Below are positions 1 through 64,000 of a stretch of 64,000 nucleotides of DNA, piece by piece (position 1 is the first letter of the stretch; each line of letters opens with the position of its first letter). A program made the translations under genes and the position numbers. The notes under the pieces are model-generated. The model was not told the DNA's origin. It was given only the letters and a program-made list of their open reading frames with translations, and did no database searches. Source of the stretch: Candidatus Sericytochromatia bacterium (GTDB lineage: Bacteria; Cyanobacteriota; Sericytochromatia; S15B-MN24; UBA4093); the NCBI GenBank assembly GCA_036676495.1, contig JAKFCT010000080.1:1-64000 (forward strand), written 5' to 3'.

Positions 1-117
1 GCTCCCATGGTCCGGGTCACCGGCTGGGACACCCCGTTCCCCTACACGCTCGATCTCGAGTACCTGCCCAGCGCGGAGCGGGTCGTCGAGGCGATGCAGA
101 AGGTCATCAACTTCTAG
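1..117 (+). CDS. 2-oxoacid dehydrogenase E1 beta subunit, C-terminal fragment (partial)
   Basis: Frame 1 reads APMVRVTGWDTPFPYTLDLEYLPSAERVVEAMQKVINF*, a typical E1beta C-terminus (G-x-D-T-P-F-P); lies directly upstream of E2. Confidence 0.85.
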   Translation, partial: APMVRVTGWDTPFPYTLDLEYLPSAERVVEAMQKVINF

Positions 118-126
118 GAGGATTCG

Positions 127-1506
127 ATGTCTACGCAAACTCAAAACCTCCTGGAGTTCCGCCTTCCCGACATCGGCGAGGGCGTGGTCGAGGGCGAACT
201 GGTCGCCTGGCTCGTAAAGCCCGGTGACGAGGTGGCCGAAGACCAGGCCATGTTCGAGGTCATGACCGACAAGGCCACGGCCGAGATCCCCTCCCCCCGG
301 AAGGGCAAGATCATCAAGACCATCGGCGAGGTCGGCCAGATCATCAACGTCGGCGACGTGGTCGTCGTGATCGAGATGGAAGCGGGCGCCACGGCTCCCG
401 TCATGCACGGTCAGCACGGCAGCGAGGCCCCCGCGGCCCAGCCGGCGCTCCCGCTTGCCGAGACGGGCTGCGTCCTTTACGACAAGCTCCCCGAGGCCCC
501 CGAGACCGTCGAGCACGCGGTGAACGCGTTCGGCCGGATCCTCGCCACCCCTGCCACCCGCAAGGCGGCTCGGGAACTGGGCGTCGAGCTGAACCGGGTC
601 CCCGGTACCGGTCCCAAGGGCCGGATCACCAAGGAAGACGTCCGTCGGGTCGCCGAGGGCGGCGCGATGGCCGCCGTCCCGGCTGCTCAGGCCGCTCCCG
701 CTGCGACCGTCCAGGTTGCTGCTTCATCCCAAGCTGTCCAGCCGCAGGCGCTTCCCGTGCCTGCGGCGGCCAAGCCGGCCGCTCCGGTCACCGTCTCTCA
801 CGCCCCCGCGCTCGAAGAGCGGATCCCCCTGCGCGGCCTGCGCAAGAAGATCTCCGAGAAGATGGCCCAGTCGGTGCATACCGCGGCCCACTTCACGGTC
901 GTGGACGAGGCGGACGTGACCGAGCTGGTCAAGCTGCGCGCCGACAACAAGACGGCCGCTGCCGCCAACGGCGTGAAGCTCACGTTCGTGCCCTTCATGC
1001 TCAAGGCCGTGGCGATCGCCCTCAAGGAATTCCCCATGCTCAACGCCTCGCTCGACGAGGCCACCCAGGAGCTCGTGCTCAAGAAGTACTACAACCTGGG
1101 CGTGGCGGTTTCCGCCGATGCGGGCCTGATCGTCCCCGTCGTCCGCGACGTGGACAAGAAGTCCCTCTTCCAGGTCGCCCGCGAGGTCGAGGAAATCGCC
1201 GAGCGCGCGCGCATCGGCAAGAACTCGCTCGATGAGCTGCAGGGCGGCACCTTCACGGTGTCGAGCATCGGCAACATCGGTGGCCTCATCGCCACCCCGG
1301 TCATCAACTACCCCGAGGTCGGCATCCTCGCGGTCACCAAGATCCAGAAGCGGCCTGTCATCCGCAACGACGAGATCGTGGCCCGCGACATGCTCTACCT
1401 CTCCCTCTCCTTCGATCACCGTGTGGTCGACGGAGCGGACGGGGTGAAGTTCTGCAACCGGATCATCCAGTTGCTCGAGAACCCGACGCTGCTCTTGATG
1501 GCGTAA
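127..1506 (+). CDS. Dihydrolipoamide acyltransferase (E2) of a pyruvate or branched-chain 2-oxoacid dehydrogenase
   Basis: Lipoyl domain (LPDIGEG...VMTDKAT), E3-binding domain (ILATPATRKAARELG...GTGPKGRI), catalytic DHRVVDG; substrate specificity cannot be resolved from sequence. Confidence 0.93.
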   Translation: MSTQTQNLLEFRLPDIGEGVVEGELVAWLVKPGDEVAEDQAMFEVMTDKATAEIPSPRKGKIIKTIGEVGQIINVGDVVVVIEMEAGATAPVMHGQHGSEAPAAQPALPLAETGCVLYDKLPEAPETVEHAVNAFGRILATPATRKAARELGVELNRVPGTGPKGRITKEDVRRVAEGGAMAAVPAAQAAPAATVQVAASSQAVQPQALPVPAAAKPAAPVTVSHAPALEERIPLRGLRKKISEKMAQSVHTAAHFTVVDEADVTELVKLRADNKTAAAANGVKLTFVPFMLKAVAIALKEFPMLNASLDEATQELVLKKYYNLGVAVSADAGLIVPVVRDVDKKSLFQVAREVEEIAERARIGKNSLDELQGGTFTVSSIGNIGGLIATPVINYPEVGILAVTKIQKRPVIRNDEIVARDMLYLSLSFDHRVVDGADGVKFCNRIIQLLENPTLLLMA

Positions 1507-1512
1507 GACGCT

Positions 1513-1544
1513 CAGGGCCTCTGGGGTGCGCCTCGGAGGCCCTG
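1513..1544 (+). terminator. Stem-loop after E2 gene
   Basis: CAGGGCCTCTGGGG-TGCG-CCTCGGAGGCCCTG hairpin (with G:U pairs), weak U-tract. Confidence 0.5.
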
Positions 1545-1563
1545 GTCTTGGGAGGCATTGGTC

Positions 1564-2097
1564 ATGACGCTTCGCATCTTGGCATCCCTGGTCCTGGGCG
1601 GCATCGCGCTCTCAGGCTTGACGGCCTGCACGCAGGTCGCGGAGATCTTCGGCAAGTTCCAGCCACCCTGCACGATCGAGCAGGACCAGGCCGCCCGCCT
1701 CTTCGCGATCGACGCGCCCGAGACGGCCCAGGCCGGAGAAACCTTTTCGATCGTGGTCTGGACCTCGCTGGGAGGAGACCTGAAGGATTTCGTGACCCCG
1801 TTGCCGGGGACTTACCGGGCGGACGTGGACGCGGCGGCCCGGACCATCACCCTGTCCGGGAAGGTGCGGGCCGACGTCGGGAATCCCGAGGCGGACTGCA
1901 TGCTCACGATGGGCATGCCTGCGCCAAAAGGGGCTACAATGAGCATCGATGTCTCGGCGCCCGCGGGGATCTACACCCTGACGATCCCCGAAGCGGTCTT
2001 CGAGCGCCAAAAGCCCATCTCGTCGCCTTACTTCGGCGCCCCGATGCCCTTCGACTACCCGGAGCCCGTGGCGACGCGATCGATGACCATCCAGTAA
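1564..2097 (+). CDS. Hypothetical lipoprotein (paralog of 42018..42500)
   Basis: GGAGG RBS, signal peptide ending in lipobox LTAC; DVDAAARTITL motif shared with the 42018 protein. Confidence 0.7.
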   Translation: MTLRILASLVLGGIALSGLTACTQVAEIFGKFQPPCTIEQDQAARLFAIDAPETAQAGETFSIVVWTSLGGDLKDFVTPLPGTYRADVDAAARTITLSGKVRADVGNPEADCMLTMGMPAPKGATMSIDVSAPAGIYTLTIPEAVFERQKPISSPYFGAPMPFDYPEPVATRSMTIQ

Positions 2098-2154
2098 AAA
2101 CCCTGTCCGTGAAACGGAACCTGATACGGTTGGCTTAGGAGAGCATTTCAGAAT

Positions 2155-3585
2155 ATGCAGAAGAAGAATGTAGACGCGCTGGTGATCGGTGCCGGCCCCG
2201 GCGGTTACGTGGCCGCCATCCGCCTCGCCCAGCTCGGTAAGAAGACCCTCTTGGTCGAGAAGAACTCCCTGGGCGGGGTCTGCCTCAACGTGGGCTGCAT
2301 CCCCTCCAAGGCGCTCATCACCGCCGCCAAGACCGTCGACAAGATCCGCAAGGCCGACCAGATGGGCATCATCGTGGGCGACCTCGTGATCGACTTCCCC
2401 AAGTTGATCAGCTGGAAGGACGGCATCGTCTCGAAGCTGACCGGTGGCATCGGCACCCTGGTCAAGGGTAACGGCGGCGAGGTCCTCATGGGCACGGCGA
2501 CCTTCCGCAGCCCCCGCGAGATCGAGGTCGAGACCCCCAACGGCCCGGTCCTGGTCGAAGCCGAGAACGTCATCATCGCCACCGGCTCCCGGCCCATCGA
2601 GATCCCCGGCTTCAAGTTCGACGGCCGCCGGGTCATCAGCTCGACCGAAGCCCTCTCCCTCACCGAGATCCCCAACCGCCTGCTCGTCGTCGGCGGCGGC
2701 TACATCGGCCTCGAGATGGGCATCATGTACGCCAAGCTCGGCGCCAATGTGACCGTCGTCGAGCGCGCGGACCAGGTCCTGCCCGGCTTCGACCCCGAGA
2801 TCGCCCAGGTGATCGCGCGCCAGCTGAAGAAGCTGAACGTGAACGTGGTCCTCAATGCGGCAGCCAAGGGCTGGACCGACGGCCCGCTCTGCGCCAAGGT
2901 GCAGATCGAACAGAACGGCCGGATCTCGGATCTCGATGCCGACAAGATCCTCGTCACCGTGGGCCGCAAGCCCAACACCGAGGGCTTCGGGCTCGATAAG
3001 ATCGGTGTCCAGCTCGACGAGCGCGGCTTCATCAAGGTCAACAACCAGCTCAAGACCAACGTTCCCGGCGTTTACGCCATCGGCGACGTCTGCGGCCAGC
3101 CCATGCTCGCCCACAAGGCCTCCAAGGACGCCGAGGTGGCCGCTGAAGTGATCGCCGGCCATCCCGCCGTTCAGGACGCCAAGGTCATTCCCGCCGTGGT
3201 CTTCACCGACCCTGAGATCGGCTCGGCCGGCCTCTCGGAAGCCGAAGCCAAGGAGAAGGGCTTCGACGTCATCGTCGGCAAGTTCCCCTTCGCCGCCCTG
3301 GGGCGCGCCATGACCACCGGCGAAACCGACGGCTTCGTCAAGGTCGTCGCCGACAAGGGCACCCAGGAGGTGCTGGGCATCCACATCGTAGGCCCAGGGG
3401 CGTCGGATCTGATCGCCGAGGGCGCGCTCGCCATCGAGATGGGCGCTTTCATCGACGACCTCAGCCTCACGGTGCATGCCCATCCCACCCTGGCCGAGGG
3501 CCTCATGGAGGCGGCCAAGGCGGCGGTCGGAGAGGCCATTCACGCCCTCAACCCCCGCAAGGACAAGACCCCGGTCGCCCGGTAA
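2155..3585 (+). CDS. lpdA: Dihydrolipoyl dehydrogenase (E3)
   Basis: GAGPGG FAD motif, GGVCLNVGCIPSK redox disulfide, GGGYIG NAD motif, HAHPTLAE catalytic His-Glu. Confidence 0.97.
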   Translation: MQKKNVDALVIGAGPGGYVAAIRLAQLGKKTLLVEKNSLGGVCLNVGCIPSKALITAAKTVDKIRKADQMGIIVGDLVIDFPKLISWKDGIVSKLTGGIGTLVKGNGGEVLMGTATFRSPREIEVETPNGPVLVEAENVIIATGSRPIEIPGFKFDGRRVISSTEALSLTEIPNRLLVVGGGYIGLEMGIMYAKLGANVTVVERADQVLPGFDPEIAQVIARQLKKLNVNVVLNAAAKGWTDGPLCAKVQIEQNGRISDLDADKILVTVGRKPNTEGFGLDKIGVQLDERGFIKVNNQLKTNVPGVYAIGDVCGQPMLAHKASKDAEVAAEVIAGHPAVQDAKVIPAVVFTDPEIGSAGLSEAEAKEKGFDVIVGKFPFAALGRAMTTGETDGFVKVVADKGTQEVLGIHIVGPGASDLIAEGALAIEMGAFIDDLSLTVHAHPTLAEGLMEAAKAAVGEAIHALNPRKDKTPVAR

Positions 3586-3592
3586 CCTGACC

Positions 3593-4249
3593 ATGCAGGC
3601 GCTCATCGTCGACCTCGGCACATGCGACTATCTGGAGGCCTGGAGCCTCCAGAAGCGCCTGGTCGAGCTACGAGCGGACGATCGGATCCCTGATGTCCTC
3701 TTGTACGTTGAGCATCCGCACGTCCTCACGCTGGGCCGGAAGCCCGGCGCAGCGGAGGACGTCCTGGTCCGGGGCCGCGTGCCGGTCTACGAGATCGAGC
3801 GAGGCGGCGAGGCGACGTATCACGGGCCCGGCCAGCTGGTCGGGTACCCCATCTTCAAGCTGCAAGAAGGCGAACGGGACCTTCATCGCTTCCTGCGCAA
3901 CCAGGAAGAGGCGCTGATCCGGGCGATCGCCCCCTACGGCCTCGAAGGCGATCGCAACCCCGGCTACACCGGAGTCTGGTGCCAGGGCAAGAAGCTCGCC
4001 TCCATCGGGGTCGCCGTCCGCCGCTGGGTCACCTATCACGGCTTCGGCCTCAACGTCAGCACCGACCTCAGCTACTTCGGCCTGATCAACCCTTGCGGCC
4101 TCTCGGCCGACATCATGAGCTCGGTGGAAGCTCTGGCGGGCCGCCCGGTGCCCATGCCGGAGATCAAGGACGCGATCCGCGACCATTTCTCCGCGATCTT
4201 CGAGCGGACACTCGTCCCGGCCGATCTCTCCACGGTTCTTCCCGCCTAG
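3593..4249 (+). CDS. lipB: Lipoyl(octanoyl) transferase
   Basis: EHPHVLTLG, RGGEATYHGPGQLVGYPI, KLASIG, HGFGLNV, INPCGL motifs; start set at the ATG just after the lpdA stop. Confidence 0.95.
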   Translation: MQALIVDLGTCDYLEAWSLQKRLVELRADDRIPDVLLYVEHPHVLTLGRKPGAAEDVLVRGRVPVYEIERGGEATYHGPGQLVGYPIFKLQEGERDLHRFLRNQEEALIRAIAPYGLEGDRNPGYTGVWCQGKKLASIGVAVRRWVTYHGFGLNVSTDLSYFGLINPCGLSADIMSSVEALAGRPVPMPEIKDAIRDHFSAIFERTLVPADLSTVLPA

Positions 4250-4334
4250 CCCAGGGTAGCGAGAGTACCTGAAACCGCCTCAGTAGGGGAATTCAGGGTT
4301 CCACCCGAACGCTTGCTCGGCGTATACTGAGGGC

Positions 4335-5648
4335 ATGTTGAAGGCGAACTACCCATCGTTGCGCCGCTCGCTCCTCGTGAACGGCATGATTCCCTCCCTG
4401 GTCATCCTCTTGCTCGGAGGCCTGCTCTTCGCTCAAGTCCTGCGCGTGAGGGACGAAGCGAGCCTGGTGGCGCATACCATCTCGGTGCAGCGCCATGCCA
4501 ACCACGTGCACTCTCTGCTGGCAGGCGCGGAATCCGACCTTCGCGGTTTCCTGATCACCGGGAATCCTTCCTTCCGGCAATCCCACCTGAACTTGAACCT
4601 CAAGATCCAGCAGGAGCTCCAGAGCCTGGAGAGGCTCGTTCACGATAACCCCTCGCAGGTACGCGCGGTCCGGGACATCGAGGCGATGTGGCCAAACTGG
4701 GAGCGGAACGCCGCCCGAGAGATCCGGGCCTGGGAGGCCGGCGATCTGCAGTTTCGCGAGTACGTCATGGGGCCTCATGGGGCGCCGCTGATGCAGCAAA
4801 TGCAGCGGGTCCTGGGGGAATTCATCGACCGCGAGGGCGTCCTGCTCGAGTCACGCCAGGCGGCACTGTGGAGAACGAGCCAGCTCTCGGGCGTTGCCGG
4901 TGCGGGCGGGCTCACCCTCGCCATCGCGTTCTTCGCGCTGTTCAGCTTCCGCCAGTTCCGCTTGCTCGATCGCTATTACCGGGGCAACATCCAGACCCTG
5001 GAGCAGCAGAAAACCCAGATGATGAGCCTGATGGGGTCGCTGGAGGAAGCGAAGGCGACCCTCGAAGTCCGCGTGGCGGAGCGGACGCATGAACTCGAGC
5101 TCGCCAACGAAGCGCTGGGCCGCCTTGCGGCGCTGGATGGCTTGACCGGGATTCCCAACCGCCGCAGCTTCGACGACCTCCTTCAGCGCGAGTGGCTACT
5201 CGCCCGGCGAAACGCGACGTGGCTGTCCTGCATCCTGGTCGACATCGATCATTTCAAGGCCTACAACGATACGTACGGTCATCAGGCCGGTGATGATTGC
5301 CTGATCACGGTGGCCAAGGCCCTCCAGGCTTGCAGCAGCCGCCCCGGAGATCTGGTCGCGCGCTACGGTGGCGAGGAGTTCGGCATCCTCCTGCCGGATA
5401 CGGACGCTGCCGGAGCCTGCGACCTCGCGGAACGCATGCGCCGGGAGATCGAGCGTCTCGCCCTGCCTCATGCGGGCTCTTCCGTGGGGCCCATCCTCAC
5501 GTTGAGCCTCGGGGTGGCAACCCTGGACACTTCCGAGGCCTCGCCTGAGGACCTCCTGAGAGCAGCCGATGAAGCGCTGTACGAGGCCAAGCATCATGGC
5601 CGGAACCGGGTCCGCAGCGCCCAGGCCGTCGCCGTGGAGCAAGCTTGA
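4335..5648 (+). CDS. Membrane diguanylate cyclase (CHASE3 + GGDEF)
   Basis: Two TM segments flanking a CHASE3-like region (AESDLRGFLITG); DGLTGIPNRR, RPGD I-site, GGEEF active site. Confidence 0.92.
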   Translation: MLKANYPSLRRSLLVNGMIPSLVILLLGGLLFAQVLRVRDEASLVAHTISVQRHANHVHSLLAGAESDLRGFLITGNPSFRQSHLNLNLKIQQELQSLERLVHDNPSQVRAVRDIEAMWPNWERNAAREIRAWEAGDLQFREYVMGPHGAPLMQQMQRVLGEFIDREGVLLESRQAALWRTSQLSGVAGAGGLTLAIAFFALFSFRQFRLLDRYYRGNIQTLEQQKTQMMSLMGSLEEAKATLEVRVAERTHELELANEALGRLAALDGLTGIPNRRSFDDLLQREWLLARRNATWLSCILVDIDHFKAYNDTYGHQAGDDCLITVAKALQACSSRPGDLVARYGGEEFGILLPDTDAAGACDLAERMRREIERLALPHAGSSVGPILTLSLGVATLDTSEASPEDLLRAADEALYEAKHHGRNRVRSAQAVAVEQA

Positions 5649-5673
5649 GCCAAGCCTTTCGTCCTTTTGAAGT

Positions 5674-5703
5674 CGCGATCCCTGCCTGAAGGTGGGGATC
5701 GCG
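5674..5703. terminator. Hairpin between convergent genes
   Basis: CGCGATCCCTGCCT-GA-AGGTGGGGATCGCG followed by TCTTT. Confidence 0.6.
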
Positions 5704-5706
5704 TCT

Positions 5707-6786
5707 TTAAGGCGGGGTGCTCTCAGGTGCGGGAGGGGGCGAGGTCTCGGGAGGAGCGTAGCTTTCCGTGCTCAGGAGATAGGCCAGCGGCAGGGTTAGC
5801 GGGCTGCTCGCCAGGATCATCCGCATGAAGAGCATCAACGAGACCGAGAGAATGGCTCCCAGGGGCCCGAAGACCCAGAGCCAGACCATGGCGCCGATCG
5901 CGATGGACGAGGTTCGCAGGCTCAGGCCTTTTCCGGTGAGGCGCGGAGTGATCAGGTTGTCCATCAGCCCGTTGATGACGAACGCCAGCAGCAGGAGCAG
6001 GAGGCTCGTGTTGACGCCGTACTGAACGAAGGCCATGAGCGTCGGGGGGATGAAGCTCAAGAGCATGCCGAAGCGCGGGATGTAGCTCATGAAGAACGTC
6101 AGCAGGCCCCAGAGCAGCGCGAAGTCGATCCGAACGGCGAGGTAAACGAGGGTGAGCACCAGGGCGCTGATGCCGTTGCTGAGGGTCGCGATCTGGTACT
6201 GCGCCTGCACCTCGCGCAAGAAGGCGCGGTACCTCACGACCATGGTGCTTTGCGGAAGGTGGTGCGCGTCGAACGCACGCCCCATGGAGGGAGCCTCGAC
6301 GGCCAAGATGAGCAAGAGGAACAGGAAGACGGAGAGGGAGGCCGCTTGCGCCAGGACCTTGCCGGTGAGCTCCAGGGCTGTTCGTGCCACCTTCTCTGGG
6401 TTCAGCGGCCCGCTCTGGACGAAGGCGCTGGGAGCGAGACCGCGCTGTTTCAGGTCGAGCACGATGGGGGCGAGCGTCTCGGAGAGCTGATCGCGGTACT
6501 GGGGGATGCGCGTGGCGAACGTCTCGAGTTGTCCCGCCACGAACGCGAGGATCAGAAACGCGATGACAAAGGCGCTCAGGAAGACCGTCGCGACCGCCAG
6601 GCCTCGGCGCAGCCCGCGTCGTTCGAAAAACTGGATGAGCGGAAACAGCGTGATGGCGAGGGTATAGGTGAGGAGCAAGGGGGCGAGTAAGCCCCCGGTG
6701 GTTTTCAGCAAGACCAGCAGCAGGAGCGCGCCCCCTCCGAGGAGGATCACGACCCCGAGCGGGGTGGAGTAGACGCTCGACCCCAT
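5707..6786 (-). CDS. AI-2E (UPF0118/PerM) family transporter
   Basis: Multi-TM protein with FFMSYIPRFG, DNLITPRL and WVFGPLGAILSV motifs typical of AI-2E; start trimmed to MGSSVY. Confidence 0.85.
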   Translation of the reverse strand: MGSSVYSTPLGVVILLGGGALLLLVLLKTTGGLLAPLLLTYTLAITLFPLIQFFERRGLRRGLAVATVFLSAFVIAFLILAFVAGQLETFATRIPQYRDQLSETLAPIVLDLKQRGLAPSAFVQSGPLNPEKVARTALELTGKVLAQAASLSVFLFLLLILAVEAPSMGRAFDAHHLPQSTMVVRYRAFLREVQAQYQIATLSNGISALVLTLVYLAVRIDFALLWGLLTFFMSYIPRFGMLLSFIPPTLMAFVQYGVNTSLLLLLLAFVINGLMDNLITPRLTGKGLSLRTSSIAIGAMVWLWVFGPLGAILSVSLMLFMRMILASSPLTLPLAYLLSTESYAPPETSPPPAPESTPP

Positions 6787-6964
6787 CGCCCTGCCCTCCG
6801 ACTCGGCCTCCGCGTTTCGCTCCGTCCCGCCCGGACCCGTTCGCGGAGGCCCCCCCGAGTATCCCTCCGCGGGACCGCGCGCCATGAGGACGGATTGCCG
6901 AACACGCTGGGCCGTCATGAACGAAGGTCCCGCCCAACCGGGCGGGACCTTCGTCGAACCTTGT

Positions 6965-7381
6965 CTAGCGGAGCGCCGGAGCGCCTTCCACCCAGAGCGT
7001 CCGGATGCGCTCGGGAAGCCGCGTCGAGAAGAAGTCGACGTCCTGGTCGTCAAGCACGGCCTGGAACCGGTTGAAGACCACCCGGACGATGTCCTCGGTC
7101 AACTTGCGGTCCCGGATCTCGGCGAGCCTCCCAACCCGGTCGAAGAACTGATCCTCGCGCCAGATCTCCTCGCGCCGGTGCGTCCGGAACGCCGTCTTGA
7201 ACGGATCGCCCACCCAGTAGGCCTGGACCGCCTTGGGCAAGCGCAGCTCGATGGCCGCCGCATGGGCGCTGGAGATGGTCTCGCGCAGCGTCGAGAGCAC
7301 CGCCGCCGTCAGCAGCTCGGCATGAAAGGGGTTCTGCAAATCCAGGTCGCCCTGGACCTTGGTGATGAAGTCTTCCACCAT
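6965..7381 (-). CDS. DUF2267-like protein
   Basis: AGGAGG RBS before MVEDF; AVLSTLRE...LP..., FFDRV...VRVVF...LPERIRTLW two-repeat pattern. Confidence 0.65.
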   Translation of the reverse strand: MVEDFITKVQGDLDLQNPFHAELLTAAVLSTLRETISSAHAAAIELRLPKAVQAYWVGDPFKTAFRTHRREEIWREDQFFDRVGRLAEIRDRKLTEDIVRVVFNRFQAVLDDQDVDFFSTRLPERIRTLWVEGAPALR

Positions 7382-7508
7382 CGCTATGCCATTCCTCCTG
7401 AGAGTGGGCGCTCCAGGGCCCGCCCGGAGCGGAGAAGCGCCGCTTGCGCCATTATAGCCCAAGTCGCTTTCCATGGCATCGCCGTGACCCCCACCCCGTT
7501 CCAGCTCG

Positions 7509-8183
7509 CTAGAATGTCATCCGGATGCCCGCGATCGACGTCCCGAAGAGCGTCGCCTCGAAGCCCCCGAACTTGAGCGCCGTCTCCGGCAGGAACTGCA
7601 GCATCGGCAGGTAGAAGTCCTGGTTGCCCGCCGAGAAGGAGGCCGTCCGCGCGTCCCCGGGAGCCCAGCTGGCCCCCCCGAAGGTCCAGGCCTGCCCGCC
7701 GTTCTGGTTGGGACCCACGTAGTAGGTCATCCCGATCGGGTAGCGCATGATGAACCACGGGGTGATGGGCAACGACAGCAGCACGTACGCCGATGCGGCC
7801 CCCATGTTCTGGAAGGCGTCAGGAACGTTCTTCACCTGGGAATCCATGAGCTTGCCGTAATCCCCCGTCGGAATGCTGAGGCGGCCGCCCACCCCGAGAT
7901 TCCAGCCGTCGGCGTCACCCAGCAAGCGAAGGGTCGCGCGGGCGCCGATCCCGCCCCAGGCCGTGCCTGCCTTGGAGTCCCGGGCGTCCACCCCGATGAT
8001 CAGGTTCGGGCTGATGCCCAGGTCGACCGAGAAGGCTCCGGGGTCGAAGCCGATCCCGAGGTTCCCCGCGCCCATGTCGGTGCGCGGCCCGGTTCCGGCG
8101 GCGGCGGGCATGGCCGCCCCCGCGATCAGCATCCCGGCGATGAGGGTTCCTGCGAGCGTCTTCTTCATGATGCGGTTCTCCAT
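7509..8183 (-). CDS. Exported hypothetical protein, possible small outer-membrane beta-barrel
   Basis: AAGGAGG RBS, Sec signal (AMPAAA), alternating Gly/aromatic strands, C-terminal Phe (GIRMTF). Confidence 0.55.
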   Translation of the reverse strand: MENRIMKKTLAGTLIAGMLIAGAAMPAAAGTGPRTDMGAGNLGIGFDPGAFSVDLGISPNLIIGVDARDSKAGTAWGGIGARATLRLLGDADGWNLGVGGRLSIPTGDYGKLMDSQVKNVPDAFQNMGAASAYVLLSLPITPWFIMRYPIGMTYYVGPNQNGGQAWTFGGASWAPGDARTASFSAGNQDFYLPMLQFLPETALKFGGFEATLFGTSIAGIRMTF

Positions 8184-8355
8184 CGTAGGCCTCCTTCCTT
8201 GAGTCACCTCTCACCCTACTGCCTCCCGATCACGAGATCGCTCACATGACGCTCGTCGCTGCGCCCGAGGCTTGCCGGCCATGTGGAAGGGCTTGCATAT
8301 CAGCGAGCGACAAGGCTAAAATCGAGCGTTTCCCTGTCCTGAGAGGAGCCGCCCG

Positions 8356-9822
8356 ATGCCGATTCGCGATCTTCCCCCGTTGCTCTGGCTGTTGGCCGCC
8401 CTGGTGGCCGTCGCCGTCATCGGGATCGCGCTCTTCCGGAACTTCCGCGCCCCCGACTCCGAGACCCTCCCCCCGGCGGGCGCCCTGCGCTGGCTTCCCC
8501 CGGCGCTGCTGGCCCTCATGGCCATCGGCACCTTCTTTCTCGCGCCCAGCGGGGAGAAGGCGGGACTGGCGATCGCCGGCCTCCTCGTGGCGGGATCCCT
8601 CGGCTGGGCCTTCGGCATGGGCCCGTCCTGGCTCTTCGGGCGCGACGAGCCCGCCCGTGACCTGCTCGCCCGCGGGGCCGCTGCCCTCGGCCTGCTGGTC
8701 CTGGCCGACGCCCTCGTCCCGGATCCGGTCCTCGGCAGCTACGTGGTCATGGGCGGCCTGCTCGGCCTCTCCTGCACCGCCCTGCCCCTCGCGCTCGCGG
8801 CCCATCCTCGCGCCGAAGGCCTGAGCGCCGCGCTGGGCCTCGCGGCCGTGGCGGGAGCCGCCATGATCTGGGGCGATCGCGCCTTCCCCGACGTCTCGCT
8901 CGGCTCCGCCTGGGCGCTGGGCCTGACCGCCCTCACCTTCGGGATCGCCTACGCCATGACCTGGCTTCCCCGCAACGCGGCCCCCTTCGTCGGCGCCGCC
9001 CTCACCATGGCGCTCGTCGCTCCCCTCGGCTTCTGGGGCTTCCGGCTCGACGCCAACGTGGTCTTTCCCTCCCTCATGGGCTTCGTCCTCGCCCTCCTCC
9101 TCTCCCTGCTCTTGCTGGCGACCGAGCGCATCAGCCCCGAGCGTTCGGGCCCCCTTCCAGCCCTGGCCCTGGTCCTGGTTGCCGGCGGCTTCCTGCTGCT
9201 CGCCAATCGTCTCTTCGGCATGCTGGGCGTGGGTCTCACGGGAATCGGCCTTTCCGTCCTGATCCTGGCGCCGGGGCGCGCGGCGATGCTCACGGGCATC
9301 CTGGTCTCGGGCTTCGCGGGTCGCGCCTTCCTCCAGCTCTTCCTGGATCGGACCTACCTCAACCAGTACGGCGTGGACCTGACCCATACCTACACCTCCT
9401 TCGGGCTGATCGCCGCCTTCTTCGTCCCCTTCGCCCTGGCCGCCCTCCGCCGGACCCTCTCCCCCTCGGGCGTTCTCCTGGGCATCGAGGCCTTTGTGTT
9501 GCTGTCCCTGCCTGCCTTGATGGGGTACTTCATCCACGTGGATCCGCTGGCGAGCTACCTCGCGGGCCTGCTGGTCACCGTCTACGTGCTGGGAATCCTG
9601 GCCGAGGAAGGTCTCACCACCTACCGCTTCGCGCCCTTGATGCCGCCCTTGCTGCTTTCGGCCGCCGCGGTCAGCGTGCTCTCCGCCCCCTGGCTCATCA
9701 CGGTCCTGAACGCTCCCCGCAAGGACCGCCTGATCGTCTTCGCCCTGGTGATCCTCCTGCTGCTCGCCTACCTGATCGCCCTGGTGCGCCAGCGCCCCGC
9801 CGCTCCGGCAGAAGCGCTCTAG
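8356..9822 (+). CDS. Uncharacterised polytopic membrane protein
   Basis: AGGAG RBS; hydrophobic throughout (more than 12 probable TM helices); no recognised transporter motif; first gene of an operon with PBP and SpoIID. Confidence 0.75.
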   Translation: MPIRDLPPLLWLLAALVAVAVIGIALFRNFRAPDSETLPPAGALRWLPPALLALMAIGTFFLAPSGEKAGLAIAGLLVAGSLGWAFGMGPSWLFGRDEPARDLLARGAAALGLLVLADALVPDPVLGSYVVMGGLLGLSCTALPLALAAHPRAEGLSAALGLAAVAGAAMIWGDRAFPDVSLGSAWALGLTALTFGIAYAMTWLPRNAAPFVGAALTMALVAPLGFWGFRLDANVVFPSLMGFVLALLLSLLLLATERISPERSGPLPALALVLVAGGFLLLANRLFGMLGVGLTGIGLSVLILAPGRAAMLTGILVSGFAGRAFLQLFLDRTYLNQYGVDLTHTYTSFGLIAAFFVPFALAALRRTLSPSGVLLGIEAFVLLSLPALMGYFIHVDPLASYLAGLLVTVYVLGILAEEGLTTYRFAPLMPPLLLSAAAVSVLSAPWLITVLNAPRKDRLIVFALVILLLLAYLIALVRQRPAAPAEAL

Positions 9823-9824
9823 GC

Positions 9825-10748
9825 TTGGGTTTTTCATTGCTCGTCCGCCCTCTGGCGGCCTCTTTCCTGGCTCTCGCGCTCATCAGCGGGCCCTCACAGG
9901 CTTCCGAACTGCCTTTGCAGGGGGCAGCCCAGCGGGCGCTGGGGGATCGAGCGGGCTGTCTGGTGGCGTTGGATGCCCGGGACGGAAGCCTGAGGGCCGT
10001 GGTCAACCCGAAGGTCGCGGCTGGGACGGCGTATCCCGTGGGCTCGCTGGCCAAGCTGGTGACGGGACTGGCGGCGCTGGAGGCCGGCTTGACCGATGGG
10101 GCCCGGCGGCTTCCGTGCAAGGGCAAGTTCGAGCGCTGGAAATGCTGGCGGGCGCACGGGGATCAGACCCTCGAGGAGGCGATCGCCAACTCCTGCTCCA
10201 GCTATTTCTTCGCGGTTGGCCGCGAGCTGGGCGCGCGCCGGATGAACCGCGCCTTCAGCGAGGCGGGCTTCGGGCGCCTCACCGGCAGCGACCTTCCCGG
10301 CGAGGTGGCGGGCACGCTCACTCCCGCCCGGACCCGGGCCGATCTCACCGAACTCGCCTATGGCGACACGTCCGCGTTGCTCGCGACGCCGTTGCAGGTG
10401 GCCAGCTGGGTGGGGGCGATCGCCAACGGCGGAACCCGCTACGCCCCTCACTTCGACTCCTCTCCGTCGCGCGTCCTGGGGACCCTGACCGGAAAAGGGG
10501 GGCTCGACCTCATCCGGACGGGAATGCGCCGTGCGGTGCTGGAAGGTTCGGCCAAGGGAGCGGACGTCCCTCGGCTCTCGGTACACGGGAAGACCGGAAC
10601 CTCGACGCAACTGAATGCCACTCACCGCCAGCATGGCTGGTTCGTGGGCTTCGCCGACGGGCTGGTTTTGGTGGTCTTCGTCAAGGACGGCAACGGTTAC
10701 GAGGATGCCGCCCCCATCGCCCGCGAGGTCTTCGCTGCATGGCCTTGA
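9825..10748 (+). CDS. Penicillin-binding transpeptidase domain-only protein
   Basis: GSLAK (SxxK), NSCS (SxN variant), GKTGT (KTG), ATPLQVA, HGWFVG; signal peptide, no dimerisation or transglycosylase domain. Confidence 0.88.
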   Translation: MGFSLLVRPLAASFLALALISGPSQASELPLQGAAQRALGDRAGCLVALDARDGSLRAVVNPKVAAGTAYPVGSLAKLVTGLAALEAGLTDGARRLPCKGKFERWKCWRAHGDQTLEEAIANSCSSYFFAVGRELGARRMNRAFSEAGFGRLTGSDLPGEVAGTLTPARTRADLTELAYGDTSALLATPLQVASWVGAIANGGTRYAPHFDSSPSRVLGTLTGKGGLDLIRTGMRRAVLEGSAKGADVPRLSVHGKTGTSTQLNATHRQHGWFVGFADGLVLVVFVKDGNGYEDAAPIAREVFAAWP

Positions 10749-11848
10749 GAACGCTGCTTTTCACCCTACTGCTCGCCTGGGGAGTCGCCCTCGGCCTGGC
10801 GTTGCCGGCAACGGCCCAGCAGCGCAGCGTCGAGGTGCGGATCCTGGAGCGCTGGGTGGGAAGGGTCGTGGAGGTCGAGGCTCCCCGGGGAGCCGTCGTG
10901 CTGCGGGGGCGGCCCGTTCCGGGACGCGTCAAGCTGGAGGCCCGGGGCCACCAGCTCTGGCTCAACAACCAGCTCGTGCTGGGAGCGAACCTCGAGATCG
11001 GGCGTCCCATCGAGTCCAGCCAGTTCGAGATTCGCTGGGAAGGGCGCAAGCGCAAGTACCCCGGCATGCTTCGGGTTCGCGCGAATGATGGCCAGCTCGT
11101 CCTGGTCAACGAGGTCCCGCTGGAAGTTTACGTGGCTGGGGTCGTGAGCGCCGAGATGCCGGAGAGCTGGCCCTTGGCCGCCCTGCGCGCTCAGGCCGTG
11201 CTGGCCCGGACGCTGGGCCTGAAAGGCGGCGACCATCCGGGCGGCATGCTCTGCGACTTGACCCATTGTCAGGTTTACACGGGAGAGCGAAACGCGGATG
11301 CGCTTCAGGTGGCCCAAGAGACGCGCGGGCGGGTGCTGACCTATCAGGGAAGCCTGATTCAGCCGCTCTTCCATTCGACGTGCGGGGGCGAGCGGGTCTC
11401 GAACGCCCTGGCGTTCGGGGGAGCGGCCCTTCCGTATCTTCAGGAAGGCTCGGATCCGTATTGCGGGGACTCGCCCCATGCGGCGGGCTGGAGCGTCCGG
11501 GTGCTCGATTCCGAGCTGGCCCAGGCCCTCGACATGCCCAGAATCCAGTCCTTAGCGGTCCTTTCCCGCACCGAAGGGGGCTGGGTGGCCCAGGTCGGGG
11601 TGGACGGGCGAAAGATGACGGGTTATCGGCTCTGGCAGGCGATCGGCCGGGAGCTCGGCTGGGGAGTGCTGAAGAGCATGCGCTTTTCGGTACGCCGGGA
11701 AGGCCATGCCTTTGTCTTCGAGGGCAAGGGGCTGGGCCACGGGGTCGGGCTTTGCCAGTGGGGCGCCCGGGGGCAGGCGGCGAAGGGGATTCCCTACGCG
11801 CGGATATTGGCGTCGTACTTTCCGGGGACGGCGATCGCCCGCCGGTAG
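10739..11848 (+). CDS. SpoIID/LytB family lytic transglycosylase
   Basis: YVAGVVSAEMP...ALRAQAVLART, CDLTHCQVY, FHSTCGG, GHGVGLCQWGA; signal peptide; start overlaps the PBP end. Confidence 0.92.
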   Translation: MALRTLLFTLLLAWGVALGLALPATAQQRSVEVRILERWVGRVVEVEAPRGAVVLRGRPVPGRVKLEARGHQLWLNNQLVLGANLEIGRPIESSQFEIRWEGRKRKYPGMLRVRANDGQLVLVNEVPLEVYVAGVVSAEMPESWPLAALRAQAVLARTLGLKGGDHPGGMLCDLTHCQVYTGERNADALQVAQETRGRVLTYQGSLIQPLFHSTCGGERVSNALAFGGAALPYLQEGSDPYCGDSPHAAGWSVRVLDSELAQALDMPRIQSLAVLSRTEGGWVAQVGVDGRKMTGYRLWQAIGRELGWGVLKSMRFSVRREGHAFVFEGKGLGHGVGLCQWGARGQAAKGIPYARILASYFPGTAIARR

Positions 11849-11852
11849 AGAA

Positions 11853-11877
11853 TTGTCCCCCCGTCAAGGGGGGACAA
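11853..11877. terminator. Hairpin between convergent SpoIID and GNAT genes
   Basis: TTGTCCCCCC-GTCAA-GGGGGGACAA perfect 10-bp stem. Confidence 0.65.
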
Positions 11878-11888
11878 AAATCGAGGGC

Positions 11889-12398
11889 CTACGCGAGGCT
11901 CGCGAAAGGCTCGGGGTAACGGATCGAGCCGCTCACGCCGGACAAGGCGCCGGGCACCAGTTCGAGGGCCATGTAGGCTGCACCCAGCTCGGAGTACGGG
12001 CTCTTGAGGGCCTGACCCTTCGCCGATGAGAAGCCGAAGCGCGGGTAGTAGTCGGGGTGTCCCAGCACGACGACGACCGTGTAGCCCCGCTCGCGGCACA
12101 GGGCGAGCCCGCGCTCGACGAGGGCCGTCCCGACGCCTCTACCCTGGAAATCCGGCGTGACCGCCATGGGAGCCAACGCCGCCGCCTTGATCTTGCCTCC
12201 CGTCGTCTCGGCTTGCAGCCTGCTGAACAGAAGATGCCCCACGACTTCCCCGTCTACCTGAGCCACGAGCGAAAGGACGACGTCGCCGGAGGCGCGGAGG
12301 GCGTCGATGAGCTGGCCTTCGGCATCACCGCCGAAGGCCTGGCGGTTGATGTCTCGGATGATGGCGATGTCTGCGGGGGTTTCTTCTCGTATCAGCAT
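11889..12398 (-). CDS. GNAT family N-acetyltransferase (YhbS-like)
   Basis: IREETPAD, LAPMAVTPDFQGRGVGTAL, VLGHPDYYPRFGF. Confidence 0.92.
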   Translation of the reverse strand: MLIREETPADIAIIRDINRQAFGGDAEGQLIDALRASGDVVLSLVAQVDGEVVGHLLFSRLQAETTGGKIKAAALAPMAVTPDFQGRGVGTALVERGLALCRERGYTVVVVLGHPDYYPRFGFSSAKGQALKSPYSELGAAYMALELVPGALSGVSGSIRYPEPFASLA

Positions 12399-12542
12399 GG
12401 CGAACCTCGTGCGTGTATTTGGACCATGCATTGTAACAGACCTGAGGCGTTTTTTTGAGCCGCGGACGAGCGAGCGTCGCGCGACGGAGGCCGGATCGCG
12501 GGGACATGAGGACGGGAGCGCCTGCGGGAATCTACGGATAGG

Positions 12543-12562
12543 AAACTAACGAACGTTAGTTT
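12543..12562. promoter_or_regulatory. Putative TetR operator
   Basis: Perfect inverted repeat AAACTAACG-AA-CGTTAGTTT between divergent GNAT and TetR genes. Confidence 0.7.
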
Positions 12563-12620
12563 ATAGTCGAGCCATCGGAGCGAATCCCCCTCCGATTGAC
12601 CGTGGAAGTGAGCGATCGCC

Positions 12621-13259
12621 ATGTCACCCACCCGTCCCCGGGGCGCGACCCCGACCAAGCAGCGCATCTTCGAGGCGGCCGTCGAGCTGTTTTCCTGCGA
12701 GGGCTACAGCGCCGTCTCGGTCCGCGACCTGACCCGCGCGGTCGGGATTAAGGAAAGCTCGCTCTACAACCACTTCGCGAGCAAGGAAGCCATCCTGGAG
12801 GCCATCTACCAGCACTTCCAGGCGGAAATGGCCAAGGTCAGGCCGCCATCGAACCTTTCCGACCTCATCGCGACCGTTCCCACCGAGTTCCTGCTCAGGA
12901 AGGGCTTCGAGCGCTTCCTCGAGGTGGCCGACACCCCGCTCATGGCCCGCATCTACCGGATCCTCGTGGTCGAGCAGTTCCGCGACCCGCGCGCCTGCGA
13001 CCTCATGGAGGGGCTCTTCGAGTTTCCGCTGGCCGCGGCCACGCAGCTCTTCGAGGCGATGGCGCAGGCCGCGTCCTCGCTCGGCACGGCGAGGCAGCTC
13101 GCCATCACCTACCAGTACGCCCTGCATGCCCTCGTCGCCCAGTACAGCCTCAAGAAGCACCACGGCCAGGACACCCGCGAGATCGAGCAGCGCATCTCCG
13201 AGCACATCGCCGGAACGGCCGCGCTGATCGATCGCCTTCTCAAAGGAGCCTCGCAATGA
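12621..13259 (+). CDS. TetR/AcrR family transcriptional regulator
   Basis: TKQRIFEAAVELF...GIKESSLYNHFASKEAI HTH. Confidence 0.95.
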   Translation: MSPTRPRGATPTKQRIFEAAVELFSCEGYSAVSVRDLTRAVGIKESSLYNHFASKEAILEAIYQHFQAEMAKVRPPSNLSDLIATVPTEFLLRKGFERFLEVADTPLMARIYRILVVEQFRDPRACDLMEGLFEFPLAAATQLFEAMAQAASSLGTARQLAITYQYALHALVAQYSLKKHHGQDTREIEQRISEHIAGTAALIDRLLKGASQ

Positions 13260-14200
13260 AGAAGCCCTTCGTCGTCGCCAGCCTGCTCTCCGCGTTGCTC
13301 ATTCTGCCCGGTTGCCGGGAGGACAAGCACGGCTCCATCTACGTCACCCCCGAGAACGAAGCCAAGATCATGGCGCTCTACGACGGCCGCCTTGCTGATT
13401 GGCCGGTCGCCTACGAGGCCTTCTCGGTGCCGACCCGCTACGGAAAGACCCATGTGCTCGCGAGCGGTCCCAAGGACGCTCCGCCCGTGCTCCTGATCCA
13501 CGCCATGGGCATCACCGCCACCATGTGGCAACCCAACATCGCGGAACTCAGCCGGAACTACCGCGTCTACGCCATTGACACCATCGGAGACCTCGGGCGC
13601 AGCAAGCTGGACACGCTCGACCACTACCCGGGGGATGGCCGCGCCTACGCCCTCTGGCTCAATGACGTCATGGATCGCCTGGAGATCGAGCGCACCCACG
13701 TCGTGGCGGCCTCGATGGGCGGCTGGATTTCCATGAACTTCGCTGCCGACTATCCCCAGCGGGTCCGCAGCCTCGCCCTGCTCGGGCCTCTGGGGTTCAA
13801 CTCCGCGAAGGACGTGATCTTCCGCCTAATGCAGATGGTCCTCATCCCCACCCGTGAAAACAAGGAAGCCTTTACCTACTGGGTCCTCGGGGAGCATCCC
13901 GTCGTGCGCAAGGCCTACACGGAGTACATGACCACCGCCTTGGATTGCCGCAGCAAGCTCGGAACCCCGGGCGACCTCTCCGACGAGCAGTTGCGGCGCC
14001 TCTCCGTCCCCGTGCTCGTCATGCTAGGGGGGAAGGACAATCCCATCGGGGATGCCCAGCGGGCCTCGGAGCGCGCACGGCGGCTGATCCCGCAGGTCGA
14101 GGTGGAGATCTTTCCGAATTCGGGCCACCTGGTCAACACCGAGCATCCCGAGCAGGTCAACGCTCGCATCCTGGAGTTCTTCGAAGCGGCTTCGCGCTGA
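13256..14200 (+). CDS. Alpha/beta hydrolase, probable lipoprotein
   Basis: Lipobox LPGC; nucleophile elbow ASMGG, GGKD acid, SGHL catalytic His; ATGA overlap with TetR. Confidence 0.88.
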   Translation: MKKPFVVASLLSALLILPGCREDKHGSIYVTPENEAKIMALYDGRLADWPVAYEAFSVPTRYGKTHVLASGPKDAPPVLLIHAMGITATMWQPNIAELSRNYRVYAIDTIGDLGRSKLDTLDHYPGDGRAYALWLNDVMDRLEIERTHVVAASMGGWISMNFAADYPQRVRSLALLGPLGFNSAKDVIFRLMQMVLIPTRENKEAFTYWVLGEHPVVRKAYTEYMTTALDCRSKLGTPGDLSDEQLRRLSVPVLVMLGGKDNPIGDAQRASERARRLIPQVEVEIFPNSGHLVNTEHPEQVNARILEFFEAASR

Positions 14201-14239
14201 CGGGCGGGAGTCCAGTGAGCGCCACATGCCTCCGGGGGT

Positions 14240-14315
14240 CTGGATTCCCGCTTTCGCGCGAATGACGCTCAAGTATGCGGGGGCTGGATTCCCGCTTTCG
14301 CGGGAATGACGCTCA
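14240..14315. repeat. Two tandem REP-like palindromic units
   Basis: CTGGATTCCCGCTTTCGCG(C/G)GAATGACGCTCA at 14240 and 14284; the same unit recurs at 31404-31602. Confidence 0.8.
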
Positions 14316-14387
14316 TGCGGGCGAGGGTGACTTGACGACGTAAGCGGGTTGCGGGGGATAATGGTTGCCTGCATGTGAGGAGGAGAG

Positions 14388-15011
14388 GTGGCATTGCGCT
14401 GGCAACTCATGGGCTCGCTGCTGGTGACGGGGCTCCTGGGAACCCCGGCTTTTGCATTGCCGCTTCACGGCTACCAGCACGACCGAGCGCTCGCCCGCGA
14501 GGCCCATGCCATCGCCGTTCAGGCGGCCAAAGCCTATCTCTTCGAGGGGAAGAAACCCTCTGGCTTGCCGGCAAAACTGGACCCGCGTCTGAAAGTCCCC
14601 GGGGGAGCCTTCGTCACCATCACGATCGGCGGTGAGACCCGCGGCTGCTGGGGGACGGTTCATCCGCAGCGCCCCTTCCTGGCCCAGGAGATCGCCGTGG
14701 CGGCGGTCAAGGCCTTGAGGGTCGATTATCGCCACCGTCCCATCGCCCGTCACGAATGGTCCGAGCTCGACTTCTACGTCTCGCTGGTCGGCCCCCTGGA
14801 GCCCGTGAGCAACGCCGCTTCCATCCGCCCCAAGTACGACGGCCTCTTCGTCACCAGCGGGAGCCGGGGAGGAGTCCTCTTGCCCGGGGAGGCCAAGACC
14901 GCCCGCTGGCAGGTGGCCGAGTGCCGCCGCAAGGCCGGCCTGAGGCCGGACGAGCCCGCCGTCATGTTTCGTTTTCCCACCGTCGTCTACGGACCAGAGG
15001 ATGCCATCTAG
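14388..15011 (+). CDS. AMMECR1 (AmmeMemoRadiSam protein A-like) domain protein with signal peptide
   Basis: AGGAGG RBS + GTG; GAFVTI...ETRGCWG, ALRVDYRH, GLFV...GGVLLP...RKAGL AMMECR1 motifs; N-terminal h-region ending PAFA. Confidence 0.85.
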   Translation: MALRWQLMGSLLVTGLLGTPAFALPLHGYQHDRALAREAHAIAVQAAKAYLFEGKKPSGLPAKLDPRLKVPGGAFVTITIGGETRGCWGTVHPQRPFLAQEIAVAAVKALRVDYRHRPIARHEWSELDFYVSLVGPLEPVSNAASIRPKYDGLFVTSGSRGGVLLPGEAKTARWQVAECRRKAGLRPDEPAVMFRFPTVVYGPEDAI

Positions 15012-18000
15012 ATGCTGAACGCCAACGCCTCGCGCAACCCCGCCATGATCTGGCTGGTCATCCTCGTGGTCCTGCTGACGGGCTTCACGGGGGCCGGCAT
15101 TTTGGCCGCCGAGAAGCCGACCGGTTCGGTGACGGGCGTGGTCCTGGACAACGAGGGTCAGGCCCTCGCGAACGCCTCGGTCCACTTCATGGGCAACGTC
15201 AACCGCACGGCCAAGACCCGCGATGACGGCTCTTTCCGGATGGATCGCCTGCCCATCGGGCGTTACAACGTTCAGGCCCGCGACCGGGGTTACGAAGCCC
15301 AGTGGAGCAGTCCTCCCATTCTGGTCGAGGAGGGGAAGACCCTCGAAGGCCTGAAGTTCAACCTCTCTCCCCGGGCCCCGAGCCTGACGGCCGCACAGAC
15401 CCAGCGGGTCTTCACGCCCGCGGAGAAGGTGCGCATCGGCGTTCGCGGCACGCTCATCGACCGCATGCACGTCAAACTCTACCAGCTCGACCTCTCCCGG
15501 GTCGTGAAGAACTCCAACTCCTTGATGGGCCTCGTCGACCGCAACCCCGCCGAACTCGGGGAAGGCGCCCTGCTGATCCGCGAGTGGGATCGCGAGATCG
15601 GGCGCCAGGCCGCCGACGAGGACGACTGGTTCTTCCGCGCCATCGAGATCAAGGACCTGAAGCCCGGCGCCTACATGATGCAGATGGATGGGCAGAGCGA
15701 TCTGCGCCGGCCCGGCATGCCCCATACCGCCTCGGACTCCTACTGGTTCGAGGTGACCCCGATCGGCATGGTGGCCAAGCGTTCGGGTAACGAGGCCCTG
15801 GTCTACGCCGTGGACTTCCTCACCAAGAAGCCGCTCTCCGGCGTCCAGGTCAAGGCTTACGACGATCGCGGCCTGCGCTGGACGGCCACCACCAACCGGG
15901 AAGGCCTGATCCGGCGCGCCTATCAGGGCGCGGACTCGCTCCTGCTGGTCGGCATGCTCGGGGATGCGCCCGCACATGCCCAGTCGTACTACTGGTCGGG
16001 GTCCCGGGAGTTCCGGACCTTGCTCTACACCGAGCGGCCCATCTACCGCCCGGATCAGGACGTCTTCTACAAGGGCATCCTCCGGGAAGACCAGCTCGGC
16101 AAGATCGTGAACCGGGCGAACCTGCCCGTGACCGTTCAGGTGCTCGATCCCCAGGAGAACGTGGTTCACGAGCTCCATACGCGGACCAATGCCGTCGGCA
16201 CCTTCAACGGCCAGCTCAAGCTGGGCTCGGAGCCTCCCCTGGGAGACTACCGCCTGGTCGCGCTGGTGGCGGGCTCGCGCTACGAGTCGACGTTCAAGGT
16301 CCAGGAGTACCGCAAGCCCGAGTTCAAGCTCGAGGTCCAAACCCCGCAGGAGCGCTACGTCTCGGGAGAGACGGCCCAGGCGGTGGTCTCGGCCAATTAC
16401 TATTTCGGCGCGCCGGTGAGCGGCGCCAAGATCAACTACACCGTCTACTCCCGCCCCTACTCTCCGTGGGTCACGGAGGAGGACGCGTTCTACGCGAACT
16501 TCGGCGGGCTCGACGACTACGGCTGGGGCTACAGCAACGTGGTGATGCAGGGCGAGGCCACGACGGACGACGCGGGCCACGTCACCCTGAACATCCCCAC
16601 CGAGATTCAGCCGGATCCCCAGGGCGACTCCTCCGACCAGCGCTACATCGTGGAGCTGGAGGGCGTGGACGCCAGCCGTCAGGTGGTGAAGGGCAAGGGC
16701 GGCTTCCTGGTCACCCGGGGCGCCTTCACCCTGGAGACCACTCCCGACCGCTACGTTTACCGGCCCGGCGCCAAGGGCAATGTCGTCGTCCGGGCGCAGG
16801 ACTACGACGGCAAGCCCGTCTCGACCGACGTGACGGTCGAGCTGCTGCGCATCGAGACCCGCGTGCGCGAGGTGAACGACATCACCCAGTACGAGACCGT
16901 GACCCATCCCGCCGGCTCCTGGTCCGCCACGACGGATGCCCATGGGCGGGCGACGCTGGACTTCGAGATTCCGAAGGAGGGCGGGGAGTACCGCCTGCGG
17001 GCGAAGTCCCGGGATGCGGGCGGCCGCGAGATCGTGCAATCCGCCTGGCTCTGGGTGGCCGACGAGGAATGGGCCGGCAGCTCGCAAGCTTACGGCATGG
17101 TGCAGTTGACCTTCGACAAGAAGCGCTACGAGCCCGGGGACGTCGCGAAGGTGCTCGTGCAGCTACCGAATGCCGAGGTCAGCCCGCTCATCACCGTCGA
17201 GGGGCAGAGGCTGCATAGCGCCCAGGTGCTGGGGGCCGGGAAGCGGAGCCGGATCGTGGAGATCCCGGTGACGAAGGACTTTGCGCCCAACGTCTTCGTG
17301 GTGGCGTCGGTGGTGGACGGCAAGTCGTTCCACCTGGCCGAGAAGTCGCTGAACGTGACGCCGGGCGATCGCTTCCTCGACGTCCGCATCACGCCCGGCA
17401 AGGAGCGTTACCTGCCGGGTGAGGAGGCTTCCGTGACCGTCACCACCCGGACGGCGGACGGCAAGCCCGTCCCCGCCGAGGTATCCCTGGGCGTCGTCGA
17501 CGAGGCCATCTACGCGCTGGCTCCCGATGAGACCCCGGATATCCGGGCGGTCTTCCACGGGCCGCGCTGGAACCGGGTCACGACCAGCTACTCGTTCATC
17601 GAGGACTACTCGGGCGGGCCGGGCAAGGACACCGAGGAGCCGCGGGTTCGCAAGAACTTCAAGGATACGGCGGCCTGGTTCCCCACCGTGCAGACGGGTC
17701 CCGGCGGGTCGGCCTCCGTGCGCTTCATGCTGCCGGACAACCTCACCACCTGGGTGGTGACGGCCCGGGCGGTGAACGCCGAGACCCAGGTGGGCGCGGC
17801 GCGCGAGAAGTTCCTGGCCACCAAGGACCTGCTGCTGCGGATGGCGATGCCGCGCTTCATGGTGATGGGGGACAGGGTGGCGATCGCGACCTTGGTCCAT
17901 AACTACACGAAGCAGGAGCAGGAGGTTCGCCTCCAGACCGCGGCAACGAACCTCAAGTTCGATGGAGGGGCCGAGCGGACGGTCAAGGTGCCGCCGAACG

Positions 18001-19787
18001 GCGTCTTCCGCTTCGACACCTGGGTCGAACCCCAGGCCGTGGGCACGGCGAGCATGACCGTGATTGCCCGCGGCTCGGGAGCCTCCGATGCACTCGAGCT
18101 TTCGTTGCCGGTGCTGGCGCATGGGACTCCCGAGCGCGTGGCCTTCGCGGGTCCGGCGAGCGAAGCCAAGCCGGCGGAGTTCAGCGTGGAGTTGCCGAAG
18201 GAGGCGATCGCCGAGACGGTCTCGCTGAAGCTGTCGCTGGATCCGACCCCGGCGGCGGCCATGCTGGGCGCGCTCGACTACCTGCGCCGCTACCCGTACG
18301 GCTGCCTCGAGCAGACGACGAGCCGCTTCGTGCCCGAGATCCGCGCCTACCAGACGGTCGCGGCCCTGGGCCTGCCCCGTCCGGCCTTCGTGGCCGAGAT
18401 GCCGGCGCTCGTCGACGAAGGCCTCAAAAAGATCTTGACCGCCCAGCGTGCCGATGGTGGCTGGGGCTGGTTCGCCAACGACCAGAGCGAGGCGGACCTG
18501 AGCGCCTACGTGCTCTACGGTCTCTACGAGACCCGACAGGCGGGCTTCATGGTGCCCGAGGCGCCAGTTCGTTCGGCGATTCGCTTCCTGAAGAGCGCCG
18601 GAGCCCGGATCGACAAGGATGTGGTGACTCCGAGCGAGGTTCGCCGCGGGGCGGGCCCGGATGCGCTGGCGTCAATTGCCTGGTCCCTGAGCTACTGGGG
18701 GCAGGCGGACAGCAGCCTGCGCGACAAGCTCTGGCGCGGGCGGAACGGCCTTTCGAACTACGGATTGGCCCTGGCGACGATGGCCTTCCAGCAGTCGGGT
18801 GACCCGCAGAAGGCTCGCACGACCTGGGACATGCTGAAGAAGCAGGCCAAACGGACCGGGACCCTGGTTCACTGGGAGAGCCGCGCGCAGCGGTACTCCT
18901 GGTACGACATGGCGACCGAGACGACGGCCTACGCCGTGCGGGCGGGCCTCCTGGTGGAGCCGAACGCGTCGGAGGTGACGGGGGCGGTTCGCTGGCTGGT
19001 GGTGAACCGACAGGGCGATCGCTGGCTGAGCACCAAGGACACGGGCGCCATCGTGATGGCCCTAGCCGATGCGATGCGCAATGCCGCCGAGACGGGGATT
19101 CCGACGGCGGCGCAGGTGCTGCTCGACGATCAGCCCGTTCAGCGTCTCGACCTCCAGGGCGAGGCGCGTTACCTGGGTGGCCAGGTGACGCTGGCGGGGG
19201 ATCTGCTGAAGCCGGGCCGGCATACGCTGACGGTGCGGGCCGAGGGGACGGGCGAGCTGCCCGCCTCGGGCTTGCTGTCGTACGTGGCGGCGCGGGAGGA
19301 CATCCAGCCGCAGGCGTCCAAGGAGCTCGACTTGAAGCGGGAGTACTTCCTGCTGGATGAGAGGCTCTTCGCCGAGTCGAAGGTCGAGGGGGGCGGGTAC
19401 AGCCGCTACTTCGATCCCAAGGTGGTCTCGGGCCTGCGGCGCGTGGGCGGGGACGTGAAGTCCGGCCAGAAGGTGCTGGTGCGCTTGACGGTGGACGTCA
19501 AGGAGCCCGTGCGCTACATGGTGCTCGAGGACCCGTTGCCGGCGGGCGCCGAGGTGCTGGACGAGCAGAGCGGCGGATGGGCGTACGCCTGGAGCTCGCA
19601 GACCGTGCGGGACGAGAAGATGGTCTTCTTCCAGCGCGAGATGGCGACGGGCTCGGTGCCGTTCTACTACGTGATGCGGCCGCAGATTCCGGGGCGGTAC
19701 CACGTGCTGCCGCCGGTCATCGAGGGGATGTACGCCCCCGAGGTGCGCGCGCGTGGGGCTGAGAGCCGCCTGGAGATCCGGGAATGA
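15012..19787 (+). CDS. Bacterial alpha-2-macroglobulin with intact thioester
   Basis: YTERPIYRP (MG2), VQEYRKPEF, NFKDTAAW, LPDNLTTW, thioester YPYGCLEQT (about 18291-18317), EDPLPAGAE; N-terminal TM/signal plus carboxypeptidase-regulatory-like domain. Confidence 0.95.
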   Translation: MLNANASRNPAMIWLVILVVLLTGFTGAGILAAEKPTGSVTGVVLDNEGQALANASVHFMGNVNRTAKTRDDGSFRMDRLPIGRYNVQARDRGYEAQWSSPPILVEEGKTLEGLKFNLSPRAPSLTAAQTQRVFTPAEKVRIGVRGTLIDRMHVKLYQLDLSRVVKNSNSLMGLVDRNPAELGEGALLIREWDREIGRQAADEDDWFFRAIEIKDLKPGAYMMQMDGQSDLRRPGMPHTASDSYWFEVTPIGMVAKRSGNEALVYAVDFLTKKPLSGVQVKAYDDRGLRWTATTNREGLIRRAYQGADSLLLVGMLGDAPAHAQSYYWSGSREFRTLLYTERPIYRPDQDVFYKGILREDQLGKIVNRANLPVTVQVLDPQENVVHELHTRTNAVGTFNGQLKLGSEPPLGDYRLVALVAGSRYESTFKVQEYRKPEFKLEVQTPQERYVSGETAQAVVSANYYFGAPVSGAKINYTVYSRPYSPWVTEEDAFYANFGGLDDYGWGYSNVVMQGEATTDDAGHVTLNIPTEIQPDPQGDSSDQRYIVELEGVDASRQVVKGKGGFLVTRGAFTLETTPDRYVYRPGAKGNVVVRAQDYDGKPVSTDVTVELLRIETRVREVNDITQYETVTHPAGSWSATTDAHGRATLDFEIPKEGGEYRLRAKSRDAGGREIVQSAWLWVADEEWAGSSQAYGMVQLTFDKKRYEPGDVAKVLVQLPNAEVSPLITVEGQRLHSAQVLGAGKRSRIVEIPVTKDFAPNVFVVASVVDGKSFHLAEKSLNVTPGDRFLDVRITPGKERYLPGEEASVTVTTRTADGKPVPAEVSLGVVDEAIYALAPDETPDIRAVFHGPRWNRVTTSYSFIEDYSGGPGKDTEEPRVRKNFKDTAAWFPTVQTGPGGSASVRFMLPDNLTTWVVTARAVNAETQVGAAREKFLATKDLLLRMAMPRFMVMGDRVAIATLVHNYTKQEQEVRLQTAATNLKFDGGAERTVKVPPNGVFRFDTWVEPQAVGTASMTVIARGSGASDALELSLPVLAHGTPERVAFAGPASEAKPAEFSVELPKEAIAETVSLKLSLDPTPAAAMLGALDYLRRYPYGCLEQTTSRFVPEIRAYQTVAALGLPRPAFVAEMPALVDEGLKKILTAQRADGGWGWFANDQSEADLSAYVLYGLYETRQAGFMVPEAPVRSAIRFLKSAGARIDKDVVTPSEVRRGAGPDALASIAWSLSYWGQADSSLRDKLWRGRNGLSNYGLALATMAFQQSGDPQKARTTWDMLKKQAKRTGTLVHWESRAQRYSWYDMATETTAYAVRAGLLVEPNASEVTGAVRWLVVNRQGDRWLSTKDTGAIVMALADAMRNAAETGIPTAAQVLLDDQPVQRLDLQGEARYLGGQVTLAGDLLKPGRHTLTVRAEGTGELPASGLLSYVAAREDIQPQASKELDLKREYFLLDERLFAESKVEGGGYSRYFDPKVVSGLRRVGGDVKSGQKVLVRLTVDVKEPVRYMVLEDPLPAGAEVLDEQSGGWAYAWSSQTVRDEKMVFFQREMATGSVPFYYVMRPQIPGRYHVLPPVIEGMYAPEVRARGAESRLEIRE

Positions 19788-20467
19788 CGGGAAGGGTGAA
19801 GGTGGGGGTGGCGATCGCCATCTCAACAGTCTCACTTCTTGTCCTGGGCACCTCCTTCTGGCTGAACCGCCCATTTCAATCAGAGCTAGGCTCGTATCGC
19901 ACGAGTTTGGCAGATCGTACCGAGGCCCAGCGCCACAACATCCGGCAAGCGTCAATGGCGCTGAATGGGGTAGTCGTCGAGCCAGGGGAGACGTTTTCGT
20001 TCAATGAAGCAGTTGGTCCCCGGACGGCTGAACGTGGCTACCGTGAAGCCCCTGCCTACATGGAACGTGACCTCGTAACGAGTATTGGTGGGGGGATTTG
20101 CCAAGTTTCCTCAACACTTTATAACGCGGCTACACTTTCGGGTTTTGTCATTGTAGAGCGTCATCCCCACTCCCGTCGGGTTGCTTCGGTTCCTCCTGGT
20201 AGGGATGCTACGGTGTGGTATGGGATGTCCGACCTGCGCTTTAGGAACGGGTCCTCGACTCCAGTTCGATTGGCAGTGAGGGTTGCAAACGAAGCATTAT
20301 TCGTTGCAGTATGCGCTCGAAAGTCGATGGACCCAGTTATTGTAGTACGGACTGAACCGGTAGAGTCATCTCCAGGGAGCTTAGCATTTGTGACGGTCAG
20401 GACCATGACTATTGCCGGAAAGCTTGGCATGAGAGAAGTGTTGTCGTTTGATGTGTATTCTAATTAA
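19784..20467 (+). CDS. VanW family protein
   Basis: PGETFSFNEAVG, GGGICQVSSTLYNA, ERHPHS...PGRDATV...DLRFRN; N-terminal TM; ATGA overlap with the A2M stop. Confidence 0.92.
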   Translation: MTGRVKVGVAIAISTVSLLVLGTSFWLNRPFQSELGSYRTSLADRTEAQRHNIRQASMALNGVVVEPGETFSFNEAVGPRTAERGYREAPAYMERDLVTSIGGGICQVSSTLYNAATLSGFVIVERHPHSRRVASVPPGRDATVWYGMSDLRFRNGSSTPVRLAVRVANEALFVAVCARKSMDPVIVVRTEPVESSPGSLAFVTVRTMTIAGKLGMREVLSFDVYSN

Positions 20468-20524
20468 TCGGCCGTATTCTTCCATAACTAAGGAGTGGAA
20501 GCTCGAATTCCTTTGGGGGGCTTT

Positions 20525-20554
20525 GGCCCGGTGACTTAGTCACCGGGCCGTTTT
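20525..20554 (+). terminator. Rho-independent terminator after vanW
   Basis: GGCCCGGTGACT-T-AGTCACCGGGCC followed by GTTTT. Confidence 0.75.
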
Positions 20555-21038
20555 ACTGGTGCAATCCCGGAGGGACACTCGAACTCTTAATACCGCTGGC
20601 CCACATATCTACTGGCCTTCTTTCTGAGTAAACGTTAAGCGGAATCCCTAGTTGGATGGGGGTAGTTGTTCTACTCCTTGTAGTTCAATCTAGCGCTACT
20701 CGCCTCACCGCAGTTCATAAGCAACCAAGAACCAGAAGTATAAAAGTGAGATAAGCCGAGAAGGATACCTCAGAAAACTAATGTAGGTGCTGTCATAGCT
20801 TTTGAAAAGCAGATATAAATCTAGAGAAAAACTAGGGAAGTCTTTGGATTTGTGACGATAATGTCTTAAATTGAGAGCGTTGGGGTAGATCAAGAACATA
20901 GTTTTCAAAATGCGGAGTATCGATCCAAAGTTAGACACAACTCAGGTTGAGTGAGAACATCTTCTCAGTGAGGCACGGTATTCATCCTCATTCGATGATT
21001 CTAAACTGTTACCTATCTGCCTAATGAAAGGAGCGTCT

Positions 21039-22097
21039 ATGGCGAATATACAGCGACAATTTATCAAATTTCATGATGCGATCAAACTAACCTTCGACGA
21101 TGACGATGTGCTGCGTCAAGCACGTGACTCCGCGCTCGAGACCCTCAAGACGCGTCTTAAAGCGAATTTCGAGAATAAGGGAGAAAAGGCACCTAAGTTT
21201 GAGAAGTTCGATCAGGGCAGTTATGCGATGTGTACAGGCATTAAGCCCCAGAAGAGCGATTATGACATTGACGTGGGCTTGAAATTCGAGATTGATAAGG
21301 ACGATTATGTTGATGCGGTGAAGGTCAAAGAGTGGGTGCACGACGCACTGAGCGATGATACGCATAAGGTTGTGGTGCGACGGCCATGTGTCACGGTCTA
21401 CGTCTATGAGGACGACGGGGAAACCTTGAAGCATCACGTGGATTTCGCTGTGTACGCTGCCAACAACAAGGATAGTAATCTGTACCTAGCCAAGGGCATG
21501 TTGAACTCCGAATCAAGTAATCGCGTGTGGGAAGTCGCCGACCCTAATGGCTTGTTGGATGCCATTAGCAGCAAGTTTAAGGACGAGGATGCGGAGCAGT
21601 TTCGGCGGGTTGTGCGCTACCTCAAGCGCTGGCGCGACTTGCGCTTTAGCATTGAAGGTAATGCCGCTCCCATTGGAATCGGCCTGACATTCGCCGGTTA
21701 CCACTGGTTCAATCCAGTCAATCGGGTTGTAGACGCGTGGAGTGGAACGACAGAGCGCGACGACCACACGGCGCTCTTGAACCTAGTATCAGCGATGCTC
21801 AATCGGTTCAACGCGACCGTTGAGGACGATGAGACCGGGTACCGTCTTGAAGTGACGCTGCCAGTGAACCCTGGTGGCGATCTATTCAAAAAGATGACCC
21901 TTAAACAAATGGGTACTTTCAAGGAAAAACTTGAAGTGCTCAAGGTGGCGCTTGAAGATGCCCAGGCCGAGACTGATCCTGTCAAGGCAGCCGAGATGCT
22001 AGTGAAACAATTTGGCGATGACTTCCAGGTCCCTACCTCTAAGTCCACGAGCAGTGCTAGTGGTCCGGGATATGTCGGGTCAAGTTCTTCGGGCTAG
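21039..22097 (+). CDS. CBASS cGAS/DncV-like nucleotidyltransferase (CD-NTase)
   Basis: AAGGAG RBS; QGSYAMCTGIKP...DYDIDV (GS...DxD), HVDFAVY third Asp, VRYLKRWRD; flexible tail ending in Gly (VGSSSSG*). Confidence 0.93.
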   Translation: MANIQRQFIKFHDAIKLTFDDDDVLRQARDSALETLKTRLKANFENKGEKAPKFEKFDQGSYAMCTGIKPQKSDYDIDVGLKFEIDKDDYVDAVKVKEWVHDALSDDTHKVVVRRPCVTVYVYEDDGETLKHHVDFAVYAANNKDSNLYLAKGMLNSESSNRVWEVADPNGLLDAISSKFKDEDAEQFRRVVRYLKRWRDLRFSIEGNAAPIGIGLTFAGYHWFNPVNRVVDAWSGTTERDDHTALLNLVSAMLNRFNATVEDDETGYRLEVTLPVNPGGDLFKKMTLKQMGTFKEKLEVLKVALEDAQAETDPVKAAEMLVKQFGDDFQVPTSKSTSSASGPGYVGSSSSG

Positions 22098-22104
22098 AGT
22101 CCCC

Positions 22105-23865
22105 ATGGCAATTGACGCCAAACTCAGAACTCTCCTCGAAAGCTTCGTTGACACGGGCGCCTGGCCAGGCGCCCGTGTGCTCTCGCACGAGCAAGCGGTG
22201 GAGCTTTCGCTCCCCGCGAAACACCTCGCAGTGCTCGAAGGTCCGGTCACCATTGGTGCACACACGATAACGTTATACCTTGGGCTTGAGCGTAGCTTCC
22301 CCCATAAGCTTCCCGGCATCTGGTTGGCAGAGCCTGGATGTTTGGGGCTGATCCCCCATGAAGATAACGAAGGTTTCATTTGCTATCACCGAAACGAGGG
22401 GATCGTAATAAACCGGCATGCTCCATTGGCTGTTATCCGTCAAGCATTAGAGCAGGCAATTCAAGTCTTGCGAGATGGCGAGAGAGGCACCAATAGTAGC
22501 GACCTGATGGAAGAGTTTGGGGCGTATTGGCTAAACCTGCCGTTGAGTTACACTGTACGGTCGGTGGTTGAACCAGCGTCACGCCCTAAGGCGATCTCAG
22601 TGGTATTGAAAGACGGTAAGCCTGACTGGCTGGGCGATTCGCCTACGGCTGTGACCAAGTTCTACCATGAGACACTAGGTGAACGTTCAGTGAGACGTGC
22701 TATCTATCTGCCCCTCTCACCGGATACCGTGCTCACGCCTCCGCAACGTGAACAGTTTTGGACAGTTCGGGACATTCGTCATATCGTCGACCGGCATGTA
22801 GCACCGAAAAACCGTCCGATTTTTCACAAATTGATGCGCCAACAAAAACCACGGGGAAATGACGAACTGTTGGTACTAGGTGTGCCCCGCCCAAGTGGCG
22901 GTGAAACCCTAATTGGCGTGGAATTCGCTAACGCGCGCCAATATTACCCACTTTTGCCAGGCGGAAGATGTACAGATGTGCGCCCGGTCCAGATTTCGCG
23001 CCGGGACCGCACATACTTACTGCCACGTGGTGGGGGTAACCTCGAACTGTCCCAAAAACACGTGCTATTGGTCGGTGCTGGGGCCGTCGGCGGCTACGTA
23101 GCAATGGCACTGGGGTCGGCTGGCTTGGGCAAGCTCACTATCGTGGACCATGATTACCTTAATCCCGAGAACATTTTCAGGCATGTTGTAGGCAAATCGT
23201 GGCTCGGTTCAAAAAAAGTCGACGCTGTCAAATCCTACTTGGAAGCTCGCTACCCGTTTATTGAGGTCCATGGTGTGGCTAAGCGGATCGAGGAGGCAAT
23301 CGAGGATAAGGACATCAGCCTGACGACATTCGATGCAATCGTAGTCGCTTTGGGAGTCGCGACTGTAGAGCTTTGGTTCAATGAGCAACTCTATGGGCTC
23401 GAAGCAGCGCCTCCAACCGTGTTTACCTGGCTAGAGCCTATGGGAATCGGCGGCCATGTCTTGCTTACCGGTGGATGGGGGTGGGGGTGGGAGCGCATAG
23501 GGTGCTTACAGTGCCTGTACACCCAACCTGACTCTGCCTTGGAGCCCTTTGTGACGAATCGGGCTGCTTTTGCCGCGCCTGGACACGATTACACCCGCGA
23601 TATGTTGGGCTGCGGTGGTGCCTTTGTTCCTTTTGCTGGCCTTGATGCGATTCGTACTGCCGAACTGGCTGTAAGGAGTGCCCTCGATGTGCTAGGGCGA
23701 AACGAACCGGGCCATCCATTGATTAGTTGGAAAGGGAATAACCGCGCGTTTCTTGCTGAAGGCCTAACTCTTACTCCCCGGTATTCGCAGAGCGAAAAAG
23801 TGCTCTGGGAAAATCGGTATGGGTATCAACTTCAGAATTGTATCGTGTGCGGGGAGGTCGAATGA
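22105..23865 (+). CDS. cap2: CBASS Cap2, E2-E1 (ThiF) ubiquitin-transferase-like protein
   Basis: E2-like FP...PHEDNEGFICY; E1 GAGAVGG, DHDYLNPENIFRH, CLQC, GCGG, C-terminal CIVC. Confidence 0.9.
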   Translation: MAIDAKLRTLLESFVDTGAWPGARVLSHEQAVELSLPAKHLAVLEGPVTIGAHTITLYLGLERSFPHKLPGIWLAEPGCLGLIPHEDNEGFICYHRNEGIVINRHAPLAVIRQALEQAIQVLRDGERGTNSSDLMEEFGAYWLNLPLSYTVRSVVEPASRPKAISVVLKDGKPDWLGDSPTAVTKFYHETLGERSVRRAIYLPLSPDTVLTPPQREQFWTVRDIRHIVDRHVAPKNRPIFHKLMRQQKPRGNDELLVLGVPRPSGGETLIGVEFANARQYYPLLPGGRCTDVRPVQISRRDRTYLLPRGGGNLELSQKHVLLVGAGAVGGYVAMALGSAGLGKLTIVDHDYLNPENIFRHVVGKSWLGSKKVDAVKSYLEARYPFIEVHGVAKRIEEAIEDKDISLTTFDAIVVALGVATVELWFNEQLYGLEAAPPTVFTWLEPMGIGGHVLLTGGWGWGWERIGCLQCLYTQPDSALEPFVTNRAAFAAPGHDYTRDMLGCGGAFVPFAGLDAIRTAELAVRSALDVLGRNEPGHPLISWKGNNRAFLAEGLTLTPRYSQSEKVLWENRYGYQLQNCIVCGEVE

Positions 23866-24365
23866 CTTGGCAAGTGACGGTATTACTTCCGGGAGGAGGC
23901 GCTTTCAAAGTTGATACGCCGGCCATTACTTTGATGGTGGCCCACCGCCAAATTGATTCACAAAGCGTAGAGTCCGGCGGCATTTTAATCGGCCGGCTTA
24001 TCACAGGTACGCGTGATGCCGTAGTCGATAGCGTTTCGCTACCGCAGCCCGGAGATCGAAGGAGCCGCTTTCGAATTGACAGGATCGACCCTGAGCACCA
24101 GCGGCTTGTTGAAGTTGCTTATGCTGAGTCAGGGGGAACCTACCTAGGAGAATGGCATACGCACCCAGAGCCACATCCAAGCCCATCGAGCATTGATCTC
24201 CAAGATTGGCGACGAAAGGCCAAGGAAGATACGTTTTTTGGTGACGGCCTGGTATTTATGATCCTGGGCACGCAATCGATGGGGTTCTGGTACATTCCGC
24301 ACGCCAGTCGGGTGGTTACGCCCGTTGGGTCGGTCCCGTATGAAGTCATTCATGCTGTCGAATGA
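23862..24365 (+). CDS. cap3: CBASS Cap3, JAB/JAMM isopeptidase
   Basis: ESGGILIG and YLGEWHTHPEPHPSPSSID (E...HxH...S..D); ATGA overlap with cap2. Confidence 0.92.
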   Translation: MTWQVTVLLPGGGAFKVDTPAITLMVAHRQIDSQSVESGGILIGRLITGTRDAVVDSVSLPQPGDRRSRFRIDRIDPEHQRLVEVAYAESGGTYLGEWHTHPEPHPSPSSIDLQDWRRKAKEDTFFGDGLVFMILGTQSMGFWYIPHASRVVTPVGSVPYEVIHAVE

Positions 24366-24383
24366 AAGCAGGATTATATCGCC

Positions 24384-26012
24384 ATGATGAAAAACGAGGA
24401 ATCCGCAAACGAAACCGTGGCCCTGCCCGTGGATAAATCCTACAGCCCCCTCGATAAGCTAGCTCCTGAAAACATTGGGGGAATTCACGGTGGCAGAGGG
24501 TACCAAGACCAATCGGTTTATATTGCGCTGTTGGCGATAAAATACATTGAATCTCCGTCATTTGTGGCCCTAACTCCGGAAGGCTTGGATGATTTAGACG
24601 TCAAATGGATTGATGGCGAAGTTGTCGTCCACGAATTCCATCAAGTGAAAAACCACCACCTGACCCCAGGACAGTTCAAAGAGATACTGCAACGTTTCAA
24701 GGCACGGCGCGATCGATTGGGCTCGGCACACACGGTCCGTAATATAGTGTCGGCCCCATCATTTAGCTCTCATATCGAATCTTTGCATACTGATCTTCAG
24801 CGCTTTCGTGAGCAGTTCCATAACGATCTACCAGAAGTCAAAGAGGATACAGAAAAGACTCTCCGAGAACGCATCTCTAGGCTAGAGTTAGACGAATTTG
24901 CTGATTTGTTGCTATACGAAACATATTTCTTTGATGATTGGTTCGGAATGAAGACCCCCAACCAGCAGCTTGAGCGGTTGACTATGAGCCTAATCAAGTC
25001 ACAGCGATACCGACTCATTCCGGCCGAAATTCTTAATTTTGCGGCCTACCACTTGCTGGCGAATATCGACCACTACCGAAACCACACCTGGACTCGGCAG
25101 GAGTTCGCTGATGTCATCGAGCAGGCAGTGGACCGATACCGACGCCCCGAGGCCGTCGCAGTCCGCGATGGAATCATCGTGCACCAATGGAGCCGTGATA
25201 TTACGGGCATTATCCCGCCTGAACGTGCTCAGTTGGCTGCTCGACGCGTTCACAATAACGATGTCATTTTCAGGCAGGTCACACTACCCTTCCAAGGACA
25301 CAGCGCATTTCCGGCTAACGCCCGGTTTCTCATTGAAGAAGCGGCCGATAAGGGCGGTCCCCTTGCTAGAGCGCTTGAGGAATATCCCTCGGCAGATGTA
25401 CTTTTGATGGGCGTGATCGAAATCCCGTTTGGGCTATTGACGGGGTATCTTGTAGGCGATGGCCGGCGGCTCAAATACTTCGAGTACGATCGAGATACGG
25501 GGGAATACAACTGGCGTGAGCCAGAGAATGCAGAAGTGACTCAGCGTCTATCTTTCACGCGGGCTAATGTCTCCCCGATAGCCGAAGAAGCATTTATCAG
25601 ATTATCGTTCTCGAACCGCATAAGCGAAGAGCAGTGTTATGACTGGGTCAGGCCTGCGGATCCATCATTGCATATGAGTCTCGAACAGCCGGAAAAGGAC
25701 TTGCTTATTAGTGAAGAACAACTACTTGGCTACGTGAAGGAAATCCGGCGGAACTACGAGGCTTTCAAAAACGATTTGCCTAAGTTGCGCCACCTTCACT
25801 TATTTCTTGCCGCCCCCATGTCGTTAGTGTTCAATATCGGCCGGCTGCTGAAATCAAACGATATGCCACCTATGGTGACCGTCTATCACTATAAGAATCC
25901 GGCTTACGTTTGGGGTCTTGAGATTACTGCTGCTAGCAACCGATTTTCACCAGATTCGTATCGCATAGTGGAACTTCCACCTGCACATAAAGTGACCTTA
26001 TCCCAAGAATAG
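24384..26012 (+). CDS. cap4: CBASS effector, Cap4-like endonuclease + SAVED domain
   Basis: N-terminal GYQDQ...EGLDDLDV...HQVK PD-(D/E)xK-like nuclease; C-terminal SAVED pattern (IPFGLLTGY; LHLFLAAPMSLVFNIG...VYHY...YVWGL). Confidence 0.82.
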   Translation: MMKNEESANETVALPVDKSYSPLDKLAPENIGGIHGGRGYQDQSVYIALLAIKYIESPSFVALTPEGLDDLDVKWIDGEVVVHEFHQVKNHHLTPGQFKEILQRFKARRDRLGSAHTVRNIVSAPSFSSHIESLHTDLQRFREQFHNDLPEVKEDTEKTLRERISRLELDEFADLLLYETYFFDDWFGMKTPNQQLERLTMSLIKSQRYRLIPAEILNFAAYHLLANIDHYRNHTWTRQEFADVIEQAVDRYRRPEAVAVRDGIIVHQWSRDITGIIPPERAQLAARRVHNNDVIFRQVTLPFQGHSAFPANARFLIEEAADKGGPLARALEEYPSADVLLMGVIEIPFGLLTGYLVGDGRRLKYFEYDRDTGEYNWREPENAEVTQRLSFTRANVSPIAEEAFIRLSFSNRISEEQCYDWVRPADPSLHMSLEQPEKDLLISEEQLLGYVKEIRRNYEAFKNDLPKLRHLHLFLAAPMSLVFNIGRLLKSNDMPPMVTVYHYKNPAYVWGLEITAASNRFSPDSYRIVELPPAHKVTLSQE

Positions 26013-26110
26013 CGCCAAACTAAAGGGGTAAGGAACACAGTCTGATTATTTCACCTGATGTTCTACGTGCAAAGGTCGTACCATTGGGATAGCGCTCGGA
26101 TAATCAACAG

Positions 26111-26148
26111 CAGACGACCCGCCGGGGTGTGAACCGGCGGGTCGTCTG
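26111..26148. terminator. GC-rich hairpin between convergent CBASS and HNH genes
   Basis: CAGACGACCCGCCGG-GGTGTGAA-CCGGCGGGTCGTCTG perfect 15-bp stem. Confidence 0.65.
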
Positions 26149-26354
26149 GTTCGAGATGGGCGTGATGTGTTAGTGAAATATTGGACGGGGCTGTTCACCC
26201 GGTCACACCTCAATTATCCTAAGTCCTTGAAATCCAGTATCGTCTAAATGACGCTACCCTGCTCAAACAACTGCTAACCGTTTGCAAACGTTATTATTTC
26301 CAGAACGAAATCCGAATTTTGACGCAATTGTTTGAAATATTTTTAAATATAGCG

Positions 26355-27179
26355 CTACACTCTTATTTTTAGGAATGAAAGGCTGTTTGCTAGAGCGAAA
26401 TACGTTGCTGCCTCCCAAGAGTTCAAGCCTACTGCGTCGACTTGGTTGATTGCGGTATCTAGCAGTAGTTTGCGCCTATTTCTGATGTTGTTCGTTCTTG
26501 AATTTCGAAATGCTGCAATTGCTTTATCAATCTCTCCCGATGCACACAATGAATATCGAGTCGCTAGCTGAAGACATTCGAAATGTTGTGAGACTCGGTG
26601 AAAAAACGATATTTTCATCGAAATTGGACGCTGTAGGAAAAATAAAAGCCTTGGGTGTGGGGTCATCTCAAATTTTGCGAAAAGGAGCCTGGTTTCAGGT
26701 AGGGTTTCGAAATATGGGTTCAGGATAATCCTATTACCATTGGAGCTAAGCCATTTCGTTCCCTTAAGGTTATTGCAGTCAGAGCAGCAAGGGAGTAAAT
26801 TTGCAGAAAACACAGTGAAGTCAGCAAAAATCTCTTGGGGTAAGTAATGGTCAATACTTCGTGGAATACCAATTCCACAATATTGGCAACGGGATTGCCC
26901 ATATCGAGGTTGACTCTCGATAATCTTGACTATCAATCGCTCAACGGCAACAGATTCTCTGTTGTAACAATGTCTAAGGGCCTCGCTGTTAATCTTTGAG
27001 TAAGACTTTGCCTCGATTTTGTCGAGATCTGGTGCTGTCTTTAAGTAATGTATGTACCGATTTCTTATTGTTCGTATTAAGACTATTAGTTTGCTACGCC
27101 TTGGATCCTGTTTGGATGAAACGATAGAGCGGAAATGTTGTAACGAATCGTCAGTTAGTGGATTGAGTGCTCTAAGCAT
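26355..27179 (-). CDS. HNH endonuclease, Septu PtuB-like
   Basis: CQYC...IDHYLP...NLLPCCSDCNNLKG...LNPYF; overlaps the upstream ATPase stop. Confidence 0.85.
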   Translation of the reverse strand: MLRALNPLTDDSLQHFRSIVSSKQDPRRSKLIVLIRTIRNRYIHYLKTAPDLDKIEAKSYSKINSEALRHCYNRESVAVERLIVKIIESQPRYGQSRCQYCGIGIPRSIDHYLPQEIFADFTVFSANLLPCCSDCNNLKGTKWLSSNGNRIILNPYFETLPETRLLFAKFEMTPHPRLLFFLQRPISMKISFFHRVSQHFECLQLATRYSLCASGEIDKAIAAFRNSRTNNIRNRRKLLLDTAINQVDAVGLNSWEAATYFALANSLSFLKIRV

Positions 27180-28605
27180 CCCTTGACCCTTCTATGGCTA
27201 AAGCGTGGAGATACGAAATAGTTCCGATGCTAAGCCCAGGTTCAAAGGATTCAGAAATTTCTAATAATTCATTGTGCTTTGCCAAGTTTATTAAGTGTTT
27301 TTGATGTAGTTGAGTCTGACTTATATTTCCATAAACCATGTCTGATATTGTGCTCAAGTTATTTCCAAAAGTTTCAATGTCAGGTTTTCGAACAATTGGA
27401 ACGCTCCCTACTCGCTCAATAATTCGGACGTACCTAGCGGGTATTTCCTGTAGTACGAGTGGAGAATGTGTAGCGATAATCATGTATGAGTCTTTGTCAC
27501 TCAATACATCGTATAACGCGACAAGAAGTGAAGATAAGGCAGTTGGGTGTAGATGGTTCTCGGGTTCGTCGAATAGAATTAGAGAGCCAGGTTCGATGTT
27601 CGCAATTATGTCTGCAATTGCACAAATTGTCATAGAATGTCCAGAGCTAAGTTTAAGATCCGCGAACTGAATCGTTCCTTCGAGTACGTCATCCAAACGT
27701 GAAACAATCGGACTGAAAAACTCGATCGATGTCGCTTCTCTCATTACTTTTCGCCAAGTATTGTCCCGTCGTTCCTGGAATATTCTTTCAAAAGACTTCT
27801 GGAGCTTATCGTTAATTCCGCCAGGGCTAATGTTCTCGAATGAGTCCTTTAATCCACAGTAGAAATAACTTGTGCTTGAGGTGTCTGATTTAATTTCGAA
27901 CTGGTCAAAAGCGCCATAAGATAGTACAATTACCCGGCTGAATGGTGGTCTGGTTGCTGTGTTAAATGTTCCTGCGTTGGAATGAATATCGGTTATTGCT
28001 TTTGCTAGTCGATTAAGGATTTGAGTTTTCCCGGTTCCATTTTGGCCAATAAGTCCAAAAATACGATTAGGAAGAAGTCGAAAAGGGGAGAAGTCAAAAT
28101 CAATTTTATGCGGCTTTGATGCTTCTGGTAGATCGGTTGTAAACTCGAAACGAAAATCGATGTCGAGGTGGTTATGTTTGCTTAGATAATTGAATGCATC
28201 TGTGAGCATGCGCTCAGCCTCACTACTTCTCAATAATGAGTCTTTGAATCCGCGAAATGGTTTGAATTCCTCGATTAAGTTTCTATGGATCGCAATATCT
28301 CTAAGATCATTTGTTATTTGTAGTCCGTATGCTGCAAGCCCTCTGTAGTAGTCATAACCCTGGCCAAGCGAGCAATAGTTTTCTGATAGTCTAGAGAAAT
28401 CCCGGGGGATATCTGTAACTTCCTCTCCATTTTGGAGTATTTTTACTGTTCCGATGAAGTGTGCGGCGCCAGATTCGTCTAAGTATGTAGCGAGATACGT
28501 AGTTCTATAGCCATAATCGTCCCAATTATCCTTTCGAAGCATTACACATGGCAATATTGTTGGAGTGGGAATTGGATCGCCTGTATTATAAGAATAGTAC
28601 TGCAA
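27172..28605 (-). CDS. ABC-type (AAA_15/21) ATPase, Septu PtuA-like
   Basis: GAAGGAG RBS + TTG; Walker A GQNGTGKT, signature LSSGH, Walker B LFDEPENHLHP, ATHS; N-terminal DNWDDYGY extension. Confidence 0.85.
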   Translation of the reverse strand: MQYYSYNTGDPIPTPTILPCVMLRKDNWDDYGYRTTYLATYLDESGAAHFIGTVKILQNGEEVTDIPRDFSRLSENYCSLGQGYDYYRGLAAYGLQITNDLRDIAIHRNLIEEFKPFRGFKDSLLRSSEAERMLTDAFNYLSKHNHLDIDFRFEFTTDLPEASKPHKIDFDFSPFRLLPNRIFGLIGQNGTGKTQILNRLAKAITDIHSNAGTFNTATRPPFSRVIVLSYGAFDQFEIKSDTSSTSYFYCGLKDSFENISPGGINDKLQKSFERIFQERRDNTWRKVMREATSIEFFSPIVSRLDDVLEGTIQFADLKLSSGHSMTICAIADIIANIEPGSLILFDEPENHLHPTALSSLLVALYDVLSDKDSYMIIATHSPLVLQEIPARYVRIIERVGSVPIVRKPDIETFGNNLSTISDMVYGNISQTQLHQKHLINLAKHNELLEISESFEPGLSIGTISYLHALAIEGSRDA

Positions 28606-28838
28606 ATCTTAATCTCCTTCTGGGGATAAATAGAGAATAGTTCAAATGTGAATATCAATGCGGTATTGCTTGTAGTGGCAGCCAGGAGGGATTAGGAGGG
28701 GGCTGAACTGCAATATCCAGTCGCTGCGTTAATGATAGCGTTCGGAAAACCAGTTGTAAAACGCCCCGCTGGCGTGTGTTCCGGCGGAGCGTTGGTTTAT
28801 CGAGGGGACGTGAGGATATGCAATCCATTCTACGTAGA

Positions 28839-29234
28839 TTATGGAAGGTTGATTTGCCAGGACACGCCGAATCGGTCGTTGACCCATCCAAACTTACGGC
28901 TGAAGCCGTAGTTGTCGAGGGGCATTAGCGTCCCGCCCCCTTCGCTCAGGGCCTCATAGAAGCGCTTGAGCTCGTCTTCGGTCTCGCAGGTGACGAAGAA
29001 GGAAAAGGACGGGGTGAAGTTGAAGGCGTGCTTGATCGGGCTGTCGATGCACATGACCACCTGGTTCTGGAGAATGAACCGCGCCTGCATGATCGAGCCC
29101 TCGGGGCCGGCTTCGCCAGGGCCATAGCGCTTGACGTCGAGGACCTTGGCCTCTGGGAAGAGCGAGACATAAAAGTCCATGGCCTTCTCGGCGTCGCCTT
29201 GAAACATGAGAAATGGTTCGATGTGAATGCTCAC
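28839..29234 (-). CDS. VOC family (PhnB / 3-demethylubiquinone-9 methyltransferase-like) protein
   Basis: PFLMFQGDAEKAMDFY, FNFTPSFS, FGWVNDRFGVSWQ; AGGAGG RBS + GTG. Confidence 0.9.
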   Translation of the reverse strand: MSIHIEPFLMFQGDAEKAMDFYVSLFPEAKVLDVKRYGPGEAGPEGSIMQARFILQNQVVMCIDSPIKHAFNFTPSFSFFVTCETEDELKRFYEALSEGGGTLMPLDNYGFSRKFGWVNDRFGVSWQINLP

Positions 29235-29422
29235 GCTTGATCCTCCTGCTAGGGTAGGGGGCTTTCCGAGGCTGGGACGCTTCTGGACCCAAGCGAGCGT
29301 ACACCTTGATTGCGAGCGAAGCTCTCGAATCAAGGTGTACGGAAGCGGATCATGATGTTAATGGACCGGAGGGCAGGTTGTCACCTTGTAGGGCGTTCGC
29401 CTCTTCACTGGGAAGGGTGCCG

Positions 29423-30625
29423 TCAAGCGGCTTGAGCGGCGATTTCGGTGCGCCGGGCTGCGGCATGCCGGCCGTGCAGGAGGTAGTAGAGCACGGTGCA
29501 GGCCAGCACCACCGCGCTGGCGCCCAGGTACATGCCCCGGAAGCCCGTCTGGGGGATGAGCATCCCGAAGACGAAGGGCCCGAGCCCGAAGCCGATGTCG
29601 CTCAGCATGAAGAACGTCGAGGTGGCGAGGCCCATGCGGGCCCGCTCGGTGGATTTCACCGCGACGGACTGGCCGGTCGACAGCAGCGAGCCGAAGCCCA
29701 GGGCGATGAGGGCGGCGGCAAGTAGGAGGACGGCGCCGTGCTGCGCCTGGCTCATGACCAGCAAGCCCAGCGCGTGAATGGCGATTGCCGCATACATGAT
29801 GAGGTTCTCGCCCTTCCGGTCGAAGAGCCGCCCGACCGGCGGCCGCGAGATGAACAGCACCGCCGAGAAGACGATGAAGAAGAAGCTGGCCGCCGTCGTC
29901 AGGTTGATCTCCTGGGCGTACATGGCCAGGAAGCCGATCACGCTGGACTGGCAGAACGCAAGGACCGTGATCGTGAGCGAGATGGGCAAGACCTTCGGCT
30001 CGAGGAAGCTGGAAAGGGAGAAACCCTTGCCCGAAGTGCCGCTATCCTGGGCAGGACTGAGCTTGCTCCGGTCCATGAACAGCGAGACGAGGACGGCGAG
30101 CGCGGAAACGGCGATCCCCGCCCAGAAGATCAAGGGATAATCCCCGCTGCGCCCGAGCATCATGCCCAGGAAGGGGCCGATGGCGGAGGCGACGGTCATG
30201 CTCAGGCCGAAGTAGCCGATGCCCTCGCCGATCCGGTGCTTGGGGATGATGTTCGCGACGATGGTCGCCGCCGCCGTACTCGCGATGCCGAACGTGGCGC
30301 CGTGGAAGAAGCGGATGCCCAGGAGCAAGGGAAGCGAACTCGCCGCGAAGTACAGGGCGGAGGCCAGGATGGAGAGGCCCACCCCGGTGTAAAGCACCGT
30401 GGCCAGGCCCACGCGGCCCAGCAGGATCCCCGTGAAGAAGCGGGCGACGAGCAGACCGATGACGAACATGCCCGTCGCAGCCCCGGCCTGGCCGGGCGTC
30501 GCCTGAAACTTCAGGATGGCGAATTGCGAGATCACGATCATCGTGAGGTAGAAGTTCATCGAGAGGAAGAGGTTCACCAGCGCGATGACGATGAAGTCCT
30601 TGGTCCAGAGTTTTCCTTGGGTCAT
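29423..30625 (-). CDS. MFS transporter
   Basis: LWTKDF start, 12-TM pattern, RFFHG, GRLFDRKG motif. Confidence 0.9.
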   Translation of the reverse strand: MTQGKLWTKDFIVIALVNLFLSMNFYLTMIVISQFAILKFQATPGQAGAATGMFVIGLLVARFFTGILLGRVGLATVLYTGVGLSILASALYFAASSLPLLLGIRFFHGATFGIASTAAATIVANIIPKHRIGEGIGYFGLSMTVASAIGPFLGMMLGRSGDYPLIFWAGIAVSALAVLVSLFMDRSKLSPAQDSGTSGKGFSLSSFLEPKVLPISLTITVLAFCQSSVIGFLAMYAQEINLTTAASFFFIVFSAVLFISRPPVGRLFDRKGENLIMYAAIAIHALGLLVMSQAQHGAVLLLAAALIALGFGSLLSTGQSVAVKSTERARMGLATSTFFMLSDIGFGLGPFVFGMLIPQTGFRGMYLGASAVVLACTVLYYLLHGRHAAARRTEIAAQAA

Positions 30626-30914
30626 GTCTTGCCTCTCGTGATACTCAAACGGTCTCAGCGGCAGGGTTTCACGGGGGGCGGACTCCGTGGAAAGCACCGA
30701 GAGATCCACCATAGCACCAACCTTGGCCGATTGCCGGACTACGTTTTGTAACGAGGGGACGCCGGACCCCCGAGCTCGCCTCGGGCGTCCGGATGCCGGG
30801 CAAACGCAAGAGCTGGACCTCGGTTCCGAGAGCCCAGGAGACGCTGGGCTGAATCTCTGTTACAATTCTAAATAATCAATGGCATTGATAGCCTTATGCC
30901 AAGGAGGAATTCAA

Positions 30915-31391
30915 GTGGCCAGAACCTCTCAATCATTGCTTCTCGCGGGGATGAGCGTGATCCTCGCCGCGACGCTATCCGCTTGCCAGGGTGAAGAGCG
31001 GCCGTCCGAGACGGCCCCGGGCGCGGAAGCGACCGGTGGGCCGGCGTCGGCAGCCGGGGGGACCATGGGAGACGCCGTCGCGGGCCAGGCGCTTTACGAG
31101 GCCAACTGCGCCACGTGCCATGGCGCCACCGGAGAAGGCGTGCCGCAGACGTTCCCCCCGCTGGCAGGCGCCGAGCAGGTGAACGGCTCGGCCGACGAGC
31201 ATATCAAGATCGTGCTGAACGGTCTGTCGGGTCCGATCACGGTCAAGGGCGTCGAGTACAACGGCTTCATGACGCCCTTCAAGCATCTTTCGGACAAGGA
31301 GATCGCGGATATCATCACCTTCGAGCGGACCTCCTGGGGCAATAATGGCGGCGGCGTGACGGACGCCCAGGTGAAGGCGCTACGGCAGTAG
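30915..31391 (+). CDS. Monoheme cytochrome c lipoprotein
   Basis: AGGAGG RBS + GTG; lipobox LSAC; CATCH heme motif; FPPLAG...YNGFMTPF axial Met. Confidence 0.9.
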   Translation: MARTSQSLLLAGMSVILAATLSACQGEERPSETAPGAEATGGPASAAGGTMGDAVAGQALYEANCATCHGATGEGVPQTFPPLAGAEQVNGSADEHIKIVLNGLSGPITVKGVEYNGFMTPFKHLSDKEIADIITFERTSWGNNGGGVTDAQVKALRQ

Positions 31392-31403
31392 GCTTCCGCT
31401 GGC

Positions 31404-31602
31404 CGTCATTCCCGCGAAAGCGGGAATCCACTGGTCCCCGTTTTCACGGGGATGACGAGGGTTGAGAGCGGGAATGACGACCTGCATGCAAAAGGGGCTG
31501 TCTCTCGATGGTGAGACAGCCCCTTTTGCATGCGTAACCGTGGGCGACTCCTGGATTCCCGCATTCGCGGGAATGACGCCAGAGTGGCGCGGGAATGACG
31601 CC
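31404..31602. repeat. Cluster of REP-like units
   Basis: CGTCATTCCCGCGAAAGCGGGAATCCA (31404), variants at 31431 and 31551, half-units GCGGGAATGACG at 31468 and 31589. Confidence 0.8.
31484..31533. terminator. Bidirectional terminator
   Basis: Perfect 21-bp inverted repeat GCATGCAAAAGGGGCTGTCTC / GAGACAGCCCCTTTTGCATGC with A- and T-tracts, between convergent cyt c and nosY. Confidence 0.8.
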
Positions 31603-31604
31603 CG

Positions 31605-32432
31605 TTAGAGATCTGCTCTCCGGAAGATTCGGAGGGCTCCCAGGATGGGAAGGAGCATCCAGGCCACGAGAGCGACAAGCAGCACGAGCGGGGCTCCGAC
31701 GGAGCCGAACATGCGCATGAGGCTCGCTCCGGTGGCGCCGAAGGCCGTGACCGAGTCCAGGGTGATGATGCCCAGCACGCGGACGAGATCCACGGGGTTC
31801 AAGAGGAGGAAGAGCACCAGCGTGACGGAGAGCTGCTTCGCTCCGATCAGGACGGCTCCGCCGACGATCAGGAGATCGTAGAGGATCACGGTCGTGAACC
31901 AGACGGCCACCGCGGCGCCCAGGGCGCGAACCCGGCTCTGGGTGAGGACGGCGATCAGCATCGCGAGGCTCAGGAACGCGATTTCCAGGGCGCAGGACAG
32001 CCCCAGAAGGACGAGGTAGCGGCCGAAGTCCGAGCTTCCGGCTCTCAGCGCGATGAGGATGCCCGCGGCTCCGAAGCCCACCAGGGTCGAGGCGATGAGC
32101 GTCAGGCTCAGCCCCAGGAACTTGCCGGTCATCACCTCGGAGCGCGTCACCGGCTGCGAAAGCAGCAATTCAAGCGCTCCGCGCTCGCTCGTGAGGCTCG
32201 ACGTCCCAAGAAAGAGCGCAATCAGGGGCAAGAGGATCAGGACCAGGTTCAAGAGGCTGGCCGTCGTCCGGGCGAAGCCCGTCACCTCGGCGTAGCCCGC
32301 CCCCACGAGGCCGAAGTACGAGAGGCCCATGGCCAGCAGCGCGAAGATGCCCGCGAAGATCCAGATGAGCTTGCTGCGCATGGCATCGACGAGCTCGCGC
32401 TGCGCGATCACCCAGACGGCTTGCCAGTCCAT
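31605..32432 (-). CDS. nosY: Nos ABC transporter permease
   Basis: IAQRELVD, ERGALELLLSQPVTRSE..GKF, LNPVDL; located in the nos cluster. Confidence 0.88.
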   Translation of the reverse strand: MDWQAVWVIAQRELVDAMRSKLIWIFAGIFALLAMGLSYFGLVGAGYAEVTGFARTTASLLNLVLILLPLIALFLGTSSLTSERGALELLLSQPVTRSEVMTGKFLGLSLTLIASTLVGFGAAGILIALRAGSSDFGRYLVLLGLSCALEIAFLSLAMLIAVLTQSRVRALGAAVAVWFTTVILYDLLIVGGAVLIGAKQLSVTLVLFLLLNPVDLVRVLGIITLDSVTAFGATGASLMRMFGSVGAPLVLLVALVAWMLLPILGALRIFRRADL

Positions 32433-32433
32433 G

Positions 32434-32874
32434 CTACTTGCCCGTCACGAGGGACGACCACGAGACGATCGTGGCCTTGTACTTGGGATCGAGCTTCTTC
32501 ACGCCCTCAGGGCCGGCGAAGGCCACGATCCCGGAGCGCATGGGCGTGGGGTAAGAGCTTTTGACGAAGGTCGCCTTCTCGATGGGAAGCCAGGCCTTGG
32601 TCGCGAGGTCATGGACCCAGGCGCCCTGGACCTGCGATTCGCGGAGCCGTTTCTGCTTCCAGTAGGCCACCATGCACCCGATGTCGTCGAACTTCGCGAC
32701 CGTGCGGTTTTTGAGGATGATCTCGGCGGAAAGCGGGATGCTGGTGATGGCCATGGTGCACGTGGCGCATTCATCGGCCTCGGTCATGATCTCGACGGGC
32801 TTGCCCTGGCTGGTGAAGCCCACGAGCAGGAGAGCGGTCAGCGAGACCATCGTCGTTTTGACGAATGACGACAT
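32434..32874 (-). CDS. nosL: Nitrous oxide reductase copper chaperone
   Basis: CATCTMAI, KFDDIGCM, TPMRSG motifs. Confidence 0.88.
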   Translation of the reverse strand: MSSFVKTTMVSLTALLLVGFTSQGKPVEIMTEADECATCTMAITSIPLSAEIILKNRTVAKFDDIGCMVAYWKQKRLRESQVQGAWVHDLATKAWLPIEKATFVKSSYPTPMRSGIVAFAGPEGVKKLDPKYKATIVSWSSLVTGK

Positions 32875-32877
32875 GGG

Positions 32878-33810
32878 TCACTCCTTTCCGGCGGGCTGTT
32901 CCCGCGCGACGATCGCCATGAAGATGTCCTCGAGGGTGGCTTCCTCGGTGCGGAAGTCCTCGATCCGGGCCCCGCGGGCCTCGAGGTTGCGGAGCATGGC
33001 GGCCTTGTGGCGATCGTCGATCACGACCGTGAGGATGCCGTCGTGGAACTCCACCCGCCGCGCTCCGGCCTCGAGGGAGATGCGTTCGAGCGAGACGTCG
33101 CTGCGGGGGACCGTTTCGCGGGCGAGCTTGAGCGTCAAGCGGGTGGGCATCGCGAGGCTGTGGCGAAGGGCCTCCAAGGTGTCGAGCGCGACGATGCGCC
33201 CCTGGTGGCAGACGGCGATGCGGTCCGAGATGGACTCGACCTCGCCGAGCAGGTGCGAACTCAGCAAGATGGTGCTTCCTGCCGCCTGGCGCTCGCGAAT
33301 GATCTCCTTGAAGAGCTTCGAGCCCTCGGGGTCGAGCCCCGCGGTCGGCTCGTCGAGTACCAAGAGCCTGGGATCGCCGAGCAGGGCGACCGCCAGGCCG
33401 AGACGCTGGAGCATGCCTCCCGAGAAGCCCGCCGTGCGACGTTCGGCGACGTCCGCGAGACCGACTTTCCGCAGCAAGGGATCGATCTGGCCGGGAGTCG
33501 TCTTGCGCAGCTTCGCGTAGAAGGCCAGCACCTCGCGCGGGCTGAGGTTTTCGTAGAAGTGCACGCGCTGCGGCAGGTAGCCGATCAGGGCGCGGGCGCG
33601 GCGGGGCTCGCGGGCCACGTCGATGCCGTCGATCGTGATCGTGCCCGCGTCCGGCTGCACCAGCCCCACGATGCATTTGATCGTCGTGCTCTTGCCGGCG
33701 CCATTGGGGCCCAGGAGGGCCAGGACCTCGCCGGCGCGCGTATCGAGATCGAGCTCCCGGAGGGCTTTGACGCTTCCGAACTGCTTGGTGAGTTGGTTGA
33801 GGCTGATCAC
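32878..33810 (-). CDS. nosF: Nos ABC transporter ATPase
   Basis: GPNGAGKST, FSGGMLQR, LDEPTAGLDP, SSH; between nosD and nosL. Confidence 0.9.
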   Translation of the reverse strand: MISLNQLTKQFGSVKALRELDLDTRAGEVLALLGPNGAGKSTTIKCIVGLVQPDAGTITIDGIDVAREPRRARALIGYLPQRVHFYENLSPREVLAFYAKLRKTTPGQIDPLLRKVGLADVAERRTAGFSGGMLQRLGLAVALLGDPRLLVLDEPTAGLDPEGSKLFKEIIRERQAAGSTILLSSHLLGEVESISDRIAVCHQGRIVALDTLEALRHSLAMPTRLTLKLARETVPRSDVSLERISLEAGARRVEFHDGILTVVIDDRHKAAMLRNLEARGARIEDFRTEEATLEDIFMAIVAREQPAGKE

Positions 33811-35159
33811 GCGAAGGCCTTTCTGACGAGGACGAGCGGCAGGATTCCGAGGAGCAAGGCAAGGACTGAGATCCCGAGCATCGCCAGGTCGACGCCACCG
33901 GCGCCCAGGGCTTTGGCGTCGCTCTCGACGGTCGGTTTCATGCTGGGGGACGGATCCTTCACGTTCGGGACGTTGACGATCGGAAAGGTGCGTTCGGCGA
34001 ATTCGAGCGCCTGGATGGCGGGGCTCAGGAGGAAGAGCCGGGCGGGTGGCATGTTCTCGGTGAGGTAGGAGAAGACGCTTCCCGCCATGTGAGAGACGTC
34101 GCCCCGTCCGTTGCCGTCGAGGTCGTAGCCCCGGTAGTCGCTCCAGTAGTTGCCGTCCCAGCGGTTTTCGCTGCGACCGGTCGGAAGGGCGGCGGATACG
34201 GCGTTGCCGGCGATGGTGTTGTTCCGGAAGTCGTTGGCTTCCGAGCTGCCCCGCAGCTCGATGCCGAGATCGTTGCCGACGATCCGGTTACGGGCGACGG
34301 TCAGGCCGATGGCTCCGTCCATGAAGATCCCGACGCGGTTGCCCAGGATGGCGTTGCCCTCGACGACGGACTGCTCGCAATCCTTGATGAGAAGGCCGTA
34401 GTCGCGAAAGCCTCGGTTGCCCGCGAAGATGTTGTCGCGCAGGGTGAGCCGCTGGCTGAACATGACCGCGGAGCCCGCCTCGGATTCGGTGAAGCGGTTA
34501 TTCGAGAAGGTATTGTCGTCCGAGTACATGTAATGAAGGCCGTAGCGCGCCTTCGCCACGGCGTTGCCGGTGAGCGTATTGAAGGGAGAAGCATTGAAGT
34601 AGATGCCGTCGCGCGCCACGGAGATCCGGTTGTTCGAGATGCGGTTGTGCTGAGAGTCGAAGAGGCGGATGCCGTCGCCCCGGTCGCCGGGGGGGAGCTC
34701 GGCGAGGCCGCGGATCTCGTTGTCCAGGATGTCGGCGTTCTGGACGCTCATGAGGTAGATGCCGTAGAGCGACTGATCGAGGAGATTACCCTCGACGAGG
34801 GCTCCGGGAGCCGTGAGCTTGATGGCGGCGGAATCGGTGAGGGCTTCTCGGCCGCTGCCCGTCACGTGCAAGCCGCTGATCCGGCAATTCGGGGCGGTCA
34901 CGAGGATCACGTCTCCGTTGCCTCCCCCGTCGATGCGCGGCATGCCGTCGCCGATCAGGGTCAAGGTCTTGGAGAGGACGACGTTTTCGCGGTACTCCCC
35001 CGGGGCGATGCGCAGGACGTCGCCCGGCGAAGCGGCCTTGCTGGCCGCCGTGATGCTGGGGTAGCCACCCGGACCCACGCGAAGCTCGGCTGCATGGGCG
35101 TTCGCGACGACGAGGGTGCCGAGGAGCGTGGCGGCCAGGGCGAGGACGGTCCGCGTCAT
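33807..35159 (-). CDS. nosD: Nos maturation protein (beta-helix)
   Basis: RGDGIRLF, RDGIY, RYGLHYMYS, GNYWSDYRGYDLDGNGRGD; signal peptide; start trimmed to MTRTVL. Confidence 0.93.
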   Translation of the reverse strand: MTRTVLALAATLLGTLVVANAHAAELRVGPGGYPSITAASKAASPGDVLRIAPGEYRENVVLSKTLTLIGDGMPRIDGGGNGDVILVTAPNCRISGLHVTGSGREALTDSAAIKLTAPGALVEGNLLDQSLYGIYLMSVQNADILDNEIRGLAELPPGDRGDGIRLFDSQHNRISNNRISVARDGIYFNASPFNTLTGNAVAKARYGLHYMYSDDNTFSNNRFTESEAGSAVMFSQRLTLRDNIFAGNRGFRDYGLLIKDCEQSVVEGNAILGNRVGIFMDGAIGLTVARNRIVGNDLGIELRGSSEANDFRNNTIAGNAVSAALPTGRSENRWDGNYWSDYRGYDLDGNGRGDVSHMAGSVFSYLTENMPPARLFLLSPAIQALEFAERTFPIVNVPNVKDPSPSMKPTVESDAKALGAGGVDLAMLGISVLALLLGILPLVLVRKAFA

Positions 35160-35785
35160 ACCGCTCGCTTCCTGAGGTAGAAGACCAAGGCGACGACGGA
35201 GAGGAGCCAGGCCAGGATGAGCATGTAGCCGCCGATTCCGAAGTACCCGTAGGTCATGAAGTTGACGAGCTTGTTGCTGCCGAGGAGGGGCGGCGTGAAG
35301 CTCGGGACCTTCATCGGAGCATCCGGATCGAGGTTGTGCCCGTACTGGTAGAGCCGGTAATAGGCGGAGGCCAGGCCGCTCACGCCGGTGAAGGAGAGCA
35401 CGATCACGCTCGAGATGAGCGCCCAGGGGGACGCGAAGAGCGCGGCGACGGCGAGCAGGATGCACGCGAAGCCGAGGGCCAAGGGCATCCACGATAGCTC
35501 GCTGAAGTCCTCCTCGTGGATTTCCTTCATGCCGATGTAATGGTTGAGGGTGTTGATCTCGGCGATGTCGTCGATGGCGGGGTTGCCGCTGCCCTCGAAC
35601 TTGTAGGCGTAGACGTAGAGGTTCAGGGTCTCGGGGTACTGCGGCGCTTTCAAGTGGAGGTACCAAAGCGGAAAGGCGAAGGAGGCGAGCACCAGAATCG
35701 CCGCGGCCGCCGTGGCGAGTCGCTGCTTGGGTCCTAGCCGCAGGGGCTTCTCGTCGGAAGTGGGATGGTCAGTCGATTCGCTCAT
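35156..35785 (-). CDS. nosB: Clade II nos membrane protein
   Basis: PLWYLHLKAPQYP, INTLNHYIGMK, YGHNLDPDAP...PPLLG; directly downstream of nosZ. Confidence 0.88.
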   Translation of the reverse strand: MSESTDHPTSDEKPLRLGPKQRLATAAAAILVLASFAFPLWYLHLKAPQYPETLNLYVYAYKFEGSGNPAIDDIAEINTLNHYIGMKEIHEEDFSELSWMPLALGFACILLAVAALFASPWALISSVIVLSFTGVSGLASAYYRLYQYGHNLDPDAPMKVPSFTPPLLGSNKLVNFMTYGYFGIGGYMLILAWLLSVVALVFYLRKRAV

Positions 35786-35851
35786 GGGGGCCTCGTTATC
35801 GTGGCTTCCGAAGGGGTGAGGGCCCTGGCCGCGCCAGGACCCTCACGATGC

Positions 35852-37714
35852 TCAGAGGGGCTTGACGGTCAGGTAGCCTTGCATTTCCTGGTGCAATGCC
35901 GAGCAGAAGTTCGTGCAGTAGTAGGCATAGACTCCCGGTTTATTGGCGACGAACTTGACCGTCTTGGTCTCGCCGGGGTCCACGACCACGTTGATGTCGT
36001 ACTCGTTGAGGCCCCAGCCGTGGATCTCGTCGCGGGTTTGCTCCGCGTTGGTCAGGTGCACCGTCACGGTGTCGCCTTGCTGGACCTCGATGTTGCTGGG
36101 AGCGAAGAAGGTCCGGACCATGTAGAGCTTGACGTCGACGTTCTTGCCGCTGCGGGTGACCTTGGCATCGCCTGGAAGCCAGATGGAGTTGGGGTTCTTG
36201 TTCTCGGCCTTGGGGTAGACCTCGAGCACCTTGATGGCGTCCGCCTTCAGGAACTGGGCCGCGTGGGGCTCGGGCTCGGTGAAGGCCTCGTAGAGCATGG
36301 TCATCTTGTTGCCCGTGATGTCGATCAGCTGCGAGGACTCGGGCTTGGAGGGGCCGGTGTTGATCTGCCGTCCCTTGGAGATCTTGTTGAGGGAGACCAT
36401 GTACTTGCCGTAGGGGTTCGCGGTGTTGCCGCCCGCGACGGAGAGGTGGCCGACGTTGTAGGAGACGGGGATCTTGTCGATCACCTCCCAGGTGCCGATC
36501 TTCCACTTGGTGATCGCGCTCTCGAGGAAGAGCGAGGTGTAGCCGAAGCCCTGATCGTCGTACTCGGTGTGCAGGGGCCCCATGCCCACGGGCACCTCGG
36601 CGGTCTTGACGGATTCGAACTTGATGACGGGCACGCCGTCCTCATTGCCGGTGAAGTCCTTGTTGGCGATCGCCTGCTGCATCTTGGCGAACTCGAAGAT
36701 GGTCGTGACGGGAGCGAGCTTGCCCGAGGCAGCCATGTACTTGCCGTCCGGGGTCACGTCGACGCCGTGGGGGCTCGTGGGCGTGGGAAGCAGGTAGACG
36801 ATGTTCGGAACCTTCTTGGGATCCAGCACCGGCACGCCGTTCACCCGGTCGGCCTTCCCGGCCGCGACGGCGGCTGCGGCGGCCTTCCAGTCGAGGGCCA
36901 CGACGTAGTCCTTGGGATTCTTTGAGGCCGTGACCTCCAGGCGCCCGGTGGCGCGCTCGGAGTTGTAACACGTCCAGAAAGCCCAGCCCTCGGAGGGACC
37001 CTTTCCTGGGCTGCCGAGATCGTAGTTGAAGGGCGGCATCAGGACCTGGAAGCCGGTCGACATCTCGCCGGTCGTGTTATCGACCTTCACGCCGGAGACG
37101 ATGCCCTTGTACTTCTGGGCATATTCGCTGACCGGAGCATAGGTGTTCGGCACGGGCACGGAGAAGCGGGCGGCGGATAGGATGTACTCGGTGTTGCCGG
37201 TGACGAAGCTCGAGCCGTGGTTGCCCATCACGTTGGGGATCTTGAGGATCTGGTGGGTCTTCATGTCGTTGAGGTTGATGCGCGCGACCCGGTTGTTGCC
37301 GTTGTCGTTGACGAAGAGCCAGCGACCGTCGTAGTTGCTGTTCGTCTGGGAGAGGGCGGGATGGTGGACGTCGCCCCAGGTATAGCCGCCGAGCATCTGC
37401 TTGGTCTCTTCGTCGTAGCCGTAGCCGGTGGCCGGGTAGGGGGTGAAGACCGGGATGGTGGCGATGTGGCGCATGGAGGGGACGCCTGCCAGGTAGACCT
37501 GACCGGAATGCCCACCCGAGTAGAACAGGTAGTACTCGTCCAGTTGCCCGGGCGGGACGAAGGTGCGCGCGGCGGCATCCGCGGCGACGCGACTCTCCGC
37601 GCCGCCCTCGGCGCCTCGCTGTGCTTGCCGTTCGCCGGACGGTGCGCAACCGGCGAGCGTGAGCATGCCCGCTGCTGTCAGTAGTGCCGCCATTTGCTTC
37701 GAGTGGTCTCTCAT
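35852..37714 (-). CDS. nosZ: Sec-dependent (clade II) nitrous oxide reductase
   Basis: Seven CuZ His (DVHH, NHG, PHG, PLH, GH, EPH); CuA HGW...CTNFCSALHQEM; no Tat RR motif, lipobox LAGC; SGGHSGQ. Confidence 0.97.
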   Translation of the reverse strand: MRDHSKQMAALLTAAGMLTLAGCAPSGERQAQRGAEGGAESRVAADAAARTFVPPGQLDEYYLFYSGGHSGQVYLAGVPSMRHIATIPVFTPYPATGYGYDEETKQMLGGYTWGDVHHPALSQTNSNYDGRWLFVNDNGNNRVARINLNDMKTHQILKIPNVMGNHGSSFVTGNTEYILSAARFSVPVPNTYAPVSEYAQKYKGIVSGVKVDNTTGEMSTGFQVLMPPFNYDLGSPGKGPSEGWAFWTCYNSERATGRLEVTASKNPKDYVVALDWKAAAAAVAAGKADRVNGVPVLDPKKVPNIVYLLPTPTSPHGVDVTPDGKYMAASGKLAPVTTIFEFAKMQQAIANKDFTGNEDGVPVIKFESVKTAEVPVGMGPLHTEYDDQGFGYTSLFLESAITKWKIGTWEVIDKIPVSYNVGHLSVAGGNTANPYGKYMVSLNKISKGRQINTGPSKPESSQLIDITGNKMTMLYEAFTEPEPHAAQFLKADAIKVLEVYPKAENKNPNSIWLPGDAKVTRSGKNVDVKLYMVRTFFAPSNIEVQQGDTVTVHLTNAEQTRDEIHGWGLNEYDINVVVDPGETKTVKFVANKPGVYAYYCTNFCSALHQEMQGYLTVKPL

Positions 37715-37855
37715 TCGACGCCCCTTCTTTATCAGCTGGTTTGATTCCGCGACTCCGGGCTCGACCTTGCTGGACCGTGCTTCGACGCCGGGGACAAGCC
37801 TTCGCGCGCCCCGTGGAACCCCTGTCGAAAGCAGGAACGATGTCAGATTGTCACG

Positions 37856-37876
37856 TCAAGCAGGTTTTCTGCTTGA
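37856..37876. promoter_or_regulatory. Inverted repeat upstream of nosZ
   Basis: TCAAGCAG-GTTTT-CTGCTTGA in the AT-richer promoter region. Confidence 0.4.
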
Positions 37877-38088
37877 ATCCTGGACCTGCCATTTGTAACA
37901 AATCTTTTCGATTCATGCAAATACACGATTGAAGGTTGCGCGCAGGGAGGGGCAGCCCTCGGCATGCTTCGGCAGGCGTTTTGCCAGGCCAAGGGAAAGC
38001 AGGCGAGTGGCCGGCTGGGGCGGATTGGGGCGGATTGGTGCAGGTGCTTTGACGGGCAGGGCGCGTCGTGCGTCTCAGGGGACGGGCG

Positions 38089-38970
38089 TCACGGCAGGGG
38101 AATGAAGGCTTCGCGGTCGCCTGGTGGAAGGGCGATGCGGCCGGATTGCCAGTCGGCCTTGGCCTGCTCGATGCGCTCCTTGCTGGACGCCACGAAGTTC
38201 CACCAGATGTGACGGGGGCCGACGGGCTCGCCGCCCAGCAGCATGACGGTGGAGGGCTCGAGGGCTTCGAGGGTGGGGGAGGCGCCGGGGGCGAAGACGA
38301 GCATCTGGCCCCGAGGGTAGGCCTGGCCGGAGACCTCGATGCGGCCCCGGACGACGTACGCGGCGCGCTCTGGGTAGCCGGTCGGAAGCGGGGTCTGCGC
38401 GCCGGTCTGAAGCTCGACGTGAAGGTAGAACAGGGGCGAGTGCGTCTTCACGGGCGCGGTGACGCCGAAGGCCGAGCCCGCGATCAGGCGGCTGAAGGCG
38501 CCCGCGTCGTCGAAGGTCGGCAGAGCGGAGGTCGGGTGGTGGGCGAAGCCGGGCTCGCTTTCTTCGTCCTCGGTGGGAAGCGCCACCCAGGCCTGGAGCA
38601 ATTCGAGCGTGCCGCCATTCGCCTGGAACTCGCCTTCGAGGCGCTCGGAGTGGCTGACGCCCCGGCCCGCGATCATCCAGTTCACGTCTCCGGGCCGGAG
38701 CATCTGCTCGGCGCCGGTGCTGTCCCGGTGCATCATCTCGCCGGCGAGGAGATAGCTCACGGTCGAGAGGCCGGTATGAGGATGCGGCAAGACATCTGCC
38801 GCTGTCCCGAGGTTTGGGGCGACGGCGAGCGGGCCCGCGTGATCCAGGAAGGTGAACGGTCCCACCATCCGCTGTTCGCGGTAGGGCAGGACGCGGGCGA
38901 CCTCCATCGCTCCGATGTCGGCCTTGCGGGCCTGGATGATGCGGTTGAGCATCGGCATGGTTTCGCTCAT
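38089..38970 (-). CDS. Pirin family protein
   Basis: GPFTFLDH, PHPHTGL, HRDS, SHSE, WWNFV. Confidence 0.93.
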   Translation of the reverse strand: MSETMPMLNRIIQARKADIGAMEVARVLPYREQRMVGPFTFLDHAGPLAVAPNLGTAADVLPHPHTGLSTVSYLLAGEMMHRDSTGAEQMLRPGDVNWMIAGRGVSHSERLEGEFQANGGTLELLQAWVALPTEDEESEPGFAHHPTSALPTFDDAGAFSRLIAGSAFGVTAPVKTHSPLFYLHVELQTGAQTPLPTGYPERAAYVVRGRIEVSGQAYPRGQMLVFAPGASPTLEALEPSTVMLLGGEPVGPRHIWWNFVASSKERIEQAKADWQSGRIALPPGDREAFIPLP

Positions 38971-39299
38971 GGGGGTGTTTCCTTCGTTTCAGGGGCGCCT
39001 GCCCAGGTGCGAAGGGCGTCCAGGGCGGGGCGCAGGCCTTCCCCGCGTGGCGTCAAGCGGTAGGTGACTGCCAGGGGCGGGCCCGGGTCGACCTCGCGCT
39101 CGACGAGGCTGCATTCGGCGAGCTCGGTCAGGCGCTCATCGAGCATGCGCTTGGAGATCTGCGGAATCGCGCGCGCGATCTCGTTGAACCGCGCGGGCCG
39201 CTGCAGCAAGACGTCGATGATGGGCCCCATCCAGCGTTTCCCCAGCATGCGGAAAACGGCTTCGGTGTACGGACAGGCATGAAGGTCGAACGCAGTCAT
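38967..39299 (-). CDS. HxlR/DUF24 (MarR-like) regulator
   Basis: CP...LGKRW...RFNEI...ISKRML..RL..L...P..VTYRLT..G. Confidence 0.92.
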   Translation of the reverse strand: MTAFDLHACPYTEAVFRMLGKRWMGPIIDVLLQRPARFNEIARAIPQISKRMLDERLTELAECSLVEREVDPGPPLAVTYRLTPRGEGLRPALDALRTWAGAPETKETPP

Positions 39300-39434
39300 A
39301 AGGGTAATTTACCCCACCAGGTTACTATTGACAACCTCGTTCAGCGGGTGTTTGGATGGTGCTAATCGTCGCGTAATATCCCCATGGTAGACATGGGGGA
39401 AAGCCCGGCCCCGACGTCTCGACGGAGTTTCCAG

Positions 39435-40277
39435 ATGAGCATCGCGTTCTCGCCCCTCCTCCCCACCGTGAATGCCAACCTCGGTGCCGGGTTCTCCGCC
39501 AACCGGATCGTCACGGCGCAGGTGGCGGCCCTGATGCAGCCGGTGATGGGGATGGATCACTTCCTCATGAGTGACGTCACGTTCGCTCCGCATCCGCATG
39601 CGGGCTTCTCGGCGGTCTCCTATGTCTTCGAGAGTTCCCCCGGCCGTCTCCGCAACCGGGACTCCTTGGGCAACGACTTCGAGATGGGGGCCGGCGGGCT
39701 GATCTGGACCCAGGCCGCCCGGGGAGTCGTTCACGACGAGCGCCCCGCCGAGCTGGGCAAAGCCGTGCATGGCGTCCAGATCTTCGTGAACCTCAGCTCC
39801 AAGAGCAAGGGCCTCACCCCGCGGGTCTTCCGGCTCGAGGGGAGTGACGTGCCGGTCTGGAAGGACGACGCGGGCGATCGCGTCCGGGTCGTCGTCGGCG
39901 CCTTCGGGGGCGTGAAGTCGCCCGTCGTGCCCGCGGAGCCCTTTCAGCTGCTGGACATCAAGCTGGAGCGGGAGATCGCGCTTCCCCTGGAGGCGGGCTG
40001 GAACGCCGTTCTTTACGTGCTCTCCGGCGAGGTCGCGCTCGCGACGGAGGGGGTGACGAGCCAGGTGGGGGAAGGGCAGGCGATCGCCCTGAGCGGCGAG
40101 GGGTCGGTCATGCTGACTGCCAAGAAGCCGGCTCAAGTGCTGGTGATGGCGGGCGTCGCGGTCGACGAGCCCATCGTCTCGTACGGCCCGTTCATCATGA
40201 ACACCGAGGCGCAAGTCGCCGAGGCGGTCCATCGCTTCCAGCAAGGGGGGATGGGGCACCTGGAGCCGCTGCCTTAA
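39435..40277 (+). CDS. Pirin family protein
   Basis: PHPHAGFSAVSY, NRDSLG, VVHDE, EPIVSYGPFIMN. Confidence 0.92.
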   Translation: MSIAFSPLLPTVNANLGAGFSANRIVTAQVAALMQPVMGMDHFLMSDVTFAPHPHAGFSAVSYVFESSPGRLRNRDSLGNDFEMGAGGLIWTQAARGVVHDERPAELGKAVHGVQIFVNLSSKSKGLTPRVFRLEGSDVPVWKDDAGDRVRVVVGAFGGVKSPVVPAEPFQLLDIKLEREIALPLEAGWNAVLYVLSGEVALATEGVTSQVGEGQAIALSGEGSVMLTAKKPAQVLVMAGVAVDEPIVSYGPFIMNTEAQVAEAVHRFQQGGMGHLEPLP

Positions 40278-40410
40278 CACGGATCCCTCGCTCCCATGGG
40301 GGGAAGCCCGATCTTTTGGGGATCGGCGCTTTGTGCTACTGTGGCATGAGACGGGTAATCCGTGTCATTGCGGGATTACCGACGTAACTGTAGGTGCAAG
40401 AGCGGAGCCG

Positions 40411-41781
<1,371 letters not shown>

Positions 41782-42017
41782 AGTTAACGTCGTTTCTACA
41801 GGTCAGCTACGCTTTACCACTAAAGCCGCTGGCGCTTCGAAACAGCCGCTGGCGCTAGCCCGTTTCGCGGGCGATGCTCGTGCAGCATGCCCTCGCTTCT
41901 TTGCCGGCTTATGAGTAGCATGGGAGGCGAGCGCTCGCGCCGGTTCCGTCGCGCCCCGGTGGGGACGACAGGCCGAGACGCCCAGCGGAAGCCAGAAGCT
42001 GCCAGAGGAGAGTCACG

Positions 42018-42500
42018 ATGAACCTGCGCGCGGTCTTTTTAGCCTCGACCTTGGCCTTGGGCCTGTCCGGCTGCGGGGATCTGCGGGGGCTTTGGACCTC
42101 GGTATTGCCTCGACCAGCCGATCCGGAAGTCCGGTGGGTTTCCGAGAGCACGGAGATCCTGGACCTGCGGGGGCCGGCGGCAGCGCGGATTGGGACGCCG
42201 GTGGCCTTGACGGTCCAGGTGGTGATCGGCAGCAGCAGTTGCAACCGGGCGGGCGAGGTGCTTCTCGACGTGGACGATGCGGCGCGGACGGTGACGGTGC
42301 GGGCCACGCGGCTGGCGGCGCAGGCGGATCCGCCGATTCCCTGCACGGATGATTACGGCTGGAAGAGCCAGACGGCGTCGTTCACTCCGGCGCAGGCGGG
42401 GACGTACCGGGTCGTGGCGGAGCGGTACAAGCCGGGCTTCGCGGCTCCGGGCGAGCCGGAGCCGCGCGGCGAGCTGTCGATCGTGGTCTCGGCCGAGTAA
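42018..42500 (+). CDS. Hypothetical lipoprotein (paralog of 1564..2097)
   Basis: GAGGAG RBS, lipobox LSGC, DVDDAARTVTV...PC...AGTYRV. Confidence 0.72.
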   Translation: MNLRAVFLASTLALGLSGCGDLRGLWTSVLPRPADPEVRWVSESTEILDLRGPAAARIGTPVALTVQVVIGSSSCNRAGEVLLDVDDAARTVTVRATRLAAQADPPIPCTDDYGWKSQTASFTPAQAGTYRVVAERYKPGFAAPGEPEPRGELSIVVSAE

Positions 42501-42685
42501 CTTCGGGGGATCTCCCGGCCCGCGGCGGCGGCCGTCCTTTGCTTGGTTGCTCTGCATGCGGTTCGTGCACGTTGGGCTCGCGTCTTCGCGGGCGCGCGCT
42601 TAGCATAGGGGCAGGACGCGCGCCGGTATCCGGCAGGAGCATCGGCGCGAGCCGGCAGGACGTCCGTTCGCGGGGGAAAGGCGCC

Positions 42686-42874
42686 ATGGAAGAGCCGGAT
42701 GCCACGCCCTGGGGCCTCATGCTGATCATGGCGCTCGTCATGCTCAGCTATCCGTGGCTTGCGATCTTCAATCAACGCTTGCCCCTCCTCGGGGTGCCGC
42801 TGGTCCTGCTCTACGTGTTCGGCGTTTGGGGCGGGCTGATCGTGCTCTCGTTGCTCTACCGCCCGCGACGGTGA
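42686..42874 (+). CDS. Small 2-TM protein preceding the SLC5-fused kinase
   Basis: 62 aa, SYPWLAIFN...GVPLVLLYVFGVW; such small proteins commonly precede Na+:solute-symporter-like genes. Confidence 0.7.
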   Translation: MEEPDATPWGLMLIMALVMLSYPWLAIFNQRLPLLGVPLVLLYVFGVWGGLIVLSLLYRPRR

Positions 42875-42879
42875 CGCCC

Positions 42880-45800
42880 ATGGCCGTGCTCGTCGCGCTT
42901 CTCCTGGCCTTCCTCGCCTACCTCGCGCTGCTCTTTCTCGTCGCGTACCGGGTCGAGACGCACCGCGGCTGGCTCGCCAAGCTTCCCGCCCATCCGGGCA
43001 TCTACGCGCTCTCCCTCACGGTCTTTTTCACCGGCTGGGGCTACTTCAGCTCCGGAAGCTCGACCCTCGACGTGGGCTTGCCGTTCACGGCCACCTACGT
43101 CGGAGCCAGCCTCACGCTGCTCTTCGGCTGGCCCATTCTCAGGCGAGCCATTCGAATCGCCAAGATCCACCGGGTCACCACCCTCCCGGGACTCTTGTCC
43201 GTTCGCTTCGGTCACTCGTTCTGGCTCACGAGCCTGGTCGCCATGCTGCTGCTCGTCGGAACGCTGCCTTACCTCGCCTTGCAGATCAGCGCGCTCGGCT
43301 TCGCCCTGAAGACGATCGTGGCGGATCCCGCCCTGCTCGATCCGCGAGAGGAACAGGGCGTGGTGCTCTTGCTGACCTTCGTGCTCGCCCTCTTCGCGAT
43401 TGCCTTTGGCGTGCGCCGAGCCGACCCCACCCAGGGAAACCCGGGAATCGTGGTCTCCCTGGCCATCGACGGCATCGTGAAGCTGTTCGCCCTGCTCGCC
43501 GTGGCCTTCTTCGTCTACGCGAACCAGCCCCAGCTGTTCGCCATGCTCTCGCATCCCGACGCCTGGCCCCACTTGCTCCTCGGCAGCACGCCTCAAAACT
43601 CCTACGCCAACTGGCTCGGCTTCCTGTTGCTCAGCATGGTGGCCATGCCCCTGCTGCCGCACATGTACCACCTCCTGGTGGTGGAAAGCTCCGATGCACA
43701 GCAAGTGGTCGACGTCCGCGGGGTCCTGCCGGCTTACTCCTGGCTCGCTCACCTCCTGACGCTGCTGATCGCCCTCGCGGGCGTGGCGATCGGCCTCCGA
43801 GGGCCGGAAAATCAGATCGCGATCTTGGTGATCCCGCTGTTGGCCGACCAGCCCCTCTTGCTGCTAATCGCTTACCTGGGCGGAATCGCGGCCTCCGCGG
43901 GGATGGCGATCGCCGTCTTCGTCGCCCTGACCAATCTCATCACCGCGGACCTGGTCCTGCCCCTGCTCAGCCGCATGACCACCCGCCTGGGCCCCCTCTT
44001 GATCCCCTTGCGCTGGCTGATCCTCCTGGGAGTCGCGGGGCTGGCCTTCGTCGTCTGGGACTTCACCGACGTCACCTTCCTCAGCCAGTTCGGCTTGATC
44101 TCCTTCGTGGCCGCCGCTCAGCTCGCTCCCGCCTTCTTCTTGGGGCTTTGCTGGGCGCGCCTGCAACGTGGAGCCGTGCTCTGGGGGATCGCGGCGGGTG
44201 CCTTGGCGTGGCTTTACACCTCCTTCTTGCCGAGCTTCGCGGAAGCCTCGCCTTTGATCGCCCGCTGGGTCGCGCAGGGCCCCTTCGGTTGGGCCTTCCT
44301 GCGTCCCCACTCCCTCTTCGGCTTGCAGGGACTGGATCCGGCCGTTCATGCCGTCTACTGGAGCACCTTGCTCAACCTGACGGCGATCGCCGTCTACACC
44401 CTCATTCGCCCCGCCGCCAAGGAGGAGATCGCGCATGTCGAAGCCCTTTTCCAGGGGAAACCCTCCTTGTCCGCGCTCTACCACCGCTTCATCCGGATGC
44501 TCTCCTTCCCCGAACTGGAAGCCGTTCTCGTGAAATACCTCGGCGAGGAGCAGGCACGAGAGCACATGGAGCGGATTCGCCTGGATCTCGAAGGCCTCGA
44601 TCTGCCTCCGGAGTCCAAGCTGCTCATGGCCCGAAACGCCCTCCAGCGAGCCTTGAGCGGGCCGCTCGGCGCCAGCGTGGCGGCCGACATCGTCCGGCGG
44701 GAGTTCCCCGTCTCGGACAAGGTCGTCCCGGATGCGTTCGAGGCCTACCAGAAGCTGGAACTGATGCTGCGCACCAGCCGGGAAGACCTCGCGAGCCGGC
44801 TGCGGGAGCTTTCGCTGATCAATGCCATTTCCGAGCGGCTGGTGGCGGCCCGGGACCGACGTCAGGTCATGGAGGCCGCGATCGGCCAACTCTGGGAAGG
44901 CCTTCACTTCGAGCGGGTCGGAGCCGTGATCGTCGAGCGGGACGAGAGCGCGCTCTGCTACCTCAGGGGCTTCCAGCACTTCGAAGAGGGCCCTTTCGCT
45001 GTCACGGAGGACTCGGCCATGGCGGAGGCCCTGCGGCATCGGCAGCTTCGCGTGCTTTCGGCCGGCCAAAGCGACGATCCGATCCTCGTCGGCGAGGGCG
45101 CCAAGACCCTGATCTACGTGCCGCTCGTCTTCGAGAACGAGAACCTGGGCGTGCTCATCTGCGGCATGGTCACGACGGCGCTGGTCGTCTCGCCCAGCCT
45201 CCGGAGCGTGCTGAGATCGGTCGCCAATACGCTGGCCATTTCGCTGTCGGATGCCCGCCACCGCGAGGAGGAGGAGCGGCTGCGCCGGCAACTGGCCACG
45301 GCGCTCGCCAACCTCGGGGACGCGGTGGTCGTTTTCGATTCCCAGCGCCGGATCATCCTGACCAACCCGGCCTTCCAGCGGCTGGGGCTATTTGCCGCGT
45401 CGGAGGATCCGCGCGGGCGCGATCTCATCACGCTCATCCTGAGCTTGGGGGTTCGGGATCTCTCGGGCCAGCCCCTCACGCGGGAGCGCTTACCCGCATG
45501 CCTGGCTCTCGCCGGAGAAACGGCCCATCTGACGGTTCGTCTCGACAAAGGCGACGGGACGGAGCGCATCCTCTCCATCACCAGCGTTCCCGTGAAGGAT
45601 GCGCAAGGCCGCGTCGTCCAGGCCGTCAGCGTCTACCGGGACATCACGGAGCTGTACCACCTGAAGGAGGATCTGGAGCGACGGGTCCAGGAGCGGACGG
45701 ACGAGCTCGCGCAGGAGCGGGATCTCCTCAAGGCGGCCAATGATAAGCTGGGGCAAGCGCTCGAGGAGCTCCGCAACCTCGATCGCTTGAAGGGAACGTT

Positions 45801-46476
45801 CGTCAATGCCATCTCGCATGATCTCCGGATCCCCCTCACGGGCATCGCCGGGTACGCGGAGTTCCTCGAAGACGAGATCGGGGGCCCGCTGGCGCCGCAA
45901 CAGCGGGAGTTCGCGCGGGAGATTCAGCGGGCTGTGGCGCGCATGGCGCGCCTCCTCAACGATCTTCTCGATTTTGCCCGGGTCGAGGCCGGGAAATTCA
46001 CGATCGAGCCCAGCGAGATCGAGCTGGAGGGACTGCTGCGCGACACGGCGGCCTCGTTCCGGCCCACGGCGGAGAAGAAAGGCCTGCGCCTCGTCCTGGA
46101 CCTGGCGGAGGGGCTGCCGAGAGTCTGGGCGGACCCGGGACGCGTCACGCAGATCGTGAGCAATCTCCTGAGCAATGCCGTCAAGTTCACGCCCGAGGGG
46201 GGCGAGGTGCGTCTCAAGGCCTACCCGGAGGATGCCGTCGTCGCGACCGAGGTCACGGATACGGGGCAAGGCATCCCCCCGGAAGCCATGCCGCATCTCT
46301 TCGAGCGCTTCTTCCAGACCGAAGCCGGCGTCCGGGCCGGTGGAACCGGCCTGGGACTCCCGATAGCCAAGGGGCTGGTCGAGGCGCAAGGGGGGACCAT
46401 GACGGTCGAGTCCGTCGAAGGTGTGGGCTCGACCTTCCGCTTCACGCTGCCGAAGGCTGTCCCCGGTGAGCCTTGA
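42880..46476 (+). CDS. SLC5 (Na+:solute symporter)-fused sensor histidine kinase, CrbS/CbrA-like
   Basis: N-terminal multi-TM SSS-like domain (YALSL..FFTGW, LSVRFG, LPYLALQ, QLAPA), STAC-like LSGPLGASVA, GAF, PAS, SHDLRIPL H-box, HATPase. Confidence 0.88.
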   Translation: MAVLVALLLAFLAYLALLFLVAYRVETHRGWLAKLPAHPGIYALSLTVFFTGWGYFSSGSSTLDVGLPFTATYVGASLTLLFGWPILRRAIRIAKIHRVTTLPGLLSVRFGHSFWLTSLVAMLLLVGTLPYLALQISALGFALKTIVADPALLDPREEQGVVLLLTFVLALFAIAFGVRRADPTQGNPGIVVSLAIDGIVKLFALLAVAFFVYANQPQLFAMLSHPDAWPHLLLGSTPQNSYANWLGFLLLSMVAMPLLPHMYHLLVVESSDAQQVVDVRGVLPAYSWLAHLLTLLIALAGVAIGLRGPENQIAILVIPLLADQPLLLLIAYLGGIAASAGMAIAVFVALTNLITADLVLPLLSRMTTRLGPLLIPLRWLILLGVAGLAFVVWDFTDVTFLSQFGLISFVAAAQLAPAFFLGLCWARLQRGAVLWGIAAGALAWLYTSFLPSFAEASPLIARWVAQGPFGWAFLRPHSLFGLQGLDPAVHAVYWSTLLNLTAIAVYTLIRPAAKEEIAHVEALFQGKPSLSALYHRFIRMLSFPELEAVLVKYLGEEQAREHMERIRLDLEGLDLPPESKLLMARNALQRALSGPLGASVAADIVRREFPVSDKVVPDAFEAYQKLELMLRTSREDLASRLRELSLINAISERLVAARDRRQVMEAAIGQLWEGLHFERVGAVIVERDESALCYLRGFQHFEEGPFAVTEDSAMAEALRHRQLRVLSAGQSDDPILVGEGAKTLIYVPLVFENENLGVLICGMVTTALVVSPSLRSVLRSVANTLAISLSDARHREEEERLRRQLATALANLGDAVVVFDSQRRIILTNPAFQRLGLFAASEDPRGRDLITLILSLGVRDLSGQPLTRERLPACLALAGETAHLTVRLDKGDGTERILSITSVPVKDAQGRVVQAVSVYRDITELYHLKEDLERRVQERTDELAQERDLLKAANDKLGQALEELRNLDRLKGTFVNAISHDLRIPLTGIAGYAEFLEDEIGGPLAPQQREFAREIQRAVARMARLLNDLLDFARVEAGKFTIEPSEIELEGLLRDTAASFRPTAEKKGLRLVLDLAEGLPRVWADPGRVTQIVSNLLSNAVKFTPEGGEVRLKAYPEDAVVATEVTDTGQGIPPEAMPHLFERFFQTEAGVRAGGTGLGLPIAKGLVEAQGGTMTVESVEGVGSTFRFTLPKAVPGEP

Positions 46477-46515
46477 GCGAGACCCCTGCGGCTGAGCGAC
46501 GGAACGTGCCGGTGC

Positions 46516-47298
46516 TTACTGAGCGGTGTAGCCGCCATCCACGACGACTGCTTGCCCGGTCACTCCTCCGGCCTTGGGGCTGCCCAGGAAGAGGGCGTAG
46601 TCGGCGATTTCCTGGACGTCGAGCAGGCGCTGCTGGGGGACGAGCGGGTAGATGACCTCTTCGAGGACTTTCTCCAGGGGGACGTTGCGGGTCTTCGAGA
46701 GGTCGCTGAGCTGGTTGCGGACGAGCGGGGTGTCGACGTAGCCGGGGCAGAGGGCGTTGACCGTGATGCCGTGGGCGGCCCCTTCCAGGGCGGCCACCTT
46801 GGTCAGGCCGATCACGCCGTGCTTGGCGCTGTTGTAGGCGGCCTTGCCCGCAAAACCCACCAGGCCGTTGATGGATGCGACGTTCAGCACCCGGCCGTAG
46901 CCCTGGCGCTTCATCACCGGGAACGCGTGCTTGATGGCCGTGAACGGGGCCACCAGCAGGACCTTGATCATCTGCTCGAATTTCTCGGTGGGGAAGTCCT
47001 CGATGGGCGAGACGAACTGGAGGCCGGCGTTGTTGATGAGCACGTCCAGTCGCCCGAACACTTCCACCGTGCCCTCGATGGCGGCTTGAAGCTGCGACTC
47101 GTCGGAGACGTCACAGCCCAAGCCCAGTGCTTCGCTGCCTTTGGCCTGGAGTTCGGCGGCGAAAGCTTGGGCTTTGCCGCGATCTAGGTCGGCGATGGCG
47201 AGCTTGGCGCCGGCCGCGGCGAAGCTTTCGGCGAGCGCCTTGCCGATCCCGCTGGCTCCGCCGGTGATGAAGACGACCCGATTCTGATATCCGTACAT
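46516..47298 (-). CDS. bdhA: D-3-hydroxybutyrate dehydrogenase (SDR)
   Basis: TGGASGIG, NNAGLQFVSPIEDFP, KAAYNSAKHG, CPGYVDTPLV. Confidence 0.9.
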   Translation of the reverse strand: MYGYQNRVVFITGGASGIGKALAESFAAAGAKLAIADLDRGKAQAFAAELQAKGSEALGLGCDVSDESQLQAAIEGTVEVFGRLDVLINNAGLQFVSPIEDFPTEKFEQMIKVLLVAPFTAIKHAFPVMKRQGYGRVLNVASINGLVGFAGKAAYNSAKHGVIGLTKVAALEGAAHGITVNALCPGYVDTPLVRNQLSDLSKTRNVPLEKVLEEVIYPLVPQQRLLDVQEIADYALFLGSPKAGGVTGQAVVVDGGYTAQ

Positions 47299-47358
47299 GG
47301 GGTTTCTCCTCGTTGATAGGGTGAGCGCTCGTGGCTGTCCTGAGCCACGCAGGGCGCG

Positions 47359-48750
47359 CTAGTAAAGGCCGAACCAGAGGTAGGCGGCGATCGCCACGAA
47401 GACGGCCGCGGTCTTGATGAGGGTCATGGCGAAGATGTCGCCGTAGGACTGCCGGTGGGTCAAGCCCGTGACCGCGAGCAAGGTGATCACCGCGCCGTTG
47501 TGGGGGAGCGTGTCCATGCCGCCGCTTGCCATCGAGGCCACGCGGTGCAGGACCTCCGGGGGAATGCCCATGGCCGAGGCCTGCTGCAGGTAGGTCTGCC
47601 CCATGGTCGCCAGGGCGATGCTCATGCCGCCGGAGGCCGAGCCGGTCACGCCGGCGAGCGTGGTGGTCGTGACGGCCTCGTTGACCAGGGGATGGCCGAT
47701 GGCCGACCCCAGGGCGGCGCTGATGGTCTTGAAGCCGGGCATGGCCGCGATGATGGCCCCGAACCCGTACTCCGAGGCCGTGTTGAGGGAGGCCAGCATG
47801 GCGCCTCCCACGGCGGCGTTGATCCCGAGGCTGAGCTTGGCTTTCACCCGACCGAAGGAAAGGACGAGCACCAGCAGGATAGCCGCCACTAGGGCGATCT
47901 CCACCGACCAGAGGGCGCTGACCTTGGCGAGGGTGATGCTTTCGCCGGGCAGGCCAAACGCGGAGAGGTCGATGCTGGCGGGATAGAGCTTGGGCATGGC
48001 ATCGGTCAGGCCCTTGTTGAGGGCGGCCACGACGAGCAGTGGCAGCACGGCCAGGGCCGGGTGGGGAAGCGAGGCGGTTTCGACGGCTTCCGGCTCGTTG
48101 CTGTGGTTCGTTCCGTATCCCTCTCCGGCGCTTTGGGCCTTCCGACGTCGCCATTCCAGGTACGTCAGGCCGAAAACCAGCACGAAGGCGGCCCCCAGCA
48201 GGCCCATGCGGGGGGCAGCCCAGGTGGTGGTGTTGAAGAAGGTGGTGGGGATGAGGTTCTGGATTTGCGGGGTGCCGGGCAGGGCGTCCATGGTGAAGGT
48301 GAAGGCGCCGAGGGCGATGGTTCCGGGGATGAGGCGCTTGGGGATGTCGAGTTGCTTGAACATCTCGGCGGCAAAGGGGTAGACGGCGAAGGCGACGACG
48401 AAGAGGGAGACTCCGCCGTAGGTGAGCAGGGCGCAGACCAGGACGATGGTGAGCATGGCGTGTCGGGCGCCCACCAGGCGGATCACGGCCTGGATGATGC
48501 TCTTGGAGAAGCCCGAGAGTTCGATGACCTTGCCGAAGAGGGCTCCCAGGAGGAAGACGGGGAAGTAGAGCTTGATGAAGCCGACCATCTTGCCCATGAA
48601 GAGCTCGGAGTAGAGGGGCATGACGTGGGCGGGGTAGGTCATCAGGACGGCGAGGATCGCGGCGAGCGGCGCGAAGAGGATCACGCTATACCCGCGGTAG
48701 GCGGCCAAGATCAGGATGCCCAGGGCGATGAGGATGGTGAGGACGTCCAT
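47359..48750 (-). CDS. GntP-family permease (3-hydroxybutyrate permease-like)
   Basis: FPVFLLGA, LTYGGVSLFVV, PGTPQIQN, GSASGG, DTLPHNGAV; adjacent to bdhA. Confidence 0.87.
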   Translation of the reverse strand: MDVLTILIALGILILAAYRGYSVILFAPLAAILAVLMTYPAHVMPLYSELFMGKMVGFIKLYFPVFLLGALFGKVIELSGFSKSIIQAVIRLVGARHAMLTIVLVCALLTYGGVSLFVVAFAVYPFAAEMFKQLDIPKRLIPGTIALGAFTFTMDALPGTPQIQNLIPTTFFNTTTWAAPRMGLLGAAFVLVFGLTYLEWRRRKAQSAGEGYGTNHSNEPEAVETASLPHPALAVLPLLVVAALNKGLTDAMPKLYPASIDLSAFGLPGESITLAKVSALWSVEIALVAAILLVLVLSFGRVKAKLSLGINAAVGGAMLASLNTASEYGFGAIIAAMPGFKTISAALGSAIGHPLVNEAVTTTTLAGVTGSASGGMSIALATMGQTYLQQASAMGIPPEVLHRVASMASGGMDTLPHNGAVITLLAVTGLTHRQSYGDIFAMTLIKTAAVFVAIAAYLWFGLY

Positions 48751-48751
48751 T

Positions 48752-49885
48752 TCAGGCCCTCCGGGGGGCGTCGAGGCAGGCGCGGATGGCGTCCGAGGCC
48801 TCGGCGATCGCCGAGAGGCCTGCGAGGTGGCCGCCGGCGGCGGAAAGCGCGTGCACGTCGAAGGGGACTCCGGCCTGGGAGAGGGCCGTGACGAGGGGAT
48901 CGTGGTAGCTGGCGGCGGGGAGCAGCTGGTCTCCCTGGGCGGGGATGAGCAGGACGCGGGCCTGGAGGCGGGAGAGGGCGTCGGTCATGGAGCGTTGTCC
49001 GAGGGCGAGGTCCCAGCGCATGTTGGTGCGGAGCATGGCGAGCCAGGCGTTGGCGTCGCAGAACTTGGCGCGGAGGCGGGGTTCCTTGGCGAGCCAGCTT
49101 TCGATGGCCCATTCGCCGGTGCCGAGGGGGGCGGGCATGCGGCCGAACTTTTCTTGAAGTTCGTCCGAGCCGCTCGCCGTGACGATCATGAGCTCGATGG
49201 CGAGGGCGAGGCCGTCGAGGGGTGGGTCTTTGGGGTCGTAGCGGCCGTTCTGGAACTTGGGGTCGAGGCGGATGGCCTGCTCCATGGCGTGGTAGAGGCC
49301 GATTTCGCGGGCGCGGAACTCGGCGAGGCCGATGGCGACGATGCAGCGTTCGACCATGGTGGGGTAGGAGGCGGCCCATGCGAGGGCCTGGATGCCTCCG
49401 AAGGAGGGGCCGGCGACGGCGGCGAGGCGGGTCACGCCGAGTTGTTCGAGCAGGAGGCGCTGGGCGAGGACGGTGTCGCGGACGTCGAGGGCGGGGAAAT
49501 CGGGGCCGTAGGGTTTACCGGTGGCCGGGTCGAGGCTGGCGGGGCCGGTGGTGAGGCCGTGGGGGGCGTCCGTGCGGACGCAGCCGAGGGCGTCGGTGGA
49601 GACGACGAAGTAGCGATCGGTGTCGATGGCCTTGCCGGGTCCGATGATGGCGTCCCACCAGCCGGGGGCGGCATCGGAGTCGGAGTAGCGGCCGGCGGCG
49701 TGGGAGTGGCCGGAGAAGTGGTGGCAGACGAGGACGGCGTTGTCGCCGGCGGCGTTGAGTTGGCCGGCGGTTTCGTAGCCGAGGGTGACGTCGTGAAGCA
49801 TGGCGCCGGAGCGCAAGGCCAGGCGTTCAAGCTGGGCGTGTCGCTTGCGCATGAGCAGAGTGGACGAAGCGGGAGCGGTGGCCAT
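48752..49885 (-). CDS. MetX-like (homoserine O-acetyltransferase fold) hydrolase/esterase
   Basis: GYETAG.LN..GDNAVLVCHHFSG, GWWDAIIGPGKAIDTDRYF, GPSFGG nucleophile, D and GHL catalytic residues. Confidence 0.8.
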   Translation of the reverse strand: MATAPASSTLLMRKRHAQLERLALRSGAMLHDVTLGYETAGQLNAAGDNAVLVCHHFSGHSHAAGRYSDSDAAPGWWDAIIGPGKAIDTDRYFVVSTDALGCVRTDAPHGLTTGPASLDPATGKPYGPDFPALDVRDTVLAQRLLLEQLGVTRLAAVAGPSFGGIQALAWAASYPTMVERCIVAIGLAEFRAREIGLYHAMEQAIRLDPKFQNGRYDPKDPPLDGLALAIELMIVTASGSDELQEKFGRMPAPLGTGEWAIESWLAKEPRLRAKFCDANAWLAMLRTNMRWDLALGQRSMTDALSRLQARVLLIPAQGDQLLPAASYHDPLVTALSQAGVPFDVHALSAAGGHLAGLSAIAEASDAIRACLDAPRRA

Positions 49886-49930
49886 GGCGGTATCCTCATC
49901 GAGAGCGTCCCTTGACAGAGGGAGGGTAGC

Positions 49931-50623
49931 GTGCGGCCGTTACGACGGCGTTACGGGTGGGGGCTGAAGGCCCGTGGCCCGCAGATCTGGAAGGGACTGG
50001 GGGTGGCGTTGCTGGTGGGGGGGGCGATCGCCCTCGCCCTGCGTTACCGCCACCTGATTGACCTGGGGTCGCTGCGCGTCGCGCTGGCGGGCTTGGGGCC
50101 GTGGGCGCCGTTGGGGTTGGTGGCGCTTTTCGTCGTGCAGCAGCTTCTGCCGGTCTTTCCGAATTTTCTCTTGATCGCGCTGTCGGGGTTGTTCTTCGGG
50201 CTTCCGTGGGGGGTGGTCTGGGCGTGGCTGGGGATCGTGGTCTCGGCGGGCGTGCTCTATGGGCTGGGGACGCGCTGGGGGCGGCGCCTGATCGGGGGGA
50301 TGGTCGGCGACGAGCGCCTGCTGATTGCCGAGACGCTGATGCTGCGGCGGGGGGCGTGGGCCTTGTTGGGGATCCGGATGATCCCCGTGCTGCCGTCGTA
50401 CCTGGTGAGTTACCTGGCGGGGATCGTGCGGGTGCCGTTTGGCGTGTACCTGGTGGGGACGGCCATCGGGGTCTTGCCGGGCACCTTGCTTTACGCGCTC
50501 CTGGGGGAGCGCATCACCCGGCCGGCGGATCCGTGGTTCTGGGTGGCGCTCTTGGGGCTCGGGGCCCTGTCGGGAATGGCCCTGGAAATCGATCGCCGGG
50601 TCAAGCGCCAGGGACATCCTTGA
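49931..50623 (+). CDS. TVP38/TMEM64 (DedA/VTT) family membrane protein
   Basis: SGLFFG, RMIPVLP...SYLAG...GTAIGVLP. Confidence 0.85.
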   Translation: MRPLRRRYGWGLKARGPQIWKGLGVALLVGGAIALALRYRHLIDLGSLRVALAGLGPWAPLGLVALFVVQQLLPVFPNFLLIALSGLFFGLPWGVVWAWLGIVVSAGVLYGLGTRWGRRLIGGMVGDERLLIAETLMLRRGAWALLGIRMIPVLPSYLVSYLAGIVRVPFGVYLVGTAIGVLPGTLLYALLGERITRPADPWFWVALLGLGALSGMALEIDRRVKRQGHP

Positions 50624-50694
50624 GTCCGCTCGATTCCCATCTTTTCGCTTGAGTCTTCTGCTTGGTTAAGGTAAGTTAGTTTTTGTGTCGCTTA

Positions 50695-50716
50695 ACATTT
50701 CGTGATTCCGAAATGT
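50695..50716. promoter_or_regulatory. Putative operator upstream of aceBA
   Basis: Perfect inverted repeat ACATTTCG-TGATTC-CGAAATGT in the AT-rich promoter region. Confidence 0.55.
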
Positions 50717-50859
50717 GACGTCGCGGTCGCGAGTTGCGCGTGAACGCGTCCCCGTACGGCATTCGAGCTGGCATGAGCCGGCGGTAGAACGGTGCGCCGC
50801 CGCGCGGCGATCCGCAGCCGGAACCGCCTTGCTGCGCGCTGAAGAGGAGGATCTCCCCC

Positions 50860-52431
50860 GTGATTCAGATCGAAGGTTTGACCCTTCGGGCGCCGGTGCG
50901 CCCTGAGGACGAGGATGTCCTGACCCCGGAGGCCCTGTCCTTCGTCCATCGCCTGGCGAAGCGGTTCGAGGCGGATCGCAGGGCCTTGCTGGAGGCCCGC
51001 GATCGCCGACAGGAGCGCCTGCGATCCGGAGAGTTCCCGGACTTCCTGGCAGAGACGGCGGATGTTCGTCAGGCGAACTGGAAGGTTGCCGAGGCGCCCA
51101 AGGATCTGCTCGATCGGCGCGTGGAGATCACGGGCCCCACGGACTGCAAGATGATGATCAACGCCCTCAATTCGGGCGCCAAGGTCTTCATGGCGGATCT
51201 CGAGGACGCGACGACCCCCACCTGGCGCAACATGATCGACGGGCAGCGCCACCTCATGCAGGCCGTCCGCCGCAAGCTCAGGCTGGATACCCCCTCCAAG
51301 GTCTACACGCTCAAGCCCGAGATCGCGACCCTGGTCGTGCGGCCTCGCGGCTGGCACCTGGTCGAGAAGCACGTCGAGATCGAGGGCATGCCCATCTCGG
51401 CCAGCCTCTTCGACTTCGGACTCTACCTCTTCCACAACGCCCACGAGCTGATCCGCCGGGGCTCGGGCCCGTACTTCTACCTGCCCAAGCTGGAGAGCCA
51501 CCTGGAGGCGCGCCTCTGGAACGCGGTCTTCAATACGGCGCAGGACGAGCTGGGGATTCCGCGCGGGACCATCCGCGCGACGGTGCTGATCGAGACCATC
51601 CTCGCGGCCTTCGAGATGGAGGAGATCCTCTACGAGTTGAAGGACCATGCCTCCGGCCTCAACGCCGGCCGCTGGGACTACATCTTCAGCCTGATCAAGA
51701 AATTCTCGCACCGTCCCGACTTCGTGCTTCCCGACCGCGCGATGGTGACGATGACCGTGCCCTTCATGGCGGCCTACGCGGATCTCCTGGTCAAGACCTG
51801 CCACAAGCGGGGCGCCCATGCGATCGGAGGGATGGCGGCATTCGTCCCCAGCCGCAAGGACCAGAAGATCAACGACGTGGCCATGGCCAAGGTCCGCGAG
51901 GACAAGGTTCGCGAGGCCAAGCTCGGCTTCGACGGGACCTGGGTGGCGCACCCGGACCTGGTGCCTCTGGCTCAGCGGGAATTCGACGCCGTGCTGGGCG
52001 ACGCTCCTCACCAGAAGCAGATCCGGCGCGAGGAGGCGAGGGTCGAGGCCCGCAATCTCCTGGATCTGGCGATTCCCGCCGCCCAGGTGACCGAGGAGGG
52101 GCTGCGCAACAACGTGAGCGTGGCGCTCCAGTACCTGGATTCTTGGCTGGGCGGCACCGGTGCGGTGGCCATCTTCAGCCTGATGGAGGACGCCGCGACC
52201 GCCGAGATCTCCCGCGCGCAGATCTGGCAGTGGATCCGGCATGGCGTGAGGCTGCAAGACGGCCGCGCGGTGACGCCCGAGCTCTACAAGAAGCTGCGCG
52301 ACGAGGAGCTGAAGAAGCTCTCGGCTTCCCCGAACCTCTCGAAGGCAGCTGCGCTGCTGGACCGGCTCATCGAGTCGGAGAGGTTCATCGATTTCCTGAC
52401 GTTACCCGCCTACGAGGCGCTCGAGGGTTGA
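50860..52431 (+). CDS. aceB: Malate synthase A
   Basis: [45 protein letters not shown]. Confidence 0.97.
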
Positions 52432-52477
52432 GCGCACGGTTTGCTTCCCCATTCGATTGCGAAGGAGTGACAGGCTG

Positions 52478-53764
52478 ATGGCCAACGAGATGAAAACCCA
52501 GGTGACCGAGCTCTCGCGCACGTGGGCTCAGGATGCCCGCTGGAAAGGGATCCAGCGTGACTATACCGCCGAGGATGTGGTGAAGCTGCGTCCCTCGTTG
52601 ATGGTGGAGCACACCATGGCGAAGGCCGCTTCGGAGCGGCTCTGGAAGCTCTTGACCACCCAGAAGTGCGTCAACACCTTCGGAGCCCTGACGGGCGCGC
52701 AGGCGGTCCAGATGGTGAAGGCCGGCCTTCAATCCATCTACCTGAGTGGCTGGCAGGTGGCCGCCGACAACAACATGGCCGGTCAGACCTACCCCGACCA
52801 GAGCCTCTACCCCTCCAACTCGGTGCCGATGGTGGTGAAGCGCCTCAACAACGCCTTGATGCGCGCCGACCAGATCCATCGCCTCGAGGGCAACACGGAC
52901 ACCCACTGGTACGCACCCATCATCGCGGACGCGGAGGCCGGCTTCGGCGGTCCTCTGCATGCCTTCGAGCTGATGAAGGGCATGATCGAGGCCGGAGCGG
53001 GCGGCGTCCACTTCGAGGACCAGCTCGCCAGCGAGAAGAAATGCGGTCACCTGGGCGGCAAGGTCCTGGTGCCCACCTCGCAGTTCATCCGGACGCTCCA
53101 GGGCGCGCGGCTCGCCGCCGACGTCATGGGAGTCCCCACGGTGATCATCGCCCGGACGGACGCCCTCAACGCCACCTTGCTGACCAGCGACGTGGACGTG
53201 CGCGATCGTTCCTTCCTCACCGGCGAGCGCACCCCGGAGGGCTTCTTCCGGGTCAAGGACGGCATGGAGGCGACCATCACCCGCGCGCTCTCCTACGCCC
53301 CCTACGCCGACGTCCTCTGGTTCGAGACCAGCAAGCCCGACATGCAGGAAGCCAAGATCTTCGCCGACGCCATTCACGCCCAGTTCCCCGGCAAGATCCT
53401 CGCATACAACTGCTCGCCCTCCTTCAACTGGAAGAAGCACCTCGACGACAAGCAAATCGCCCGCTTCCAGGAGGAGTTGGCGACGATGGGCTACAAGTTC
53501 CAGTTCATTACGCTGGCGGGTTGGCACCTCATCAACCTGCATACCTTCGAGCTCGCGCAGGCCTACCGCCAGAAGGGCATGACGGCCTACGTCGACTTGC
53601 AGGAGCGGGAGTTCGCCGCTGAGCCGCAAGGCTACATGGCGACCCGGCACCAGCGCGAGGTCGGCACCTCGTACTTCGACCAGGTGCTCATGGCCATCAC
53701 GGGGGGCCAGGCGTCCACGGCGGCCCTCTCCGGGTCCACGGAAGCCGCCCAGTTCCGTCGCTAG
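52478..53764 (+). CDS. aceA: Isocitrate lyase
   Basis: [43 protein letters not shown]; AAGGAG RBS. Confidence 0.97.
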
Positions 53765-53784
53765 CCACCTGATTTCCAGCCAAC

Positions 53785-53808
53785 GGAGGGTCCCCTCGGG
53801 GGCCCTCC
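53785..53808 (+). terminator. Hairpin after aceA
   Basis: GGAGGGTCCCC-TC-GGGGGCCCTCC; no U-tract. Confidence 0.4.
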
Positions 53809-53827
53809 CGCGCATTCGGAGAGCCTC

Positions 53828-54328
53828 ATGACCTCCCCACCCGCGTCGTCCCGGCTGCCGGTCGGTTTGCTGGTCGTCATCACCGCCCTCCTGGCCGTCC
53901 TGGTGATCGGCCTGGTCGTCGGCGGCGTCATGGCGCTGCGCGTCCTCCCCGAGGCCATGGGCATCTTGCGCGAGATGAAGCAGGAATTGAAAGCCACGCG
54001 CCAGGCGACCCAGGAGCTCAGCGCCGAGGTCGACCGGATGAAGGCGATCGCCCAGGAGACCTCCACCGAGGCGGCTCAGCGGCAGCAGGCGTTGAAGAAA
54101 GCGATGCAGGCGCGCGCGCGCCGGACCCAGGAGCAGATGGCGGGCATCCAGCGCCGGCGCTCCAAGATTCCCGAGCCCGCCCCGTTCAATCCCCTGGCCA
54201 AGCTCGACGCGGTCATCGACCTCAACAAGATCATGGCCGACGAACTGCTGATCCTCAGCGGACACCTGGCCGACACCCAGACGGATCTGGCTGAGGCCCT
54301 GGGGCCGCTCCCCGTTCAGAAGAAATAA
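53828..54328 (+). CDS. Hypothetical membrane-anchored coiled-coil protein
   Basis: N-terminal TM followed by a Q/E/A-rich helical region; host-like codon usage. Confidence 0.65.
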   Translation: MTSPPASSRLPVGLLVVITALLAVLVIGLVVGGVMALRVLPEAMGILREMKQELKATRQATQELSAEVDRMKAIAQETSTEAAQRQQALKKAMQARARRTQEQMAGIQRRRSKIPEPAPFNPLAKLDAVIDLNKIMADELLILSGHLADTQTDLAEALGPLPVQKK

Positions 54329-54386
54329 CCCGGCAGAAATAGCCCGGTGCTATCGAACTCGCCTGCGCGAGAGACGGCGCCCGGCG

Positions 54387-56666
54387 CTAGCCGGCGTGGT
54401 CGGGAAGCTCGGGCTGGTCGAGGATCACCTCGATCTCGCGGGCCTCGTCCTTGCCGAGGTCCACCACCCAGAGCGAGCGGGTATGCGTGCCGTCGGAGAC
54501 GGTCAGGTGATGCTGCCCGATATCCACGTTCTCGAAGTCCCAGGTGCCCTTCTCGTCCGTCAGGCCCATGGTCCGCACGTTCAAGGTGGCGGTGCCGTTG
54601 GGAACGGCCTCTCCCGAGCGATAGCGAAGCTTGACCGTGAGCCTCGCGGAGGCTGCCTTCGGGGGCTGCAGGCCCTGGAAGATCGCATAAGCCGCCTCGC
54701 GGGCCTGGGCGAGCGAGAGGCGGGCGTCGAAGCGGTCGAGCGGACCGGGGACGACCGTGACGGACGGGCAGGCGGGATGGATGAGCACGTAGCTCGAATA
54801 GGGCTTCGTGGCTCCCTTGGCGCCGGTCGCGCGCTCCAGGGCTCCGCGGATGGCCTCCGAGAGCTGCTTGCCCTTGGCGCTGGTGGGGTAGTGCTCGATC
54901 CGGAAGTCGTCCTCGCCTTCGGCGTTGAGCGCGACCGTCAGGAAGAGGGTGGCGCCGACCTCGTTGGCGAGCCGCACGCGCTGGATGTCGCTGACCATGT
55001 CGTCGCGTTCGCGCGTGAGCACGACGTTGGCTCCCGAGCCTTCCAGGTATTCGCGCAGGGCGTCGGCGATCTGCCAGTTCAGGGCGGAGGCCTGGTAGGC
55101 CCGCGCCGAGACGGGGCCGCGCTCGTCGCCGCCGCCGGCGGGGTTGATGACGATGACCTGATCGTGGAACGCTCCCGCATGGACCGGCTCCATCTGGAGG
55201 TCGACGAAGGCCTTCTGGCGCAGACCGTAGGTCAGCGGCTTGTAGCCGGGGCGTTCGACCCGCAGTTCGGAAAGCTTCGCCGGGACGTCGGTGAACCAGA
55301 AGTAGCCGTCCTCGTTGGAGGTGGCGGTGAAGCGCTGGGTCGGTCCCACGGCCATGACCTGGGCTCCGGGGATGATCTTGCCGTCGCGGGTGGAGACGTA
55401 GCCCATCAAGGCGGGCTTGGCGATCGCCTCGAAGCCGAGCGACGCCGTGGCATTGCCGGTGGCGGCCGTGGCGGTGACGCGCTTGGCCTTTGCGGGTTCG
55501 ACGTTCTCGAGGTAGTTGACCGACTTGCCGCCCGAGGTCACGGTGGCGGAACGGTAGAATTGGCCGGCGGAGGTCGTCCAGGTCACCAACGTGCCATCGG
55601 CGACGGGGTTGCCGTTGGCGTCGTCGAAGCGGGCGACCAGGGGCATCCTTCCGCTCGGAGGCGGCGCGCCCAGCGGGTTGGCGAGGGTGGCGCGGGTGGC
55701 GGGGTTGTTGACGGTGACGAGGGCTTCGGCCTTGGGCGAGGTGTTGCCCTTCACGTTGCGGAAGCTGAGCGTGACGACGTGACTGCCGTTGGTGAGGGGC
55801 TCAGAGGGCTGATAGATGACCGAGCCCGTGACCGGATCGAAGCTGACGGGAACCTTCTTGCCGTCGAGGGTCATGACGATGGAGGCCGGGACCACCGGCG
55901 AGCCGTCCCCGTCGAGCTGGGCGGCGATCACCGGTCGGGCCGGGTCGGATCCTTCCTGCTTGGCGAAGTCCATGACCTTGGGAAGCCCGTTCTTGAAGTA
56001 GTCGGCGATGCCCAGAAAGTAGGACTGGGCTTCGAGCTGGATGGCGGCGGGCTGGCCGAGTTTGCGCTCGACGTCGGGGTGGCTGATGTAGGAGGCTTCG
56101 CCGAGGATGGCGGGGGCCTTCGAGTAGCGAAGCAGGAAGTAGTTGCCGGGGGCGAGCCGCTCCTTGGGCATGGCGAGGTTGCGGATCAGGCGGCGGTGGA
56201 TGCTCGCGCCGAGCTCGTAGGAGGGGCCGGCGTCGTCCATCTTGTAGTAGGTCTGGGTCTCGTCGAGCTGGTTCTTCGGCTCGAGGGTGGCGTTATGGTG
56301 AAGCGAGAGGAAGAGATCCGCGTTCTGGGCGTTGGCGAAGGTGACCCGGTCGGGAAGGCTCATGTCCTGGTCCTTGTCGCGGGTCAGGACGACCTCAGCG
56401 CCGGCCTGCCGCAGCAGCTTCGCCAGCTCCAGGGTGACCGCGAGGTTGACGTCCTTTTCCTTGAGGCCGCCGGGGCCCACCGCGCCGGGCTCCTTGCCGC
56501 CGTGGCCGGCGTCGAGCACGATCCGGCGGCCTGCGAGGCCTTGCCAATCCGTGGAGGGAAGCGCGTCGCGAAGCGCGGAGTAGGTGGCGCCGTCTGCACC
56601 TTTGGCATGAGCGCAGCCGCTCAGGGCCGCGGCGAGGAGAATCATGAGCAGGCGGTTATGGAGCAC
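54387..56666 (-). CDS. N-acetylmuramoyl-L-alanine amidase lipoprotein with tandem Amidase_3 domains
   Basis: Lipobox LSGC; domain 1 LDAGHGG...EKD...SLHHN...E intact; second Amidase_3-like domain (VVLTR...RVRLAN) degenerate; Ig-like domains between. Confidence 0.88.
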   Translation of the reverse strand: MLHNRLLMILLAAALSGCAHAKGADGATYSALRDALPSTDWQGLAGRRIVLDAGHGGKEPGAVGPGGLKEKDVNLAVTLELAKLLRQAGAEVVLTRDKDQDMSLPDRVTFANAQNADLFLSLHHNATLEPKNQLDETQTYYKMDDAGPSYELGASIHRRLIRNLAMPKERLAPGNYFLLRYSKAPAILGEASYISHPDVERKLGQPAAIQLEAQSYFLGIADYFKNGLPKVMDFAKQEGSDPARPVIAAQLDGDGSPVVPASIVMTLDGKKVPVSFDPVTGSVIYQPSEPLTNGSHVVTLSFRNVKGNTSPKAEALVTVNNPATRATLANPLGAPPPSGRMPLVARFDDANGNPVADGTLVTWTTSAGQFYRSATVTSGGKSVNYLENVEPAKAKRVTATAATGNATASLGFEAIAKPALMGYVSTRDGKIIPGAQVMAVGPTQRFTATSNEDGYFWFTDVPAKLSELRVERPGYKPLTYGLRQKAFVDLQMEPVHAGAFHDQVIVINPAGGGDERGPVSARAYQASALNWQIADALREYLEGSGANVVLTRERDDMVSDIQRVRLANEVGATLFLTVALNAEGEDDFRIEHYPTSAKGKQLSEAIRGALERATGAKGATKPYSSYVLIHPACPSVTVVPGPLDRFDARLSLAQAREAAYAIFQGLQPPKAASARLTVKLRYRSGEAVPNGTATLNVRTMGLTDEKGTWDFENVDIGQHHLTVSDGTHTRSLWVVDLGKDEAREIEVILDQPELPDHAG

Positions 56667-56777
56667 GCGTAAATCCTCAAGGCATGGGCGTCGCTTCAGG
56701 GCGGCGTCGCGATTGCTGGACTGAGGACTGTATACCCGTCCCAGGGACGGGAATCAACCACGCGTCGCGGAGGGGCC

Positions 56778-58220
56778 TTACGCCTGGGGCATGGCGGCGA
56801 TCAGGTGCCGCTGCAACTCCTGGAGGGAGACCTCTTCCTCGCGGCCCCAGGGGTTGGTGATGCTGACCGTGCCGCTTTCGGCGTCGTAGCCGGTGACGAG
56901 CAGGTAGTGGGGGCTGGTGTTTGATACGCCGTCTCCGTCCACGCTGTAGTTGACGAGGACGGGAACCTCGCGTCCCGGTTCGGCCTTCGCGAGGGCCGCC
57001 TCGAACTCCGGGCTGACGCGATCGCTCATGAGCGAGTAGGTGACGCCGTAAGAGCGTCCCGTCATGCCTTCGACCAGCTTGACCATCTCCGTGGGGAGCA
57101 TGCCGGGGATGTCGACCTTGAGCGGCCCCACGCTGACCTGGCGGCTGTCCTTGACGTTGCTGTAATCGAACCGGCCGTTCGCGTACTCCATCAGGGCCGA
57201 CTGGAAGAGGCGGTTCGCGACCGAGCGGCGATCGCCGTCCACGTCGTTCCAGTCCGCTTCCCGGTGGATCTCGTCGCCGTTCTGGAGCTTGACGGAGCCC
57301 TCGGGCGAAGCGAGGCCGGCCGCCACGCGCACGTACTCGGCGGGCTCTTGCATCGCAAGGACCACCTGTCCGGTGGTGGGGCCGCAGGTGTTCTGCTGCT
57401 CCTGACTCACATTGATAGGATCCTCCACCTGGGACAGCACGTCAGCGAGCAGGTCTTGCCGGTCGATGCCATCGGCGAGGGGCTGAGAGGCCAGTGCGGA
57501 GAGGTTGGCGAGCAGGCTCTTGCCGGTCGCGAGGTCGTTACCGCCGGGCAGGCGACCGTCCAGTAAGAGATTGCGCAGCTTGAGGCGGGCGACGGGGTCG
57601 GAGTCGAGCTGGGACGCCACGGCCTTGAAGGAGTCGCGGTCCTCGGGCTTCAGCTTCTGCAAAGCCTCCTGCTCGTCGGCGTCGGTTTCTTTCAGGCGCG
57701 CACGGGCGGCGGACGGCGTCACGGCTTCCGGCTCGCGGACGACCTTGGTCTGGAACTTCTCGAAGAAGCCGTTGGTGGCCTTGTTGAGCTGGCCGCCGGC
57801 CCAGGAGATGAAGTCCGAGGCGGCGCGTTTCATCTTGCCGAAGAGGTCGCCGAAGAAGCCCTTGACGGCGTTGTAGGCCGAGGCGATTCCGTCGAGGCCC
57901 TTCTGGAGGAGGGAGTCGTCGTCTCTTGCGGGCTTCGGCTCGGCGAGCGCTTTCGCGAGGGCCTCGAAGCCGGCCTCGGTGTCGATCTGGTCGGCCTGGT
58001 TCGCGGCCGCGGCGTAGGCGCGATTGAGCACGTCGCGCTGGCGCTCGTCGGCGCTTTGATAGGGGATGGACTTCGAGAACTCCGATCGGTCGAGCTTGCC
58101 GTCGCCGTTGGTGTCCAGGCGTTTGAGCTCGTCGACCTTGGTCAGCGACGAATCCTTTGCCGGCTCGGCCGATTGGCGCTGGAGCGGAAGCTTGTCCGCG
58201 ACTTTGTTTTCGATACGCAT
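56778..58220 (-). CDS. EF-hand protein with putative papain/C39-like cysteine peptidase domain
   Basis: EF-hand DTNGDGKLDRSE; Q....TCGPTT, HYLLVTGYD, ITNPWG (Cys-His-Asn); no signal peptide. Confidence 0.65.
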   Translation of the reverse strand: MRIENKVADKLPLQRQSAEPAKDSSLTKVDELKRLDTNGDGKLDRSEFSKSIPYQSADERQRDVLNRAYAAAANQADQIDTEAGFEALAKALAEPKPARDDDSLLQKGLDGIASAYNAVKGFFGDLFGKMKRAASDFISWAGGQLNKATNGFFEKFQTKVVREPEAVTPSAARARLKETDADEQEALQKLKPEDRDSFKAVASQLDSDPVARLKLRNLLLDGRLPGGNDLATGKSLLANLSALASQPLADGIDRQDLLADVLSQVEDPINVSQEQQNTCGPTTGQVVLAMQEPAEYVRVAAGLASPEGSVKLQNGDEIHREADWNDVDGDRRSVANRLFQSALMEYANGRFDYSNVKDSRQVSVGPLKVDIPGMLPTEMVKLVEGMTGRSYGVTYSLMSDRVSPEFEAALAKAEPGREVPVLVNYSVDGDGVSNTSPHYLLVTGYDAESGTVSITNPWGREEEVSLQELQRHLIAAMPQA

Positions 58221-58475
58221 CGGCGATCCCCCCCGGCGACATGACGGCTGCTTATTGCATGTATTATGCCCAGCTACCCGAGCAAACTGGTGTGCGCAGG
58301 CCAAATCTCCCGGGAAGCGGGGAGGGGGACGGGCCGCAACGCCCCTGGTGACGCGGGCGAGCGTGAAGTTCGAAAGAAAGTGCTATGAGTCCGGAGTTTA
58401 GTCCAGTCCATTTTTCGCGGGCATGACGTACGCTTTTTCGTCGGAGTCGCTGTTCTGGCTGAAGCGAGGTCTGAC

Positions 58476-59528
58476 GTGGTTCGAAAAGGGTACGCCCGCC
58501 TCTTGGTCGCGTGGGGCGTCGCGTTGATGACGGCAGGATGTCCGGGAGCGGCCCCGGAGCTCGCCGCCCTGGACATCACGCGGGTGGCCAAGGTTTCGGT
58601 GGATCAGGGCACCTCCAAGGTGATGGGGACCGTTCGGCTCCCGGCAGGGGCCTTGGATACGCTGGCGACCGATCCTCAGCGCTGGGTCTTCGTGGAGGGG
58701 GCGACGGTCGCGCTCGAGGATGGGAGCGGCAATCCGTTTCCTGGTTTGTCGCGCGTACGGACGGATGCCTCCGGCGCCTTTTCGCTCGATGGGGTTCCCC
58801 GGGGCGTATCCGTCCGGGTTCGGGTGAGCCTCGAGGCCGGGGACCGGATCTTCCGCATGCAGAAGCTGCTCCGGCCCGGTGAGCCGCTGAGTTGCTCCCA
58901 TGTGGACCTGGCGACGACCGTGGTAGCGGACAAGCTGCTGAGCGGCTCGCCGCTGATCCTGCATGACCCGGGGCTCCAGGGGGCCGAACTCGTCGAACTC
59001 TTCAAGCCTGAAGCGCTTGAGGACGTGGAAGCCACGGTCCGGCAGTGGATCGTCGGCAACCCGAGCGATCCGGAGATCTGGCGAGCCGGTTTGTCGCAAG
59101 GGGGCCTTGCTGATCGCTTCGATGCGATCGCCCAGCAGGTTTCCGGTCTGGCCCAGGCTTACCATGGCGTGTTCGATCGGGCGGATAGCTCCTTGACGGT
59201 GCGGATCGCGGCCGTCGGAACGAACATGGTCGGCCAGGCCCCGGACATCCCGTCGGTTTCGGGGATCTTGACCTTCCAGGTCAGCGAGGCGCCGGCCGGG
59301 ACCGAGCGGGTCGAGTACTGGATGCTCGGGAACGGCGTCCGTCAAAAGGTCGGCGAGGGGACCGAGCCCATTGCCTACAAGGTGACGTTCGATTCTTGGG
59401 GCCTGCGCGACGGCTCCTATTCCCTGGTTCCCGTGGTCGTGGGGCGCGACGGCTCGCGCCAGATGCTTAACAACTACCGTTTGATGGTCGACAATTCCGT
59501 CGCGACGCAGTGTCCGTTGCCGCGGTGA
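58476..59528 (+). CDS. Hypothetical lipoprotein with transthyretin-like and Ig-like domains
   Basis: Lipobox-like TAGC; RTDASGAFSLDGVP; C-terminal ERVEY...FDSWGLRDGSYSL. Confidence 0.7.
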   Translation: MVRKGYARLLVAWGVALMTAGCPGAAPELAALDITRVAKVSVDQGTSKVMGTVRLPAGALDTLATDPQRWVFVEGATVALEDGSGNPFPGLSRVRTDASGAFSLDGVPRGVSVRVRVSLEAGDRIFRMQKLLRPGEPLSCSHVDLATTVVADKLLSGSPLILHDPGLQGAELVELFKPEALEDVEATVRQWIVGNPSDPEIWRAGLSQGGLADRFDAIAQQVSGLAQAYHGVFDRADSSLTVRIAAVGTNMVGQAPDIPSVSGILTFQVSEAPAGTERVEYWMLGNGVRQKVGEGTEPIAYKVTFDSWGLRDGSYSLVPVVVGRDGSRQMLNNYRLMVDNSVATQCPLPR

Positions 59529-59540
59529 CGAGGAGGCTCG

Positions 59541-60434
59541 ATGCGTTTTTCACGATACCTGGTCCTTTCTTTGGCCCTCTCGCTGACGGCCTGCGCCCCT
59601 TCGGGCGGTCTGGCGCCCGTTCGCTTCCTCGATGCCGGTGAGGCGCGCCTGCTGGGGGTGATGTCGGATCAGGCCCGCGTCCTGGTGAGCGTTCAGGATG
59701 AGCGAAAGGCCGCTTATCGCGTGCAGGCGGGCGGAAGCCATTCAGTGCGCCTGACCCTGAGCAATGCGGCCCAGGGGATCAATCCCGGCAAGACGGATGC
59801 GCGCTTCGTGAAGGATTTCGATCTGACGGCGCAGGATCAGACCCTCACGGCCTTCAATGCGTTGCGTCCCGAAACGGGTTACGAGCTCGGAGTGGAGTGG
59901 CGTGATGGCGCCACCCTGATGGGCTCGGGCCGCGCCGCGGATATCGCGTTGACCGCCGGGCAGACGACCATGGTGAACGTCGTCATCAACCAGCATGGGA
60001 ACATCGCCCTCGCATACTCCAATGTCGGCAATCCGCTCGCGGACAAGCTCGTCGTCCTGGGCGACACGGTCCGCTTCGGGACCGGCTTCTCGGGAATCTC
60101 TTCCTCGGCCGTGGCCTTGGTCAAGACCTTCAAGGTCACCCTTGGTCCTGAGCTCTTCGCGGATAACCAGCCCCGGGTCATGACCAAGTCGGTCACGCAG
60201 CTCTCCGACTTCTCCCAGTTCGACTGGAATACCGCCGTCACGGATCTCAGCGCCACCTGGGGAGCGGGCGCGGATTCCTTGAACTACAAGGCCTTGAACA
60301 CCCCGACCAACACGAACGTGACCTTCCAGCTCTTGGATACGAACGGGAAGCTGATCGGCGAGTCGGAGATCTCCATCAAGGCCGTCAGCGGGGCGGGGCT
60401 CGGCGTGAACCTCCACCTGCCCCAGACCCTCTAG
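59541..60434 (+). CDS. Hypothetical lipoprotein
   Basis: AGGAGG RBS; lipobox LTAC; beta-rich; N-domain shared with the 61780 protein. Confidence 0.75.
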   Translation: MRFSRYLVLSLALSLTACAPSGGLAPVRFLDAGEARLLGVMSDQARVLVSVQDERKAAYRVQAGGSHSVRLTLSNAAQGINPGKTDARFVKDFDLTAQDQTLTAFNALRPETGYELGVEWRDGATLMGSGRAADIALTAGQTTMVNVVINQHGNIALAYSNVGNPLADKLVVLGDTVRFGTGFSGISSSAVALVKTFKVTLGPELFADNQPRVMTKSVTQLSDFSQFDWNTAVTDLSATWGAGADSLNYKALNTPTNTNVTFQLLDTNGKLIGESEISIKAVSGAGLGVNLHLPQTL

Positions 60435-60438
60435 CGCC

Positions 60439-61767
60439 ATGCGGCATCTTGCTCTCGCCCTGGGGGCACTCGGTCTCCTCGTCCAGCCCTTGAATGCAGT
60501 CTCGGCCCAGCCGGTCGAGATTCGCGGCAAGGGGAAGCCCTTCGGGTTTGACGCGCGTACTCAGACCGTCTCGCTGCCCCTGGTGCAGCCCGGACCTCGG
60601 TATCGTTTGCCCGAAGGATCGGCGGCCAGTCGCTTGCCTCTGGATGGCACCTCTACGCTGCCGGGCATGAGCGTACATGCGGATGGTCCCTACGTCGCCT
60701 ACGTGGAGGTCGATTCCCGGCTCATCTCCCCATCGTATCGGCACTGGACCTCCTCGATGAACCTCTCTCAGGGACTCGTCGAGCGGGTGCTCGTGGCCAA
60801 GAACCGGCCTGGCATCGTCCGGATCGCCATCCGGGCCCGCGAGCCCATCCGCTTGCAGACGCACCTCGAGCGGCATGGCGAGACCTGGCGGCTCGCGGTT
60901 CGTCCCATCTCGCGACCCGCGCCGAGCGTCGAGCCCGTCGCGGCGCCTCAGCCCGTTTCGGTCGTGCCTGAGACCGTCGAGCCGACTCCAGAGCCGCTGC
61001 CGAGTCCGGAACTCCAACCGATCGCGTCAGCCGAGCGGGAGCCGATCCTTCCGAGCGCGGCGCCGGTCCCGCTTCCCGAGCCCCTCCGCACCCCGGAAGC
61101 CGCCCATGAGGCGCGCTCGCGCTTCGAGCTGCGGCGCCGGATCATCAGCCTCGCCGAGGACGTCCCGCGCGGCGGGGCCAACGGCATCGAGGCCGCGGGC
61201 CTCGGGGCCTGGGAACTCGACTGGCTCCACGCCTGGACTCCCCGGCTCGCCTCCCGCTTGCGTCTGGGGCTCTGGGACGCCTACACGATCCAGGATCTCG
61301 ACCTGCCGAACTCCACGCACGAGCGCTTTCCCGCTGAACTCTCGGTGGCCTTGCAAACGGAGTCCGCCTGGGGCGCCTTGCGCCTGTCTCCGTATGCAGG
61401 AGCCACCTTGCGCCGGGTCCAGGTGGTCAACTCGTTCGAGAGCCTGGCTCCCATGTACGTCTTCTCCAGTCAGGCCGCCTACTTCGGTCCCGAAATCGGC
61501 AGCCATGCGGCACTCCCCCTCTGGGGCCCGCTGAACCTGGTCGGGACGGCCTTCGTTCGCCCCGTCACCTGGCTGTGGCTCGATCCGGGAGTGCCCTCGG
61601 TCGGCCCGCTGATGGGAGCGGGAGGAACGCTCGGCCTGGAGCTGACTCAAGGCCCCTTGCTAGCACGCCTGGAGCTGGGCTCGGAAGTGCTGCGGGGCAT
61701 GACCACGCGATTCAGACAGGATTTCTGGCCGCCTAGCCTCGGCCTGTCCGTCGGCTATCGGTACTAG
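60439..61767 (+). CDS. Exported protein: AMIN-like N-domain, Pro-rich linker, probable C-terminal beta-barrel
   Basis: Sec signal (VSA); AYVEV...VERVLVA.NRPGIVRIAI; PEP-rich linker; alternating strands ending LGLSVGYRY. Confidence 0.65.
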   Translation: MRHLALALGALGLLVQPLNAVSAQPVEIRGKGKPFGFDARTQTVSLPLVQPGPRYRLPEGSAASRLPLDGTSTLPGMSVHADGPYVAYVEVDSRLISPSYRHWTSSMNLSQGLVERVLVAKNRPGIVRIAIRAREPIRLQTHLERHGETWRLAVRPISRPAPSVEPVAAPQPVSVVPETVEPTPEPLPSPELQPIASAEREPILPSAAPVPLPEPLRTPEAAHEARSRFELRRRIISLAEDVPRGGANGIEAAGLGAWELDWLHAWTPRLASRLRLGLWDAYTIQDLDLPNSTHERFPAELSVALQTESAWGALRLSPYAGATLRRVQVVNSFESLAPMYVFSSQAAYFGPEIGSHAALPLWGPLNLVGTAFVRPVTWLWLDPGVPSVGPLMGAGGTLGLELTQGPLLARLELGSEVLRGMTTRFRQDFWPPSLGLSVGYRY

Positions 61768-61779
61768 GGAGTGGAAACG

Positions 61780-63384
61780 ATGCGCAAATCCTGGATAGCC
61801 CGCTTGGGAATGGCGGCGATGCTCGTCGGGTTGGGCTGTGCCCCTCAAGGGGCCTTGCCGTCGCTGCGCGTGCAAGTGGCCCGGGACGATGCGGCCAGTG
61901 CCGTGGCCGAGAGCAAGGTCTCTTTGCGGATTTCATTGCCCTCGAGCTACCAGGTGCAGTCCCTGAGCTGGGCCAAGGCGCGCCTGACGCTGAGCAACGC
62001 GAACTCCGCGCTGCTGCCGGCTCCTCGCACCCAGAACGTCACGCAGGCGGGCGGCGGCACGGTGACGGAGGCGACGTGGGTCGTGCGGTCGGGCACGGGC
62101 TACGACCTCAAGGTTTGGCTCTACGACGCTCAGGACCGCCTGGTGGCGGCGGGCATGGCCGGGGGGTTCGAGCTGAAGGCCGGCCCCAACTCGGTGACGG
62201 TCCCCATGGGCCCGGCGATCCTGGCGGCGTCCTATCCTCCCGTGGCTTCGACCGGGGACGTGCTGACCTTCGAGGGGAGCTTCGGCCCGGAGGCGACGGT
62301 GACGTTCCCGGGACTGGCGACCCCGGTCGCCGCGACCCTGATGGGCATGCATCGGGCGCAAGTGACGGTCCCGGCGGGCGTCAGCGAGGGCCCCGTCACG
62401 CTCCGCACCGGCGGAAGGGACTTCGCGTCACGGGGGCTCACCGTCATGAACAAGGCTCCGGCGCTCACCTCCTTCAAGCTGGCCGGCAACACCAGCGGTG
62501 CCGGCTTGTTTGTCCTCTATCACACCAGCTTCAACCTGGGAACTCAGTTCTACGTGGCCGGTGACTTCTTGAACGGCCACCTCTACAGGGCTTCCCGCAA
62601 CTCCGACGGGACCCTGGGCGCCTTCCAGACCGTCAGCGGCGTCTCCATGGCGCGCGACATGCATGACGGCCTGCTGCTCGGGAACTATTACTACCTGCTC
62701 GGGGGCACCTGGCCGAGCGGTCAGGAAAGGCGCGTCCTGCGGCTCCCGATCCGCCCGGACGGTCAAAGCATCGACCCCCACGATCCGCACTACGTCAACG
62801 AGCTCCCGCAAAGGACCTCGAAGGCGATGGCCGAAGTGATCGGGCGTTTTGTCTATGTCCTCGGGGGCGGCTTGGGCCGAGACGTTTACCGGGCGCCCAT
62901 CACCAGCGAAAACGGGGATATCGGGGCGTTCGAGAGCGCCCCGGGGCTGCCGTTCCGGGCGAACATGGGGTTTACCTCGGAAGTGATCGGCCGCTACCTC
63001 TACGTGCTGGGGTCGCCATTACAGTCCGAGCCTTCCGTTCGGCGGGCGCGGATCCGGGATGACGGCTCGCTGGAGGAGTTCACGGACCTGAACACGGGGC
63101 TCCCGGCGCTTACCTACCACCAGAGCGTGGTGCTCGGCTCCCACCTCTACGTCTTGGGGGGAGAGAAGGCGGGCCTTGGAGCAGGCATGTCCCCGGACGT
63201 CTGGCGCGCTCCGATCCTGCCCTCCGGCGATCTCGGGACGTTCGCGAAGGTCTTCGCGCTGCCCGCACCCCGGAGCTATCAGTACGTTTCCGTTTCGGGG
63301 CGCTACGTCTACCTCTCCTTGGGAGACAACGCGGACTACACGTTGAACCCCGATATCCACGTCGCGGACGTCGGGGGGCCCTAG
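61780..63384 (+). CDS. Lipoprotein with IPT/TIG-like domain and Kelch-like beta-propeller
   Basis: Lipobox GLGC; TGDVLTFEGSFG...VTVPAG..GPVTL (IPT); repeated (Y/F)xYVLGG and RAxI..dG.lG.F blades. Confidence 0.78.
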   Translation: MRKSWIARLGMAAMLVGLGCAPQGALPSLRVQVARDDAASAVAESKVSLRISLPSSYQVQSLSWAKARLTLSNANSALLPAPRTQNVTQAGGGTVTEATWVVRSGTGYDLKVWLYDAQDRLVAAGMAGGFELKAGPNSVTVPMGPAILAASYPPVASTGDVLTFEGSFGPEATVTFPGLATPVAATLMGMHRAQVTVPAGVSEGPVTLRTGGRDFASRGLTVMNKAPALTSFKLAGNTSGAGLFVLYHTSFNLGTQFYVAGDFLNGHLYRASRNSDGTLGAFQTVSGVSMARDMHDGLLLGNYYYLLGGTWPSGQERRVLRLPIRPDGQSIDPHDPHYVNELPQRTSKAMAEVIGRFVYVLGGGLGRDVYRAPITSENGDIGAFESAPGLPFRANMGFTSEVIGRYLYVLGSPLQSEPSVRRARIRDDGSLEEFTDLNTGLPALTYHQSVVLGSHLYVLGGEKAGLGAGMSPDVWRAPILPSGDLGTFAKVFALPAPRSYQYVSVSGRYVYLSLGDNADYTLNPDIHVADVGGP

Positions 63385-63418
63385 CGCCCCCCTAGCGCCT
63401 GCAGCAACGGCGATTGTG

Positions 63419-64000
63419 TTAATGGACGACGCCGTAGAAGCACTTGAGGTAGTTGGTCTCGGGAGCGGCCGGCAGGACCGGGTGGTCGATGCCCGCCCCG
63501 CGCAGGTCGAGCTGCCGCAGGCGGCGGCCCGAGTCGTTGGCGGCGTCCTGGATCACCGAGACGAAGGTCCCGGCGTCCATGTGGTGCGAGCAGGAGGCGC
63601 TGACGAGCATGCCGCCTGGCTTGAGCATCCGGATGGCCCGCAGGTTGATCTCCTTGTAGCCCCGGATCGCCCCCGGAATGGACTCCTTGCTCTTGGTGAA
63701 GGCTGGCGGGTCCAGGATGATGAGATCGTACAGCTCCTTGGCCTTCTCTTGCTCGCGCAGGAAGTCAAAGGCGTTGGCCGTGACCCATTTGCAGCGGTCC
63801 GCGACGCCGTTGAGCGCGGCGTTGGCCTCCCCCTGGGCGATCGCCTCGGCGGAGATGTCCACGCTGACCACTTCGGTGGCGCCGCCGAGGGCCGCGGCCA
63901 TCGTGAAGCCCCCGTTGTAGCTGAAGGCGTTGAGCACCCGCCGTCCCTTGGCGAGCTCTCCGACCCGCAGGCGGTTCGGGCGCTGGTCGAGGAAGAAGCC
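63419..64000 (-). CDS. rlmI: 23S rRNA m5C1962 methyltransferase RlmI-like (5' truncated by window edge)
   Basis: GFFLDQRPNR, VLNAFSYNGGF, ILDPPAF, SCSHH, DHP, YLK. Confidence 0.88.
   Translation of the reverse strand, partial: GFFLDQRPNRLRVGELAKGRRVLNAFSYNGGFTMAAALGGATEVVSVDISAEAIAQGEANAALNGVADRCKWVTANAFDFLREQEKAKELYDLIILDPPAFTKSKESIPGAIRGYKEINLRAIRMLKPGGMLVSASCSHHMDAGTFVSVIQDAANDSGRRLRQLDLRGAGIDHPVLPAAPETNYLKCFYGVVH

Follow-up and report, generated by a model that had tools for sequence, protein, structure and literature searches.

A six-gene envelope cluster of Sericytochromatia in which a thioester macroglobulin is encoded with predicted peptidoglycan enzymes

Known macroglobulin systems and the layout of the locus

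Two genomic contexts have been described for bacterial alpha-2-macroglobulins (A2Ms), and neither is well understood. Type I A2Ms are found with PBP1c, and a trap-and-repair hypothesis has been described for this pair (PMC5764988); yfhM (ECAM)-pbpC of E. coli and Sa-A2M of Salmonella are the closest examples. Type II is represented by magABCDEF of P. aeruginosa and yfaA-yfaT-yfaS-yfaQ-yfaP of E. coli, and in the mag operon the membrane partner MagB is reported to hold the macroglobulin at the inner membrane (PMC5764988). Wall repair is also carried out in E. coli under outer-membrane stress by LdtD, the glycosyltransferase of PBP1B and a DD-carboxypeptidase, as described in PMC12729407. In the engulfment machine of B. 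subtilis, SpoIID-SpoIIM-SpoIIP, it is a polytopic membrane protein that brings in SpoIID together with another wall hydrolase (according to PMC5898192). Two further families are relevant: VanW domains, described as LD-transpeptidases (PMC11348318), and AMMECR1, for which RGChG and DxRa are the predicted active-site motifs (PMC2034487).

We analysed a stretch of 64,000 nucleotides (the window) from an uncultured, non-photosynthetic cyanobacterial relative of the Sericytochromatia. The first-pass annotation had proposed two triplets of tightly joined genes, and the open reading frames and Pfam domains place the six genes, their junctions and their domains where it had put them (Table 1). Export was read directly from the N-terminal hydrophobic segments of the products; on this basis all six are predicted to be exported or membrane-bound, in agreement with the same annotation, and the REP-like repeats that it had noted between the triplets are real, as two 44-nt units are present and the element is dispersed, matching 39 times across more than 20 contigs of this genome. 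The longest open reading frame for SpoIID opens at 10115 and overlaps the PBP gene in a different frame; the start of the signal peptide (MALRTLL...) corresponds to the ATG given in Table 1.

Table 1. Features of the locus, in window coordinates
Feature	Position	Strand	Remarks
MEMB	8356-9822	+	488 aa, multi-helix membrane protein
PBP	9825-10748	+	307 aa, TTG start, 2-nt gap after MEMB
SpoIID	10739-11848	+	ATG start, 10-nt overlap with PBP stop
GNAT	11889-12431	-	Pfam
TetR	12621-13259	+	Pfam
Alpha/beta hydrolase	13256-14200	+	Pfam
REP-like palindromic element, tandem pair	14235-14322	+	two 44-nt units
AMMECR1	14388-15011	+	GTG start
A2M	15012-19787	+	1591 aa, abuts AMMECR1
VanW	19784-20467	+	ATGA overlap with A2M stop
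Terminator-like hairpin	20524-20550	+	12 bp, 9 GC pairs, then T run; closes second triplet

Two neighbouring stretches were considered as parts of the system and rejected: a 232-aa exported open reading frame on the minus strand (7509-8207), found conserved in its own genus only, and a downstream CBASS island, which is a low-GC insertion.

Conservation of the cluster and of its two modules

An uninterrupted run of the six genes, in unchanged order and free of the insert, is present in seven related Sericytochromatia genomes from four genera and two families (G003, G004, G005, G008, G020, G024 and G012, the last counted with its MEMB recognised by a profile match). Contiguous clusters in other genomes were what the first-pass annotation had itself suggested looking for. 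Recurrence of this gene order among relatives puts the arrangement far outside what chance would give. Five further loci that are cut by contig ends (G006, G010, G014, G018 and G027) fit the six-gene order. The GNAT/TetR/hydrolase block is missing between SpoIID and AMMECR1 in the seven genomes of other genera and partly present in both genomes of the source's own genus; the block (11889-14200) is a genus-confined insertion that lies outside the system. The two modules make up a single operon in the majority of Sericytochromatia of this order, and this genus has a cassette inserted into it.

A different picture was obtained for family f3, in which the AMMECR1-A2M-VanW trio stands alone on its contig in five genomes (G013, G017, G019, G023 and G025), with MEMB-PBP-SpoIID on another contig in all five. 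Both modules were found, on separate contigs, in six of six f3 genomes in which both were sought, and they are jointly missing in three genomes of the order, so that the outcome named beforehand as damaging, triplets that never co-occur, was not seen. AMMECR1, MEMB and A2M were not found in G015 (94% complete) and G016 (98%); in G022 (86% complete) neither module was found, the sole trace being a weak N-terminal A2M match (E 6.5e-4). A profile search detected MEMB in 24 of the 27 genomes of the order (G000 counted). Presence this close to universal would suit a housekeeping trait of the lineage better than an accessory island for defence.

Parts of the cluster were also found outside the lineage in other arrangements. 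A metagenome-assembled genome titled Deltaproteobacteria (L049) encodes VanW-AMMECR1-A2M in overlapping genes, and metagenome contig L096 carries PPIase-VanW-AMMECR1-A2M. An AMMECR1 of the type present in the Deltaproteobacteria-titled genome was detected in 2 of 301 genomes of its phylum (E<=1e-15), one of which is that genome itself, and the trio is therefore sporadic in that phylum. On contig L070 (GC 53%), A2M-VanW is followed by a MEMB homologue (hhalign Prob 97.2%, E 3.4e-11). A distant MEMB homologue in G572 stands in an unrelated context, and MEMB is therefore not tied to A2M everywhere. When metagenomes were scanned with the VanW alignment, VanW stood alone in 74 of the 80 best loci, A2M was present in five, and one of the 80 had a distant PBP match 5 kb away. 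In G004, SpoIID and AMMECR1 are fused into one protein of 501 aa. A word-limited search for AMMECR1 fusions, which missed the G004 protein, returned four fusions of the AMMECR1-Memo/dioxygenase type and none with SpoIID or A2M.

These distributions bear on whether the two triplets are independent modules that have become neighbours through inherited synteny alone and share no function. Their location on different contigs in f3, their separation here by an insert with its own regulator, and the occurrence of the trio alone in L049 and L096 are what such independence would predict. However, the modules are present together or absent together, the SpoIID-AMMECR1 fusion bridges both, and L070, from a lineage with another GC content, has its MEMB homologue directly after A2M-VanW. 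We consider independence quite improbable and, with a confidence only a little above even, favour the reading in which all six genes are linked in function, as one envelope system of two modules that would trap proteases and mend the wall.

The macroglobulin trio, the PBP and SpoIID

The A2M matches the Pfam families MG2 (3.9e-24), A2M_BRD (2.9e-21), bMG10 (3.5e-22) and TED (9.5e-19) as well as the A2M domain (between 1e-19 and 1e-24). Its thioester motif is GCLEQ, and CxEQ is found in 19 of 22 orthologues, the other three being cut before the site. In its CxEQ macroglobulin, bait region, TED and MG10 it resembles the yfhM-pbpC and Sa-A2M proteins, and the resemblance to yfhM-pbpC extends to a macroglobulin predicted to be held at the inner membrane and encoded with enzymes of peptidoglycan synthesis and cross-linking, following the same logic of trapping a protease and mending the wall. 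Unlike the yfhM type, the A2M has no lipobox Cys (its N-terminal segment, a hydrophobic anchor or signal, contains no Cys) and carries an N-terminal CarboxypepD_reg domain. Its similarity to YfhM (3e-26 against PDB sequences) is no closer than that to CD109 (2e-31). PBP1c is absent, and in its place are a predicted transpeptidase-only PBP, SpoIID, a putative VanW LD-transpeptidase, a probably exported AMMECR1 and MEMB.

The cluster also resembles the type II operons in that a macroglobulin is encoded with wall-enzyme-like partners, but type II macroglobulins are without the thioester that is present here. The mag/yfa partners belong to different families, and no DUF2138, DUF1175, DUF2135 or DUF2300 domain was detected in the cluster with Pfam. 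The SpoIID theme alone is shared: YfaQ matches Pfam SpoIID (7.2e-6, 27 bits against a cut-off of 23), which bears out its earlier description as SpoIID-like, and YfaT gives a weak NlpC/P60 match.

VanW (PF04294, 2e-48) is predicted to be a membrane-anchored LD-transpeptidase. Residues C106, H129 and D141 are invariant in two alignments (19 and 10 sequences), and this triad was mapped by invariance onto that of Ldt4/5. In the C. difficile study, as reported in PMC11348318, three of seven foreign VanW proteins were active and four were without LDT activity. The cluster would extend VanW-type LD-transpeptidases into a diderm lineage. As in the LdtD set of E. coli, an LD-transpeptidase is here accompanied by a predicted DD-peptidase that could supply tetrapeptides; the enzyme differs in being VanW-type and not YkuD-type, no recognisable glycosyltransferase is encoded in the cluster, and the link to a macroglobulin is genetic.

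The overlap of the A2M and VanW genes by ATGA could also fit a machine that builds or anchors the wall and has no part in defence. The A2M would then be a structural periplasmic protein tied covalently to peptidoglycan by VanW, for instance via the new N-terminus left by signal cleavage, and the other enzymes would remodel the wall in normal growth. As described in PMC12729407, LD-transpeptidases attach Lpp to peptidoglycan, and they do the same with outer-membrane proteins, which are joined via the N-terminus. In the A2M orthologues an N-terminal hydrophobic helix precedes the motif A-(I/L)-(L/A)-x-E-(K/R)-P-x-G, which may be a signal-peptidase site, and the system is near-universal within the order. 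That site was judged by eye only, however, and no VanW enzyme is known to tether proteins. The two features that trapping requires, the thioester and the bait-region domain, are retained wherever an orthologue covers them. We regard the anchoring machine as unlikely, though it deserves some weight, and prefer a protease-trapping A2M in a linked envelope system.

Matches to resistance families raise a further explanation, a cluster for sensing or resisting antibiotics in which VanW and the small PBP/beta-lactamase-like protein answer glycopeptides or beta-lactams. VanW matches NCBIfam vanW-gen (1.1e-21) and the PBP weakly matches class D beta-lactamase/BlaR, but all these matches score far under their cut-offs (77.6 bits against 365 for vanW-gen and 41 against 250 for bla_class_D). 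In addition, no van ligase, dehydrogenase or VanRS genes were found nearby with Pfam, and PBP2/SpoVD transpeptidase domains are the nearest matches of the PBP, which makes an antibiotic cluster highly improbable.

The PBP is predicted to be an exported protein of class-B type that consists of the transpeptidase domain alone, without a pedestal domain. It matches PF00905 (1.9e-42), its nearest PDB sequences are SpoVD and MrdA, and only positions 303-590 of the 593 in TIGR03423 are matched. The N-terminal membrane anchor and pedestal (dimerisation) domain that together mark class B PBPs were not found in this 307-aa protein. S74xxK77, S123 and K-T-G are conserved in 17 orthologues, and the class B transpeptidase domain with SxxK, SxN and KTG was counted as present although the second motif reads S123-C124-x instead of SxN.

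The SpoIID gene product is predicted to be an exported SpoIID/LytB-domain protein of the type that cleaves peptidoglycan glycan strands. Pfam SpoIID (9.8e-25), TIGR02669 (187.9 bits against a cut-off of 83.3) and SpoIID in the PDB (1e-26) were all matched. Among 18 orthologues, E139, C172, C177, H212 and C215 are invariant and H176 is found in at least 90%; E139 is presumably the equivalent of the SpoIID catalytic Glu. The SpoIID-SpoIIM-SpoIIP machine offers a possible analogy, and analogy only, for MEMB with SpoIID and either the PBP or AMMECR1, but the cluster is without a SpoIIM or SpoIIP homologue.

AMMECR1 (PF01871, 2.7e-29) is predicted to be an exported AMMECR1-domain protein with a signal peptide, and N-terminal hydrophobic leaders are present in most orthologues. 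Residues R85, C87, W88, G89, D113 and R115 are invariant in 18 orthologues and G86 is kept too; the RGCWG and DxR motifs are retained, and the residue after R115 varies. The protein shares domain and motifs (RGChG, DxRa) with AmmeMemoRadiSam system protein A, but differs from it in its apparent export, in the lack of a Memo or radical-SAM neighbour and in a TIGR04335 score (88.7 bits) under the cut-off of 99. Its neighbours are SpoIID (or the insert) and A2M, and it reads LLPGEA where the one cytoplasmic-type sequence of the alignment has LLPQ. An AMMECR1 domain, found from archaea to humans and of enigmatic function, thus appears to lie next to a thioester protein in the periplasm, and a single protein of one genome also joins it to SpoIID. 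A complex prediction for A2M 860-1591 with AMMECR1 27-207 gave no answer (score 0.00) and speaks neither for nor against a contact.

From the observed gene linkage, conservation, intact motifs and MEMB fold we infer the activities, and the order of events, in the following scheme. Module 1 would consist of MEMB, a soluble class-B-type transpeptidase-only PBP and SpoIID; module 2, which occurs outside the lineage too, would consist of exported AMMECR1, a thioester A2M at the inner membrane and a membrane-anchored VanW LD-transpeptidase. When the outer membrane is breached, the A2M bait region would be cut and the protease trapped covalently via the CxEQ thioester. SpoIID would then open or trim damaged glycan strands, the PBP would trim or cross-link pentapeptide stems, supplying tetrapeptides as a DD-carboxypeptidase or DD-transpeptidase, and VanW would make 3-3 cross-links. 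AMMECR1, whose putative catalytic Cys is kept, may be a periplasmic partner of the macroglobulin and SpoIID, and MEMB may serve as a membrane platform or transducer. The scheme parallels both yfhM-pbpC and the LdtD/PBP1B/DD-carboxypeptidase set.

The cluster is best read, next to yfhM-pbpC and mag/yfa, as a third architecture built on the macroglobulin theme in bacteria, its function being proposed. Of the earlier description as an envelope defence/repair system, the architecture stands, recurring in seven genomes, and the role in defence or repair is suggested by analogy. The combination of a protease trap with cutting and cross-linking enzymes, VanW and an exported AMMECR1 is supported as a different architecture by the genomes and the intact motifs, and no paper that describes it or the six-gene cluster was found in the literature searched, in keeping with the claim that it is distinct from published ones. 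With all catalytic motifs intact and a richer set of partners, this third context makes the trap-and-repair hypothesis testable with defined enzymes. As points against the one-system reading we counted the lack of a match to PADLOC defence models (for MEMB, AMMECR1, A2M and VanW), the near-universality in the order, the unlinked f3 modules, the MEMB context in G572, the four inactive foreign VanW proteins, the S-C-x motif of the PBP and the ambiguous K/R counts for the membrane face on which the conserved site of MEMB lies.

The membrane protein MEMB

Of the six products, the membrane protein left unnamed in the first-pass annotation proved the most unusual. No family was found for it in Pfam, NCBIfam or PADLOC, its HMM gave no matches among PDB sequences, and the best score in an Atlas feature search was 0.80, which gave no lead. 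By its AF2 model (pLDDT 88.6, pTM 0.91), MEMB is predicted to be a 16-helix inner-membrane protein with the fold of membrane-integral pyrophosphatases (M-PPases) and none of their sequence motifs. VIA-align gave Z 26.4 against 5gpj_A (rmsd 3.2 A over 448 residues) and Z 25.9 against 8b37_B, followed by a next match of Z 9.6, and Foldseek gave an E value of 5.6e-7. The model of a distant MEMB subfamily replicated the fold (Z 26.6 and 25.4). The likeness to H+/Na+-PPases (5gpj, 8b37, 4av3) is helix for helix across all 16 helices, at Z 26 and about 3 A over about 445 residues. The idea that MEMB is SEDS-like or ligase-like was dropped, as Foldseek TM scores for ArnT and oligosaccharyltransferase were at most 0.16.

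MEMB differs from the M-PPases in length (488 aa against about 700) and in having no PF03030 match, and the Asp-rich motifs of the genome's own M-PPases have no counterpart in it (alignment A5). In hhalign against canonical M-PPases, Prob was 0.6%. Conserved across the MEMB family are R285 and the motifs G-V/I-D/N-L-T-H-x-Y and F-I/L-H. K/R counts left its orientation in the membrane ambiguous, at 10.6 against 10.8 for alignment A4 and 8.5 against 5.8 for A9. We know of no other family with the M-PPase architecture but without the catalytic motifs, and none was found described in the literature searched.

A bolder reading is that MEMB founds a family of compact, non-hydrolytic M-PPase descendants that couple ion-motive force or a transmembrane signal to a periplasmic machine with three cooperating thiol/thioester chemistries, namely the thioester of A2M, the thioacyl enzyme of VanW and the Cys of AMMECR1. 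In such a machine VanW might, for instance, attach either the macroglobulin itself or its complex with a protease to peptidoglycan, and AMMECR1 might transfer acyl groups in the periplasm or be a partner of SpoIID that acts on peptidoglycan peptides. We hold this reading to be doubtful and rather speculative; if true, it would give a first biochemical handle on the AMMECR1 family. The MEMB family, with its predicted membrane-pyrophosphatase fold minus the catalytic motifs, is rare, with 162 representatives among 1.84 billion. Of 66 members that were scanned, 65 gave no family and one gave a sub-threshold match to PF03030 (24.7 bits against 29.7).

Conservation of the six-gene cluster

The first-pass annotation proposed that two tightly coupled triplets, MEMB-PBP-SpoIID (MEMB being our working name for a membrane protein without a family) and AMMECR1-A2M-VanW (A2M, macroglobulin), form one system. 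The source is a 4.1-Mb metagenome-assembled genome (106 contigs, 92% complete). ORF listing and translation, followed by Pfam and NCBIfam scans, recovered all six genes and the junctions described for them. Judging from the translations, all six products appear to be exported or membrane-bound, as had been claimed, since each is polytopic or has a hydrophobic N-terminal leader. The GNAT/TetR/hydrolase block and the REP-like repeats reported between the triplets were likewise there, the latter as a 44-nt palindromic element (core ATTCCCGC..GCGGGAAT) that is dispersed over more than 20 contigs of the genome (39 matches). A divergent gene upstream of MEMB encodes a 232-aa exported protein kept only in two same-genus genomes (69-80% identity).

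Features of the locus and of the adjoining low-GC island
Feature	Position	Strand	Remarks
Exported protein, 232 aa	7509-8207	-	without family
MEMB	8356-9822	+	488 aa, without family
PBP, transpeptidase-only	9825-10748	+	2-nt gap from MEMB
SpoIID	10739-11848	+	true start 10739; overlaps PBP gene by 10 nt
GNAT, TetR, alpha/beta hydrolase	between the two triplets		Pfam
44-nt element, tandem pair	14235-14322		between the triplets
AMMECR1	14388-15011	+	ORF and domain scan
Macroglobulin (A2M)	15012-19787	+	1591 aa; abuts AMMECR1; has GCLEQ
VanW	19784-20467	+	ATGA overlap with A2M
Terminator-like hairpin, strong	20524-20550	+	3' of VanW
Low-GC island	20600-28700		
CBASS CD-NTase	21024-22097		
CBASS E1/E2 Cap2	22012-23865		
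CBASS JAB Cap3	23838-24365		
CBASS endonuclease-SAVED effector	24384-26012		
PtuA/PtuB-like PDC-M01 pair	27172-28605 and 26355-27179	-	
44-nt element	31404-31579		two of the 39 matches

We searched 41 related genomes with AMMECR1, fetched 20 loci and mapped the proteins of the window onto them by tblastn. In six genomes (G003, G004, G005, G008, G020 and G024) the six genes are contiguous and insert-free with order and strand kept, and G012 joins them as a seventh when a MEMB profile match directly before its PBP gene is counted. The contiguous clusters that the annotation had named as support are thus found in 7 genomes from 4 genera and 2 families, although these and the other genome counts cover mutually related genomes and are therefore not independent events. 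Five more loci end at contig ends and are consistent with the cluster, which brings in two further families. Both same-genus genomes carry inserts (TetR and hydrolase in one, GNAT and about 2 kb in the other) and insert-free clusters occur elsewhere, which makes the block an insertion at genus level.

Five genomes of family f3 have only AMMECR1-A2M-VanW at the locus, and MEMB-PBP-SpoIID is on a separate contig in 5/5 of them, as it is in G011 of that family; in G021, also of f3, the trio locus is cut by a contig end. The outcome named as refuting the proposal, triplets that never co-occur or co-localise, is not what the contiguous and f3 genomes display. Neither AMMECR1 nor MEMB was found in three genomes (94%, 98% and 86% complete), the first two of which also gave no A2M, and the third a single weak N-terminal match. 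Two others (83% and 64% complete) have MEMB and A2M fragments and no AMMECR1 match. A profile search detected MEMB in 26 of 301 sampled genomes of the phylum (24 from its own order, one from the sister family f5 and one from another class), with none in the 19 sampled genomes of families f6 and f7 or the 124 of the largest family.

A membrane protein shaped like a pyrophosphatase

The 19 relatives of MEMB retrieved by word index are all unnamed. A confident AF2 model built with 18 orthologues (pLDDT 88.6, pTM 0.91) has 16 helices, and Foldseek placed membrane-integral pyrophosphatases (M-PPases) at the top (E 5.6e-7, TM 0.64), with no other kind of structure among the 36 matches at E<=0.001. 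A structure search independent of Foldseek aligned 448 residues with the Vigna H+-PPase (Z 26.4, rmsd 3.2 A) and gave Z 25.9 for the Pyrobaculum enzyme, with the next match only at Z 9.6. A replicate model, for which only 33 distant family members were used (identity to the lead sequence of this set about 20%), behaved in the same way (pLDDT 82.5; Z 26.6 and 25.4 to pyrophosphatases, next match 10.1).

At the sequence level, MEMB has no Pfam match to PF03030 and no link to the canonical M-PPases of its own lineage (hhalign Prob 0.6%), and 65 of 66 scanned representatives of the MEMB family match no Pfam family at all. One 587-aa member, P0132, aligns at residues 40-181 with the N-terminal part of PF03030 H_PPase (24.7 bits, cut-off 29.7) and may be a sequence bridge between the families. 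The MEMB family is rare: out of 1.84 billion representatives a profile search matched 162 at E<=1e-3, mostly 430-500 aa. The residues kept throughout the family are R285, within RLFG, and those of G-V/I-D/N-L-T-H-x-Y and F-I/L-H; the Asp-rich motifs of pyrophosphatases are not among them. By homology, these residues would lie on the side of the M-PPase hydrolytic centre, which is cytoplasmic according to PMC11210485, with Lys/Arg counts equivocal on orientation. The shape matches M-PPases but the motifs and the sequence link are missing, and MEMB is therefore described as pyrophosphatase-shaped and not classed as a pyrophosphatase. The genome also encodes a canonical membrane pyrophosphatase, split over two contig ends (C53:1-1359 and C57:54741-55484), so that MEMB is additional and not a replacement.

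Catalytic motifs and comparison with known systems

CxEQ is present in 19/22 macroglobulin orthologues, the other three being truncated at contig ends. VanW C106, H129 and D141 are kept in every sequence aligned and, judged by this invariance, probably match the Cys-His-Asp triad that PMC11348318 reports in LD-transpeptidases of the VanW family. The PBP conserves S74xxK77, S123 and K-T-G; it is nearest to PBP2/SpoVD transpeptidase domains and its pedestal domain is missing. SpoIID conserves E139 and a Cys/His cluster and matches solved SpoIID structures at 1e-26. AMMECR1 retains RGCWG and D113-x-R115, the active-site motifs predicted for the family in PMC2034487. The exported subfamily to which it belongs has few members, with about 68 clusters <1e-27 in a set of 5.8 billion proteins, beyond which scores drop to the cytoplasmic AmmeMemoRadiSam type. 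At the macroglobulin N-termini (15012-15130 and orthologues) a hydrophobic helix precedes a conserved A-(I/L)-(L/A)-x-E-(K/R)-P-x-G that could be either the cut site of a signal peptidase or a motif for recognition.

Type II macroglobulins have no thioester and are encoded in six-gene mag/yfa operons. The SpoIID-like character ascribed to YfaQ was borne out for E. coli K-12 by an above-cut-off SpoIID Pfam match, and YfaT gave a weak NlpC/P60 match. Thioester macroglobulins of type I are found with PBP1c as their partner, which led to the proposal that a protease trap in the periplasm is combined with wall repair (PMC5764988), and E. coli repairs its wall under outer-membrane stress with LdtD, a DD-carboxypeptidase and the PBP1B glycosyltransferase (PMC12729407). 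The cluster combines these themes but draws on different families: we infer a protease trap of the thioester type, an enzyme that cuts glycan strands, a DD-peptidase and an LD-transpeptidase of the VanW family. Exported AMMECR1 and MEMB in a macroglobulin cluster are without precedent in the systems compared, and the architecture is, as suggested, a different one from type I/PBP1c or mag/yfa. In a literature search with subscription journals outside its coverage, we found no paper tying a bacterial macroglobulin to AMMECR1, and nothing pertinent among the matches listed for macroglobulin with VanW or for any two cluster parts combined. The main text of an archaeal macroglobulin neighbourhood paper (PMC8416519) does not mention AMMECR1, VanW or SpoIID.

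Partners beyond the lineage and the downstream island

A metagenome-assembled genome labelled Deltaproteobacteria (L049) carries VanW-AMMECR1-A2M with overlapping starts between unrelated transporters; 301 genomes of its phylum gave one further, weak match to this AMMECR1. Among the 80 best loci of a metagenome scan seeded with a VanW alignment, A2M adjoins VanW in 5. One of these contigs (L096) reads PPIase-VanW-AMMECR1-A2M, and at another, L070 (GC 53%), A2M-VanW is followed by a 479-aa MEMB homologue with an overlapping start (hhalign Prob 97.2%, E 3.4e-11). Within the lineage, one 501-aa ORF of G004 (L036:9751-11256, minus strand) joins SpoIID and AMMECR1 Pfam domains without a hydrophobic linker, and in three f4 genomes (G012, G020, G024) a single open frame spans both coding regions and includes such a linker. 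A distant MEMB homologue in another class of the phylum (L147:9373-10923, E 2.5e-20) has no PBP, SpoIID or A2M at its locus; nearby are a TIR-TPR protein and, on the opposite strand, two CarboxypepD_reg-domain proteins.

Directly after the VanW terminator the window enters a low-GC island (41-54% vs 65-72% in the flanks), which holds a type II CBASS and the PtuA/PtuB-like pair.
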